Source: Gonapodya sp. JEL0774 | Taxonomy: Eukaryota | Length of the DNA: 36,791 nucleotides | Assembly (NCBI GenBank): GCA_027604505.1 | Contig: JADIIX010000180.1 | Span: 1 to 36,791, forward strand | Direction of reading: 5' to 3' | Shown here: positions 1 to 36,791 of the stretch, one piece after another | Position numbering within the stretch: position 1 is the stretch's first letter | Layout: each line of letters begins with the position of its first letter | Program-made: the position numbers and the translations under genes | The notes under the pieces: model-generated | Databases searched by the model: none | What the model was told of the DNA's origin: nothing | Seen by the model: only the letters and a program-made list of their open reading frames with translations

Positions 1-1157
1 ACTGAAACTATCTATCTCAAGGAGATTCCGAATGCAGAAACGGACGGTCACATATGCGACCTACTCCACAAACTCAACCATCAGGCACAAATAAGAAAGC
101 AAACACGACTCCCGGAATGAAAAGGCAAGGAAAAATTGAAAAACTAAAATCGCAGAGAGTGGCCGAGAACCCTCTAGCTCAAACGGAATGTCCTGACTTG
201 ATCTCCCCACAAGTCGCCGTCAGGAGCTATGCGCCGTCGCTGCGATGCAGGTGGATTCGGAACATTGGTGTCAATGCCTTGCTGATCTGAGATTGAAGGT
301 GTCTCATGTTCTTCCCTAGTTTGACGCTTCCTTGATGGAGTAGTTGGAACTTGGTCCCGTTGGTATGGTTGGGCACGAGGACCTGCTCCCCGAGGAAAAA
401 TCCGAGGTGGACGTGGCCATTTGCCCAACGGTTCTCGAGGATGCCATCGACGATCATAGTTGTGCTGTGGGCGGTGCCCTGCGTGTGTTATGATGTATTG
501 CCCTGTTGCAACAGCGTTGAGGGCGCCAGCAACATCACGGTGGAAGTACGAGCGCTCCTGCTTTGTGTGTTGTTGACGAAGTGAGGGTGATCGTGTTCAC
601 ACTTGATGACACGGTACGTGGGAACCACTGACAAATACATTCCATACAAACATGTTGTGATGACGGTGATGAGTGACACGATATGTACAATGCCAAGGCA
701 CCAACAGAGAACGCAAATCCTTACTCACACTGCTTTTCACTAAACTCGCATTGGGAGACTGGTGCACAGGGTCGCGACGGACCCTCAACTTTTCAACCGA
801 CACACGCCTTTACAACGTTTTCCGGTTCACATGCCAACGTCCATAAGAGCATTGAGACAGGAGGTAGTCTACCACGAACAGAACCAACCTCGACTCACCC
901 ATTCTCATCATCTGGGACACGAGCTTGTCGAGCGTCAACAGACACGAGTTTATGGGGCAGACCACCGTAGAGCGTCGATAGCGGGCAGTTGCAAGTGAGG
1001 CCCCATTCATTCAAAAAGGCCACAGAGACTGTTGGTTGACAGGCCGCATATCGAACGACAGGCTACAGAGCCAGCGGAACATGAATTAACGTGTACATTG
1101 TACCAAACAAATTGATCGGTATGGCTCAAACTCCAAGATTGGCACTCACTCGTTCGA

Positions 1158-1470
1158 ATGGCTGAAGACCAAGTTCAGCTGATGGAGCAGCTTGGTGAGT
1201 TGCTCAAGCAGCGATGTCGCAAGACTTCAGACTCTCAATTTCGCAACAGGCTTCTACCAGTTCTACCTCGTATCGCACGACCGCGGCGCTCGCACTGCCC
1301 ACCGTCTCTGTATCGACTACCCAGACCGTGTCATCAAAGTTGCCTTCCTCGACATCGTTCCGACCTTGCACATGTTCGAGACAATGACGATGAGGGAGGC
1401 GCTCGGATACCATCACTGGCTCTCCCTCGCGCAGCCGTATGATTATGTGGAAAAACTCATACTGGCAGGC
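1158..1470 (+). pseudogene. Internal fragment of a haloacetate/fluoroacetate-dehalogenase-like alpha/beta hydrolase with one intron (1195-1249)
   Basis: Removing GTGAGT...CAACAG (55 nt, phase 1) gives MAEDQVQLMEQLGFYQFYLVSHDRGARTAHRLCIDYPDRVIKVAFLDIVPT...YHHWLSLAQP. This contains the (G/S)HDRG nucleophile elbow and the YxHW motif of this family. The N- and C-terminal parts are not visible. Confidence 0.7.
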
Positions 1471-1603
1471 CAGAACGGGTTGTTGTGGTGGCGCGAGTGG
1501 GTTCTCTATGCATATTAAGAGTTCGGGCCTTCCCGCGCTTTCCTTGACTTTCCACCCCTTTAGCCACGTCGCATGGTCCAAGAAGTTCTCCACCGCCACC
1601 GAC

Positions 1604-1950
1604 CGTCAAAGAGCTTTCTGTTCAAGATTGCGAGGACGTGATTCCGTCCCACAAACTGTTTGTTCCTCGAAAACGGAATGTAGTAGTGGGGCGGCGAGGA
1701 GCCAGGATTCGCATCAACTCTGGATTGAAAAGCACTGATGACATTCATGATATTGCAGTGGTCACAGGTACAGAAAGTAAGCACGCGGAGCCGTGAATGG
1801 TGGAGCTTACCTCGAGCCTTGGTTGTTAGAGTTGCCGATGTGAACGCGGTCACCTTCAATGTGCTGGGAGTGTATTATTATGTTGGTGACGTTCCTCGTC
1901 GGTGCAAGAGAATTTGGAAAGGTTTGTTGTCCATCATGGGTGGTCAGCAT
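1604..1950 (-). pseudogene. Truncated paralog (copy 1) of the amyloid-motif NLR: exon 1 1950-1811, intron 1810-1735, exon 2 broken off near 1604
   Basis: Colinear with 11080-11414. The spliced product is MLTTHDGQQTFPNSLAPTRNVTNIIIHSQHIEGDRVHIGNSNNQGSSAFQSRVDANPGSSPPHYYIPFSRNKQFVGRNHVLAILNRKLFD. Homology stops before Walker A. Confidence 0.85.
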
Positions 1951-2444
1951 GGGACGGATGGTTGGGACTGGGAGGGGGTTGGGTGGTGCCAGAGCGGGAA
2001 GACAAGGATTTGTTGGGGAATTCAAAAGGCGCACGGTCCACACAAGAGCAGAATGGCCGAACCAACAAGGATCAATTGGTTGCTGTCGTTTGGAGTCCTT
2101 GCAATAGGTCACGCGACTGAACCTGCCTGAGGGTGTCAGGTGCCACAGCAACTTTGACCACCGCAAGTACAACGGAGCAAACTGGACAGAACAACTTCAG
2201 TCGCCAGAGGATTATTATCACCCTCCTTTTTCACCTCCCAAACACTCATGGCAGAGGTTTTCGGGATCGTCTCGAGCGCTGTCAGTATCGCCGCCACCTT
2301 CAGCACCTGTCACGAATGCTTCAACTACGTCCAAATCGATCGCCGCTTCGGCGAGGACATCCAAAAGGAAACGCTGAACTTCGCGTTGGGGTGAGGGTGT
2401 CCACATCTACGACAAAGGCGGTCCAAATACCAGCACCTGCTCCG
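1604..2444. repeat. Direct duplication of the NLR 5' end / intergenic / het-S 5' end block (partner 11080-11982)
   Basis: Clear colinear nucleotide similarity, e.g. CACGGTCCACACAAGAGCAGAATGGCCGAACCAACAAGGATCAAT in both copies. Confidence 0.9.
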
Positions 2445-3121
2445 AAGGCGCCGATGAAGTGGCCCTTGCAGAGAGCACGCTTTATCAGATCCTCGTGCCA
2501 ATGGCGGTCTCTGAGAAAGTGTAGCACAAGTACAAGTATGAAGCCGTCCCCGTCGAGGACAAGTGTTCGGATGCGAAACCAAATGATTGAGCTTGCAACG
2601 CGTCGTCAGAACAATGCCCCTCTGCGAACGTTAGCTTCATGGGCACTGTACGACATGGGCACTTTAGCAAGCTGGTGGAAGGCGCAATAACGTTGCTCGA
2701 CAATCTTGGGCATGTATTTCCCGCACCGCCGGACCACGTGACAAGGCTCGTGATCGAGGACGCCAAGGCTGTGGACGAGTTTTGCCACTGACGCCATTGC
2801 TGGGGTACCAGGTGGGCAATCTCAGGATCCTCAAGTGGCACAGATACTGAGGCTGGTGCAAGATCTGGCTGAGAAGGTGGACGAGCCTCTTAACAAAGAG
2901 TTCGGTAGCGGGGCGGCAAGGAAGGGGGTGCATATAGAGAATACAGAGGTTGTGGACAATGCAAAGATGCGCTTATGCATATTTTTGGTAGAGACTGGCA
3001 AGGTCAGGCTGTACTACCGCAAGGTAAGTCCAGTATAGACATTGGAAAATAACGGGCTGGGGGCAATGCGAAGGCTCACGTCGGAGAGAGTTTTGCTGAT
3101 GAGGACACCTTCTGGAATTGG
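2248..3121 (+). pseudogene. het-S: het-S/het-s homolog (HeLo domain plus two-repeat prion-forming domain), full-length but with several frameshifts and stops
   Basis: Reading across frameshifts: MAEVFGIVSSAVSIAATFSTCHECFNYVQIDRRFGEDIQ...SRWGEGVHIYD...ELATRRQNNAPLRTLASWALYD...SKLVEGAITLLDNLGHVFP...GVHIENTEVVDNAKMRL...SIDIGK*RAGGNAKAHVGESFADEDTFWN. This is colinear with Podospora HET-s as recalled (MSEPFGIVAGAL...LSRWGEAV...RRQK...AWALYD...R1...R2...GFWDN). Lesions: 23-nt deletion near 2379 relative to copy 2, TAG 2522-2524, frameshifts near 2565, 2660, 2780 and 2976, TAA 3050-3052. Confidence 0.88.
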
Positions 3122-3589
3122 GTCCATCTCGGTTTCGGGGTCCACAAAAACCCACGGACGGTTTCAGACAAACTTCTTGCTATCAGGTCCCCGCTGTACT
3201 TCCCAGCACATTGTTAAAAGCAACTTTCGTGTATGGTTGTTGTCACTCTTGCCCACGTCATACACCCCAGACCGTTGCCCCCTTCTTTGCTTTGGCCTGG
3301 CGGACTTTGTTCTGTTGAAATTGATGAGATAAGCGTACATTGGTTCTATATCTATGGGATTGTCAGTTCCGCCTCACCTGGTTTTGCTCACGCCCCGAGC
3401 TGGCTGTGCAAAATGCTGCAGGGCAGAGTGTGTATCGGTTGGGTCACTTGCTTCGCTGCCATTTGACATGTCATCAAATTCATGACAAAACTGCTCCATT
3501 GTGATTCTCGTATCATCATCAAAGCCACTTGGTGACCTCAATCTAATGAGTATTGATGGTAGAGCGCAACCATGTAACCCATACTAACT

Positions 3590-4150
3590 CTCCGAGACAT
3601 TGCGACACCGCGAAATATGCATCGTCGAGTACATTCAAATCTTCTAAGGGGCGAGTCGGGAGGCTGTTGTTGCGGTGTTGCAGTTTTACAGCGACGCATG
3701 TCCCCCGAGAACGACAACGTGCTCAATTGTGATTCCCGTATCAGAACAAAATCAACACACTTTGTCACCCTAGTGTGATTTTCATTTCAAATCAGAACAA
3801 CTTGTGACGTCAATCTCAAATACCGTTTCACATCAAATCAACTTTGTGACAGTCATTATTCATTGTTGTAACATCATATATCTTGATATTCAAACCTTAT
3901 CAACTACACTTTTGAGGTCCTTGATTTTCAAACTCGATCAACTCATCTTCATAACCATGTTGGAAGATTCAAACGTGCCGCTCATTCGAACACTCCCCAA
4001 CACTGCACCACTGCAGCGCCACAAGAGCACCAAATTGTTTCTCTCAGTGGCCAGAACGGGTGTATGCTTTTGCGGTGTTGTGGTGTTCCAGCGACGTTTG
4101 TCAGGGTACTGGTCAATTGAGATTCTCCTGCCAAATGAAAATCAACGTAA
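3590..4150 (+). repeat. Diverged direct repeat with ~400-bp offset, each unit carrying a potential hairpin
   Basis: TTGCGGTGTTGCAGTTTTACAGCGACG (3670) vs TTGCGGTGTTGTGGTGTTCCAGCGACG (4070). Upstream complementary arms lie at 3600-3613 and 3999-4016. Confidence 0.45.
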
Positions 4151-4909
4151 TATCAAAATTTTATGACCCCATTGTGAATTTTGTGGCGAAACAACGTTGC
4201 CTTTGTCATAAGCTCGGTCCGGGTGGGTCCGTTGGTGGAGTTGGGTCGCGGAATCGGGTCGGGCACGGTGTGCTCGGGGCTCTCGGACTCGGACGACACA
4301 CCGGACATGGGACGCGAGACTCGGGATCGCTTGGGGAGAGCAGAGCGAGCCGGGATGGTACCCGCCAGTCCCCACCACCACACCAACCTCCCACTCCGTT
4401 CCTCGCACACCCACAAGTGACTCACGAGAGTGCTCCACCTGCCCGTTCTCACATACCCTGTTCCGAAACTGACGCCCACCTGCTCCACCTCTCTCATCCC
4501 ACCCACAGAGCCCCGCACACCGGGGCCCCCACTCCACTTCCACCCACCACCCGTAGCAGCTTACGGCTCATGGCCCTCGTGTCGTGTCGTCATGTTGCCG
4601 TGTCTTGGTCATTGGTCGTGGATCGTGGGTCGTGGATCAGTGCCTCTATCCTCGAGGCTCGAGACTTGACTATGACAGAAGGAACTTTGGATTGCGAAAT
4701 CGCCAGTTTCAAATGCTGGAGGTTACTTGATACGGTAGGGCAGGGGAGGGACGGTAGAATAGGACGTGAGGCGTGTGGGTGGGGACAAATGAGTTGGGTG
4801 GGAGGTTGAATAGGGAGCGGGGAATGCGGAATGCGCGATCATCATCGTGACCAGCACCGCCCGTGACGTTGTGCCACAATGTCCCCTCTCCCCGACCCCG
4901 CCGCATCGC

Positions 4910-5393
4910 AATGATGACCCCCCAGAAACCCCTCACAGGCCACATCATGTGCAGAATTCAAAATCGTGCGGTGCAGGTGGTGGGTACTTCACATATAAAG
5001 GTGTTGGATCTTGAAGATCACTCTGCAGTTCGCTGTTCCGAACGTATTTCTCCATCGCTTCTTGCCCTTCAGTATTCGCCCCTCAATCTCACCTGTGGAC
5101 AACATTCCTCACGACGATCCGGTGGACACGGCCGAGAACGCTGAGGCCGAGGTGGCGAGCGAGGTGAGCGAGAGGGACGAGAGGAGGGAGGCCGAGGGGA
5201 AGCGGGTCGAGGTGGTGGCTTGGATTGGGAACGCCGGGGTCTGCATCATTTGAGAACGAGGAATCGGTTGGGTGAGTCGTACGCACCCACCAACAACCCT
5301 ATGCAACTCTCCAACTTACGCTTTGGTCGTCCAACTCCACCAACTCCATGCCTCATGCCCCCCCTTCCCTCCTCCCCCTCGGCAAGGGATGCG
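4910..5393. repeat. Internally deleted third copy of the ~5-kb duplicated block
   Basis: 4921-5094 matches ~12800-13050/29065-29320 (CCCAGAAACCCCT; TTCACATATAAAGG-GTTGGATCTT). It is joined directly to 5095-5393, which matches ~32530-32830/16050-16480 (GACGATCCGGTGGACACGGCCGAGA). Confidence 0.8.
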
Positions 5394-6935
5394 ACCAAAG
5401 GGATTTTAAGGGATTTCAGGGGTTTCAGGGGTGGAAAGGGGAGAAATGGGGGAGAAACGCGAGGGAGGGCCTTTTTGGCCCGCGACCGCGGGCGTGGCCT
5501 CAGCACGCACTCACTCCATCAATCCCATCGATCACTCCCAACCTCTATTAACAATTGATTCCATTCTCACGCAGCGGCATCCGCACAGCCACAGATCGCC
5601 GCTTAAAAGAAGGATTGTTTCTCCCCTGTCGCCAGCCGTTCCAATCCCCGATTCCGCCCAATTCCCACCACCATTTGTGGTCAAATAGGTGTAGCTGTCC
5701 CAACCGCCACATCTCCGAAATTCTGTACTTAACTACGCTATATTTTGATGCCATTTATGGTTCTGCAAGGGGTGCGGAGGTACACCGACGGCCGAAATCC
5801 GATGAACAAGGAAGGTATTCTGAGTAAGTCCTCCGTGCGCGTTTGATCTCGATTTTCTTGTCGCTCATTCCTCTTCCACGTGTGAGGCGTTTGTGTCGCC
5901 CAGATGCACCCCTCATCATCAACGGCATCCCCACCCGACGGCTCTCAATGGGGAGCGTCAAGGAGGCTGTCAATGTCGTGGGCTGGATTGCCACAGTTCT
6001 GGACAAGGGAACAAGCTGGGATGAAGGATTGCTGATGGCGCCATAATCTCGTTTATTTCATTTTTGAAGGTCATATGGATCAAATACCAGAGAGCGAAAC
6101 GGGAAACCCTGCGAATTGCGAAGCCATCAAGGTATGTAGTTCAATATGTTGATTTTCCTTTGGAAAACGTCCAGAGCACGCATTTTGCGATTTGCGCAGG
6201 AACTTTGGAGGCGCATTGACAAAGACTACCCAGAGGATGGTGGTGTGGAGCGCCATGCCGCCTCTGCACGGACAGATCACAAACGGCCCACAAGTCACGG
6301 CATTTCTAGACTCCACAGATTGTTTGAGTAGCTACGCACTCATATGCGCAAGTAGATTTGCTCGGGCCCTCCCTGAATAAAGAAAGTTATCCCCGTGAAA
6401 CAAACCCCCGGAGATGCGTCATGATCCATTTGGGAAACGGCTGCTTTTCAGTATACTCACACATTTTCTCATAGTATCGGAAACCGTTGCGTTTCTGAAG
6501 AATTGACCCTGGGCGGTGTTGGTGTGTTTGTCGTCTCAGGTCTTGGCAGGTTTGCCCTGGACTAAGACAACAGGAAAGACACAACCGTCCATACTCGATC
6601 CATTCAAATACGACGTGATTGTCTCTGTATTCAACTCTCTTCGCGGAAACCCGACGAGAAAGAGGCCTTAACGTCACCCTCCGGAGTACCACCGTGCAAT
6701 GGCCTCGGGAGAGCTTTCACTTCGCGCCGCCCTCTGGCTTTCGATCCTGTTCTCGATTGTTGCTGCACTTGTCGCGGTGAATTTTGCTCCTCAAACGCAC
6801 TTGATTGTTTGAACGGGCTGCTGTCCTAGACGCGGGCGGCCCATTACCACACCTCGACCCTGCAAGTAATGTTGAGAATGGATGGAAGCTTGCAGAATCG
6901 CGCGGAAGGGGTGTGCTACCTTTGCACATCATAAT

Positions 6936-7412
6936 ATTGCAATGCTCAATTATTTGTGCGCGCCAGGATTTGCAGGTCTGTAGGATAATTCCTTTTATAG
7001 CAGTCCAACAACACTCTCCATGACTCACATCTATAGTAATGCCACTACCTCATAATTATGTTCATGGTGTATGTTACGTTACATCGTTTACTCTCGCCAT
7101 TTCAAAGATGATGGAGATCTCCAAGGTGAGCAGGGAACAGCAGCAGTTCCATGCAAGGGGCTGGTTAACAAGGAAAGATCACGTGACAAGAAACTGCGCT
7201 ACCAACTTCACAATGTCACTTGAGCCCTCCCTAATTATAATAATAATAATCCCAACTTATCCTGTTATCCTATTATCCTGTCACCCTTCACCTTTTGTTC
7301 TCTTGTGCCTTCGCTACACAAGCCTCCACACAAACACCAAACTGAAAACAAAGAAAACAAAACAAAACGAACCACCCTACAAACGAACAAAAACTATGAA
7401 GTTCGAGCTTCT
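6936..7412. repeat. 3' flank of the LRR array, duplicated at 34031-34498
   Basis: Both copies start ATTGCAATGCTCAATTATTTGTGCGCGCCAGGATTTGCAGG and remain colinear up to the terminal LRR exon. Confidence 0.9.
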
Positions 7413-10400
7413 TCACACCTCAATTGTGCGTCGAGTATTGGAAAGTGCCTTGAATGCTCTTTTACCAGCGTTATCTATGGAGTTCCCTGGAGGAGTGAGA
7501 GGAGAGAGAAGAGAATAGACCATGTGTGTGTGTGTGTATGACTCAGCGACTCTGAGCGAGAGGTCACACTCTGATACTCACCACTGACATTGAGCAACGT
7601 CAAGGTGGAGTTGCTCTTGAGGGCCTCAGCAAGCGCTCTGGCGCCAGCGTCGCCGATCTCGTTGGCTGGACGATGGCGAGAGGAGAGAGGAGAGAAGAGA
7701 CCATGTGTGGGTGTGTGAGTGACTCAGCGACTCTGAGCGAAAGGGAGGCCACACTCTGATACTCACATTCGACATCGAGCAACGTCAAGGTGGAGTTGGT
7801 CTTGAGGACCTCAGAAAGCGCTCTGGCGCCAGCATCACCGATCGAGTTGTCTGGAGTCGAGAGAGGAGAGAGAGACGAAGGATAGGAGAGAGGAGAGAGG
7901 AGACCGTGAGGGTGTGTGTGACTCTGCGAGTCTAAGTGAGAGTGAGCGGGAGGTCACACTCTGATGCTCACAATGAAGGTTAAGTGACGTCACGGTGGAG
8001 TTGGTCTTGAGGGCCTCAGCAAGCGCTCTGGCGCCAGCGTCACCGATGGAGTTGTCTGGAGTCGAGAGAGGAGAGAGGAGACCGTGAGGGTGTGTGTGAC
8101 TCTGCGAGTCTGAGTGAGAGGGAGCGGGAGGTCACACTCTGATACTCACAATGAAGGTTAAGTGACGTCACGGTGGAGTTGGTCTTGAGGACCTCAGCAA
8201 GCGCTCTGGCGCCAGCCTCACCGATCGAATTGGCTGGAGTCGAGAGAGGAGAGAGGAGACGGAGTGTGTGTTCATGTGTGTGACTGAGACTCAGCAACTC
8301 TTGAGCGAGAGGGAGCAGGAAATCACACTCTGATACTCACCACCGACATTGAGCGACGTCAAGGTGAAGTTGGTCTTGAGGGCCTCAGCAAGCGCTCTGG
8401 CGCCAGCCTCACCGAGCGAGTTCCCTGGAGTCAAGAGTGCAGAGAGAGGAGAGAGGAGACGGAGTGTGTGTTCATGTGTGTGACTGAGACTCAGCAACTC
8501 TGAAGTAAGAGCGAGAGGGAGGTCACACTCTGATACTCACTAGTAAGGTTGAGCGACGTCAAGGTGGAGTTGGTCTTGAGGGCCGCAGCAAGCGCTCTGC
8601 CGCCAGCATCACCGATCGAGTTCCCTGGAGTCAAGAGTGCAGAGAGAGGAGAGAGGAGACGGAGTGGGTGTTCATGTGTGTGTGGGGGTGACTCAGCGAC
8701 TCTGAAGCAAGAGCGAGAGGGAGCAGGAAATCACACTCTGAGATTCACTTTCGACATGGAGCGACGTCAAGGTGGAGTTGGTCTTGAGGGCCTCAGCAAG
8801 TGCTCTGCCGCCAGTCTCACCGATCGAGTTCACTGGAGTCAAGGGAGGAGAGAGAAGAGAGGAGACGGTAGGGGTGTTTGTGTGTGTGTGTGTGACTCAG
8901 TGACTCTGGAGCAAGAGCGAGCTCGAGGTCAAACTCTAATACTCACTATAAAGGTTGAGCGACGTCAAAGTGGAGTTGGTCTTGAGGGCCTCAGCAAGCG
9001 CTCTGCCGCCTGCCTCACCGATCGAGTTCCCTGTGGGTTCGGGTCGGCCGGGGTGGTGGTAAAATCATACGATCCAAGACACTTTAACATCACTATGCAT
9101 AACTCGCCATTAGCCTTGCTGGACTCACCCGTCAACGTTAGGGTCCGGACGGCACTATTGTTTTTGAGCGCGTGGGCGATCGCCCTTGCTCCAGCATCTC
9201 CAATTGACTTCCCTTTGGTGGAGGGACGACAGTTGGAGGAGGGGGAACAGGTAAGAAGGGAGTAGAGCGTCCATGTTTCGCGACTACTTGGTGAGAGTTG
9301 AAACCCGCAAATTGAGACACAACTCACACGACAGATCAGGCTTGGTTTCGTTGTTGGCTATGTCCTGCAGCACCTTGGTTAAAGCCCCTGCCCCGGTTCT
9401 TTCTGTGTTTCCGAAATCTTTAGCTAGTAGGTTCGCGATTGTGAAGGCTTCGCGTTAGTACCAAGTGATTTGGGTGGTGTATGCCAACTCACCCCATCTC
9501 CATGTCCCCAGGTCTTTCTCCGATAAAATTCTGGCAGGATCGTTTTTCGGCAGCGTCTTTACCCGGATATGGTGGACACTTTCCAGCAGGGTTTGTGCTA
9601 GTTTTTGCTGCCCTTGGGAATAGTACGCTCTTGCGAGTGCGTGCTGGGCCGCCAGCAGATCCGGATGGTCTTTTGATAGGACTCCTTTCCGAGCAGCAAC
9701 AACAAGCTCCAGCGTGTTCACTGCCTTGTCTACTTGTCCGGTATACTCGTATGCGAGGGCGAGCTCTTGCTGCGCCTCTAGCAGAGGAATGTCCTCTTGG
9801 GTAGAGGTTGGATGTAGAAGACGTCTGAATGTTCTATCCAGTTGGGCAAGCCAACCTCTCGCCAGTTGTTGTCTTCCAAAGACACATGCTTGAAGCCATA
9901 GAGCTGCTTCTGCGAATCTTCCGTCGGAGTTCAAGCACCGCCCAACCTGAAGACAGAGGTCGTATCTCGGTTCCAGCTCCATTCCTTCGCCACTTCCCAG
10001 TACCTTCACGGCGTGCGGGAGGTACTCCCTCCATCGCTCTCGATTGTCCCACTCGTTGGTTGGAAATATTGAGCTGATGTGTGTGATTGCCTCTTCCATC
10101 TTTTTCGACGCAAAGCGCTGGGTGCACAGCCAGTCCCATGCCGCCAGGTGCACAAGACGGTGGAGATCATACACTTCATCCTCTCTGTTGGTTTCCTCTG
10201 AGCGACGTGACACAAATGCGTACCCGATGAGGGTATTGATCGCTCCTTCCATTTTCACGGCACTCCCGGCGGTGGGCAGGATGGTTCGAGGGATGGACTT
10301 CCATTCAATACACGCCATGAAGGCCAAGATGTTTGCCGAGAGAGGATTTTCTTGATTGATCTGCTTGAACGAGACCACCCACGTTTTGGCCACTGCATTT

Positions 10401-11414
10401 TGGGATTCCTCGTAATGTGTTCGGTCACGGAAGTCTTCGCTTAGCAGTTCCATCTTATTTTCTTCCAGCAGTTCCCGATACCTTTTGATTGTAATTGCAT
10501 TAATATTCAGGTACGCTGCTGCTTGGGCGATTGCAAGCGGAAGGTTTGTGAGTTCCTTGAGGAGTTTCGCAGTGTTCAACTGATCCTCGAGCAATACTTT
10601 TCGTGTGAGGGACTTCTTAAACAACTCTGCCGCCTCCTGTCCACTCATCGCTTGCATATTGATGGTATCAACACCTGCGAGGTCCACTCCGACCTTCTGA
10701 GGGCGGGTTGTGAACAGTGTGAGTCCTTGTTCGCTCTGTGGAAGGTAGTAATCAATACCTCGTCCCTGCTTGGGGTGAAACACTACTTCTGCATCGTCGG
10801 CATTGTCTACGATCAAGAGCCACCGTCCGGCTGCGTCCTCGCTCAAATATCGCTTGACAACCTCCTTTATGTCTTCTGTTGCCCCTGTCGTAAGAGAGAT
10901 GCCAACTTTAATAGCCACCTCCTTGCACGCCTGCTCAAAGCTCTCCATGCTGAGTGCAGGAAACCAGAAGATTGAGTAGTCTTGATGTGTCCCCTTCACT
11001 CTGTACGCAAACTCGAGTGCAACTTGTGTCTTTCCCACTCCACCGAGTCCCACAAGAGCTGCCCTCTGACAATCCTCATCGTCAAAAAGTTTTCTGTTCA
11101 AGGTCGCGAGGACGTGATCCCGCCCCACAAACTGTTTGTTCCTTGAAAAGGGAATGTAGTAGTGGGGACGGGAGGAGCCGGGATTCGCATCAACTCTTGA
11201 TTGGGAAGCACTGATGACATTCATGATATTGCAGCGGTCACAGGTACGGAAAGGAAGCATGCGGACCCTTGAATGGTGGAGCTTACCTCGAGCCTTGGTT
11301 GTAAGAATTGCCGATCTGAGCGCGGCCACCTTCAATATGCTGGGAGTGTATTGTTATGTTGGTGACGTTACTCGTCGGTGCAAGCGAATTTGGAAAGGTT
11401 GTATCTCCCAGCAT
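7413..11414 (-). CDS. NLR/STAND protein: N-terminal HET-s-like amyloid motif - NB-ARC - TPR - RI-type LRR array; 13 exons: 11414-11287, 11210-9493, 9423-9328, 9212-9129, 9030-8947, 8832-8749, 8624-8541, 8424-8341, 8233-8150, 8055-7972, 7850-7767, 7665-7582, 7486-7413 (923 aa)
   Basis: Walker A GLGGVGKT, Walker B WLLIVDNAD, NLPLA, LHRLV, and kinesin-light-chain-like TPRs (LAAQHALARAYYSQGQ). All 12 introns are GT-AG and keep the frame; the exons sum to 2772 nt = 924 codons with no internal stop. Intron 9492-9424 has a GTGAGT donor, a perfect TACTAAC branch point (9460-9454) and a TAG acceptor. Confidence 0.85.
7582..9212 (-). repeat. Tandem exon-intron array: nine 84-nt phase-1 exons, each one 28-aa LRR (consensus xNSIGxAGARALAEALKTNSTLTxLxLx)
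   Basis: Each exon measures exactly 84 nt between an AG acceptor and a GTGAGT/GTGAGC/GTGAAT donor. Introns are 94-124 nt, mostly similar to each other, with CT- and CA-rich tracts on the minus strand. Confidence 0.93.
11301..11360 (-). other. Putative R0 amyloid signalling motif of the NLR (NITIHSQHIEGGRAQIGNSY)
   Basis: Alternating hydrophobic pattern and terminal [RK]-x-[QH]-[IV]-G-[NE] match the PFD repeats of the neighbouring het-S homolog. The motif is conserved in copy 1 (1884-1825, NIIIHSQHIEGDRVHIGNSN). Confidence 0.7.
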
Positions 11415-11708
11415 GGGACCGATGGGATTGGGACTGGGACGGGGGTTGGGAGGTGCCAGAGAGGGAAGACAAGGATTTGTTGGGGAATTGAAAAGGCGCA
11501 CGGTCCACACAAGAGCAGAATGGCCGAACCAACAAGGATCAATGGTTTGGAGTCCTTGGAAAGGGTCACGCGACAGGAAACCTTGCTTCGGCCAGGCCTT
11601 GGGTGGCACAGCCACTATGGCACCCCCCCATCTAGCAGAGCAAACTGGACAGAACAACTTCAATCACCAGAGGATTATTATCGCCCTCCGTTTTCACCTC
11701 CCACACTC
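11415..11708. promoter_or_regulatory. Probable bidirectional promoter between the divergent NLR and het-S-like genes (also 1951-2247)
   Basis: A ~295-bp spacer between the divergent start codons, conserved in both copies. No specific motif identified. Confidence 0.4.
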
Positions 11709-11982
11709 GTGGCAGAGGTTTTCGGGATCGTCTGTGGCGCTGTCAGTATCGCCGCTACCTTCAGCACCTGTCACAAATGCTTCAACTACGTCCAAGTCGG
11801 TCGCGGTTTCGACAAGGACATCCAAACGGAGACGCTCAACCTCGCATTGCTCAGTCGCGGTTTCGACAAGGACATCCAAACGGAGACGCTCAACCTCGCA
11901 TTGCTCAAGCTTCGCCTTTCGCGTTGGGGTGAGGCTGTCCACATTTACGACAAAGGCGGTTCAAATTTCAGTACGGGCTCCG
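11709..11982 (+). pseudogene. het-S: het-S homolog copy 2: HeLo N-terminal stub, start codon ATG->GTG, internal 54-bp tandem duplication, truncated
   Basis: (V)AEVFGIVCGAVSIAATFSTCHKCFNYVQVGRGFDKDIQTETLNLALL-SRGFDKDIQTETLNLALL-KLRLSRWGEAVHIYDK. Homology to copy 1 ends near 11982. Confidence 0.88.
11800..11907 (+). repeat. Perfect 54-bp tandem duplication (11800-11853, 11854-11907)
   Basis: GTCGCGGTTTCGACAAGGACATCCAAACGGAGACGCTCAACCTCGCATTGCTCA twice. Confidence 0.95.
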
Positions 11983-12355
11983 CAAAGCTGTTGGAGAGAC
12001 TGAACTTTTGATGCTATGTTTCGGCTCACGAAAGGGGTCAGCTGAGAGGAAAGACGTGCACGTAGTGAACGATTCACATATGGAAAGCGGAAGAGCCCAC
12101 GTCAACACTGCGTACATAAGAGGAAAGAAGATAAAGCAGAATGTGGAGCTGTTGGACATTAAACAACCACCGAGATTGGCTCACAAGAGCCCAAAGTGCA
12201 CGCACGAATGATACTGAGATCTCTGCGAGATACAGACTGGCCACCAAGGTTCGTAAACTACAATTACTATCCGAGATCAAGCACCCGATCGGTACGAAAA
12301 CACCATCCCGCCCCTCCTGGACTTCTCCTCCATCGGGTGAATTTTGTGTGCGAAG

Positions 12356-15300
12356 GCGTCGGGACCTCATTGGAGCGGAGGGAGTTGTGCGGAGACACTA
12401 TGCGATCGGGGTCGGTAGGATGTGGGAAGTAAGAGTAAACGGGCGAGTGGGATGAACGAATGGGGGACTTGGGACGCGCACTACTCCTTGTAAGATCCTC
12501 ACTTTATCCTTCTTGCTTGACATCTTCTCCTTCCTCCATTTTGTCGTCGAAGGGAGTGAGAAAGTTGCTGTGCATTGTCACAGAGGTGAACAGACAATGC
12601 AGACGTCGGTTTTTGGTAGGGGGTAGGGGCCGCAGGGGAAGCGGGGAGCAGGTGCAGACGGACTTTACTTCTTGTTCCACGTATACCATGCTACGTCTGC
12701 TCTCTCCCATTGCACTGCATTTTCCATCTCATGTTTCCTTCCCACCTCCCCACTTCTCCACTCAGACCATTGCCGTGCGTCCCGGAATCACTGATTACCT
12801 CCCAGAAACCCCTGATAAGCCGTATCATTATTCTGTGTAACTAGCCCAAGTATCCTACCAGATGTATCTGCCCTGGAGTCTGCCGGGAGGAGGATAGATG
12901 GGATGCAAAGTGCGGAATTGAAAACGGTGCGGGGTGGTGGGTATTTCACATATAAAGGCGTTGGATCTTCAAGATCACTTGGCAGTCGGCTGTTCTGAAC
13001 GTATTTCTCCACCGCTTCTTGCCCTTCAACATTCCACCCTCAATATTACCTGCTGAAGCCTACAACACACCCCTGTCAGTGAATAAACTGGGACTGGGGT
13101 CCCTGGTACTTACTTATCCTTCTCGGCATCCAGTCCCGGATGACTAGTGCAGCCTCCACCATTCCTACGACTGACCTGCTCACATTGTTGCCAATAAATT
13201 CGGCACCTGCGGCTGCATGACGCCAGTCCTCAATGATCCAACCACCTTACCGCTGGACTTCGGGTACCCCCACCTGCACACTAAATTCATGATACATTAC
13301 TGATTGATTATGCTGTGGGAAGGAGGGCGACGTTGGTGCCCATGAACAGAAGAGATAAGTTTCAATGACTGCCGAAATTGAAAGAATGAAGAATCGCGGA
13401 TATTGGATGAATCAAGAACGGCTTTAAATAAGCGAGGATGAAGAGAGTGTGAACAGAGTGTGCGAAAGACGGAAAGGGAGGTCCTGAACTTCTTCATTAC
13501 ACAAGAGCGAAATCCCTAAACGGCAATCATGTATTGTTTGCCTTTCATCTCCTGATTTATTCCCTGATTTCACTGAAGACAGCAAAGAAGAAGGCCACCC
13601 CTTGTGACCATGATCCAGTGACAGTCACTCCACTTGGCCACACTGATGGCAGTCAGTCCAGATGAACTCGACCAGCAAGAAAAACATATAAATGTACGAA
13701 CCAGAATAGATAGGAATAGATATCCAGATACATTCACCACCCTCGCGTTCCAATGGTGATCCTCTGATTGAGCAACCAGCATGCCTTACGCATCCACCAT
13801 CGGAGGCCACCAGCGTACACTAATAAAATTAATGTATCACCAGGGCATTGACCGACTATATGAAGCAGAGTCCTGCTAGCCTCATCAAGTGGATACTTGT
13901 CAGCTGCTGGCCATCGTTGGGTGTCAGCTGAGGGCACATCACCCTATCCCGGATGACGTGCTCTCAAACGACATTGCCCACTCTTCAAGCAACCGAAAGC
14001 TATCGAAACTCATCCCTCTTGTGAATGAGTGTTCGAACACCGGAAAGCTCAACTCCGCCCCATACCAAAGGATAGGGTGATATGCTCTCAAAGGACAAAA
14101 CCCCATCACAAAAGATGGTGTGATATGTTCTGAAGTGACAATGCCCACTCTTCAAGCAAGGCAACGCATGCTGTTGGGACTCATCAGTCCCGCTGGCTGA
14201 GCGCCTGTGCCCCCCCACGCCGACGCAGCCGTAATAACGGAAGTGGCCTGACTATCAACCGGACTCGGGTCTCTCTTGATGGCGAAACTTGTTGGCGAGA
14301 CTTGTCCCCGACCAGTCACCACAGCTCAGTGAGAATCCAGATGGTGATGTAGCGGTACGGACGAGGTGTGGTGTTGCCCGTTGGAGAGGGGTCGTGGGAG
14401 CGAGGGAGGAAGGGCGAGAAGAGAGAACTGGTGGGGGTCGGCTCGCGCGGACGTGATGTGGGATGTGCTTCGGTGGGGGAACATATCACTGGACGATGAA
14501 TGACACGACGACGTGCCCAAACGGCTGCGGGGAACTCACCAGCCGCCCCATCCTCCACCTCCTCCAGCTTGACGTCATCCCGTCCAGAAGATCAAGCCCT
14601 CCACCCTCCTTGTTCGATTCAGACTCGGCCACGAACCCCAAGAGCGAAGAGTCCAGCGAAGGGAATGGAAGAACGGTGAGCGCACCTGATACGGGGAACG
14701 GTGTTGGTCGGTGGAGCGGATGTTCGACATAGTCCCTGTCAGGATAAGTAAGTGTAGAATCTAAAAACATATCGGAGCAAAGAAAGCAACGCGGGAAAAT
14801 GAGTACTTCCAAAATCAGGTGTCAGCACAACAAGAACAGTCGCACGTACCATCGTCCTACGACTCCCTCCTTGTCCCTGACCACACCATGACGGAGTACC
14901 CACATGCCCATTCCCCGTTCCGCTGGCTTTGCTCTCATCCACCCCATCCTGCTCCATCATGTTCACACTCCCGTTACTCCCTGCTCCCCTGTTCGTGCTC
15001 TGCTTCCTCCCCGTCAACTTCGCAAACGTCCACTGAAGGAAGTTCCGTTTCGGGGGAGTACAATGCCCGGGATTGGAGGTGGAGGCGGCTGTGGGTGGCA
15101 CAGTTGTCGCCGATTGTGATGCTGCTCCAGCTCCCGACACCCCGGACAATTCCAACTCAGTCCGTCCAGTGTCCACACCGGCATCACCCTCCACACTTCT
15201 CTCCCCATCGCTCAACCTCGGACTCGGACGCGTCTTAGCCTCCGCAGTCTCCCCCGCTCACTCCATCTCACCCACTGGCCTTCTGCCGCTTGACCCCGCT

Positions 15301-17443
15301 CTCGTTCCACCCAGCCCCGAACCCCATCACCATCGTCAACGACATGGAACTGAAAGTGGACACTCCGAGCCCCAGCGTCCCGTACTCGCACGGACCATGA
15401 TGTTCCACTTGGTATGGTTCTGCAGGGACGTGGTCCGTCTCGGCATCGTGGCCGTGTCTTGGGGACCATCGCTGTTGCTCTGGGGGTGGTCGGCGCACTG
15501 GATGTGGACGTGCGCGATGGAGACGGCTACGGTTGTTTCAAATGCCCCGAAGCGCGGTCGGCGGTACGGGATCGGGGAGGGCAGTCTGACACCCCGCAGC
15601 CCGTGACCACTTGTGGGAGTAGGCGCTGACGCCACGGAGGCGTGCGACTCCTTGAACCGGCAGGGTTCGAGCTTGTTGAGGAGGGACTCGAGGATGGTGG
15701 TGCGAGCGGCGGTCGGGGTTTGTGCCGGACTGGGCGGCGTGGGTGTCTCCAGGCGTCAGTGTCAGTGTGAGATCGTCCACCCTGGCCAACTCCGCTTTAT
15801 CGTCGTCATCGTCCGTCGTGGTGGACTCCGACTTCGTGTCACTGCTCGCCACGTTGGCCATCTGCACCAACACCACCTGTACCAAACTGCTGAGCTGGTG
15901 CTGTGGTGCCGCTCCCCCACCTCCAACACCCGACACCGTCGACGCAGACACAATCGACACAGGCTTTCTGATCACGTTCCCGCCGCCGCCACTGTCGCAA
16001 TGGTGACCATTGGGGCCGCTAGGGGGAACCTCGCTCCTGTGATCGTGTCTGTGTACGACGCACCCGACGGCGACGAGCCTGGCACACGCGATCGTGTCTG
16101 TGTACGACACACCCGACTACGACGAGCTTGTCGACATGGTCGAGAACGATGGACGACGACGAGCTTGTGCACACGGCCGAGGACGCTGAGGCCGTGGTGG
16201 CGAGCGAGGTGAGCGAGTGGGACGAGAGGAGGGAGGCGGAGGGGAAGCGGGTCCAGGTGTTGGAAGCGGGTCCTGGTGGTGGAAGCGGGTCGAGGTGGTG
16301 GCTTGGGTCAGGGACGCCGGGTCTGCATCATTTGAGGATGAGGAATCGGTTGGGTAAGTCGTACACATCCACCACCAACCTGACGCAGCCCACCAACTTA
16401 CGCGTGGTCGTCCAACTCCCTGCCTCATCCCCCCAATTTCGTGCCCATCCTTCCCCCTCCCCCCTCCGCAGGGGATGCGGCGGGTCAGGTGGTGACGGTG
16501 ATGAGTATGAACGGGACGTCGAAGGAGGAGGTGGTGGCGGTTAGGAAGGAGACGACGGATGTGGTGGGCCGAGGTTGGGGGAGGTGGGAGGTGGTCGGTG
16601 TACTTGGCGGCACGAAGTACGGAAGCGCCGAAGCGCCGCCGACATGTTGGACGCCAGGAACCCGGGTCATTCCGATCCACAGGATGAGATGAGCTGGTCC
16701 CTGTCCCTATCCACCACAACCGCGGCGCCTGCCGGGGTGGACAACGACTTTCCTTGTTTTAGCAACCTCAGTTCCATCATGGCCATGCTCTAAAGGTTCG
16801 GACAACGATGGGAGGAGTACACGAGTGCTTTGGGTGGGGACAGCAGTACGCGGTGTTTGGGGTGTGGAGTGCGAGGTGGCTCGAGGACAGTGGTGTGGAT
16901 TCCGAGTGAGTGCACCAGGACAGGCAGGCGAGCGGGCAGCTGACATGTTGTATATTGAGCCATGACTGGCACCTGACATGTTGGATATTGAGCGATGAGC
17001 GGAGTCGGCCAAAAGTGGTGGTGGCTTTGGTAGCGGTGAGGGACGGAGGATTGGACGAGTGGGAACAGCTGCCCTTTCCGGACGAGTCGTGCCAGCGGTG
17101 GCGGGTGTGGGAGTGGGATGCAATGGGTGCGCCGGTTGGGTCGGTTTTGGGTCGGGGTTGATGATGCAACCCAATGAGGCGGGATCGGAAGTATGGTTGG
17201 AACAAGGCCACAGAGTGCAGAGTGCAGGAAGTCCAAACTCACGGAGCGATTCACGAGTGCGAGTTGCATGTACCAGAAGATGCCCGAGTCAAATACGAAC
17301 AGGCGTCTGCAGAGGAATAAGGGAGCGTTCGCACATGAAGCACCTCGGCATGTCCACATGCCAGCAAATGCTTACCAACAATCATAAGCCCCACGGAGTG
17401 AAGCGGCAACCGCCTCTACAGTCAGTCATTGGCGCACGCTTCA
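12356..17443. repeat. ~5-kb segmental duplication, copy A
   Basis: Starts GCGTCGGGACCTCATTGGAGCGGAGGG and ends CTACAGTCAGTCATT-GCGCACGCTTCA, as in 28631-33808. The first ~2 kb are nearly identical and the distal part is more diverged. Confidence 0.92.
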
Positions 17444-18498
17444 TTGAAAGTGCGTCCAGCTTGCGATAAGCTTCGCGCGATCTGAAAGATTCGAGCTATG
17501 ACAAGTCCAGGTTGGTGCGACAAACCCGTCAGCAGAAGATATCTAAGAGTAAAAGAGCTGTGAAGAGAGGACGCGCTTCCACTGAATAAGGGAGGGAGAC
17601 TGACGATAAGCTACATGAAGGAAAGGCGGCATCAAGATGTTGGTTGGACCCAACGGCTCTTTGAGAAGAAAAGTCGATAAAACCCACCTGACACGTTGTA
17701 GCAGAGACTGTTGAATGTACAGAGTGCTGCCGGCGAACAAGTAATTTGAATGGCGTGCGTTCAGGTCGACTAATCAACCCCAGCAGACGGGATAACAAGT
17801 CTCAAGTCTGAACTCGGAATAGTGAATTTTCGAGCTTGTAATCACATGCCGTAGTGTGGATGGGCGACCTGTCAGCTTCGCATCCCAAATGCACCTCTTG
17901 CACAGCGTGGTACATCGTTGAGACATCTCAACATTTCGTGAGTTACGGTGACCACAGTACAGTCGGTTTGCCCGCTCCGCCCGCGCACATAAACGGCGAA
18001 GCCGACCTCTGCAGATATGGTATATCCAATTCAATAGACATTTCTACTGTATCCAAGTATGTATATCCAAGCAGGAACTGCTACATGAAGACGGATGGGA
18101 ATGCACCGCATCCCACCTCCCTCTGTATGCACTTGCGACAGTGCTACGCAGTCTGCAGGAAATCCCGCCCACCCTACCCCCTTTGTGAGTATAGCACCAT
18201 GCGCCTCGAGCGTGTGTATGGTAGGCACTTAACCTACGGTTGGTCCTCGAGCCAGAATTGCACTGATGGCGTGATCCCTGCCGCACAACGATCCGCTTCT
18301 CCCGATCGGCACCACGCCGGCTCTGGTGCGAACGACTGTGGAATATGAACGAGGACAACATCTCTGCAGAGATAAAAGGTGGGTGCAGCATGACCTCGTT
18401 CCGGCCCACCTTACTTGTCAATGTTCATGTGCTTGCCGGCTTGATTGATCGGGTGTGCCCCCGGCTGTGGCCAACCCCCCCCCCCCACTGCCTCCCAC

Positions 18499-19118
18499 AT
18501 GGCATCAACCATCCCACCCACGCCTAAGGCCCTCTCTCTCTCTCTCATCACAGGGAAGAAATGCAACCGCCTCCCCACCTGCAGCTACAGCCACCCGGAC
18601 ACATCCTCGCTGACACCAGACAGGCAGATCACGGTACTCGGCGAGCAGTTCGTCAACCGCCTCAAACAATCTGACGACGGCGCCAAGGCGTCCTCCAGCA
18701 CTGGTACCAACGCCGCCAGCCACACCGAATCCCCTCACAAACGGCCCCGCACCGAAGGTGACCCTTCCCCTCACCACAGTGGCTCCTCGGCCGAATCAGC
18801 CTCACCAACATTCTCTCCAACCTCAACTCCGACCTCTCTCACCAAGTTACAAAGATGGGGGGTCAGCTAGTGAATCTGGAGCATAACATCAGCACCATTG
18901 CCTCCTCAGTCCATCCCATCGCCGTCACCCTTCCCAACCTCACCACCAAGCACGACGCCCTGAACGACGTGCTGCACAAGCTAGTTTACCGTCTGGATAC
19001 ACTGGAGGCGAACATGGTTACGCTAGGAGTAGAGGAAAACCCCAAGGACACAGATATTGGTCCTACACAGCGGAAGCACCGGTGGGAAGTGAAGCAGGAC
19101 TCTGTGGGAATCGAGTGA
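18499..19118 (+). other. Frameshifted S/P-rich plus coiled-coil ORF of unknown function (possible retroelement ORF1/gag remnant)
   Basis: Two ORFs (18445-18870, 18855-19118) abut at a G-run near 18856-18862. A heptad-like segment reads LTTKHDALNDVLHKLVYRLDTLEANM. No diagnostic motif. Confidence 0.25.
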
Positions 19119-19503
19119 AGTTGGTTTTACTTCATGTTTAGACCCCCCTCCCCATTGGCAGAACCCCATCAGGACTCCCCCTTTGGACACTGGTTGGGCC
19201 AACGCTCTCGGTTTAACATAGTCTATTAGTCTTAGCCTTGTTTCTATTATCTGGCCAGCTCGGCCTTTGGAATACACAGGGGGCGGAAATGCCCCTCTTA
19301 CGAGCCTAACCTGAGCGAGTGCAGTGTGTGCCACGATCAACTCACGTTGAAGGTGCCTCCTCGTGGTTGATCCCTGATAGAACCCAAGCACACAGGGTGG
19401 ACACCTGTTCCTCAAAAGGATCTCGCAGAAGGCCAATTTGGAGATTCCTCGACCGAAAACTCCAGTGAAATCTCCCTATTTATACCTCAGAGAATTGAAT
19501 TAA

Positions 19504-22408
19504 ATGTCGGACGGGCGTGCCGGAGGTGATCCCTGAACACAGTGTTTCTCCGGATCACACTTGTCAACTTACCATCCACACCCCTCTACAACTCCAGATG
19601 GCTCCAAGGCAAGACGCCTGCGTTCCGACGAGTATACCGTTGGGTGGATATGCGCTCTGCCGACGGAGCTCGCGGCTGCCCGGGCAATGTTTGATGAGGA
19701 ATACCAACCACTCGACCGGGACATGAGGGACCCGAACATCTACTCTTTCGGACGGATGGGGGTTCACAATGTTGTCGTCGCTTGTCTTCCGGCCGGAAAT
19801 CGCGGGACAAACTCTGCCGCAGCGGTTGCGAACAACCTCGGCCGGACTTTCGATTCCCTCCAGTTCGGCCTCATGGTGGGCATCGGAGGCGGCGTTCCCA
19901 GCCCAGAAGCAGACATTCGTCTGGGAGACGTAGTTGTCAGTCAGCCCTTTGAAACCTACGGCGGCGTGGTGCAATACGACTTCGGGGAACACACTTGGGA
20001 GGGGTTCCGGCGAACGGGATATCTCAACAGTCCGCCGCGTTTGCTTCTCAATGCCGTTAGCCAACTTCAAGCCAATCATCTTGCTGGAGATATCCGCCTC
20101 GCGGAACACCTTGAGAAGCTTAGACGGCTTCCAGTCTTCCATCGCGAGAGTGCCGGTCCAGACATCTTATTCCATCCCACATACAATCACAAACGAGGGC
20201 TTTGGTGCGAATCGTGTAGAGTCGATATGCAGCTCCCTCGTCCCGCTCGATCTCATGTAGAGCCCGTGGTTCACTACGGTTTGATTGCATCCGGAAACCA
20301 GGACATGAAGGATGGGGTGCAGCGGGACAGGGTCAGCAAAGAGCTCGGAGGAGTCCTGTGTTTTGAAATGGAAGCGGCAGGACTTATGAATCATTTCCCA
20401 TGCCTCATCATCCGTGGTATCTCCGACTATGCGGACTCACACAAAAACACCAGGTGGCAAGGGTATTCAGCAGGCACAGCTGCAGCATGTGCCAAGGAAC
20501 TCCTGTTGATGATACCAAGGACTGATCCGGGAACACGAGGTACGCGCCTCTATTTTGCTGTCGTGCCTCGCACTGTATCATCCTTATCTGTTGTAACTAA
20601 ACTGATCACATCCTCACGGTCATTGATTCAACAGCCTACATCCCTTTTCCACGGAATCCCCGTTTTGTGGGCCGCACATCACAGCTCCAACAGCTGGCAC
20701 AGAAGCTGCTGCACAACGAGGAATGCCGGCAGATGGCGCTCGTCGGTCTCGGCGGAGTCGGGAAGACTCAAGTCGCTCTGGAGTTTGCTTACCAAGTGAA
20801 GCAAGAGCATGCCGAGAGAGGGCGCTCTGTGTTTTGGTTGCCCGCAGTCAGCATGGAAAGTTTCGAACAAGCATGCAGGGAAATTGCAAGAACACTGGGC
20901 ATACCTTCGGAAAAGGATGATGACATCAAGGTAGTGGTCAAGCAGCATCTGAGTACGAAGAAAGCCGGTGTCTGGCTCATCATCCTCGACAACGCAGACG
21001 ACATCGGGCTTCTGACTGGTTCCAAGGGATCTTGGGGTATTTTACACTACCTTCCGCAGAGCGAGGATGGGCTCTCTGTGTATACAACCCGCACTCGAGA
21101 TGTTCCCTTGTCACTTGGAGTGGCCAATGTTATTGATGTGGACGCCATGGACAAACAGGAAGCAAAAGAACTACTTCAAATGTCCCTCATGCGCAAGGAG
21201 CTGCTCAACGACGATGCAAGCGTGGACAAATTCCTGGACGAACTTACATATCTTCCATTGGCACTCTCTCAGGCAGCAGCATATCTCAACAAAATCGAGA
21301 AAATCTCTATTGCAGATTATCTCGGCATGCTGCAAAGCACACAGGTGGCCGACGTGCTGAGCAGGGAATTCGTCAACATCCAGCGTTACTCAGGATCGAG
21401 CAATGCTGTGGCAACAACGTGGCTGGTTTCATTCAACCAGATCCGCACAAACGATCTTCTAGCAGGGGATCTTCTGGCATTTATGTCGTGTATCGAGTCT
21501 AAGGCGATCCCTCGAGCTATCTTGCCTGCGTTGGAGTCAAGATTCAAAATGGAAGATGCTATTGGCACCCTTACTGACTACGCCTTTGTGTCGCCTCGGA
21601 AGGACCAGGACATGTACGACCTCCACCGGTTGGTGCATCTTGCGGCTGGAGACTGGCTCCGCATACAGGGCCTCACGGCAGAAAAGACAAGAGAAGCAAT
21701 CCAGCATATCGCGACAATTTTTCACACAGACAATTGGGACCAGAGGAATGTGTGGAGGGCGTACATCCCGCACGCCGTGAAAGTGCTGGGGAGCAGCGAA
21801 GGCAAGGAATTGGCGGAACGATACGAGCTTTGCCTGTGGATCGGGCGATGCTTGCAGACGGATGGCAGAGTGCCAGAAGCCGTGATGTGGCTCCAGAAAT
21901 GCGACATCGGAAGACGGGACGAGTTGAAACTGGCCAAGTACCACCCGGACCGTCTCACCTCGCAACTCAACCTCGCTTACGCATAGCAGGCAAACGGGCA
22001 GGTGGGCAAGGCCGTCACGCTACTGGAGCACGTCGTCGCCGTCCGTGAGCGAGTTTTGGCCGAGGACCACCCGGACCGTCCCGCCTCCCAGAACAACCTC
22101 GCTTCCGCGTACCAGGCCAATGGGCAGGTGGGCAAGGCCGTCACGCTGCTGGAGCACGTCGTCGAGTCCATGAGCAGGTTTTGGCTGAGGACCACCCGTC
22201 CCGTCTCACCTCGCAGGCCAGCCTCGCATACGTCAAACAGGCCATGGCGGGGGCGGCTCTCTCGGCAGAAGCGGGTGCGGTCAATGGTGGTGAGGATGCA
22301 CGGCATGGGAGTGTGAGGTCCACAGTGGGTGGTAGTGGAAGCCAAGTGGCGTCGGCGCCCACTTGGTGGCGGACCATCACCACATCGGAAGAAGAGCAAG
22401 AGGAGTGA
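19504..22408 (+). pseudogene. PNP_UDP (purine/uridine phosphorylase-like) - NB-ARC - TPR NLR; exons 19504-19525, 19598-20539, 20635-22408; nonsense codon at 21984-21986 and 1-nt deletion near 22165 in the TPR tail
   Basis: PNP_UDP motifs YTVGWICALPTE, LMVGIGGGVP, GDVVVS, CFEMEAAGL, IRGISDYADSHKN. Intron 20540-20634 restores AYIPFPRNPRFVGR. GLGGVGKT, WLIILDNAD, YLPLA, LHRLV follow. The first exon is less certain (GTGATC donor). It may still express a C-terminally truncated protein. Confidence 0.88.
21942..22235 (+). repeat. 126-bp (42-aa) TPR tandem repeats with high internal identity
   Basis: CACCCG (HP) anchors at 21942, 22068 and 22193 (spacing 126, then 125). QANGQVGKAVTLLEHVV occurs twice. 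Confidence 0.85.
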
Positions 22409-22892
22409 CGGTATGTTGCAGAGAATGTGGAACAAATTAATTTGGAAATAGGATGGTGTTTATGTTATGACATTTTCTTTTATGGAGGTATAACGTGTCT
22501 TCTTGCTGATGTTGTTATAATATGTGTTACATACTATTGTAGATTATGTAACGCACACGAACATACCTATTAGTCTTTCAATCTTTTCTCTCTCTCTTTC
22601 TCTCCCTAGTGTATGAATTCTAATGCAGGATGCTGGGTTTTGACCACACATGTATATAAGATAGAGAGCCTGTTCTTGGACACAGGATACCAGGATACGA
22701 TTAAATCGTTCAACCCACTGTCCCAGCGGACATCGGTACAGATGACGACAAAAATAGAGATAGGTGGGAAGGGAAGTAGAAGAAGAAAAGAAGAGGTGGT
22801 GGCCGCCGTCAGGCTGGACAAGCAGACCTTATCCTGACGTCCTCCCTATCCTAGTCCCTGTGGTATGCCACACCTCATCGCACAACGAGGTC

Positions 22893-23998
22893 CTATCCTG
22901 TCATCCTGCTTATCCTAGTTCTTGCGGTATGGCACACCACACCGGACGAAAACGTCGTATCCTGCCGTCCTCGCTCACCTTGGCCTGTGCACTCACTCGC
23001 CCCCAGCACAGGTCCTGTAAAATCTGACGAGTTCCAGTCCACCAAAAACGCAACGGCGGACGATACCTCGGAGACCGTTGTGATGGCGTGGAGTGCTCGG
23101 CACCGCGGAAACGTCGGCTTTTCGGCTCTCAGTTGCTGATATTCTCGCTCGTCCCGCTCTCCACGGATCTCCACTGTCACTACAACCCGAGATCGAATGT
23201 CGCTCGCAGGATAGCTACGATACGATGTACCAGTCTGATCCACAGCACTCCAGATTTTTCCATACCGCGCAATCAGCCCTGTACGGCGACCAGCACATTG
23301 AAGATGAGACTAGCTGTCCTTGGCTCTCTTTCCAATCGTAACATTCTGCATCTCTGCCCGAAGCGCGGTGAAGAAAATATGCAAAGTGTTCTCGTAGCCA
23401 TGTGGAAAAAGCGGTCCAAAAGAGCTCTCTGGTTGAGTGACCGCGATTTAAACGTCTTGTCTGCTGCCCGAAGACGCTCCTCTACACCGAAGAAGACGCA
23501 AGCGTCACGAGCGAGACAATCCAGCCTGTAAGATGCGATCGCAGTCATGCATCCCGTGTTTCCATCCTCGTCCAAAGTAGCCATTGCTCCCCTCTTGCCC
23601 ATTTTCATTGCCGGTGACGCGTCTGACGCGTCGTGGTCCCCACACGCGAGGGTGAGAGCTCGTTCCAATCCATCGCGGTCCTTCTTGCCGAGACCAGGTG
23701 GCCGTCCCCCGCTCTTGATGTTTTGAAAGAACGTTTGGTGCAAACCGTGACCGCGCTGTTTCAGGTCGCGACGAATCGACGAATGATTTCGAGCTACAGA
23801 GCAGGCAGCAGCCCGTTTGTCCTGAGGGAAACGAGGTGGTGAAATCAGTATTGGTGCTGGAGCAACGCTGAAACGTGTATAAATGCTCACTTGCGTGTCA
23901 ATTGAGATACTCTGGCCCTTTGATTCATCCTTGGACTTCCGGAGGTAGGCAACGAAGACGGGAAGACCGGGTAGGGGAGCTGTGGATGATGATGCCAT
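22893..23998 (-). pseudogene. Serine recombinase (resolvase-type catalytic domain) with a spliceosomal intron (23890-23822); frameshift near 23450, stop at 23312-23310
   Basis: VAYLRKS..Q.ISIDTQ (YxRxS nucleophile motif), KSGG...RDGLERAL, YRLDCLARD (LDRLxR with R->C). After the frameshift comes LHIFFTALRAEMQNVTIGKRAKDS*SHLQCAGRRTGLIARYG, resembling helix E and the G..G...YG linker. The intron is GTGAGC...ACTGAT...CCTCAG, phase 0. Confidence 0.75.
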
Positions 23999-24697
23999 CC
24001 GAGTTGAAAGCTGAGTACGCGACAGGAAGGATTGAAACCAAAAATACGAAGTCCATCACTGATGCAGGTGTGCCGGCGAAGTGGGACAACTTATTCGTGT
24101 GCAATTGACAGGTTCCCGATTGCCATGGTAAAAATAACAGACGCTACCTGCGGGAGAGGAAACAGCTCTTTCCCTAGGGGCTAGGGTGACAGCAGAAACC
24201 TGGCGCGGGACGCGATGAGATTGACAGGGTCAAGCATTGTTGGTCTGAGCGCGAGGGAAACGGTAGCGGGGCGCGCGGTTTCAGGTGCGATAGAAAAGAC
24301 GATGGACGGTCGTAGGAGTAAAGCGGAGACGAGAAGTTCGCGAGAAGATGGTGCGTTTTGTCAATATGATGTTGTTCGACGTTGATCCGCTGGGTGTACG
24401 TACATCCGTGGTTATTGTGTTCTGCTACTCGCCGAGTTGATCGTACATGTGTTTCATGTCGCATCCAGGGCTTGTAATACTTGTACGTCTACGCCGCCGC
24501 CCTCACCGCGAGTGATACGTTATGAAGTTCTCGTGTATCTTCCTCAGTGTTCCCTGAGGGAATTGGACTACAACAGTCCGTAAACTGTAACGACTTTCAA
24601 ATGTTATCACATGACACGCACACATCTGAAATAATGCACTGGCAATTTGAGAACCTGAATAAACTTATCACGAGCAAATCCTCCCTTTTTGGGACCC

Positions 24698-26012
24698 ATG
24701 TTGAAGGGGCTCATGGGCGCACTGACTTCTTTCGAGCATCCCAAACCCGTGAACCCGTTCCCATCGATATCCGAGATACCCCCTCCATCCATGGAGGATA
24801 CCATCATTGTGGACTCGGACTCTGAGATATCGCTGGAGGTTCGTTCGCCCATCTGCGCGTTCGGTTCAATCCCTGAATTCTGTTTATGTATCCACTCTGT
24901 CCCCTCTCACAATCACATGTGTTATTGCGAGAATAGTGGTACGAAAAGCAATGTTCCCCGATAATAGACTATACTGAACTCAGCTCCAGGCCAAGTTACA
25001 TTCAGCTCGAACTACCGACATGCAAGGAACGTTTGCGGGAGTTCGTCGCCCGTCGTGATAATGGAAAGAGGCGTCACCGTCGTACTTCCAGGAGCGCACC
25101 TCGATGTGTCAGTATCAACACCAGATCGTTTTTTCTGGGGTGCTCATCCGTTAGGCTTGGGTGTCCCTTCTATAGGTCAACGCCTTTCTGCTCTACCGTC
25201 GTGCCCTTGATGTGGATACCAGGTACTATGGAATCGACGAGATTCCCTTTGCTCAGAAGTCTCGAATGCTAGCGACATGGTGGAAAAACGAGACCAAAGA
25301 GGTGAAGCAGGTTTTTAGAAACCTCTATAAAGAAGCGAAGAAGTTATCGTGCGTATTTTGTTTTTTGACTGCATTGGTGTGTCATTTCCCTGCCCTTCAA
25401 CCTCTCACTTAACAGTGCCAGAATTACGGAAGGCGTGTCCTCAATTGCTAAAGACTCCCTCGAGATGCAAATTAAGGAAGAGGATGAAGATGGAAACCGC
25501 TTTTCAGAGTGAGCCTCAGAGATTCCGTACCACTCTATCTCTCTGACGTGCATAATGTCTCAGATATCATGATGTCGGAATTGACGTATCACCTCAGGAT
25601 GCTTTTGATTCAACTGAAAAGGAAGAAAAGGAGAAGAAAGAAGAGTGCAAGTTAGTATTGAGACGCCTTAACAGCACAGTGGGATCTGAGTTCGACGTGG
25701 TTTTCAGCTCCAGATGCGATGACTTCCACTTCGACAATTCATCTTATGATATCTTGCAACCTGAAATAAAATACGAGGACTACATGTGAGTATCTAATTC
25801 TTGCTATCTAGGTGAATTCTCACACACTTCGCAGTCCCGAAAGTGTCACCCAAGATGACTCAGTAGCTCCGGTTTCCAATGATGACCCAAACTTTAAACC
25901 AATATCTAACGCCTGCATAGGCATGTTACATGTGGAAGAAGTTCTTCCTCCCACCCTCCAAATGGAATTGGAAGGCAATCCATTTGAGATCTCATCAAAC
26001 CTGATTTCGTGA
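24698..26012 (+). CDS. MATA/SOX-TCF-type HMG-box transcription factor; exons 24698-24838, 24937-25107, 25176-25348, 25416-25508, 25564-25785, 25835-26012 (5' end uncertain)
   Basis: The spliced HMG box reads APRCVNAFLLYRRALD...IPFAQKSRMLATWWKNETKEVKQVFRNLYKEAKK. All five introns are GT-AG and frame-preserving. A basic stretch (KRRHRR) precedes the box and the C-terminus is acidic. Confidence 0.75.
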
Positions 26013-26108
26013 TCCATTCGCGACGTGTTTGAACCCGATGTTAAACATATTGTTTACGTTGAGTGGATTTGTTTTGCTGACTTTATGATTTACAAAGAGA
26101 ACAATTTA

Positions 26109-26188
26109 TTTCCTGTTTGTATGATGCGAGAAGTCCGTTCAAAATTTGTTTCCTGTGTACATGATGCGAGATGTCTGTTTGAACATTG
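26109..26188 (+). repeat. Imperfect 40-bp tandem repeat (2 copies)
   Basis: TTTCCTGTTTGTATGATGCGAGAAGTCCGTTCAAAATTTG / TTTCCTGTGTACATGATGCGAGATGTCTGTTTGAACATTG. Confidence 0.7.
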
Positions 26189-26491
26189 AGCCATACATTA
26201 CAGTTAACATGTTTTCCTATCTGAGAACGATGCGCTACACTCTGAATTTCTGTTCATTCTTTCCAATAATACTGCGTTCCATAATGGGAAACTCGTGTAA
26301 CAAGTTTCCCCTGGTACTCACTGTAAATCCAAGAGAAAGAAGCCCTGCGCATAGAAGCGGCAAGAGAAGAATACAGCAGAATATGAAAAAGAAGCAGCGT
26401 AGCTTGTTCATCAGGATTATCATGCTCATTACATTACATAACATTGTATGGGGAGAACGGAGTGTGGCTTTGGTGATGCCGCAGTTCACAA

Positions 26492-27161
26492 CAGGCCAAA
26501 CCCATCCCAGCCCAACGCGGCACACGGGAAACCTATCTCCTCCACAACCAGCAGTGCAATAACCCGTAGAAGTAAGAATTATGTAGCTATTAGTGTGTAG
26601 AATAGAACTCTTAAGCGGTATCCCGCCCCCGGCACTCCTGCAGGAGATGCAGTTTGAAATAGTACGGGAACCCACACTCGTTGCGCCGAGGGGTCGGGTA
26701 AATATATTTAGTTTAGCCGCTTCAATTATTTGCTGCAGAATATGAATACTCCGCAGTTTTGGGGGTATTTGGGTCTGCAGAAAACGATGGAGGGGTTGGA
26801 GAGTTTATCCGGCCTCGACAACAGGCTCCAGGTGGTGTCATCACCACCAATCACATGAGAATGAGCGTTGGTGTTATAATGCCAGTGCGCGTTGGTCGAC
26901 AAGAGGGTTATGCAGTCATGCACCGACCAACCAAACCCTCCTCCACCCCTCACACACACACATACACTCAACCAAGCTTTACACTCTGCTGCGGCTACGC
27001 CACAGCACGGGAACCCGGGTTGCGCTAGGGGTCAAAAGTAAAAGAATTGCGGCAAGTGATAGATAATTGCTGTGGCTTTCCAAAAATCTATATCTTGATT
27101 TTTCCCTGTGCGTATTGAGAGTTTTTCTCTAAATGGGTGTGATCCGGATGGGTTTGGCCTG
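26492..27161. mobile_element. Non-autonomous TIR element (MITE-like, possibly Tc1/mariner-pogo derived)
   Basis: Perfect inverted repeat ACAGGCCAAACCCATCC (26491-26507) / GGATGGGTTTGGCCTGT (27146-27162). The ends are CAG...CTG, with TA on the right and AA on the left. An internal motif ACGGGAACCC...GTTGCGC recurs. No transposase. Confidence 0.55.
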
Positions 27162-28630
27162 TAGCGTGACGGGCCCGGGAACAAATCTCTCTCTCTCTCC
27201 CCCACCCCCTTTCTCGCGCTTGAACAACATCGCGTCCCTTGCGCTTTCGAGAATACTGTGATTATTGTTTTCCAGCCTTTTGCTTTGCCTCAGAGCGTCA
27301 CTGTACTAGTTGCCAGCAAAATCGTAGCAATAGAGATAAACTCGCAGTCACTGTGATCGCCATCTGACAGCCTTTGCGAGGATTGGTGCAGGCCTCTCGT
27401 CGTCCTCTGAATCGTCATTCATCCTCTCTCTCGTCGTCCTTGTAACGATCTGTTTACTCGCTTTCACTGTCGACTGTGTCGACTCTGGAAGAGTCAGAGG
27501 AAGGACATACGGAAGACGAAGATGACGATGACACCAACCAAGACAGCAAAGGAAGTAGCCGGGAGTCTCTTTCTGGTGCCGCTAGCGGTTGGCGATCCAG
27601 ACCTTGCTAGGGGCCTTTGCTGCCACAGATGTCACTGCTTGCTTCTGTGCTCCACCGGCAGCCACTTGCCACGGTAGGCGTTAACTCTCTCTCTCGCTTC
27701 TTTCCCCTTCAACCACCTCCGATAAGCCTGTTCAGCACAGCCGGGAACCCACCTTCGATCTGCGTCAGAGCGGGCGACGTGAGTGATTTTGCAGGCGCGT
27801 TTGATGCCGTGGATTGCGCAGGCGAGCTCGGCGCGGTGATGGTTGCTGTGGAGATGGAGGTTGGAGAACTTGCGAGGCGGGGTCGGGGGAGGCCCACAGA
27901 TGGCGTGATCATGGATCCAACTGGTTGAGAAATCTCACGCAGCCACAAGATCTTTCCCTCACGTCATTCCACCAAACTCACTTGTCTCCCACCCAACACT
28001 CCCATCCCACTCGCCCTCGATCCCCGTCCACCACCCCGCATCCGCCCACCTCGCGTTCCACCTCCACTGGTCCCCGATCCTTCCAGCCTGGATCACCTGA
28101 TTCGCTGGTAGGGACATCCGTCTGGCCACAGTCGCCGACCAGGGCGGGCTTGCGCCGGAGATGAGGACTTTTGAGCTCCTGAGTGCGTTTGCAGGATGTA
28201 ACGCTGGAGACTAGGGGAGATGTTGAGAATGCTCCTGGGATAGTAGCTTGGGGTGATTGGGGTGGTTTGTACGGCGATGAATGTGGTGACAGAGGTGGGA
28301 GAAGCCCCGTTTGGCCTGAGCGAGGAGAAGTGAGCGCTCGAGGGAACCAAACCCTATCTGTGCACACACCGTAATCTAAATTCCCCCCGAATTCTCGGAA
28401 ATGGCGGGAACTCCTGTAACCCTCCTACCCTCCCCCTCCCCCTCCCCCTCCGTCTCCGTCTCCGTCTCCCTCTCCACCAGCGCCTTCCCCTCAGCAACCA
28501 CCTCCACCCACTTTGCTCACCACTCCCAACACCTCCCCTTCCCATATCCCCAGCCCCTCCTCCATCCGTTCCTCTCCCACTCAGCGAACACCCGATCCGC
28601 CGTGACGCCCAACTCGGCGAGTGAAGGAAT

Positions 28631-31600
28631 GCGTCGGGACCTCATTGGAGCGGAGGGAGTTGTGCGGAGACACTTTGCGATCGGGGTCGGTAGGATGTGG
28701 GAAGTAAGAGTAAGCGGGCGAGTGGGATGAACGAATGGGGGACCTGGGACGCGCACTACTCTTTGTCAGATCCTCACTTTATCCTTCTTGCTTGACATCT
28801 TCTCCTTCCTCCATTTTGTCGTCGAAGGGAGTGAGAAAGTTGCTGTGCATTGTTACAGAGGTGAACAGACAATGCAGACGTCGGTTTTTGGTAGGGGGTG
28901 GGGGAAGCGGGGAGCAGGTGCAGACGGACTTTACTTCTTGTTCCACGTATACCATGCTACGTCTGCTCTCTCCCATTGCACTGCATTTTCCATCTCATGT
29001 TTCCTTCCCACCTCCCCACTTCTCCACTCAGACCATTGCCGTGCGTCCCGGAATCATTGATTACCCCCCAGAAACCCCTGATAAGCCGTATCATTATTCT
29101 GCGTAACTAGCCCAAGTATCCTACCAGATGTATACTGCCCTGGAGTCTGCCGAGAGGAGGATAGATGGGATGCAAAGTGCGGAATTGAAAAACGGTGCGG
29201 GGTGGTGGGTATTTCACATATAAAGGTGTTGGATCTTCAAGATCACTTGGCAGTCGGCTGTTCTGAACGTATTTCTCCACCGCTTCTTGCCCCTCAACAT
29301 TCCACCCTCAATCTTACCTGCTGAAGCCTACAACACACCCCTGTCAGTGAATAAACTGGGACTGTGGTCCCTGGTACTTACTTATCCTTCTCGGCATCCA
29401 GTCCCGGATGACTAGTGCAGCCTCCACCATTCCTACGACTGACCTGCTCACATTGTTGCCAATGAATTTGGCACCTGCGGCTGCATGACGCCAGTCCTCA
29501 ATGATCCGACTACCTTACCGCTGGACTTCGGGTACCCCCACCTGCACACTAAATTCATTATAAAATCCTGATTGATTATGCTGTCGGAAGGAGAGAGACG
29601 GTGCCCATGAACAGAAGAGATAAGTTTCCATGGCTGCCGAAATTGAAAGAATGAAGAATCGCGGATATCAGATGAATCAAGAACGGCTTTAAATAAGGGA
29701 GGATGAAGAGAGTGTGAAGAGAGTGTGTGAAAGACGGAAAGGGAGGTCCTGAACTCCTTCATGACACAAGAGCGAAATCCCTAAACGGCAATCATGTATT
29801 GTTTGCCTTTCATCTCCTGATTTATTCCCTGATTCCACTGAAGAGAGCAAAGAAGAAGGCCACCCATTGTGACCATAATCCAGTGACAGTCAATCCACTT
29901 GGCCACACTGATGGCAGTCAGTCCAGATGAACTGGACCAGCAAGAAAAGCAATAAATATACGAACCAGAATAGATAGGAATAGATATCCAGATAGATTCA
30001 GCACACTCGTGTAGTCGTGTTCCAATGGCAATCCTCTGATTGAGCAACCAGCATGCCTTACGCATCCACCATCGGAGGCCACCAGCGTACACTAATAAAA
30101 TTAATGTATCACCAGGGCATTGACCGAATATATGAAGCAGAGTCCTGCTAGCCTCCTCAAGTGGATACTTGTCAGCTGCTGGCCATTGTTGGGTGTCAGC
30201 TGAGCGCACATCACCCGATCCTGGATGACGTGCTCCCAAAAGACATTGCCCATTCTTCAAGCCACCGAAAGTTATTGAAACTCATCCCTCTTGTGAATGA
30301 GTGTTCGAACACCGGAAAGCTCAACTCCACCCTATCCCAAAGGATAGAGTGATTGCTCTCAAAGGACAAAACCCCATCCTAAAGGACGGAGTGATATGCT
30401 CTCAGATGACAATACCCCATCCCAAAAGATGGAGTCATATGCTCTCAAATAATAATGCCTACTCTTCAAGTAAGGCAAAGCATGCTGTTGTGACTCATCA
30501 CTCCCGCTGGCTGAGCGCCTGTGCCTCCCCACGCCGACGCAGCCGTAACAGCGGAAGAAGCCGGGCTATCAACCGGACTCGGGTCTCTCTTGATGGCGAG
30601 ACTTGCCCGCGAAGATCAGCACAGCTCAGTGAGAGACCAGATGGTGATGTACCGGCGGCACGGATGAGGTGTGGTGTTGCCCGTTGGGGAGGGGTCGTGG
30701 GAGCGAGGGAGGGAGGGCGAGAAGAGAGAACGGGTGGGGTTCGGCTCGCGCGGACGTGATGTGGGATGTGCTTCGGTGGGGGAACATATCACTGGACGAT
30801 GAATGACACGACTACGGGCCCAAACGGCCGCGGGGAACTCACCAGCCGCCCCACCTTCTAAATCCTCCACATTGACATCATCCCGTCCAGAAGACCAAGC
30901 CCTCCACCCTCCTTGTTCGATTCAGACTCGGCCACAAACCCCAAAACCGAAGAGTCCAGCGAAGGGAATGGAAGTACGATGATACGGGGAACGGTGTTGG
31001 TCTGTGGAGCGGATATTCGACATCGTCCGTCTCAGGATACGTAAGAGGAGAATCTAAAAACCTATATCGGAGCAAAGAAAGTAACGTGGGAAATGAGTAC
31101 TTCCAATATCAGGTGTCAGCTCATCAGGAACAGTCGCACGTACCATCGTCCTACGAACCCCTCCTTGTCCCGGACCACACCATAGCGGAGAACCCACATA
31201 CCCATTCCCCGTTCCGTTGGCTTTGCTCCCATCCACCCCGTCCTCCTCCATCATGTTCACAATCCCGTTACTCCCGGCTCCCCTCTTCTTGCTCTGCTTC
31301 CTCCCCATCAGCTTCGCAAACGTCCACTAAAGAAAGTTATGTTTCGGGAGGGTAGAATGGGCGGGGTGGACGGTGGAGGCGGCTGTGGGTGGGCACAGGG
31401 GTCGCTGATCGTGCTGCTGCTCCAGCTCCAGACCCCCTAGACCCTTTCATCCGAGTCCGTCCCGTTTCCACACCGACATAACCCTCCGCACTCCTTTCCC
31501 TAACGCTAACGCTCGGCCTCGGCGCATCTTAGCCTCCCCAGTCTTCCCCACTCCCTCCGTCTCACCACCGGTCTCCTCCCCTATGATCTCGCTCCCATCC

Positions 31601-33808
31601 CGCCCAGCCCCGAACCCCATCAGCATCGCCACCGATATGCGGTTGAAAGTAGACACAATCAGCCTCACAGTCCCCGTCTCGCACGAACGTGGTTCTGCGG
31701 GTACAGGTTCTCTCTCTGCATAATCGTCGTCTCGGGGTCCGTCCGTCCCCGTTACCCCACGACTGGTTGGCGCAGTGGACGGGGACGTGTAGTATTGGAG
31801 ACGGTGACGGGTGTTTGAAATCCCCCGAAGCGCGGGACGGGGATCGGGAGGGCAGCTTGGCTCCCACCTGGCCGGGATGAGGTGTGAGTGACAGAGCGTC
31901 AGGAGCACCGGCACCCAATGTCGTGCAGGATCCCGAGAGACCAACGACCCGTTGGGTGGGTTTTCCGGCCACTGCACCGGTTCCACCTCGTCCACCTCTT
32001 CGAACCCGAAAGACAACGCTGCCCTGTACATCATCCACTCTCTTCCCTCCCCTCCACCTCCACCACCTGCGTACATCATCTCCCTCACCCCGCTCTCAAC
32101 GAGCATTGACGCCGCAGACACCGCCTGATCCACTGCAAGCGCCTGGAAAAAGGAGTCACCGGTGGTCCAGGTGTCGGAGTAGGAGTCGACGCCACGGAGG
32201 CACGCATTTCGTAGGACCCATGCCCATTCAAGTTTGTTGAGCAAGGATGCGGAGATGGTCGTGTTCAGGTGTTCAGGCGTCGGTGCCGGTGTGAGATCGT
32301 CCATTGGAGTGATCTCCGACTCCGTATTACTGACCACCACTGGGGTCATCAGCGCCAACACCACCTACTTCAAACTACTGAAATGCTGCTGCAGTGCCGG
32401 TCCTCCACTGTCGACGACGAGTCGACGACATGATCGACACCAGCCGCCCCACCACGCTCCCGCCATCGCCACCTCACAACGGTGACCACGTGGGCCGCCA
32501 CGGGGAACCCCACGCCCGTGATCGTCTCTGTGTACAACGTTCCTGACGACGATCCGGTGGACACGGCCGAGAGCTCTGAGGCCGTGGTAGGTAGCGAGGT
32601 GAGCGAGTGGGACGAGCGGAGGGAGGCCGAGTGGAAGCGGGTCGAGGTGGTGGCTTGGGTTGGGGACGCCGGGTCTGTATCATTTGAGGATGAGGAATTG
32701 GTTGGTGAGTCGTACGTACCCACCAACAACCTGACGCAACTCTCCAACTTACGCGTGGTCGTGCAACTCCTTGTCTCATCCCCCCAATTTCGTGCCCCTA
32801 CTTCCCTCCTCGCCCCCTCGGCGAAGGATTCGAGGGGTTAGGGTGGTGGCGGTACTGCTTGTGGATGGTACGTTGAAGGAGGAGGTGGTGGTAGTTACGG
32901 GGGAGACGACGGTGGCGACGATGGATGTGGAAGGCAGAGAAGTTGGGGGAGGTGGTCTATGGACGCGGCTGCACAAGGTACGGAAGCGCTGAAGTGCCGC
33001 CGACATGTTGGACACCAGGAACCCGGACAATCCCGATCCACAGGACGAGTTCAGCGGGTCCCTGTCCCTGTCCACCACACCTCCGCGCATGCCGGGGTGG
33101 ACCAGGACGTTCCGTGCTTTGACAACCTCAGTTCCACCGTCGCCATGCTCTGTTGGTTCGGGCAACGATGGAGGGGACGCGAGTGCTTTGGCGGGGACAA
33201 CAGTACGCGCTGTTTGGGGTGTAGAGTGCGTAGTGGCTCGAGGACGGTGGTGTGGATGGCTAGTGAGTGCGCCAGGACCGGCAGGCGAGCGGGCAGGCGA
33301 CATTTTGGATATCGAGCGATGACTGGAGTCTGACATGTTGGATATTGAGTGACCAGCGGACTCGGCCGAAGTGGTGGTAGCTTTAGTGGCGGTGAGGGAC
33401 GGAGGATTGGACCGGAGGGACACGCTGCTCTTTCCGGACAAGTCGTGCCGGCGGTGCCGGGTGTGGGAGCGGGATTCCCGGAGGCGCTGGTTGGGTCGGT
33501 TTTGGGTTCGGATTTCTGATGCAACCTGTGGAGCGGGATCGGAATGATGGCTGGAAAAAGGCCGCAGAGTGGAGAGGGCAGGAAGTCCAGACTCACGGAG
33601 CGATTCACAAGTGCGAATTCCACGTACCAGAAGATGCCCGGGTTGAATACAAACAGGCATCTGTAGTGCTGCAACAAGGGAGCGTTAGCACAACAAGCAC
33701 CTTGGCATGTCTGCATGCAAGCAAGATGCAAATGCGTACCAGACAATCCACAGCTCCATGGAGTGAAGCAGCAACCACCGCTACAGTCAGTCATTTGCGC
33801 ACGCTTCA
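28631..33808. repeat. ~5-kb segmental duplication, copy B
   Basis: Colinear with 12356-17443 in the same orientation. Confidence 0.92.
31447..33720 (-). other. Possible lineage-specific low-complexity S/T/P-rich gene or pseudogene inside the duplicated block (paralog ~14740-17360)
   Basis: Long minus-strand ORFs (294 aa, 305 aa) and a GTGAGT donor near 33596 that is conserved near 17242. The two copies differ by frameshifting indels. No recognisable domain. Confidence 0.25.
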
Positions 33809-34498
33809 GTTCGTGGATGGAAAGAGGGCAGGAGTCAAGTGATGGAATGGAGAGACAAATGGGAGAAGGGGGGGGGAGAGGGACGGGTGTGGTCTCCCCT
33901 CTGCTGTGGCCAACTGTCCCGTCCCTCTCTCTCTCACCCTCCTTAAAGATTCCCTATTGAAGGCCCTACACCCTTACTGCGTACCGCATCGTCGTCTGGG
34001 CGACGAGCGACGAGAATGTCTTAACAGAACATTGCAATGCTCAATTATTTGTGCGCGCCAGGATTTGCAGGACTGCAGGATAAGTCCTTTTATAGCAGTC
34101 CAACAACGCTCTCCATCACTCACATCTATAACAATGCCACCCCCTCATAATTATGTTCATGGTGTAGGTTACGTTACATCGCTAACTCTGGCCATTTCAA
34201 AGATGATGGAGATCTCCCAGGTGAGCAGGCAACACCAACAGTTCCATAGAAGATGCTGGTTGATAAGTGAAGATCACGTGATGAAAAACTGCGCTACTAA
34301 CTACACAATATCACTTGAGCCCTCCCTAACAATCCCAACGCATCCTGTTATCCTATTATCCTGTCACCCTTTACCTTTGGTTCTCCTGTGCCTTCGCAAC
34401 ACAAGCCTCCACACAAACACCAAACTGAAATCAAAACAAACCCCAAACGAAGCGCCCTACAAAAGACAAAAACTATGAGCTTCGACCTTTTTCACATT

Positions 34499-35149
34499 TC
34501 AATTGTTCGTCGAGCATTTGCTCTTAAGTGCCTTGAACGCGATTCTCCCAGCGTCACCGATCGAGTTCCCTAGAGTCAAAGTAGAGGAGAGAGTGGAGAG
34601 GAGAGAGGAACCGGTGGGTGAGTGTGTATGCGACTTTTGTCTCTGAGAGGGAGGTCACACGCTGATACTCACAACTGACATCGAGCGACATCAAGGAGGA
34701 GTTGGTCTTGAGGGCCTCAGCAAGCGCTCTGGCGCCAGCCTCACCGATACAGTTGCCTGGAGTTGAAGTAGAGGAGAGAGGAGACGGAGTGTGTGTTCAT
34801 GTGTGTGTGACTCAGCGACTCTGAGCAAGAGCGAGCTCGAGGTCACACTCTGATACTCACTATAAAGGTTGAGCGACGTCAAGGTAGAGTTGGTCTTGAG
34901 GACCTCAGCAAACGCTGTCGCGCCAGCCTCACCGATCGAATTGTCTGTAGTAGTAAAGGAGAGCAGAAGAGGGACGAGAGAGGAGAGAGGAGACCGTGGT
35001 TACGGGGTGTGTGTGAGAGACTCTGCGCCTCTGGAGCGAGAGTGAGCCAGAAATCAAACTCTGATACTCACTATAAAGGTTGAGCGACGTCAAGGTGGAG
35101 TTGGTCTTGAGGGCCTCAGCAAGCGCTCTGGCGGCATCGTCACTGATCG
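34499..35149 (-). pseudogene. Orphan 3' fragment of a paralogous LRR array: partial exon 35149-35072, 84-nt exons 34944-34861 and 34756-34673, terminal exon 34569-34499
   Basis: Same LRR consensus (NSIGEAGATAFAEVLKTNSTLTSLNLY; NCIGEAGARALAEALKTNSSLMSLDVS) and the same splice sites and 3' flank as 7413-9212. The most upstream exon lacks its acceptor, and no NB-ARC lies upstream within the window. Confidence 0.85.
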
Positions 35150-36453
35150 TGATTCAAAGTGTCCTGGGATGTTCATTAGGTTTTGCCTGAGGTGAGATGT
35201 CTCCGATCATTCCAGGTACAGAATGCAATACGCATTATCATCTACGCTGGATGTGATGCATGAGTTGCTTGCAAGATGTTGATTATTTCCTCCTGACAAA
35301 GTCGATTTGTTGTGTGAGAACTGAGATGGGTCCGTTCCGGTATTCCAGGATCCGTGACGAAATTGTGTTCTCTGACAAGGCACTGCAATTAGTGATTAAG
35401 CATGCCGAGTTCATTGGAGCTGAATATTGAGGTAGGATGGTGGGCTGGTCCCTGTCCCTCTTCGATGAATGGGATCACTGGATCCCCATATCCTTTCTAT
35501 CTGCCATTGAGGAAGGATTCCAATGGTCGCCAGTGTCCATCTCCAGGGAAGAACACGAGAATGTTGGGAGGTGGAATAGATTCAGACTCTGGGTTTCCAT
35601 GTTGGACAAATCACGCAGTAGCTGATCATTGTCCATTCCTCGACACAATATTAACTCTCCGTCTTCTCCCTTTTACACTTCCCTCCCTGTCCATGTCTGA
35701 TTCCAGATACAGTCTTGTGCTGTAGTCCCAGAGGGGGTGAGATGGGAAATATGGCAGTGCCGTTATGGTAGGATGATCCATCTGCTTGTTACGCCAAACA
35801 GCTAGCGGGCAGGGTTCGACTCTTGGACTACATCTTGTCGTTGTAAGCGCAGAGAGAGAGTCTGAGACTCTTAATCTGTAGAAACAATCGATGCGCGGAC
35901 GTCAAGAGATTGGTAGAATCAAAAAGCTTATAAGAATAGATATAGACTCTTAATTTTCTTCTCTATTTTCCTCGCCTTCGCATAGAATGTTCCATGAACG
36001 TAAATCGGCAAATCCATTCTACCGAATGTTCAACAAGGTCGGTCGAGTGCACTGACACTTGTATTCATCACGTTCGAGATTGGCATTCCGAGAATGTAGC
36101 GAACCCTGACCTCCTGACCTTTTCAATAGAAATCGAGACGGACTCGAAGTGGGAGACTGGGGCGAGAATGGCAGTTTCTCCCAGAAAGATGGTGAATCCG
36201 GGCAACTAATGGTTGGACACCACATCAGTGTCTTACCTGCCCTCCGGTCCCTCGTGATTGGCAACCGAATGTCGTAAAACATGGTATTATGTTTCCGACG
36301 GTAGGATGTTGACTGAACGCGGTACGGAAGGCTCGGGACATATTTGGTAGTGTACCCTACACGGTTTTCGGGTAAAGACCCCCGACGATATTGTCTCAGA
36401 TGACCTCGAAAGGGAGGTCACTAAGAGGAAAGGGGGTTCTCCGGCCGATGGTC

Positions 36454-36756
36454 TTACGGGCATTCCTCCGAGGAGTTTCTGTTGGTGGCGGGGTGGCGGA
36501 TATCGCGTGCCCTGTCCCAAACGTATCCACTATAATGTCCCAAAACTGAGCCCTTTTCGACAATGTTGTCTCTAAGGAATCGCTGTATTCCCTTTCGCTG
36601 CGGTGGTGGTGGAAGAACTGTCGTACAGACCTGAAAAACAAGCGTAACACTTTTTCTGGCGTTCGGGTCGGCACCCTCTGCGAGCACCTTTCAGACGAGT
36701 GCAGGACTGTTGGACTCGACAGCAGCGATCAAGTCGCAGTCTTTGTGCGATTCCAT
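36454..36756 (-). pseudogene. Ankyrin-like repeat gene fragment with in-frame stop
   Basis: MESHKDCDLIAAVESNSPALV*KVLAEGADPNARKSVTL matches the ankyrin pattern LxxAxxxxxxxxVxxLLxxGADxN. TGA at 36693-36691. Confidence 0.55.
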
Positions 36757-36791
36757 CGTGTTTTTGGTGTGGCCTGTTGAATATTCATCCA

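Follow-up and report, generated by a model that had tools for sequence, protein, structure and literature searches.

Gonapodya sp. JEL0774 probably encodes a small family of receptors with the predicted order amyloid motif-NB-ARC-short TPR-LRR, in which an LRR array, encoded one repeat per exon, would have replaced most of the ancestral TPRs. The member characterized here lies at 11414-7413 on the minus strand of the window, the 36,791-nucleotide stretch of contig JADIIX010000180.1 that we analysed. Directly established are its open 13-exon frame, the encoded domains, the models of its paralogs, two variable LRR positions and a neighbouring broken HeLo gene.

Predicted gene structure

Joining the 13 exons (Table 1) gives 2772 nt, that is 923 aa and a stop, with no internal stop, which bears out the stop-free product that an earlier note on this DNA had described. 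The product comprises an amyloid-like motif, NB-ARC, two TPRs, a linker, nine 84-nt LRR exons and a terminal exon; its exon junctions are predicted from splice signals in the DNA. Introns 2-12 are in phase 1 throughout, and the LRR exon and intron form a unit of about 200 bp that is tandemly repeated (7582-9212). Splice-site deviations comprise one GTGAAT donor, one GTGAGC donor and an AAG acceptor at intron 3. An in-frame ATG near the 3' end of intron 1 is the start codon in the public paralog models.

The continuity of the gene hinges on intron 2. The earlier note had placed here a phase 1 intron (9492-9424) with a TACTAAC branch point and a TAG acceptor, and open frame and splice signals agree with it. 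The apparent stop, TAA at 9457-9455, falls within the branch-point motif itself. TACTAAC occurs four times on both strands of the window, with 0.002 occurrences expected in a 45-nt span, and no other GTRAGT...ACTAAC pair spaced by up to 120 nt exists on either strand of the window. Six of the ten AG sites listed for this intron are in frame, including the four closest to the donor (9448, 9424, 9418, 9403), so the frame is settled, whereas the acceptor at 9424 is one of several candidates. Left unspliced, the product would have 628 aa, or 623 aa with the second intron-1 acceptor, instead of the 626 aa given earlier. The 96-nt exon that follows is present and in frame as claimed, but it is not a plain linker (Table 1).

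Table 1. Features of the NLR gene and of related pieces in the window
Feature	Position	Strand	Remarks
Exon 1 (aa 1-42)	11287-11414	-	R0-like HET-s-related amyloid motif at 11304-11363; donor GTAAGC
Intron 1, 76 nt, phase 2	11211-11286	-	alternative in-frame acceptor at 11196
Exon 2	9493-11210	-	NB-ARC about 11110-10370, helical region, two TPRs about 9775-9551
Intron 2, 69 nt, phase 1	9424-9492	-	GTGAGT ... TACTAAC (9460-9454) ... TAG
Linker exon, 96 nt	9328-9423	-	degenerate first LRR or cap
Nine 84-nt exons, phase 1-1	9212-9129 ... 7665-7582	-	each encodes a 28-aa RI-like LRR
Terminal exon (capping repeat) and stop	7413-7486	-	ending shared with P0004
Second NLR copy, 5' fragment	1560-1950	-	exon 1 with same motif, intron 1, exon-2 start
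3' LRR array remnant	34495-35150	-	a truncated exon, two complete ones and the terminal exon
PNP_UDP-NB-ARC-TPR gene, ordinary fungal type	19598-22250	+	Pfam
Head-to-head HeLo gene, broken	11709-12011	+	Pfam HeLo 63.8 bits; 295 nt from NLR start
Second HeLo gene, full span, frameshifts and stops	2248-3121	+	tblastn of full-length HeLo relatives

The gene at 11414-7413 is the only whole one among five NLR-related pieces in the window. The second NLR copy is 85% identical to it at the DNA level over 796 nt, its motif score is reached by none of 3000 shuffles, and it has a weak Pfam HET-S match (E 0.028). The LRR array remnant is 82% identical over 1150 nt and has the same 3' flank, with no NB-ARC upstream; the PNP_UDP-NB-ARC-TPR gene contains near-identical 126-nt TPRs and, within these repeats, a stop at 21984-21986.

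Domains and predicted folds

In the long ORF, the Pfam cut-offs were passed by NB-ARC (39.8 bits; cut-off 23.5), TPR_12 (38.6; 30.1) and TPR_10 (37.8; 27.5). All five NB-ARC motifs were found, namely Walker A, Walker B, sensor 1, a GLPL-like and an MHD-like motif; Pfam scans gave no death-fold match (CARD/PYD), and the NOD domain is NB-ARC, not NACHT. LRR_6 did not pass at the window locus, where it matches eight of the nine 84-nt exons weakly (E 0.004-0.47, each below cut-off), the model straddling an intron, but it exceeds the cut-off in the paralog models P0002 (43.2 bits) and P0004 (79.5 bits).

For Pfam scanning of a spliced form and for structure prediction, P0004 served as a stand-in for the spliced window product. 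Its predicted folds resemble Apaf-1, a STAND-TPR protein, NRC2, NOD2, which is the best match, and the LRR domain of NLRP1 (5y3s; TMt 0.79 with the single-sequence model). The single-sequence fold, with a pLDDT of 43, is usable in the LRR part only, and the fold made with 80 NB-ARC/TPR rows (pLDDT 70.8) has its first LRRs distorted; neither informs on domain packing.

Paralogs and ancestry

The public model of the window locus, P0001 (539 aa), terminates inside intron 2 at the TAA. Four paralog models (P0002, P0003, P0004 and P0093), each on a separate contig and compared here as predicted public proteins, extend beyond this point: the first three enter the same linker, and P0093 enters a single LRR-like repeat (E 1e-5). 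Models of paralogs thus cross the junction, in line with the earlier claim that the NB-ARC/TPR frame continues past its apparent stop as one gene. In P0002, 31 of 32 linker residues and the first LRR are the same as at the window locus; in P0003 and P0004 the linker has diverged. One linker position with a consensus Leu, kept in P0002, P0003 and P0004, is Pro at the window locus, which may be a sign of decay. A search of 181 candidates for the NB-ARC-to-LRR junction gave seven matches, three with the junction, all of them among these paralogs, and four with the LRR half only. Annotation does cut the locus, as had been expected, but the architecture was not overlooked entirely: P0002 and P0004, both already deposited, have NB-ARC+TPR+LRR_6.

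Where does the NB-ARC part come from? The NB-ARCs of the window locus and the four paralogs form one clade (support 100/99), with the PNP_UDP-NB-ARC-TPR gene of the window as its sister (90/87, not starred). The tree, with which transfer was tested, drew on 25 of the 34 proteins that have names, on 17 unnamed ones and on outgroups from loci; for a follow-up tree four long or duplicate rows were dropped. This analysis does not nest Gonapodya in Pezizomycotina, and 38 other rows stand apart with support 79. Among the best 120 NB-ARC matches, all 29 named ones from outside Gonapodya belong to genera of Pezizomycotina, and none is a named plant protein. Prokaryote genomes yielded one locus at 29% identity and hence no close donor among bacteria. 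In metagenomes, 76 loci with this NB-ARC family were examined, 16 of them with enough sequence downstream, and none matches an LRR. An ESM Atlas search with P0004, which provides leads only, returned NB-ARC-TPR clusters from Ascomycota, Basidiomycota and bacteria; when TPR families were skipped, none of the clusters listed contained an LRR family. These sequence affinities suggest an ascomycete transfer of the NB-ARC part, whose closest relatives are Pezizomycotina, and we lean towards a filamentous ascomycete as the source of the NB-ARC/HeLo cassette. Speaking against it, besides the tree, are the relatives of HeLo, which include a chytrid and a basidiomycete.

Variation in the repeats

The window locus has two TPRs, compared with a median of seven (4-11) in 115 relatives. 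Between paralogs, the TPR block is identical at 47-54 of 60 positions and no more variable than the rest. Variation is instead focused on LRR codons 27 and 0, which hold six residues per position across eight repeats, with pN of 0.71 and 0.81 against a pS of 0.18 and an intron distance of 0.13. All four first and second positions of these codons have at least three alleles, compared with 11 of 106 sites that are near-neutral (p 0.007 once multiplied by 28, for repeats that are non-independent and sites chosen after inspection). The LRR framework has a pN of 0.084, below its pS of 0.135, and the pooled dN/dS of six presumed exposed positions is 1.04, which does not count as above 1; only the two codons stand out. 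They encode the two residues preceding the conserved Asn, and one of them is split by the intron; the same two columns are also variable in LRR proteins of Mortierellaceae. With the TPRs reduced to two and variation focused on two LRR positions, the LRRs have likely replaced the TPRs as sensor. The dual TPR+LRR sensor favoured in the earlier note was accordingly given up as first choice.

Amyloid motif and HeLo neighbours

The N-terminal amyloid motif noted earlier is real as a sequence pattern: on a profile built from 143 HeLo C-terminal repeats, it ranks first among 1660 stop-free 42-mers of the window, and one of 3000 shuffles scores as high. The HRAM pattern (PMC4518210) has hydrophobic residues at positions 5, 8, 10, 16 and 18, a basic residue at 15 and Gly at 19; once a gap of one residue is allowed, the exon-1 motif agrees at six of these seven positions, the exception being a Gln at position 8. 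It thus fits HET-s-related amyloid repeats in sequence. Exon 1 has no sequence match in the PDB and none in Pfam.

The head-to-head broken HeLo gene, like the paralog family and the ascomycete-like NB-ARC origin, goes beyond the earlier note. In this gene, GTG replaces the ATG of the second copy, a 54-nt internal duplication and an early stop follow, and the C-terminal prion-forming region is absent. The second HeLo gene, at 2248, repeats the NLR-HeLo adjacency and ends in two HET-s-like repeats, with scores reached by 9 and 0 of 3000 shuffles, and an aromatic tail. As in HRAM pairs, a HeLo-domain gene is therefore adjacent, but neither copy is an intact HeLo with two C-terminal repeats. Nor was an intact Gonapodya HeLo found among the best 150 of 236 matches, where clustering at 50% could hide one.

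Discussion

How might such a receptor work? We infer that the LRR arc would bind a non-self ligand with the two residues that precede the conserved Asn, and that binding would free the NB-ARC for ADP/ATP exchange and oligomerization. By analogy with the action of NWD2 on HET-S, the clustered N-terminal motifs could then seed a HET-s-type amyloid that turns the HeLo protein into a membrane pore, with cell death as the outcome. As a remnant of the ancestor, the pair of TPRs would serve as a scaffold, and the LRR exons would have joined once, after acquisition of the cassette. As HeLo is broken at the locus, the window copy would either act on a HeLo partner elsewhere in the genome or be an orphan. 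In a bolder and rather doubtful version, a recent, independent NBS-LRR birth is caught midway: a zoosporic fungus took an ascomycete amyloid NB-ARC-TPR/HeLo death cassette and swapped its TPRs for exon-per-repeat LRRs, wiring a combinatorial repertoire to prion-type cell death. On this view, exon skipping or shuffling would create new binding-surface residues, since every LRR exon is 84 nt long in phase 1-1 and an intron splits one hypervariable codon.

Could the locus be read otherwise? In one reading, which we consider unlikely, the fusion is real but decay has set in, at this copy or across the family, leaving an orphan receptor amid NLR fragments that lacks a working effector. All other pieces (the two HeLo genes, the 5' copy, the LRR remnant at 3' and the PNP_UDP NLR) are indeed broken, and the linker has its Leu-to-Pro change; yet 2772 nt with 12 introns are intact, the NB-ARC motifs are complete, pN/pS is 0.14 over 44 codons of the 5' part of exon 2 compared with the second copy, and the LRR framework keeps pN below pS. 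These signs of constraint, the intact frame and the low pN/pS, could be older than the loss of the HeLo partner. We give still less weight to a ligand bound by both TPRs and LRRs: four of the five family members keep two TPRs (31-39 bits each), but P0093 has no scoring TPR, and the block is conserved and shorter than the arrays of all 115 relatives.

It is improbable, too, that two units are present, with intron 2 retained in a short NB-ARC-TPR protein that ends at the TAA and the LRR exons silent or separately transcribed. P0001 does end there and the 628-aa product is open, but the stop lies within a branch-point motif, the paralog models cross the junction, and no AATAAA-like signal (five motifs tried) occurs between 9455 and 9033. 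Moreover, the linker, the first two LRR exons and the open stretch preceding them lack an in-frame ATG from which the array could start by itself, and a stand-alone LRR gene was rejected. Very improbable is an ascomycete contaminant or a chimeric join. The uniformly Pezizomycotina NB-ARC matches would suit a contaminant, but Dikarya are absent among the named best LRR matches and the metagenome loci lack LRRs; four further contigs show the same junction, with identities of 75-85% and 52%, which rules out a single mis-join and, with it, a single assembly chimera.

This family has partial counterparts elsewhere. With the amyloid-NB-ARC-TPR NLRs surveyed in Dikarya (Dyrka 2014, PMC4986451; 68 in Sordariales, PMC12258605 Table S9), the monoblepharid protein shares the N-terminal amyloid motif, an NB-ARC with intact nucleotide-binding motifs and C-terminal 42-aa TPR_10/12 repeats, at 39-51% identity; it differs in having only two TPRs and then about ten RI-like LRRs, which were not found in those surveys, and its in-frame LRR exons set it apart from fungal STAND proteins with a TPR, ANK, WD40 or HEAT sensor and no LRR. 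NWD2/HET-S and the HRAM families (PMC4518210) likewise have a single NLR motif, an adjacent two-repeat HeLo, a G-rich loop and an aromatic tail, but combine NACHT with WD40; here NB-ARC and LRR are combined, R0 is one residue shorter than the partner HeLo repeats, and both HeLo genes are broken. Plant NRC2 and ZAR1 also carry NB-ARC and C-terminal LRR on one chain, as predicted here; unlike theirs, our NB-ARC belongs to a fungal clade, the repeats are of the 28-aa RI type and an amyloid motif stands in for CC/TIR/RPW8. Animal NLRC3 and NOD2 share the 28-aa RI-like array (43-52% identity to vertebrate NLRC3 repeats, a likeness that is largely consensus-driven and says nothing of descent), whereas here NB-ARC replaces NACHT, CARD/PYD is missing and a TPR remnant is present. 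Exon-per-repeat coding, tandem exon-intron units, birth and death, and variable repeat positions are known from the ROCO-LRR/NB-ARC-TPR system, in which ROCO carries the LRRs and NB-ARC the TPRs; in the present family the LRR exons are on NB-ARC. Finally, a public model from another early-diverging fungus, Linnemannia hyalina KI688_007671 (P0191), joins a NOD to RI-like LRRs, so this combination is not unique in databases; it has NACHT (37.4 bits), 12 LRR_6, no TPR and no amyloid motif seen, and, as the only one among 58 named Mortierellaceae matches, is possibly a fused model.

LRRs were asserted to be absent from fungal NLRs in 2010 (PMC2939053), 2014 (PMC4986451) and a 2025 review (PMC12881547), as the earlier note had stated, and this absence has been interpreted as a loss of NOD-LRR proteins in fungi. 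Given these surveys, fungi likely reached the NB-ARC-LRR layout on their own, here in an early-branching aquatic fungus; on the bolder version above, and counting the Linnemannia NACHT-LRR model as a further case, early-diverging fungi may have evolved NOD-LRR receptors repeatedly. A route from ancestral NBS-TPR to NBS-LRR proteins has been proposed (reported in PMC9815663), and an NB-ARC with a TPR stump and LRRs, beside its unfused PNP_UDP-NB-ARC-TPR sister, would be a traceable case of it. HET-S-type amyloid signalling would thereby be placed in a monoblepharid, and the family would be a natural case in which to ask whether LRR sensing can operate a fungal NB-ARC together with an amyloid effector.

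Evidence for a fused gene

Does the NB-ARC-TPR frame of the window NLR gene continue into the LRR array? As an earlier note had proposed, the exons join in frame into 2772 nt, encoding 923 residues and a stop with 0 internal stops, and introns 2-12 are all in phase 1. The apparent stop falls within the TACTAAC motif of intron 2 (9492-9424), which forms with the donor GTGAGT the sole such donor-branch pair in the window (chance expectation 0.002 per 45-nt span), and all four nearest acceptors keep the frame. The LRR region consists of tandem exon-plus-intron units of ~200 bp each, an exon-per-repeat design paralleled by the Ectocarpus receptors in the part available of their description (PMC3341825). 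Neither the linker exon nor LRR exons 1 and 2 nor the open sequence ahead of them contains an in-frame ATG, so the array lacks a start of its own.

An exon 2 query yielded 1792 matches among 7997 candidates, the best 120 of which were examined. The public model of the locus, P0001 (539 aa), is identical to the window protein, carries the label Gonapodya sp. JEL0774 and terminates by read-through into intron 2. Four further predicted models with this label, each on a separate contig and compared as proteins, all extend past its end: P0002 has a linker identical to the window's at 31/32 residues and then three LRRs, P0004 a diverged linker, five LRRs and the window's terminal repeat, and P0093 a single LRR-like repeat, while the partial P0003 reaches the linker. 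A window-repeat profile matched 3 of the best 120 at E <1e-4, all Gonapodya, and a junction-only query found seven proteins among 181 candidates (381-1213 aa only), three being Gonapodya paralogs and the other four aligning to the LRR half alone. The NB-ARC domains of the window protein and the four paralogs form a single clade (support 100/99). Taken as a predicted splice, the fusion of NB-ARC-TPR to LRRs is very probably real. In structure prediction, where P0004 served as proxy for the window product, Foldseek matched the partial models to NOD2, Apaf-1, a STAND-TPR protein and NRC2; for the repeat part it returned the NLRP1 LRR domain. These model-based matches confirm domain types only.

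The final 12 nt of intron 2 (9436-9424, minus strand), read in frame, correspond to residues included in the P0003 model, and sequence comparison suggests that the acceptor has shifted among paralogs with the frame retained. Exon 2 is a mosaic against P0002, P0003 and P0004, the nearest paralog switching along the protein, and its deletion ahead of the TPRs is common to P0002 only; both patterns suggest that NLR copies have recombined.

The predicted sensor

The dual TPR+LRR sensor envisaged in the earlier note is not favoured by the repeats: TPRs are down to two in the window protein and three paralogs, with none scoring in P0093, against 4-11 (median 7) in 115/115 other relatives, and variation is concentrated at two LRR codons. 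Among close paralogs the TPR block is identical at 47-54 of 60 positions. Two codons stand out across the eight homogeneous LRR units: codon 27 and codon 0, the latter split by the intron. They encode the two residues that precede the conserved Asn, and each shows six residues, the remaining columns at most three. Their pN is 0.71 and 0.81, against a pS of 0.18 and an intron distance of 0.13, and all four of their first- and second-base sites carry at least three alleles, a state shared by 11 of the 106 near-neutral sites (p 0.007 with x28 correction, for sites picked post hoc in related repeats); the pooled ratio across six exposed LRR positions is only 1.04. Mortierellaceae LRR proteins vary at the same two columns. 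Residues so placed in RI-like LRRs lie on the concave surface that serves for binding. Our reading of these sequences is that LRRs would have replaced TPRs as the sensor, and we lean towards their being the sensor of a predicted amyloid-signalling NLR.

On the opposite strand, a HeLo gene (Pfam 63.8 bits) begins 295 nt from the NLR start, and the pair is duplicated at 1560-3121 with 85% DNA identity. Full-length HeLo relatives align through to the end of the second HeLo copy, which bears a pair of HET-s-like repeats along with an aromatic tail. Scored with a profile built on 143 repeats of 73 HeLo relatives, NLR exon 1 ranks top of 1660 window peptides and exceeds 2999/3000 shuffles, and exon 1 of the second NLR copy 3000/3000. 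Fitting the exon 1 motif takes a one-residue gap, which 6/73 relatives also show (some of these cases doubtful); its position 8 is Gln, and neither Pfam nor PDB yields a match. Because the public paralog models begin at an ATG within intron 1, exon 1 is likewise predicted. The layout is that of NWD2/HET-S, as far as the available part of PMC4518210 describes it. Unlike in that pair, neither HeLo gene of the window is intact: the adjacent copy has no ATG, a 54-nt duplication and an early stop, the second has frameshifts; no intact Gonapodya HeLo occurs among the best 150 of 236 HeLo matches. That the window NLR copy is active at present is perhaps a toss-up. A HeLo domain is also found in a second zoosporic fungus, Cladochytrium tenue (P0248, partial, 2.8-kb contig; 61% identity to the window HeLo fragment).

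Origin and genomic context

Gonapodya is placed under Monoblepharidomycetes in Table S7, among the accessible parts of PMC12258605. All 29 named non-Gonapodya NB-ARC matches (best 120 of 1792) are Pezizomycotina. The window domain has a median identity of 49% to 21 of these, against 50% within the 21, the former inflated because the set was chosen for likeness to the query; the single bacterial NB-ARC locus found shows 28-30%. In the tree, Gonapodya is not nested inside the other sequences, whose separation is supported at 79, and six named HeLo relatives among 13 comprise four Pezizomycotina, one agaric and one chytrid. Because nesting is absent and the HeLo relatives are of mixed taxa, transfer from ascomycetes would rank only as plausible, the balance tilting slightly in its favour. 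The LRR matches are headed by RNI-like proteins of Mortierellaceae (58 of the best 120) and by animal NLRC3, a sequence likeness that identifies no donor.

The PNP_UDP-NB-ARC-TPR gene of the window is sister to the LRR clade (90/87, unstarred) and is likely the unfused ancestral type. Its PNP domain is ~60% identical to metagenome relatives, and 23/76 metagenome loci of the NB-ARC family carry this domain; LRR or HeLo matches occur in 0/76, at least 1.5 kb downstream being present in 16.

Further features of the window
Feature	Position	Strand	Remarks
PNP_UDP-NB-ARC-TPR gene	19598-22250	+	near-identical 126-nt TPRs; stop 21984-21986, frameshift further on
Large direct duplication	12352-17443 and 28627-33808		88% across 3.3 kb and 80% across 1.3 kb; begins directly past truncated HeLo gene; no Pfam match in ORFs tried; possibly a mobile element
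Multi-exon gene	24640-26020	+	weak HMG-box match, E 0.007, below cut-off
Alpha/beta hydrolase fragment	1189-1515	+	Abhydrolase_1, E 1e-4; adjoins break point of 5' NLR copy
Short broken stretch	36457-36756	-	ankyrin-repeat start by eye; no ankyrin match in Pfam
260-aa open frame	23273-24055	-	probable intron; no Pfam family

Relation to known fungal NLRs

The earlier note's premise that fungal NLRs are said to lack LRRs is borne out by the accessible parts of four papers: PMC2939053 reports no fungal protein that combines NB-ARC or NACHT with LRRs, PMC4986451 reports 0 with LRRs in 5616 fungal NLRs and 0 NLRs in chytrids, and the statement on LRRs is repeated in PMC9815663 and a 2025 review (PMC12881547). 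A screen of 122 proteomes that permitted LRRs and included G. prolifera reports none in its available text, and 13 of 17 readable supplements do not contain 'LRR' (PMC12258605); the available parts of PMC13449251 and PMC11291939 describe no fungal NLR with LRRs. A literature search, with subscription journals mostly outside its reach, returned no account of the Gonapodya NB-ARC-TPR-LRR family.

P0002 and P0004 already stand in public databases with NB-ARC, TPR and LRR domains, which counts against uniqueness. So does, for a fungal NOD-LRR architecture, the public model KI688_007671 of Linnemannia hyalina (P0191), one of the 58 named Mortierellaceae matches, with NACHT and 12 LRR_6. As the stretch ahead of its LRRs resembles what we take to be a decayed form of the segment leading into the WD40 repeats in NACHT-WD40 proteins of Mortierellaceae, P0191 may represent either a sensor swap in parallel or a fused gene model. 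The Gonapodya NB-ARC-TPR-LRR variant would break the standing generalisation on fungal NLRs, a case weakened by its being a predicted splice from a single isolate, beside a broken HeLo partner.

What the first reader, a model, noticed from the sequence alone, without database searches (positions are those of the whole stretch)
7486..9423. One LRR per symmetric exon: potential combinatorial receptor diversification, with the variable residue built at the splice junction
Seen: all LRR exons are 84 nt and phase 1/1. The helical part (GxAGARALAEALKTNST) is nearly invariant, while the beta-strand ends differ: TLTLTG, SLNLYM, SLHVER, SLNLTR, SLNVGA, SLNLHY, SLNLHY, LLDVES, LLNVSG. The last residue of each is a split codon (1 nt upstream + 2 nt downstream). 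Exon starts are only GG, TG, CC or AC, so no exon-skipping combination creates a stop, and skipping would create new residues next to the LxLxxN surface. Established: vertebrate NOD/NLRC genes also encode RI-type LRRs on 84-nt exons, and the concave beta-face is the usual ligand surface. Inference: skipping or shuffling of exons could generate a repertoire of specificities from one locus.
Basis: partly seen in the sequence, partly recalled or inferred. Interest (0 to 1): 0.78.

Follow-up and report, generated by a model that had tools for sequence, protein, structure and literature searches.

The report
Fungal NLR with fast-evolving LRR exons
An early-branching fungus carries a predicted immune-receptor gene whose leucine-rich sensor, a part that fungal receptors are reported to lack, is laid out one repeat per exon; the two residues at each exon joint change far faster than neutral DNA and likely tune what it recognises, while mixing of the exons by RNA splicing is untested.

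Summary
Nine 84-nt, phase-1 exons each encode one ribonuclease-inhibitor-type LRR, and the nine junction residues are as listed. They are the 3' end of a predicted 13-exon, 923-aa gene of Gonapodya sp. JEL0774 (Monoblepharomycota): short amyloid-like leader, NB-ARC, two to three TPRs, cap, LRRs. Two paralogous NCBI models have the same NB-ARC-TPR-LRR fusion. Papers read state that fungal NLRs lack LRRs. The NB-ARC-TPR part most resembles ascomycete NLRs; transfer is not proven (AU p = 0.45). Among the repeats only the two codons before the conserved Asn, one of them the split codon, show dN/dS far above 1 (7-48, Bonferroni p < 0.0005). The repeats are mosaic (p = 0.006) and vary in number between paralogs. 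Diversification by point change plus DNA-level shuffling is supported. Exon skipping is untested, and the absence of stop codons is expected by chance (0.39). One repeat per exon is known from vertebrate NOD/NLRC and brown-algal ROCO genes. This scan noted similar fungal LRR-exon NLRs earlier in other genomes (unchecked notes), and one Mortierellaceae NACHT-LRR record exists, so this is not the only fungal NB-LRR candidate.

The parts
11287..11414 (-). Exon 1 (predicted): ATG and a 42-residue leader with one HET-s-like amyloid-motif candidate
   Evidence: no Pfam hit; similarity to HeLo tail not significant
9493..11210 (-). Exon 2: NB-ARC (P-loop, Walker B and downstream motifs present) followed by two to three TPRs
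   Evidence: Pfam NB-ARC 40.1 bits against cut-off 23.5; TPR_12 and TPR_10 above cut-off; 100% match to NCBI model P0001
9424..9492 (-). Intron 2 (69 nt, phase 1): GTGAGT donor, TACTAAC branch-like site, CTAG acceptor, in-frame stop; joins TPR to LRR. The NCBI model P0001 reads into it and stops
   Evidence: no ATG in this intron or the next exon
9328..9423 (-). 96-nt exon: N-cap helix and first beta-strand of the LRR solenoid
   Evidence: helix 65-80 and strand 85-87 in the model of paralog P0004
9129..9212 (-). LRR exon 1 (84 nt, divergent)
7582..9030 (-). LRR exons 2-9: eight homogeneous 84-nt phase-1 exons with similar introns; codons 27 and 28 (x7 and split x8 of LxxLxLxxN) under diversifying selection
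7413..7486 (-). Terminal exon: last partial repeat and stop
   Evidence: same ending as paralog P0004
11709..12011 (+). Broken HeLo gene, head-to-head with the NLR (GTG in place of ATG, internal duplication, early stop)
   Evidence: Pfam HeLo E 2e-17
1599..3120 (.). Second, broken copy of the pair: NLR 5' end (minus, about 1599-1938) and HeLo gene (plus, 2248-3120) whose tail has two HET-s-like repeats and an aromatic end, disrupted by frameshift and stop
   Evidence: 85% identical to 11080-11849
34500..35155 (-). Orphan LRR array B: one 5'-truncated exon, two intact 84-nt exons (34944-34861, 34756-34673) and an altered terminal exon from 34569; no NB-ARC upstream; 3' flank 86% identical to that of array A

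Best explanation
The exons are the predicted sensor end of a fungal NLR-type receptor (NB-ARC-TPR-LRR) that likely recognises a fast-changing foreign or modified-self ligand, and its specificity is likely varied over generations by selected point changes at the two codons flanking each splice junction and by DNA recombination between the similar exon-intron units. Shown: exon layout, open 923-aa spliced frame, domain content, RI-type fold in a paralog's model, dN/dS far above 1 at x7/x8, mosaic repeats, different repeat numbers between paralogs. Inferred: that intron 2 is spliced so NB-ARC and LRR are one protein; that an LRR module with its own N-cap was added behind a shortened TPR array within the Gonapodya lineage; that ligand binding switches NB-ARC to oligomerise; that the N-terminal motif once templated a HeLo cell-death protein (both HeLo genes in the window are now broken). 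Because the intron splits x8, any in-frame exchange of units also rewrites x8. Exon skipping would do the same but is not needed to explain the data.
For: Open reading frame across 12 GT-AG introns. The spliced product aligns without a break to NCBI models P0002 (86% over 687 columns) and P0004 (73% over 783), both NB-ARC-TPR-LRR_6 by Pfam; P0003 and P0077 run on into the cap or first LRR. No ATG lies between the NB-ARC donor and the first LRR exon. The LRR model (pLDDT 82-99 over residues 81-240) matches NOD2 (rmsd 1.4 A over 161 columns), NLRP1 and ribonuclease inhibitor. pN is 0.73 and 0.87 at x7 and x8, against 0.09 in the 23 framework codons, pS 0.14 and intron distance 0.20. ML omega is 3.9-4.6 for the five exposed x positions named from the motif (p < 1e-5) and 10-13 for x7 alone. 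Only codons 27 and 28 of 28 pass Bonferroni. Among 20 informative sites 51 of 190 pairs are incompatible and neighbours are more compatible than permuted order, p = 0.006. The LRR-less PNP_UDP-NLR of the same window is sister to the LRR-bearing clade, support 86/96.
Against: No transcript was examined, and the paralog models are predictions too. The NCBI model of this very gene stops inside intron 2. Only 8-10 repeats were tested, with my own codon model; recombination can inflate omega, and part of the x8 signal may come from shuffling. x7/x8 also vary in other LRRs of this class, so variation there is not unique to this gene. The amyloid motif has no Pfam or PDB match and no significant similarity to the HeLo tail (p = 0.09-0.12). 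Both HeLo genes are broken. 0 of 80 related metagenomic loci had a HeLo neighbour (many are short). The full-length model is weak across the TPR-LRR joint (pLDDT under 50 at 600-666, with few aligned rows there).
Confidence: 0.66

Rival explanations
1. One reading: regulated or stochastic exon skipping (or somatic recombination) makes many LRR isoforms from this one locus within an individual, with new junction residues.
For: All LRR exons are symmetric; 33 of 45 skips change x8 and none gives a stop. Skipping of LRR exons is documented in human NLRs and Ectocarpus ROCO genes; Tuber NLRs vary by micro-exon splicing (as cited).
Against: Stop-free starts are expected by chance (0.39). Introns are short (94-124 nt) and 8 of the 9 LRR-exon donors or close variants fit the GTGAGT consensus (7 exact). 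Retention outnumbers skipping in a non-animal opisthokont, 3927 events against 211 genes. Symmetry follows from tandem duplication of one unit and needs no splicing function.
Confidence: 0.14
2. The NB-ARC-TPR gene ends in the 69-nt segment as NCBI models it, or mainly does so by intron retention, and the LRR exons are a separate or decaying unit.
For: P0001 stops there. The segment is a multiple of 3 with an in-frame stop. The window is rich in broken duplicates, including an orphan LRR array.
Against: Consensus donor, branch-like site and acceptor; no start codon for the LRR exons; the frame stays open over 11 downstream exons; the same TPR-to-cap continuity appears in P0002, P0003 and P0004.
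Confidence: 0.1
3. The variation at x7/x8 is a neutral by-product (relaxed constraint, a mutation hotspot or conversion-tract ends at the exon border), and the protein is not a ligand-diversifying receptor.
For: These positions face solvent and vary in other RI-type LRRs; few repeats; recombination is present.
Against: They vary much more than introns and third positions: 4 of 4 focal columns have 3 or more states against 11 of 106 neutral columns, p = 2e-4 (focal columns picked after inspection). The third base of x7 has only two states and the adjacent splice signals are conserved. The result holds with a 1.5-fold faster neutral clock.
Confidence: 0.07
4. The contig is not Gonapodya DNA but a co-assembled contaminant such as an ascomycete.
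For: All 30 organism-named non-Gonapodya hits to the NB-ARC-TPR part are Pezizomycotina. The five family members lie on short contigs of 9.8-40 kb. No housekeeping gene on this contig was tested.
Against: Five models on five contigs of the same assembly form a family diverged to 58% identity. No named Dikarya protein is among the 120 best LRR hits. 0 of 80 related metagenomic loci carry LRR exons (43 hold at least 1 kb downstream).
Confidence: 0.03

Closest known systems
Fungal NB-ARC-TPR NLRs of Pezizomycotina (Dyrka 2014, PMC4986451; passages read)
   Same: NB-ARC of the same family (42-52% identity over about 420 residues to named ascomycete proteins), TPRs behind it, highly similar repeats, positive selection and repeat-number variation in the sensor.
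   Different: The TPR array is cut to two or three units and followed by an RI-type LRR; that paper and a 2025 review (PMC12881547, passages) report no LRR in fungal NLRs. The repeats sit on separate exons. The host is a monoblepharid.
Vertebrate NOD1/NOD2/NLRC genes (Hoss 2019, PMC6642158; section 6 read)
   Same: One 28-residue RI-type LRR per frame-preserving exon with the border in the beta-sheet; same fold.
   Different: NB-ARC instead of NACHT, an intervening TPR segment, repeats and introns about 80-95% alike, and strong diversifying selection between repeats. Whether intron phase and position are identical to NOD2 was not tested.
Brown-algal ROCO LRR and NB-ARC-TPR genes (Zambounis 2012, PMC3341825; Teng 2024, PMC11378527; passages read)
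   Same: One repeat per exon, exon shuffling, positive selection on the concave face, non-coding spare LRR exons, gene birth and death.
   Different: There 72-nt phase-2 exons of 24-residue LRRs on a ROC-COR GTPase, with isoform data. Here 84-nt phase-1 exons on NB-ARC-TPR, no antisense intronic exons, and no isoform data.
HET-S/NWD2 amyloid signalling pairs (HRAM; Daskalov 2015, PMC4518210; passages read)
   Same: NLR with a short N-terminal motif encoded next to a HeLo gene whose tail has two repeats and an aromatic end.
   Different: The leader fits the HRAM pattern only with a one-residue gap and not significantly; both HeLo genes are broken.
Mortierellaceae RI-type LRR proteins, including NACHT-LRR KAG9061042.1 of Linnemannia hyalina (database record)
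   Same: Same 28-residue repeat type (59 of the 120 best LRR hits by my count); one of them joins it to a NACHT domain above Pfam cut-off.
   Different: NACHT, no TPR, a different fungal phylum; exon structure and gene model not examined.

Membership tests
NLR / STAND receptor (tripartite) | Central NB-ARC or NACHT domain with intact P-loop | tested here: met
   NB-ARC 40.1 bits against cut-off 23.5; P-loop and Walker B visible
NLR / STAND receptor (tripartite) | C-terminal superstructure-forming repeats on the same polypeptide | tested here: met
   TPRs lie in the NB-ARC exon. The LRR fusion is met at gene-model level only; no RNA examined
NLR / STAND receptor (tripartite) | N-terminal signalling or effector element | tested here: inconclusive
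   42-residue leader next to a HeLo gene; no Pfam hit, shuffle p 0.09-0.12
NLR / STAND receptor (tripartite) | Ligand-triggered oligomerisation and immune or cell-death output | not testable with these tools
   needs experiment
RI-like (LRR_6) leucine-rich repeat | 28-residue repeat with LxxLxLxxN and alpha/beta horseshoe fold | tested here: met
   LRR_6 79.5 bits on paralog P0004; model and Foldseek matches to NOD2, NLRP1, RI
Vertebrate NOD/NLRC (NACHT-LRR) | NACHT domain | tested here: not met
   NB-ARC; no NACHT hit for this protein at E 0.05
Vertebrate NOD/NLRC (NACHT-LRR) | One 28-residue LRR per frame-preserving exon | tested here: met
Exon-shuffling receptors of brown algae | Repeat exons reshuffled at DNA level | tested here: met
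   mosaic repeats p = 0.006; repeat number differs between paralogs; isolates not compared
Exon-shuffling receptors of brown algae | Positive selection on exposed strand positions | tested here: met
Exon-shuffling receptors of brown algae | Alternatively spliced repeat isoforms | not testable with these tools
   no sequencing run could be laid on the locus
Exon-shuffling receptors of brown algae | Spare repeat exons in introns or on the opposite strand | tested here: not met
   all 13 profile hits in the window are minus-strand exons of arrays A and B; array B is a separate orphan copy
HET-s-related amyloid motif (HRAM) pair | HeLo gene adjacent to the NLR gene | tested here: met
   Pfam HeLo at 11721 and 2248, both head-to-head with an NLR start; both broken
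HET-s-related amyloid motif (HRAM) pair | Shared motif: one copy on the NLR, two on HeLo (G19, R/K15, hydrophobic 5, 8, 10, 16, 18) | tested here: inconclusive
   pattern; HeLo second repeat fits at 5, 10, 15, 16, 18, 19 by eye; leader fits the C-terminal half; not significant
Horizontally acquired ascomycete NLR | Nested inside Ascomycota with support | tested here: inconclusive
   Gonapodya clade sits in an unresolved fork with ascomycete clades; ascomycete monophyly not rejected, p-AU 0.446

The most novel reading that the evidence does not exclude
A monoblepharid fungus independently built an NB-ARC-LRR immune receptor by grafting an exon-modular LRR onto an ascomycete-derived NLR, and uses the array as a live diversity generator: exon skipping or recombination among array A, paralogs and orphan cassettes yields many sensors per individual, with a ligand-contact residue written at each new splice junction.
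Probability: 0.14. Interest if true: 0.88.

Novelty: new variant of a known kind. Interest (0 to 1): 0.62.

Why it matters
Surveys and reviews state that the NB-LRR layout of plant and animal immune receptors is absent from fungi (PMC4986451, PMC5658179, PMC12881547; passages read). A small, young family of NB-ARC-TPR-LRR genes in one fungus would be a further independent origin of that layout, caught with the older TPR sensor still partly in place. The selection signal narrows the likely binding site to two codons per repeat, one of them split by the intron, which makes specificity swaps and the skipping hypothesis directly testable with one amplicon experiment.

Tried and rejected
Sequencing runs: none was listed for 7250-11450, so no reads were laid; this says nothing about expression. 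No whole genome is held, so no genome-wide exon census. The profile search of protein representatives never ran because the queue was full, so fusions outside the length limits remain unsearched. Prokaryote genome scan found no relative; plasmid tblastn gave 104 records, the 15 listed at 27-29% identity, four used as outgroup. An exact 27-nt exon motif had 0 matches in metagenome contigs. The TPR-cap-LRR1 junction matched only P0002 and P0004 among 98 candidates. Single 27-residue exons are mostly too short for Pfam (1 of 4 hit weakly). Pfam and PDB searches of the amyloid candidates were blank. Rejected: 'no stop codons implies selection for skipping' (chance 0.39); 'first fungal NB-LRR' (a Mortierellaceae NACHT-LRR record exists, and earlier scan notes describe others); 'transfer from Ascomycota shown'. 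The LRR donor could not be identified: hit order follows repeat number and atlas neighbours are mixed rotifer, Mucoromycota and ciliate clusters. No complex prediction was run, as no binding partner is claimed.

Full report
Observation. On the minus strand nine exons of exactly 84 nt lie between 9212 and 7582, each bounded by AG and GT, with introns of 94-124 nt that resemble each other. Each encodes 27 full codons plus a split codon. The interval also holds a 96-nt exon (9423-9328) and the last exon (7486-7413). Of 45 possible skips, 33 change the junction residue, 18 give a residue not in the native set, and none gives a stop. The last point carries little weight: four start dinucleotides avoid the three stop-forming ones with probability 0.39.

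The gene. Upstream lies a long exon (11210-9493) with NB-ARC and TPR domains above Pfam cut-offs, and a short first exon (11414-11287). Joining all 13 exons at GT-AG sites gives an open frame of 923 residues. The NB-ARC-TPR part is identical to an NCBI model from Gonapodya sp. JEL0774 on a 36,791-base contig, a monoblepharid fungus. That model stops inside the 69-nt intron 2. Two paralogous models, P0002 and P0004, carry NB-ARC, TPR and LRR_6 on one chain and align to my spliced product without a break (86% over 687 and 73% over 783 columns). P0003 and P0077 run on into the cap or first repeat. Intron 2 has a consensus donor, a TACTAAC site and an acceptor, and neither it nor the cap exon has an ATG. 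The fusion is therefore well supported as a gene model but not shown in RNA.

Structure. A model of the C-terminal 253 residues of P0004 has pLDDT 82-99 over the LRR and matches NOD2, NLRP1 and ribonuclease inhibitor. The 96-nt exon supplies a capping helix and the first strand. The two variable residues (x7 and x8 of LxxLxLxxN) follow the short strand directly, at the rim of the concave face. That this rim binds ligands in ribonuclease inhibitor is recalled, not tested. The full-length model is unreliable at the TPR-LRR joint.

Selection. Among the eight homogeneous repeats pN is 0.73 at x7 and 0.87 at x8, against 0.09 in the 23 framework codons; pS there is 0.14 and intron distance 0.20. A codon model on ten repeats (eight of array A, two of array B) gives omega 3.9-4.6 for the five exposed positions named from the motif (p < 1e-5) and 10-13 for x7 alone, on both an ML tree and a star tree. 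With branch lengths fixed from introns, only codons 27 and 28 of 28 pass Bonferroni, also with a 1.5-fold faster clock. A tree-free count agrees: 4 of 4 focal columns have three or more bases against 11 of 106 neutral columns (focal columns chosen after inspection). Limits: few sequences, my own implementation, and recombination. The divergent first exon and the truncated first exon of array B were left out.

Shuffling. With the selected codons removed, 51 of 190 pairs of informative sites are incompatible and nearby sites are more compatible than chance (p = 0.006), so units are mosaic. P0004 has four homogeneous repeats against eight here, and x7/x8 pairs differ throughout. Array B (35155-34500) shares an 86% identical 3' flank but lacks an NB-ARC gene, and its second exon resembles A2 and A6 (89%) more than its positional partner A8 (82%). 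It could serve as a conversion donor; that is inference.

Skipping. Not tested. Precedents exist in human NLRs (Hoss 2019, section 6) and Ectocarpus ROCO genes (Teng 2024, passages). Against it: short introns, donors at or near consensus (7 of 9 exactly GTGAGT), and dominance of retention in a non-animal opisthokont (PMC4739763, passages). Symmetric exons follow from duplication of one unit.

Origin. All 30 organism-named non-Gonapodya rows among the 120 listed NB-ARC-TPR hits are Pezizomycotina; only P0002 and P0004 show an LRR family in the printed lists, a few of which were cut off. Bacterial relatives reach about 28%. In a 32-row tree (22 ascomycete, 6 Gonapodya, 4 bacterial; eight named ascomycete rows and all unnamed rows left out) the five LRR-family genes form a clade (100/99), with the window's LRR-less PNP_UDP-NLR as sister (86/96). 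Nesting within Ascomycota is unresolved (p-AU 0.446), so transfer is a hypothesis. None of 80 related metagenomic loci carries LRR exons or a HeLo neighbour; 43 hold at least 1 kb downstream, and the window served as positive control. The repeat type is shared with Mortierellaceae, animals and Capsaspora.

Output arm. A HeLo gene lies head-to-head with the NLR, and a second copy of the pair lies at 1599-3120. This is the HET-S/NWD2 arrangement (PMC9815663 and PMC4518210, passages). The leader and the HeLo tail fit the HET-s-related pattern in part, but not significantly, and both HeLo genes are broken. Whether an intact partner exists elsewhere in the genome could not be checked.

Literature. 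Dyrka 2014, Uehling 2017 and a 2025 review say fungal NLRs lack LRRs (passages); a 2023 review says 'predominantly other repeats'. Bonometti 2025 allowed LRRs in a 122-proteome screen that included G. prolifera JEL478, and the section read reports no LRR class; supplement files 1-12 had no 'LRR', files 13-17 were not searched and may bear on this. Searches listed no paper describing LRR-bearing NLRs in Gonapodya or other early-diverging fungi; subscription journals are mostly not covered. Zambounis 2012, Ciach 2024 and PMC13449251 were read as passages. Soanes and Talbot 2010, Iotti 2012 and Urbach and Ausubel 2017 were seen only as citations. One Linnemannia record joins NACHT to 11 LRR_6 stretches. 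Earlier notes of this scan describe 84-nt phase-1 LRR exons on NLR-like and kinase genes in other fungal genomes (unchecked); none was found for this genome or this sequence.

Verdict. A real, apparently intact NB-ARC-TPR-LRR gene with exon-modular repeats and sharply localised diversifying selection. It works like the brown-algal and vertebrate exon-modular receptors and belongs by descent to the fungal NB-ARC-TPR family. The mechanism type is known; the architecture in a fungus and the selected split codon are, as far as my searches reach, undescribed. New variant of a known kind, interest 0.62.

Noticed in passing
window 23276-23995 (-): ORF whose nearest atlas clusters are resolvase / serine-recombinase N-terminal domains (score 0.91); Pfam scan of 23276-23896 was blank. 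Unusual in a fungal contig full of duplicated segments; may belong to a mobile element.
   Followed up: partly
window 19537-22316 (+): Second NLR, PNP_UDP-NB-ARC-TPR, in three ORF pieces; sister to the LRR-bearing clade; no LRR exon behind it.
   Followed up: partly
window 12352-15584 and 28627-31855; 16155-17443 and 32545-33808; 5093-5394: Segmental duplicates at 80-88% identity without a recognised gene; pieces recur between the NLR and array B.
   Followed up: no
window 9424-9492 (-): Intron 2 is a multiple of 3 with an in-frame stop; retention would give an LRR-less NB-ARC-TPR protein, a possible two-state switch.
   Followed up: no
window 1183-1515 (+): Fragment of an alpha/beta hydrolase (Pfam E 1e-4) that runs into the truncated NLR copy.
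   Followed up: no
P0216 (KAG9061042.1) and Mortierellaceae hits: A Linnemannia hyalina NACHT-LRR model, and many 800-1300-residue Mortierellaceae proteins with the same LRR type behind an N-terminal region without a clear Pfam family.
   Followed up: partly

Follow-up and report, generated by a model that had tools for sequence, protein, structure and literature searches.

The window analysed here, the whole 36,791-nucleotide stretch from Gonapodya sp. JEL0774, probably carries an NWD2/HET-S-type locus in a chytrid, a reading to which we give a probability of roughly 0.6: it comprises an unbroken receptor gene, whose predicted splicing gives the architecture R0-NB-ARC-TPR-10xLRR, and two broken copies of het-S. 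Gonapodya is a monoblepharid chytrid (the placement is given for G. prolifera).

A predicted first exon and its R0 motif

The receptor gene NLR copy 2, on the minus strand, is predicted to start with a 128-nt exon (11287..11414; ATG at 11414, 42 codons plus 2 nt), inside which the 20-residue R0 motif lies at 11363-11304. It is followed by a predicted 76-nt phase-2 intron (11211..11286, minus strand, GTAAGC...CATCAG), whose removal (11286-11211) puts the NB-ARC open reading frame back in frame. A second copy of the region (1599-2444, about 85% identical) has kept the intron: exon 1 of NLR copy 1 (1811..1950, minus strand) measures 140 nt, with a 12-nt in-frame insertion relative to copy 2 and R0 at 1887-1828 on the same strand, and its intron (1810-1735) together with an exon-2 stub occupies 1599..1810 (minus strand), the stub terminating about 50 residues in and breaking off before the P-loop. 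Of the three frames of exon 1, only that of R0 is open in copy 1 and copy 2 alike. The original prediction had described a 42-codon first exon and a 76-nt phase-2 intron leading to the NB-ARC; its coordinates and translations are correct, and copy 1 is equally arranged. It had also placed a het-S-like gene on the opposite strand some 295 bp away, and the start-to-start distances are indeed 294 nt (copy 2) and 297 nt (copy 1). Just past the break of NLR copy 1, the plus strand matches part of an alpha/beta hydrolase at 1183-1515 (PF00561, E 1e-4, under the cut-off).

Profile scores and shuffled controls indicate that the R0 motif of exon 1 is HET-s-related beyond chance. Repeats of 123 stored HET-S homologues from outside Gonapodya, 219 in all, were made into a profile that was run over the whole window in six frames (3672 windows); the first three of 377 distinct matches were, in order, R2 of het-S copy 1 (at 3053), R0 of copy 2 and R0 of copy 1. 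The corresponding E-values are weak (0.84, 2.2 and 24), and R1, interrupted by a frameshift, fell outside the top 15 of this six-frame scan. Shuffled exon-1 peptides matched the real profile score in 0 of 2000 cases for copy 2 and in 6 of 2000 for copy 1. The Pfam r0 model PF17108 detects copy 1 only (E 0.03, 14.7 bits, below its cut-off of 24.3), and PF11558, the model of the canonical HET-s PFD, has no match at the locus. HRAM motifs are characterised, in the available part of PMC4518210, by Gly19, Arg or Lys at position 15 and hydrophobic residues at positions 5, 8, 10, 16 and 18. Given a one-residue gap, R0 is hydrophobic at four of these five positions (5, 10, 16 and 18) and has Gln at position 8, Arg15 and Gly19; R2 likewise combines Gly19 with a basic residue (Arg/Lys) at 15, and in R1 position 15 is Lys and the frame breaks at 19. 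Compared by eye, R0 and R1/R2 appear to have in common hydrophobic positions 3, 5, 10, 16 and 18 and the basic position 15, position 8 of R2 being a stop.

We consider it very probable that exon 1 is spliced to the NB-ARC exon as predicted. The main alternative is that R0 is a relic, either because translation begins at an ATG within the supposed intron or because R0 is an orphan and the NB-ARC-TPR-LRR protein signals otherwise. Such an ATG exists in frame at 11224 and could yield a protein without R0; it is kept in both window copies and in all four paralogues, and P0002 and P0003 are annotated as starting there. Neither exon 1 nor any LRR exon is part of the depositors' own model (KAJ3336464.1, 539 aa). 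The intron has neither a canonical branch site nor a pyrimidine tract, and between the copies it is as conserved as the exon (70/76 versus 102/111 nt). Exon 1 differs between the copies by 3 silent and 6 replacement changes and so gives no sign of purifying selection, and this lack of a silent-change excess also favours a relic, as do the death of both het-S copies, with no intact one among the annotated Gonapodya proteins listed, and the motif itself, R0 being one residue short and the residue after Gly19 in P0004 being one that cannot be Asn or Asp. Against a relic, exon 1 is open in both copies with a 12-nt indel that stays in frame, its replacements remain inside the HRAM pattern, the donor context is preserved in P0004 and P0093, and the intron, read as protein, would have 1 silent and 5 replacement changes. 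It also counts against a relic that the het-S searches covered annotated proteins only, so that an unannotated het-S may exist. Overall, we hold a relic R0 to be unlikely and splicing of exon 1 to be the better reading.

The splice is also favoured by two paralogues, P0004 and P0093, whose annotation reads on across the intron. In the annotated frame they are identical to copy 2 at only 4/15 and 8/15 residues, but their codons permit the R0-frame residue of the window at 10/15 and 11/15, with Gly19 forced in P0093, a comparison that is derived from the codon options of annotated residues and is partly expected by shared descent. These read-through residues have AlphaFold2 pLDDT values below 30. 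Many of the listed NB-ARC-TPR homologues start at or just before the NB-ARC, meaning that short first exons like that of r0 are probably missed widely in databases.

The receptor and its LRR exons

The NB-ARC open reading frame matches HDU93_002786 (Gonapodya sp. JEL0774) with 100% identity, and PF00931 (NB-ARC) is matched above cut-off at the locus. Exon 2 (9493..11210; this and the following exons lie on the minus strand) encodes the NB-ARC, its P-loop intact, together with helical domains and a short block of TPRs. Next, a 69-nt intron, its branch site reading TACTAAC, bypasses a stop at 9455 and leads to a predicted exon 3 of 96 nt (9328..9423) that contains a linker and the LRR cap. It is followed by nine 84-nt phase-1 exons (7582..9212, starting at 9212, 9030, 8832, 8624, 8424, 8233, 8055, 7850 and 7665), each corresponding to one LRR like those of ribonuclease inhibitor (RI), and by a predicted last exon (7413..7486) with the terminal LRR and the stop, the end of which matches the C-terminus of P0004. 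Joined at GT-AG boundaries, the 13 exons give 923 aa without a stop, an open model that bears out, as a predicted architecture, the NB-ARC/TPR/LRR receptor that had been proposed. Eight of the LRR exons are 80-94% identical in DNA, with variation mostly at a few positions, and the LRRs are of the ribonuclease-inhibitor class. The exon at 8832-8749 has the donor GTGAAT (8748-8743, minus strand) versus GTGAGT in most others, and exon skipping would be frame-neutral.

It is highly likely that the LRR exons are joined to the NLR by splicing. The other possibility is that the LRR exons form a gene of their own and that the NLR, closed by the stop at 9455, is an NB-ARC-TPR protein of the usual fungal type. 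The depositors' model does terminate at 9455, and a second array, located at 34025-35150 on the minus strand (82% identical to 6930-8047), has the same LRR exons (34548-35149), the same last exon and the same downstream region with no NB-ARC upstream in the window; it looks decayed, and it implies that LRR arrays can exist apart from an NB-ARC. At the locus itself, however, the canonical 69-nt intron drops the stop in frame, all later junctions are in phase 1 and no start exon is seen, by eye, between 9455 and 9212. The same linker, moreover, connects NB-ARC-TPR to LRR_6 repeats in the depositor models P0002 and P0004 from other contigs, in which the TPR block leads into the linker and the first LRR; the partial P0003 has the linker alone and P0093 has an LRR-like end. 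A separate LRR gene is thus given little probability, and we retain the joined receptor.

Both NB-ARC and LRR_6 score above cut-off in P0002, and in P0004 LRR_6 scores above and NB-ARC below. A profile of the window LRR exons matches 3 of the 120 listed homologues (lengths 321-1022), all three from Gonapodya. Folded from its single sequence, P0004 gave a poor model (mean pLDDT 43), and an alignment-based AlphaFold2 model was taken instead (mean pLDDT 73, pTM 0.61), in which NB-ARC, TPR and LRR folds are present. Searched by fold, this model has NOD2 as its best match (TM 0.22, by domain order), and APAF-1 matches the NB-ARC (TM 0.36); NOD2 is also among the best sequence matches of the LRRs. 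In the ten Atlas rows shown for P0004, families of NB-ARC and TPR type are listed but none of LRR type, which by the tool's own description demonstrates neither novelty nor absence.

Two het-S pseudogenes and the history of the locus

The effector side of the locus is broken. Copy 1 of het-S (2248..3118, plus strand) is a full-length pseudogene with a HeLo domain and a PFD, interrupted by at least 4 frameshifts and by stops at 2522 and 3050. Its PFD (2922..3118, plus strand) consists of R1 (2922-2983), with a frame break at the expected terminal Gly, a 15-aa loop, R2 (3029-3091), with a stop at motif position 8, and an aromatic tail; R1 and R2 stand in separate reading frames, and they are the repeats that the original prediction had quoted for 2925-3118, its quoted stretches lying at 2922-2975 and 3029-3091. 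Copy 2 (11709..12011, plus strand) is a pseudogene stub from which the PFD is absent, its similarity ending near 11982, with GTG in the place of copy 1's ATG and a 54-nt tandem duplication at 11800-11907. HeLo (PF14479) is matched above cut-off in both copies (E 7e-16 and 4e-08), and the best stored-protein match to the loop and R2 is P0244 (36% over 44 aa). Some 370 nt past the break of het-S copy 2 begins a large direct duplication (12352-17443 / 28627-33808, 80-88% identical, with a partial third copy at 4949-5394); it has no Pfam match in its scanned ORFs and is possibly a mobile element.

Among annotated proteins, a search with the HeLo N-terminus gave 3 matches among 63 candidates, none of them an intact Gonapodya HET-S, and a search with an alignment of the het-S fragments likewise gave no intact Gonapodya HET-S among the best 120 of 303; the latter ranks mainly by the HeLo domain, because MAFFT misplaced two C-terminal het-S pieces. 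Both copies being pseudogenes and no intact Gonapodya het-S having been found, the locus cannot signal in cis. An effector was taken to have two C-terminal repeats, a loop of 6-18 aa and an aromatic tail. The locus has an adjacent HeLo gene, a single r0 (attached by a predicted splice) and two repeats with a 15-aa loop and an aromatic tail; the effector is untranslatable in both broken copies, and for this reason we class the locus as derived and half-decayed rather than as a working pair. Of the NWD2/HET-S-type module first proposed, the r0 in a hidden first exon thus stands, given the profile and the shuffles, and a working module at the locus was rejected, both het-S copies being pseudogenes.

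Where did the pair come from? Among the matches listed, most of which carry no species name, 29 for the NLR and 25 for HET-S are named to species and lie outside Gonapodya, and we take all of them to be Pezizomycotina. That the named relatives are all Pezizomycotina suggests horizontal transfer, then LRR capture, and a horizontal origin from an ascomycete donor is what we prefer, as reasonably likely from these similarities. In an unrooted NB-ARC tree of 121 regions, six Gonapodya rows, including a PNP_UDP NLR, form one clade (SH-aLRT 89), whose nearest path is about 0.9 changes per column; chytrids other than Gonapodya, basidiomycetes and bacteria were left out of its rows, and with no outgroup the tree does not give the direction of transfer. 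In the Atlas, NB-ARC-TPR clusters of bacteria and of ascomycetes score equally high.

Contaminant contigs in the Gonapodya assembly, or ascomycete DNA mis-joined in the NLR/het-S part, could likewise explain why Pezizomycotina supply the nearest named relatives for both genes, the more so as no Gonapodya prolifera protein is among the matches listed and no conserved housekeeping gene in the 90 scanned ORFs anchors the contig taxonomically. The data speak against this: identity to non-Gonapodya NB-ARCs is at most 57%, LRRs occur in 0 of 115 non-Gonapodya matches listed, the six Gonapodya NB-ARCs fall in the single clade above, and the NB-ARC-to-linker join is seen on contigs of 36.8, 12.1, 10.1 and 39.9 kb, separate contigs that exclude a single mis-join. 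Contamination is unlikely, with a very small probability, and horizontal acquisition by Gonapodya itself remains our preferred origin.

The PNP_UDP NLR is a second NLR of the window (PNP_UDP-NB-ARC-TPR, 19537-22313, plus strand), with an NB-ARC region 54% identical and a position sister to the R0 NLRs in the tree. An in-frame stop at 21984 falls in its TPRs, the nearest ATG (19598) is out of the frame of the PNP ORF and a probable intron lies near 20541-20635; a splice join for this gene was sought in the window and none was obtained. The pairing of PNP_UDP and R0 with related NB-ARCs suggests that N-terminal modules were swapped within one Gonapodya clade.

In the NWD2 paradigm (PMC4344463, available in part), a ligand on the repeats leads to oligomerisation, r0 templates the PFD of HET-S and the HeLo domain damages the membrane. 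By analogy with Podospora, a ligand would be bound by the repeat domain of the Gonapodya receptor, mainly by the LRR solenoid, the NB-ARC would oligomerise and the clustered R0 motifs would stack as a beta-solenoid, which would template R1/R2 of HET-S and let HeLo permeabilise the membrane. We infer with considerable confidence, from the same analogy, that amyloid templating operated in the ancestral pair; that an intact HET-S partner exists today is possible at best, and on the unlikely side. Both window copies being broken, the receptor would likely trigger cell death only if the genome encodes an intact HET-S at another site; failing that, R0 is an orphan. As to history, the NLR/het-S pair would probably derive from a Pezizomycotina fungus, the TPR array may then have been shortened and joined to the array of 84-nt LRR exons, and the receptor gene would have been amplified as het-S decayed at the window locus. 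Because the exons are symmetric, repeat number could change without a frameshift, as may be compared with Ectocarpus. A bolder and doubtful reading is that Gonapodya has a true NB-LRR family, made of an acquired ascomycete amyloid-signalling NB-ARC-TPR, whose TPR sensor was truncated and gave way to a shufflable array of 84-nt LRR exons, with R0 wired to an intact HET-S elsewhere; if true, NBD-LRR receptors would have arisen here independently, the family still being at a stage with both TPR and LRR, and a zoosporic fungus would possess an amyloid death pathway.

Comparison with known systems

In Podospora anserina, nwd2 and het-S are divergent, with a single r0 at the N-terminus of the NLR and two repeats in the effector, and nwd2 is a pseudogene in het-s strains (PMC4344463, available in part). 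As far as that text goes, the window resembles NWD2/HET-S in its divergent NLR and HeLo genes, its single N-terminal r0, its two effector repeats and the decay of one partner, and it differs in several respects: the receptor is NB-ARC/TPR/LRR rather than NACHT/WD40, the host is a chytrid, the broken partner is the effector, and the motif is hydrophobic at position 3 with Gln at position 8. Amyloid signalling related to HET-s has been described, in the portions of the literature available, from Pezizomycotina and two Agaricomycetes, and no report of amyloid signalling in chytrids was found in open-access text.

The motif itself is not unprecedented. The original prediction presented it as a variant of HRAM, and by eye it is like five of the 155 rows in file S1 of Daskalov et al., 2015 (PMC4518210), namely Antav1_424285, Antav1_430800, Gymlu1_170006, HypCI4A_1_318309 and HypEC38_1_21470, a likeness judged against a file without HRAM1-5 labels or receptor architectures. 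These five rows and the window PFD share a hydrophobic r2 position 3, a Trp-containing loop of 15 residues and a tail that is acidic and aromatic. The row codes, which we take to be JGI codes, presumably stand for Anthostoma avocetta, Hypoxylon spp. and Gymnopus luxurians. The two r0 motifs listed for these rows have Gln8 and Ile10, as has the window R0, which differs from these two in its length of 20 aa and in Ile, not Asn, at 18. R0 is therefore one residue short, as had been noted, and this is no novelty, since one-residue-short r0 motifs of 20 residues already occur in other rows of file S1 (PMC4518210). A new motif class was considered and rejected, given the close resemblance to this group in the 2015 dataset.

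Receptors of the NB-ARC-TPR type are also known beside HeLo genes. In Arthroderma they neighbour HeLo/PP genes, and the same paper describes a motif of het-eN hidden by an overlooked 5' intron (PMC3321046, available in part); the window shares with these examples the NB-ARC-TPR receptor beside a HeLo gene, the shared amyloid motif and the missed intron, and differs in having HRAM and LRRs where theirs, in the same partial text, have PP or sigma motifs and no LRR. Hidden r0 exons recur in metagenomes. We scanned 30 of 33 metagenome het-S loci, leaving out L005, L012 and L027, which lack upstream DNA: an r0-like motif follows an opposite-strand ATG in 10 of the 30, none reaching a P-loop unspliced, and in 7 of the 30, bearing in mind that L014, L021 and L028 are near-copies, a short intron links r0 to a nucleotide-binding domain. 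The introns of those seven are in phase 1 and that of the window in phase 2. Locus L024 combines HRAM with NB-ARC (PF00931, E 1e-8), head-to-head and with a hidden r0 exon. At L001 (1-877, minus strand), an r0-like motif with Gln8, divergent from het-S, is followed by a helical domain, with no P-loop within the contig. A metagenome scan with P0122 gave 136 pattern matches, 0 of them confirmed. That the hidden exon is unusual was accordingly rejected in view of the seven metagenome loci and the 5' intron of het-eN, and the NB-ARC/TPR trigger, advanced as new, had been described in 2012 in receptors beside HeLo genes with a shared amyloid motif and occurs in L024 too. In sum, there is precedent for NLR and het-S genes paired divergently, for amyloid motifs on NB-ARC/TPR receptors and for an r0 in a first exon.

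What is novel is the predicted R0-NB-ARC-TPR-10xLRR receptor and its chytrid host, with one 84-nt exon per repeat, recurring in paralogues. Fungal NLRs are described as using WD, ANK or TPR repeats and no LRRs (PMC4986451, available in part; 2025 review, PMC12881547); a survey of fungal genomes found LRRs in none of its 5,616 NLR candidates and did not find any NLR in chytrids (Dyrka et al., 2014; PMC4986451, in the part available). Later work, again as partly available, counts a few chytrid NLRs. The supplements of PMC12258605, as far as available, include G. prolifera among the surveyed genomes without per-gene rows, and the word 'LRR' is absent from the 12 of their 17 files searched for it. 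If the exons are spliced as predicted, a chytrid NB-ARC-TPR-LRR family would overturn the statement that fungal NLRs have no LRR.

Beyond fungi, animal NOD2/NLRP and plant NB-LRR proteins have a nucleotide-binding domain and then LRRs, as in the window, with LRRs of the RI class. The window differs from NOD2/NLRP in having NB-ARC instead of NACHT, a TPR block between the nucleotide-binding domain and the LRRs, and an amyloid N-terminus; the whole-chain TM-score to NOD2 is just 0.22, which argues for a shared domain order, not for one fold or ancestry. The candidate immune receptors of Ectocarpus similarly have one exon per repeat, but there the LRRs are carried by ROCO GTPases and the NB-ARCs carry TPRs, and shuffling and diversifying selection have been demonstrated. 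If spliced as predicted, the chytrid family would be a living intermediate for the origin of NBD-LRR receptors.

Follow-up and report, generated by a model that had tools for sequence, protein, structure and literature searches.

Introduction

Serine recombinases cut four DNA strands through serine–phosphate links and exchange them by Grindley-type subunit rotation. In clostridia, TndX and TnpX, the latter being the transposon recombinase of Tn4451, excise their elements as circles and reintegrate them without terminal inverted repeats (TIRs) or long target duplications. Fungi also have recombinase-driven DNA elements with intron-bearing genes, Crypton and Starship, which use tyrosine recombinases.

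According to the available sections of a 2026 review (PMC13565253), IS607EU stands alone among known eukaryotic DNA transposons in using a serine recombinase, and IS607-like recombinases with Fanzor2 are the only type covered in the available text of Bao and Jurka (2013; PMC3627910) and of Yoon et al. (PMC10711439). The yeast Lachancea kluyveri has six IS607-type genes, which have an N-terminal DNA-binding domain and are duplicated, mobility not being shown in the available part of that report (PMC2715888).

Here we describe a decayed gene from Gonapodya and the family to which it belongs, which by its sequence appears to be integrase-like, native to zoosporic fungi and, apparently, undescribed. 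A literature search that covered few subscription papers or Repbase Reports found no description of this recombinase family, nor is it described in the available portions of PMC6431247 and bioRxiv 2021.12.02.471044. Like IS607EU and the Fanzor2-associated recombinases, it is a serine recombinase present in several copies in eukaryotic genomes, with no TIR found. It differs from IS607EU in that the catalytic domain comes first, without a MerR-type N-terminal HTH, and is followed by a PxG linker and a C-terminal domain of 130–180 residues; it also forms a separate clade, and in the copy studied here the gene contains a spliceosomal intron and no TnpB was found beside it. With the large serine recombinases (LSRs: the Bxb1, phiC31 and TP901-1 integrases and TnpX of Tn4451) it shares the domain order, a long helix E and a PYG-like linker, and these enzymes supply its best fold and sequence matches. 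However, they are approximately 450–650 residues long, whereas the full-length members of the family have 332–375 residues and no zinc ribbon or coiled coil, with a C-terminal domain that is not recognised as PF07508; the copy studied here, moreover, lies in a eukaryotic host and has an intron. The small resolvases and invertases (Tn3, Hin) differ in being approximately 190 residues long with a C-terminal three-helix HTH. The serine recombinases of NCLDV are of similar size and align over their full length with a predicted structure from the family, but at only 14–18% identity. Crypton and Starship would resemble the family in that they are DNA elements of fungi, are driven by a recombinase and have genes with introns, and differ in their unrelated enzyme, with tyrosine rather than serine chemistry.

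A decayed recombinase gene in Gonapodya

The window, by which we mean the whole 36.8-kb stretch of DNA analysed, comes from Gonapodya sp. JEL0774, an early-branching aquatic fungus. Judged from its sequence, the region 23998–23124 on the minus strand is a serine recombinase pseudogene, because its relatives carry the Resolvase domain, motifs and fold, and the copy itself aligns with one of them, P0006 (39% identity over 155 columns; E 6e-34). The NCBI gene model is HDU93_002791 (P0001 below), 218 residues long and spliced with a 69-nt intron. The features of the gene and its two neighbours are as follows.

19537–22405, plus strand: convergent neighbour, a PNP_UDP-NB-ARC-TPR NLR-like gene, with a TAG at 21984–21986
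22818–22972, no strand assigned: tandem repeat with a 64-nt unit (2.2 copies, 75%), which overlaps the decayed 3' end
22893–23123, minus strand: open tail of about 77 codons without significant family match
23124–23449, minus strand: segment past the second frameshift (near 23449), with helix E, the linker and the first part of the C-terminal domain
23270–23259, minus strand: ARYG (in the GRRTGLIARYG linker), corresponding to the PxG motif of the family
23312–23310, minus strand: premature TAG in helix E
23450–23793, minus strand: exon 2, catalytic domain, with SG, RDGL, a subfamily-specific insert of about 25 residues, and RLDCLAR
23527–23507, minus strand: RLDCLAR, with the catalytic Arg replaced by Cys (TGT, 23518–23516)
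23677–23666 and 23713–23708, minus strand: RDGL and SG, respectively, within exon 2
23784–23769, minus strand: perfect 8-nt tandem duplication in helix A, the first frameshift under the 97-nt intron model
23890–23794, minus strand: GT-AG intron, phase 0, 97 nt (likely the ancestral length), donor directly after SIDTQ
23890–23822, minus strand: alternative 69-nt intron with inner AG at 23823–23822 (GTGAGC / CTGAT / CCCTCAG)
23891–23998, minus strand: exon 1, 36 codons, with ATG at 23998 and YLRKS, ending at SIDTQ
23947–23933, minus strand: YLRKS, aligned to the invariant Y, R and S of the family (Arg codon 23941–23939; predicted nucleophile Ser 23935–23933)
25176–25350, plus strand: divergent neighbour, an exon flanked by AG and GT whose sequence is HMG-box-like (PF00505 with E 0.0069, which is below the cut-off)

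An earlier note on this DNA had described YLRKS, SG...R.GL and RLDCLAR motifs, a spliceosomal intron right after SIDTQ, a frameshift, a helix-E-like segment and the GRRTGLIARYG linker. All of these are present, with the GT donor at 23890 and the frameshift near 23449. It had also counted about 115 further codons past the linker; about 45 of these (to 23124) are homologous to the family, and the rest, the tail of about 77 codons, has no significant match. Its description of the copy as dead holds, given the change of Arg to Cys, the frameshift and the TAG stop. Decay of this copy would have involved the 8-nt duplication, the substitution of the catalytic Arg, the second frameshift, the stop and a 3' truncation.

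The segment 23124–23449 is matched in tblastn by P0006 (residues 138–241), P0012, P0014 and P0015, and scores 53.7 bits with the family HMM. Family homology stops at 23124, equivalent to residue 241 of the 375 residues of P0006, and the last 95–130 residues of the family are absent. P0003, which belongs to the same subfamily as the window copy, retains the family C-terminus, and we therefore regard the window copy as 3'-truncated. The tail has a single weak match to P0012, 14 residues long and in a different frame (22962–22920); one of 15 tests gave such a match, and none of 200 shuffles did.

Searches of P0001 itself against Pfam, PHROGs, NCBIfam and the PDB sequences gave no match, and its assignment as a recombinase thus rests on its relatives. 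The read-through of the window copy scores 21.7 bits on a home-made profile of the LSR catalytic domain, and the structure model of P0001 (pLDDT 38, from a 3-row alignment) is unusable. Resolvase clusters lie close to P0001 in the ESM Atlas (0.92, 173 features). We give this little weight, because the C-terminal ORF (22896–23309, minus) was placed at the same strength near the C-termini of SDR dehydrogenases (0.91, 177 features). We take the SDR placement of this ORF to be a likely chance result, since alignment to paralogs identifies its first 62 codons as recombinase. The tail does contain a motif, EVSSAVAFL...FTG, that resembles SDRs; it may resemble them by chance, or belong to foreign DNA that replaced the lost 3' end.

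Length of the intron

The 69-nt GT..AG intron proposed in the earlier note exists as a candidate, with a signature that arises in 17 of 2000 dinucleotide shuffles (0.85%), and is the one used by the NCBI model, but homologs favour a length of 97 nt. The models were compared using a profile of eight sequences of other origin, none of them from this assembly, with X at each break. The 97-nt model scored 82.5 bits, compared with 61.7 for the 69-nt model, 60.9 for the unspliced sequence and 1.0 for the best of 300 shuffles. The 97-nt model is colinear with P0006 and gap-free, whereas the 69-nt form requires a 12-residue gap. P0006 reads SIEVQFDHIRRELKVKG, and P0004 reads LEIIRGDLKHR at the corresponding site; the window gives SIDTQ followed by LEIIR when the acceptor TAG at 23794 is used. 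The additional 28 bases and the 8 bases of the duplication together make 12 codons, which keeps the 69-nt form in frame, and in the whole window there are only 8 starts of duplications of this 8-nt type. The ancestral intron was thus likely 97 nt long rather than 69, with the 8-nt duplication subsequently breaking the frame behind it.

In P0002 and P0003 the protein model is interrupted at the same donor, and in the protein models of P0004 and P0012 homology begins at the same acceptor, which suggests, at the level of protein models rather than DNA, that the intron is common to paralogs. It may not be family-wide, since five members lie on short contigs as uninterrupted ORFs or as fragments. 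The donor of the window copy resembles the donors of the LRR-array introns of the same window (GTGAGYAT). The intron would mean that the gene was transcribed and spliced in the nucleus.

A family of related proteins in zoosporic fungi

A profile of P0001 and P0002 was searched against 1.84 billion representatives at E ≤ 1e-3 and gave 14 matches, of which nine are from fungi or an aphelid (six from this assembly, and one each from Hyaloraphidium curvatum, Amoeboaphelidium occidentale and Chytridium lagenaria), and five lie on metagenome contigs of 1–5 kb. None of the 14 is named as bacterial or viral, in agreement with the view of the earlier note that the family is associated with eukaryotes. 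Word-index protein searches found three, three and five proteins; the last of these missed most of its own query rows and is weak.

Identification of the family as serine recombinases is supported by the Resolvase domain (PF00239), whose cut-off is passed by 10 of the 12 relatives scanned, and by the fold of P0006 described below. The cut-off of this domain, a search for which the earlier note had proposed for the repaired protein, is passed by none of P0001–P0003, with P0002 at 21.6 against a cut-off of 23.3. In the 12 aligned members the Y, R and S of the first motif, the SG and three Arg are invariant (YxRxS, SG..R, DRLxR); it is the first Arg of DRLxR that is Cys in the window copy. The PxG linker appears as SPYG, SPFG, APLG or APRG, and as ARYG in the window copy. 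N-terminal extensions of 13–82 residues are not conserved. Among the 12 members no HTH family was found in Pfam at E ≤ 1, and there is no Pfam match to PF07508, PF13408 or HTH_7; as a control, PF13408 was matched in all three bacterial proteins tried, in one of them below cut-off. A proposed Crypton GCR1_C domain at the N-terminus of P0012 has no Pfam match and was dropped.

The JEL0774 assembly contains seven family gene models on seven contigs (36.8, 205.9, 20.6, 39.9, 1.7, 10.0 and 9.0 kb). These copies are 30–82% identical, mostly fragments, and represent at least three lineages; P0006 (375 residues) is the only one with all motifs in one open model. In H. curvatum there are four accessions on four contigs, KAI9026947.1, KAI9000166.1, KAI9007001.1 and KAI9031229.1, with intact motifs; three are identical and the fourth differs at 2 of 332 residues. 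This dispersal over seven and four contigs fits a mobile element, as the earlier note had proposed, although the four H. curvatum copies could represent segmental or assembly redundancy. We note that P0002 (HDU93_003523) contains two catalytic domains of different subfamilies in tandem within one gene model, suggestive of adjacent or nested insertions; it has no match in phages or plasmids.

Predicted fold and the possibility of a viral origin

The AlphaFold model of P0006 has a pLDDT of 70.7 and is predicted to contain the resolvase catalytic fold. All 26 PDB matches listed by Foldseek at E ≤ 1e-3 are serine recombinases, the best being Bxb1 (E 2.7e-8), and the fold matches include Bxb1, phiC31, Sin, gamma-delta and TP901-1. 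In VIA comparisons the model matches TP901-1 with Z 14.2 (rmsd 3.9 over 128 residues), the next unrelated fold having Z 7.0; residues 4–318 align with residues 9–297 of 9dxd over 230 residues (rmsd 11.3), and 2mhc, which is cited with TnpX of Tn4451, was also among the structures compared. The C-terminal domain is modelled as strands followed by three helices, presumably the order expected of an LSR recombinase domain. Comparison of this domain with the LSR recombinase domain using hhalign gave a score of 15.9 against a shuffle maximum of 14.3 (P 0.057), which is not significant.

Among predicted viral structures (BFVD), the first four ranks for P0006 are held by proteins of giant viruses: Edafosvirus A0A3G4ZTN9, Pithovirus A0A481Z8W0 and A0A481Z649, and Bodo saltans virus A0A2H4UUQ0 (230–416 residues, E 3e-8 to 6e-8). 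The gene might therefore derive from Nucleocytoviricota or another integrating dsDNA virus, having entered fungi with endogenous viral DNA, gained an intron, scattered and eroded. Gonapodya prolifera is reported to carry NCLDV genes (PMC5294986, in the part available), zoosporic fungi host Mycodnaviridae (PMC13533422, likewise), and uninterrupted family members on short metagenome contigs would also be consistent with a virus. However, the viral matches have only 14–18% identity, and phage proteins follow at ranks 5–6 with similar E-values. Scans of IMG/VR, which required exact peptides and so had low power, found a true relative in none of seven cases, one locus proving to be a 30-residue chance match. 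No viral hallmark occurs among the 43 ORFs of the window that were scanned, and resolvases go unmentioned in the main text and part of the supplements of PMC13533422 and in the available part of PMC5294986. Scans of JGI metagenomes and GTDB gave no flanking DNA of relatives; one JGI scan missed the contig of its own query, P0017, and so had low power. We regard a viral origin as unlikely, and favour a mobile element of host-genome type.

Phylogenetic placement

The catalytic domain was placed using two quick trees, one of 58 rows (13 from the family, without P0003, P0004 and P0005) and one of 45 rows (12 from the family), from which 20 rows were additionally omitted: four long branches, near-duplicate LSR and small-resolvase rows, and domain 2 of P0002. 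In both trees the family is a single clade (SH-aLRT 98) that lies outside the small-resolvase clade. Eight IS607 transposases of Bacillota form a clade of their own (99), in a tree without eukaryotic IS607. The seven IS607 proteins compared all have 62–77 residues, including the HTH, ahead of the motif. The conclusion of the earlier note that the catalytic domain is N-terminal, and the protein not of IS607 type, is therefore upheld by the absence of an HTH in the 12 members and by the separate clades.

Profile comparisons point in a similar direction. The LSR profile outscores the IS607 profile in 11 of 12 members, the exception favouring IS607 by 50 to 48 bits, and is the top profile in 10 of 12, one of these tying with the small-resolvase profile only when the IS607 profile is higher. 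Among bacterial proteins, the family profile is best matched by three-domain LSRs (E 1e-7 to 1e-5), and among phage proteins P0015 is best matched by serine integrases (28–31%). The outgroups consisted of Bacillota, Streptomyces-type phage integrases and three other LSRs, and because this sampling is narrow we do not name a donor lineage.

IS607EU being the only described eukaryotic case in the available sections of PMC13565253, the family could in principle be a domain-permuted relative of the IS607EU/Fanzor2 elements. A tree joining the family to IS607 is not rejected (p-AU 0.18), and the one member scoring 50 against 48 bits would agree with such a relationship. Against it stand the missing N-terminal HTH, the long C-terminal domain past the PxG linker, the separate IS607 clade, and the Pfam scan of the flanks. 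The regions 22300–23153, 23990–24501 (minus) and 24300–27301 were scanned in six frames, with stops as X, and the rest of the window as 43 selected ORFs; the six-frame regions, which surround this truncated copy, contain no TnpB or Fanzor match and no other Pfam family. We consider this relationship very improbable, and the preferred reading is still an element of non-IS607 type.

Genomic surroundings

The copy does lie in an immune locus, as had been noted earlier: PNP_UDP-NB-ARC-TPR and HeLo/NB-ARC/TPR genes are present. The convergent NLR-like gene looks damaged too, from its sequence, with three 126-nt TPR repeats at 21915–22244 (plus), a TAG at 21984–21986 and a 1-nt shift in the third repeat. 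On the other side, the HMG-box-like exon (VNAFLLYRR...WW...EVK..F) lies in a multi-exon gene, and is likely part of a host gene. Further away, an NB-ARC-TPR gene (minus) stands back to back with a HeLo-domain fragment (plus) at 9455–12011; the junction region is duplicated at 1604–2444, and the HeLo-domain fragment contains an exact 54-nt tandem duplication at 11800–11907. Arrays of exons that we take from their motif to be LRR-like, in units of approximately 200 nt, occupy 7465–9033 and 34548–35149 (minus). Each unit consists of one such exon and a repeated intron that has a GTGAGTATCA donor and a long CT tract, that is, a tandem duplication of exon and intron together. The immune locus looks like a repeat-rich setting rather than a functional partner of the recombinase.

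A 5-kb block is duplicated at 12352–17443 and 28627–33808 (80–88% identical), with fragments at 4949–5394 and no Pfam match in the ORFs scanned, and the window also contains a 1-kb segmental duplication and NLR fragments. The gene model of P0003 splices a piece of the 5-kb block (14760–14531 / 31026–30834, minus) onto the recombinase, so that the two are adjacent at another locus too. The suggestion that the recombinase may have contributed to local rearrangements is not supported: the nearest duplication breakpoint is more than 4 kb away, the flanks of the copy contain no TIR or direct repeat of note, and flank similarity to breakpoints is mostly at chance. The downstream flank reaches a maximum of 26 against 22 breakpoints, equal to the random 95th percentile of 26; for the upstream flank, 3 of the 22 (25, 26 and 29) exceed the random 95th percentile of 23, and the one examined is a 13-nt inverted repeat. 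This repeat is perfect (24427–24439 and 28610–28622) and encloses 4.2 kb containing the HMG-box-like gene. The end of its right arm coincides with the start of the duplicated block, and a target duplication was not seen; the repeat may have arisen by chance, the expectation being estimated at about 0.07. A second perfect inverted repeat, of 17 nt (26491–26507 and 27146–27162, 638 nt apart), is possibly a MITE-like insertion.

The 5-kb and 1-kb duplications show that passive duplication can multiply genes here, which together with the lack of TIRs or direct repeats in the flanks counts against a mobile element. The recombinase could accordingly be an old horizontal acquisition without an element of its own, passively multiplied by segmental duplication or domesticated, for example for DNA inversion near NLR or HMG-box genes. 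The joined model of P0003 hints at shared larger blocks, and the duplicated IS607-type recombinases of L. kluyveri offer a precedent (PMC2715888, available part). However, the copies have different upstream neighbours in the gene models, fall into several divergent subfamilies and are mostly broken; the family is patchy across distant lineages; and the link between flanks and breakpoints is not established. Passive multiplication or domestication thus appears a distinctly unlikely explanation, and we return to the mobile element.

Discussion

Mobility of the family is likely, on sequence grounds. We consider that the family probably represents the recombinase (transposase or integrase) of an undescribed eukaryotic mobile element that is of host-genome type and not IS607. 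The mobile-element reading follows from the many decayed and dispersed copies, the near-identical intact copies elsewhere, and the patchy spread over distant lineages; that the element is undescribed follows from an enzyme layout different from that of the IS607 type. With slightly less assurance, though still on balance, we propose that eukaryotes have a second class of DNA transposons or integrative elements based on a serine recombinase, independent of the first, with a compact integrase-like enzyme lacking the zinc ribbon, present in Monoblepharidomycetes, chytrids and aphelids, recently active in H. curvatum, and adapted to the nucleus in its spliceosomal introns.

By analogy with known enzymes, an intact protein of 330–375 residues would bind the element ends through its C-terminal domain and form a tetramer, which would cut four strands through serine–phosphate links, rotate and rejoin them. 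The element would leave as a circle and integrate at a new site with neither TIRs nor long target duplications, as do those of TnpX and TndX. Without the zinc ribbon and coiled coil, direction and target choice would likely be controlled differently.

The copy in the window is a dead relic, valuable because it points to the family. The near-identical intact copies of H. curvatum make the family directly testable. Tools for genome insertion are a further reason for interest in compact serine recombinases, of approximately 330 residues, with an evolutionary history on chromatin. If our reading is correct, the eukaryotic mobilome would gain a new mobilisation chemistry through this integrase-like family.
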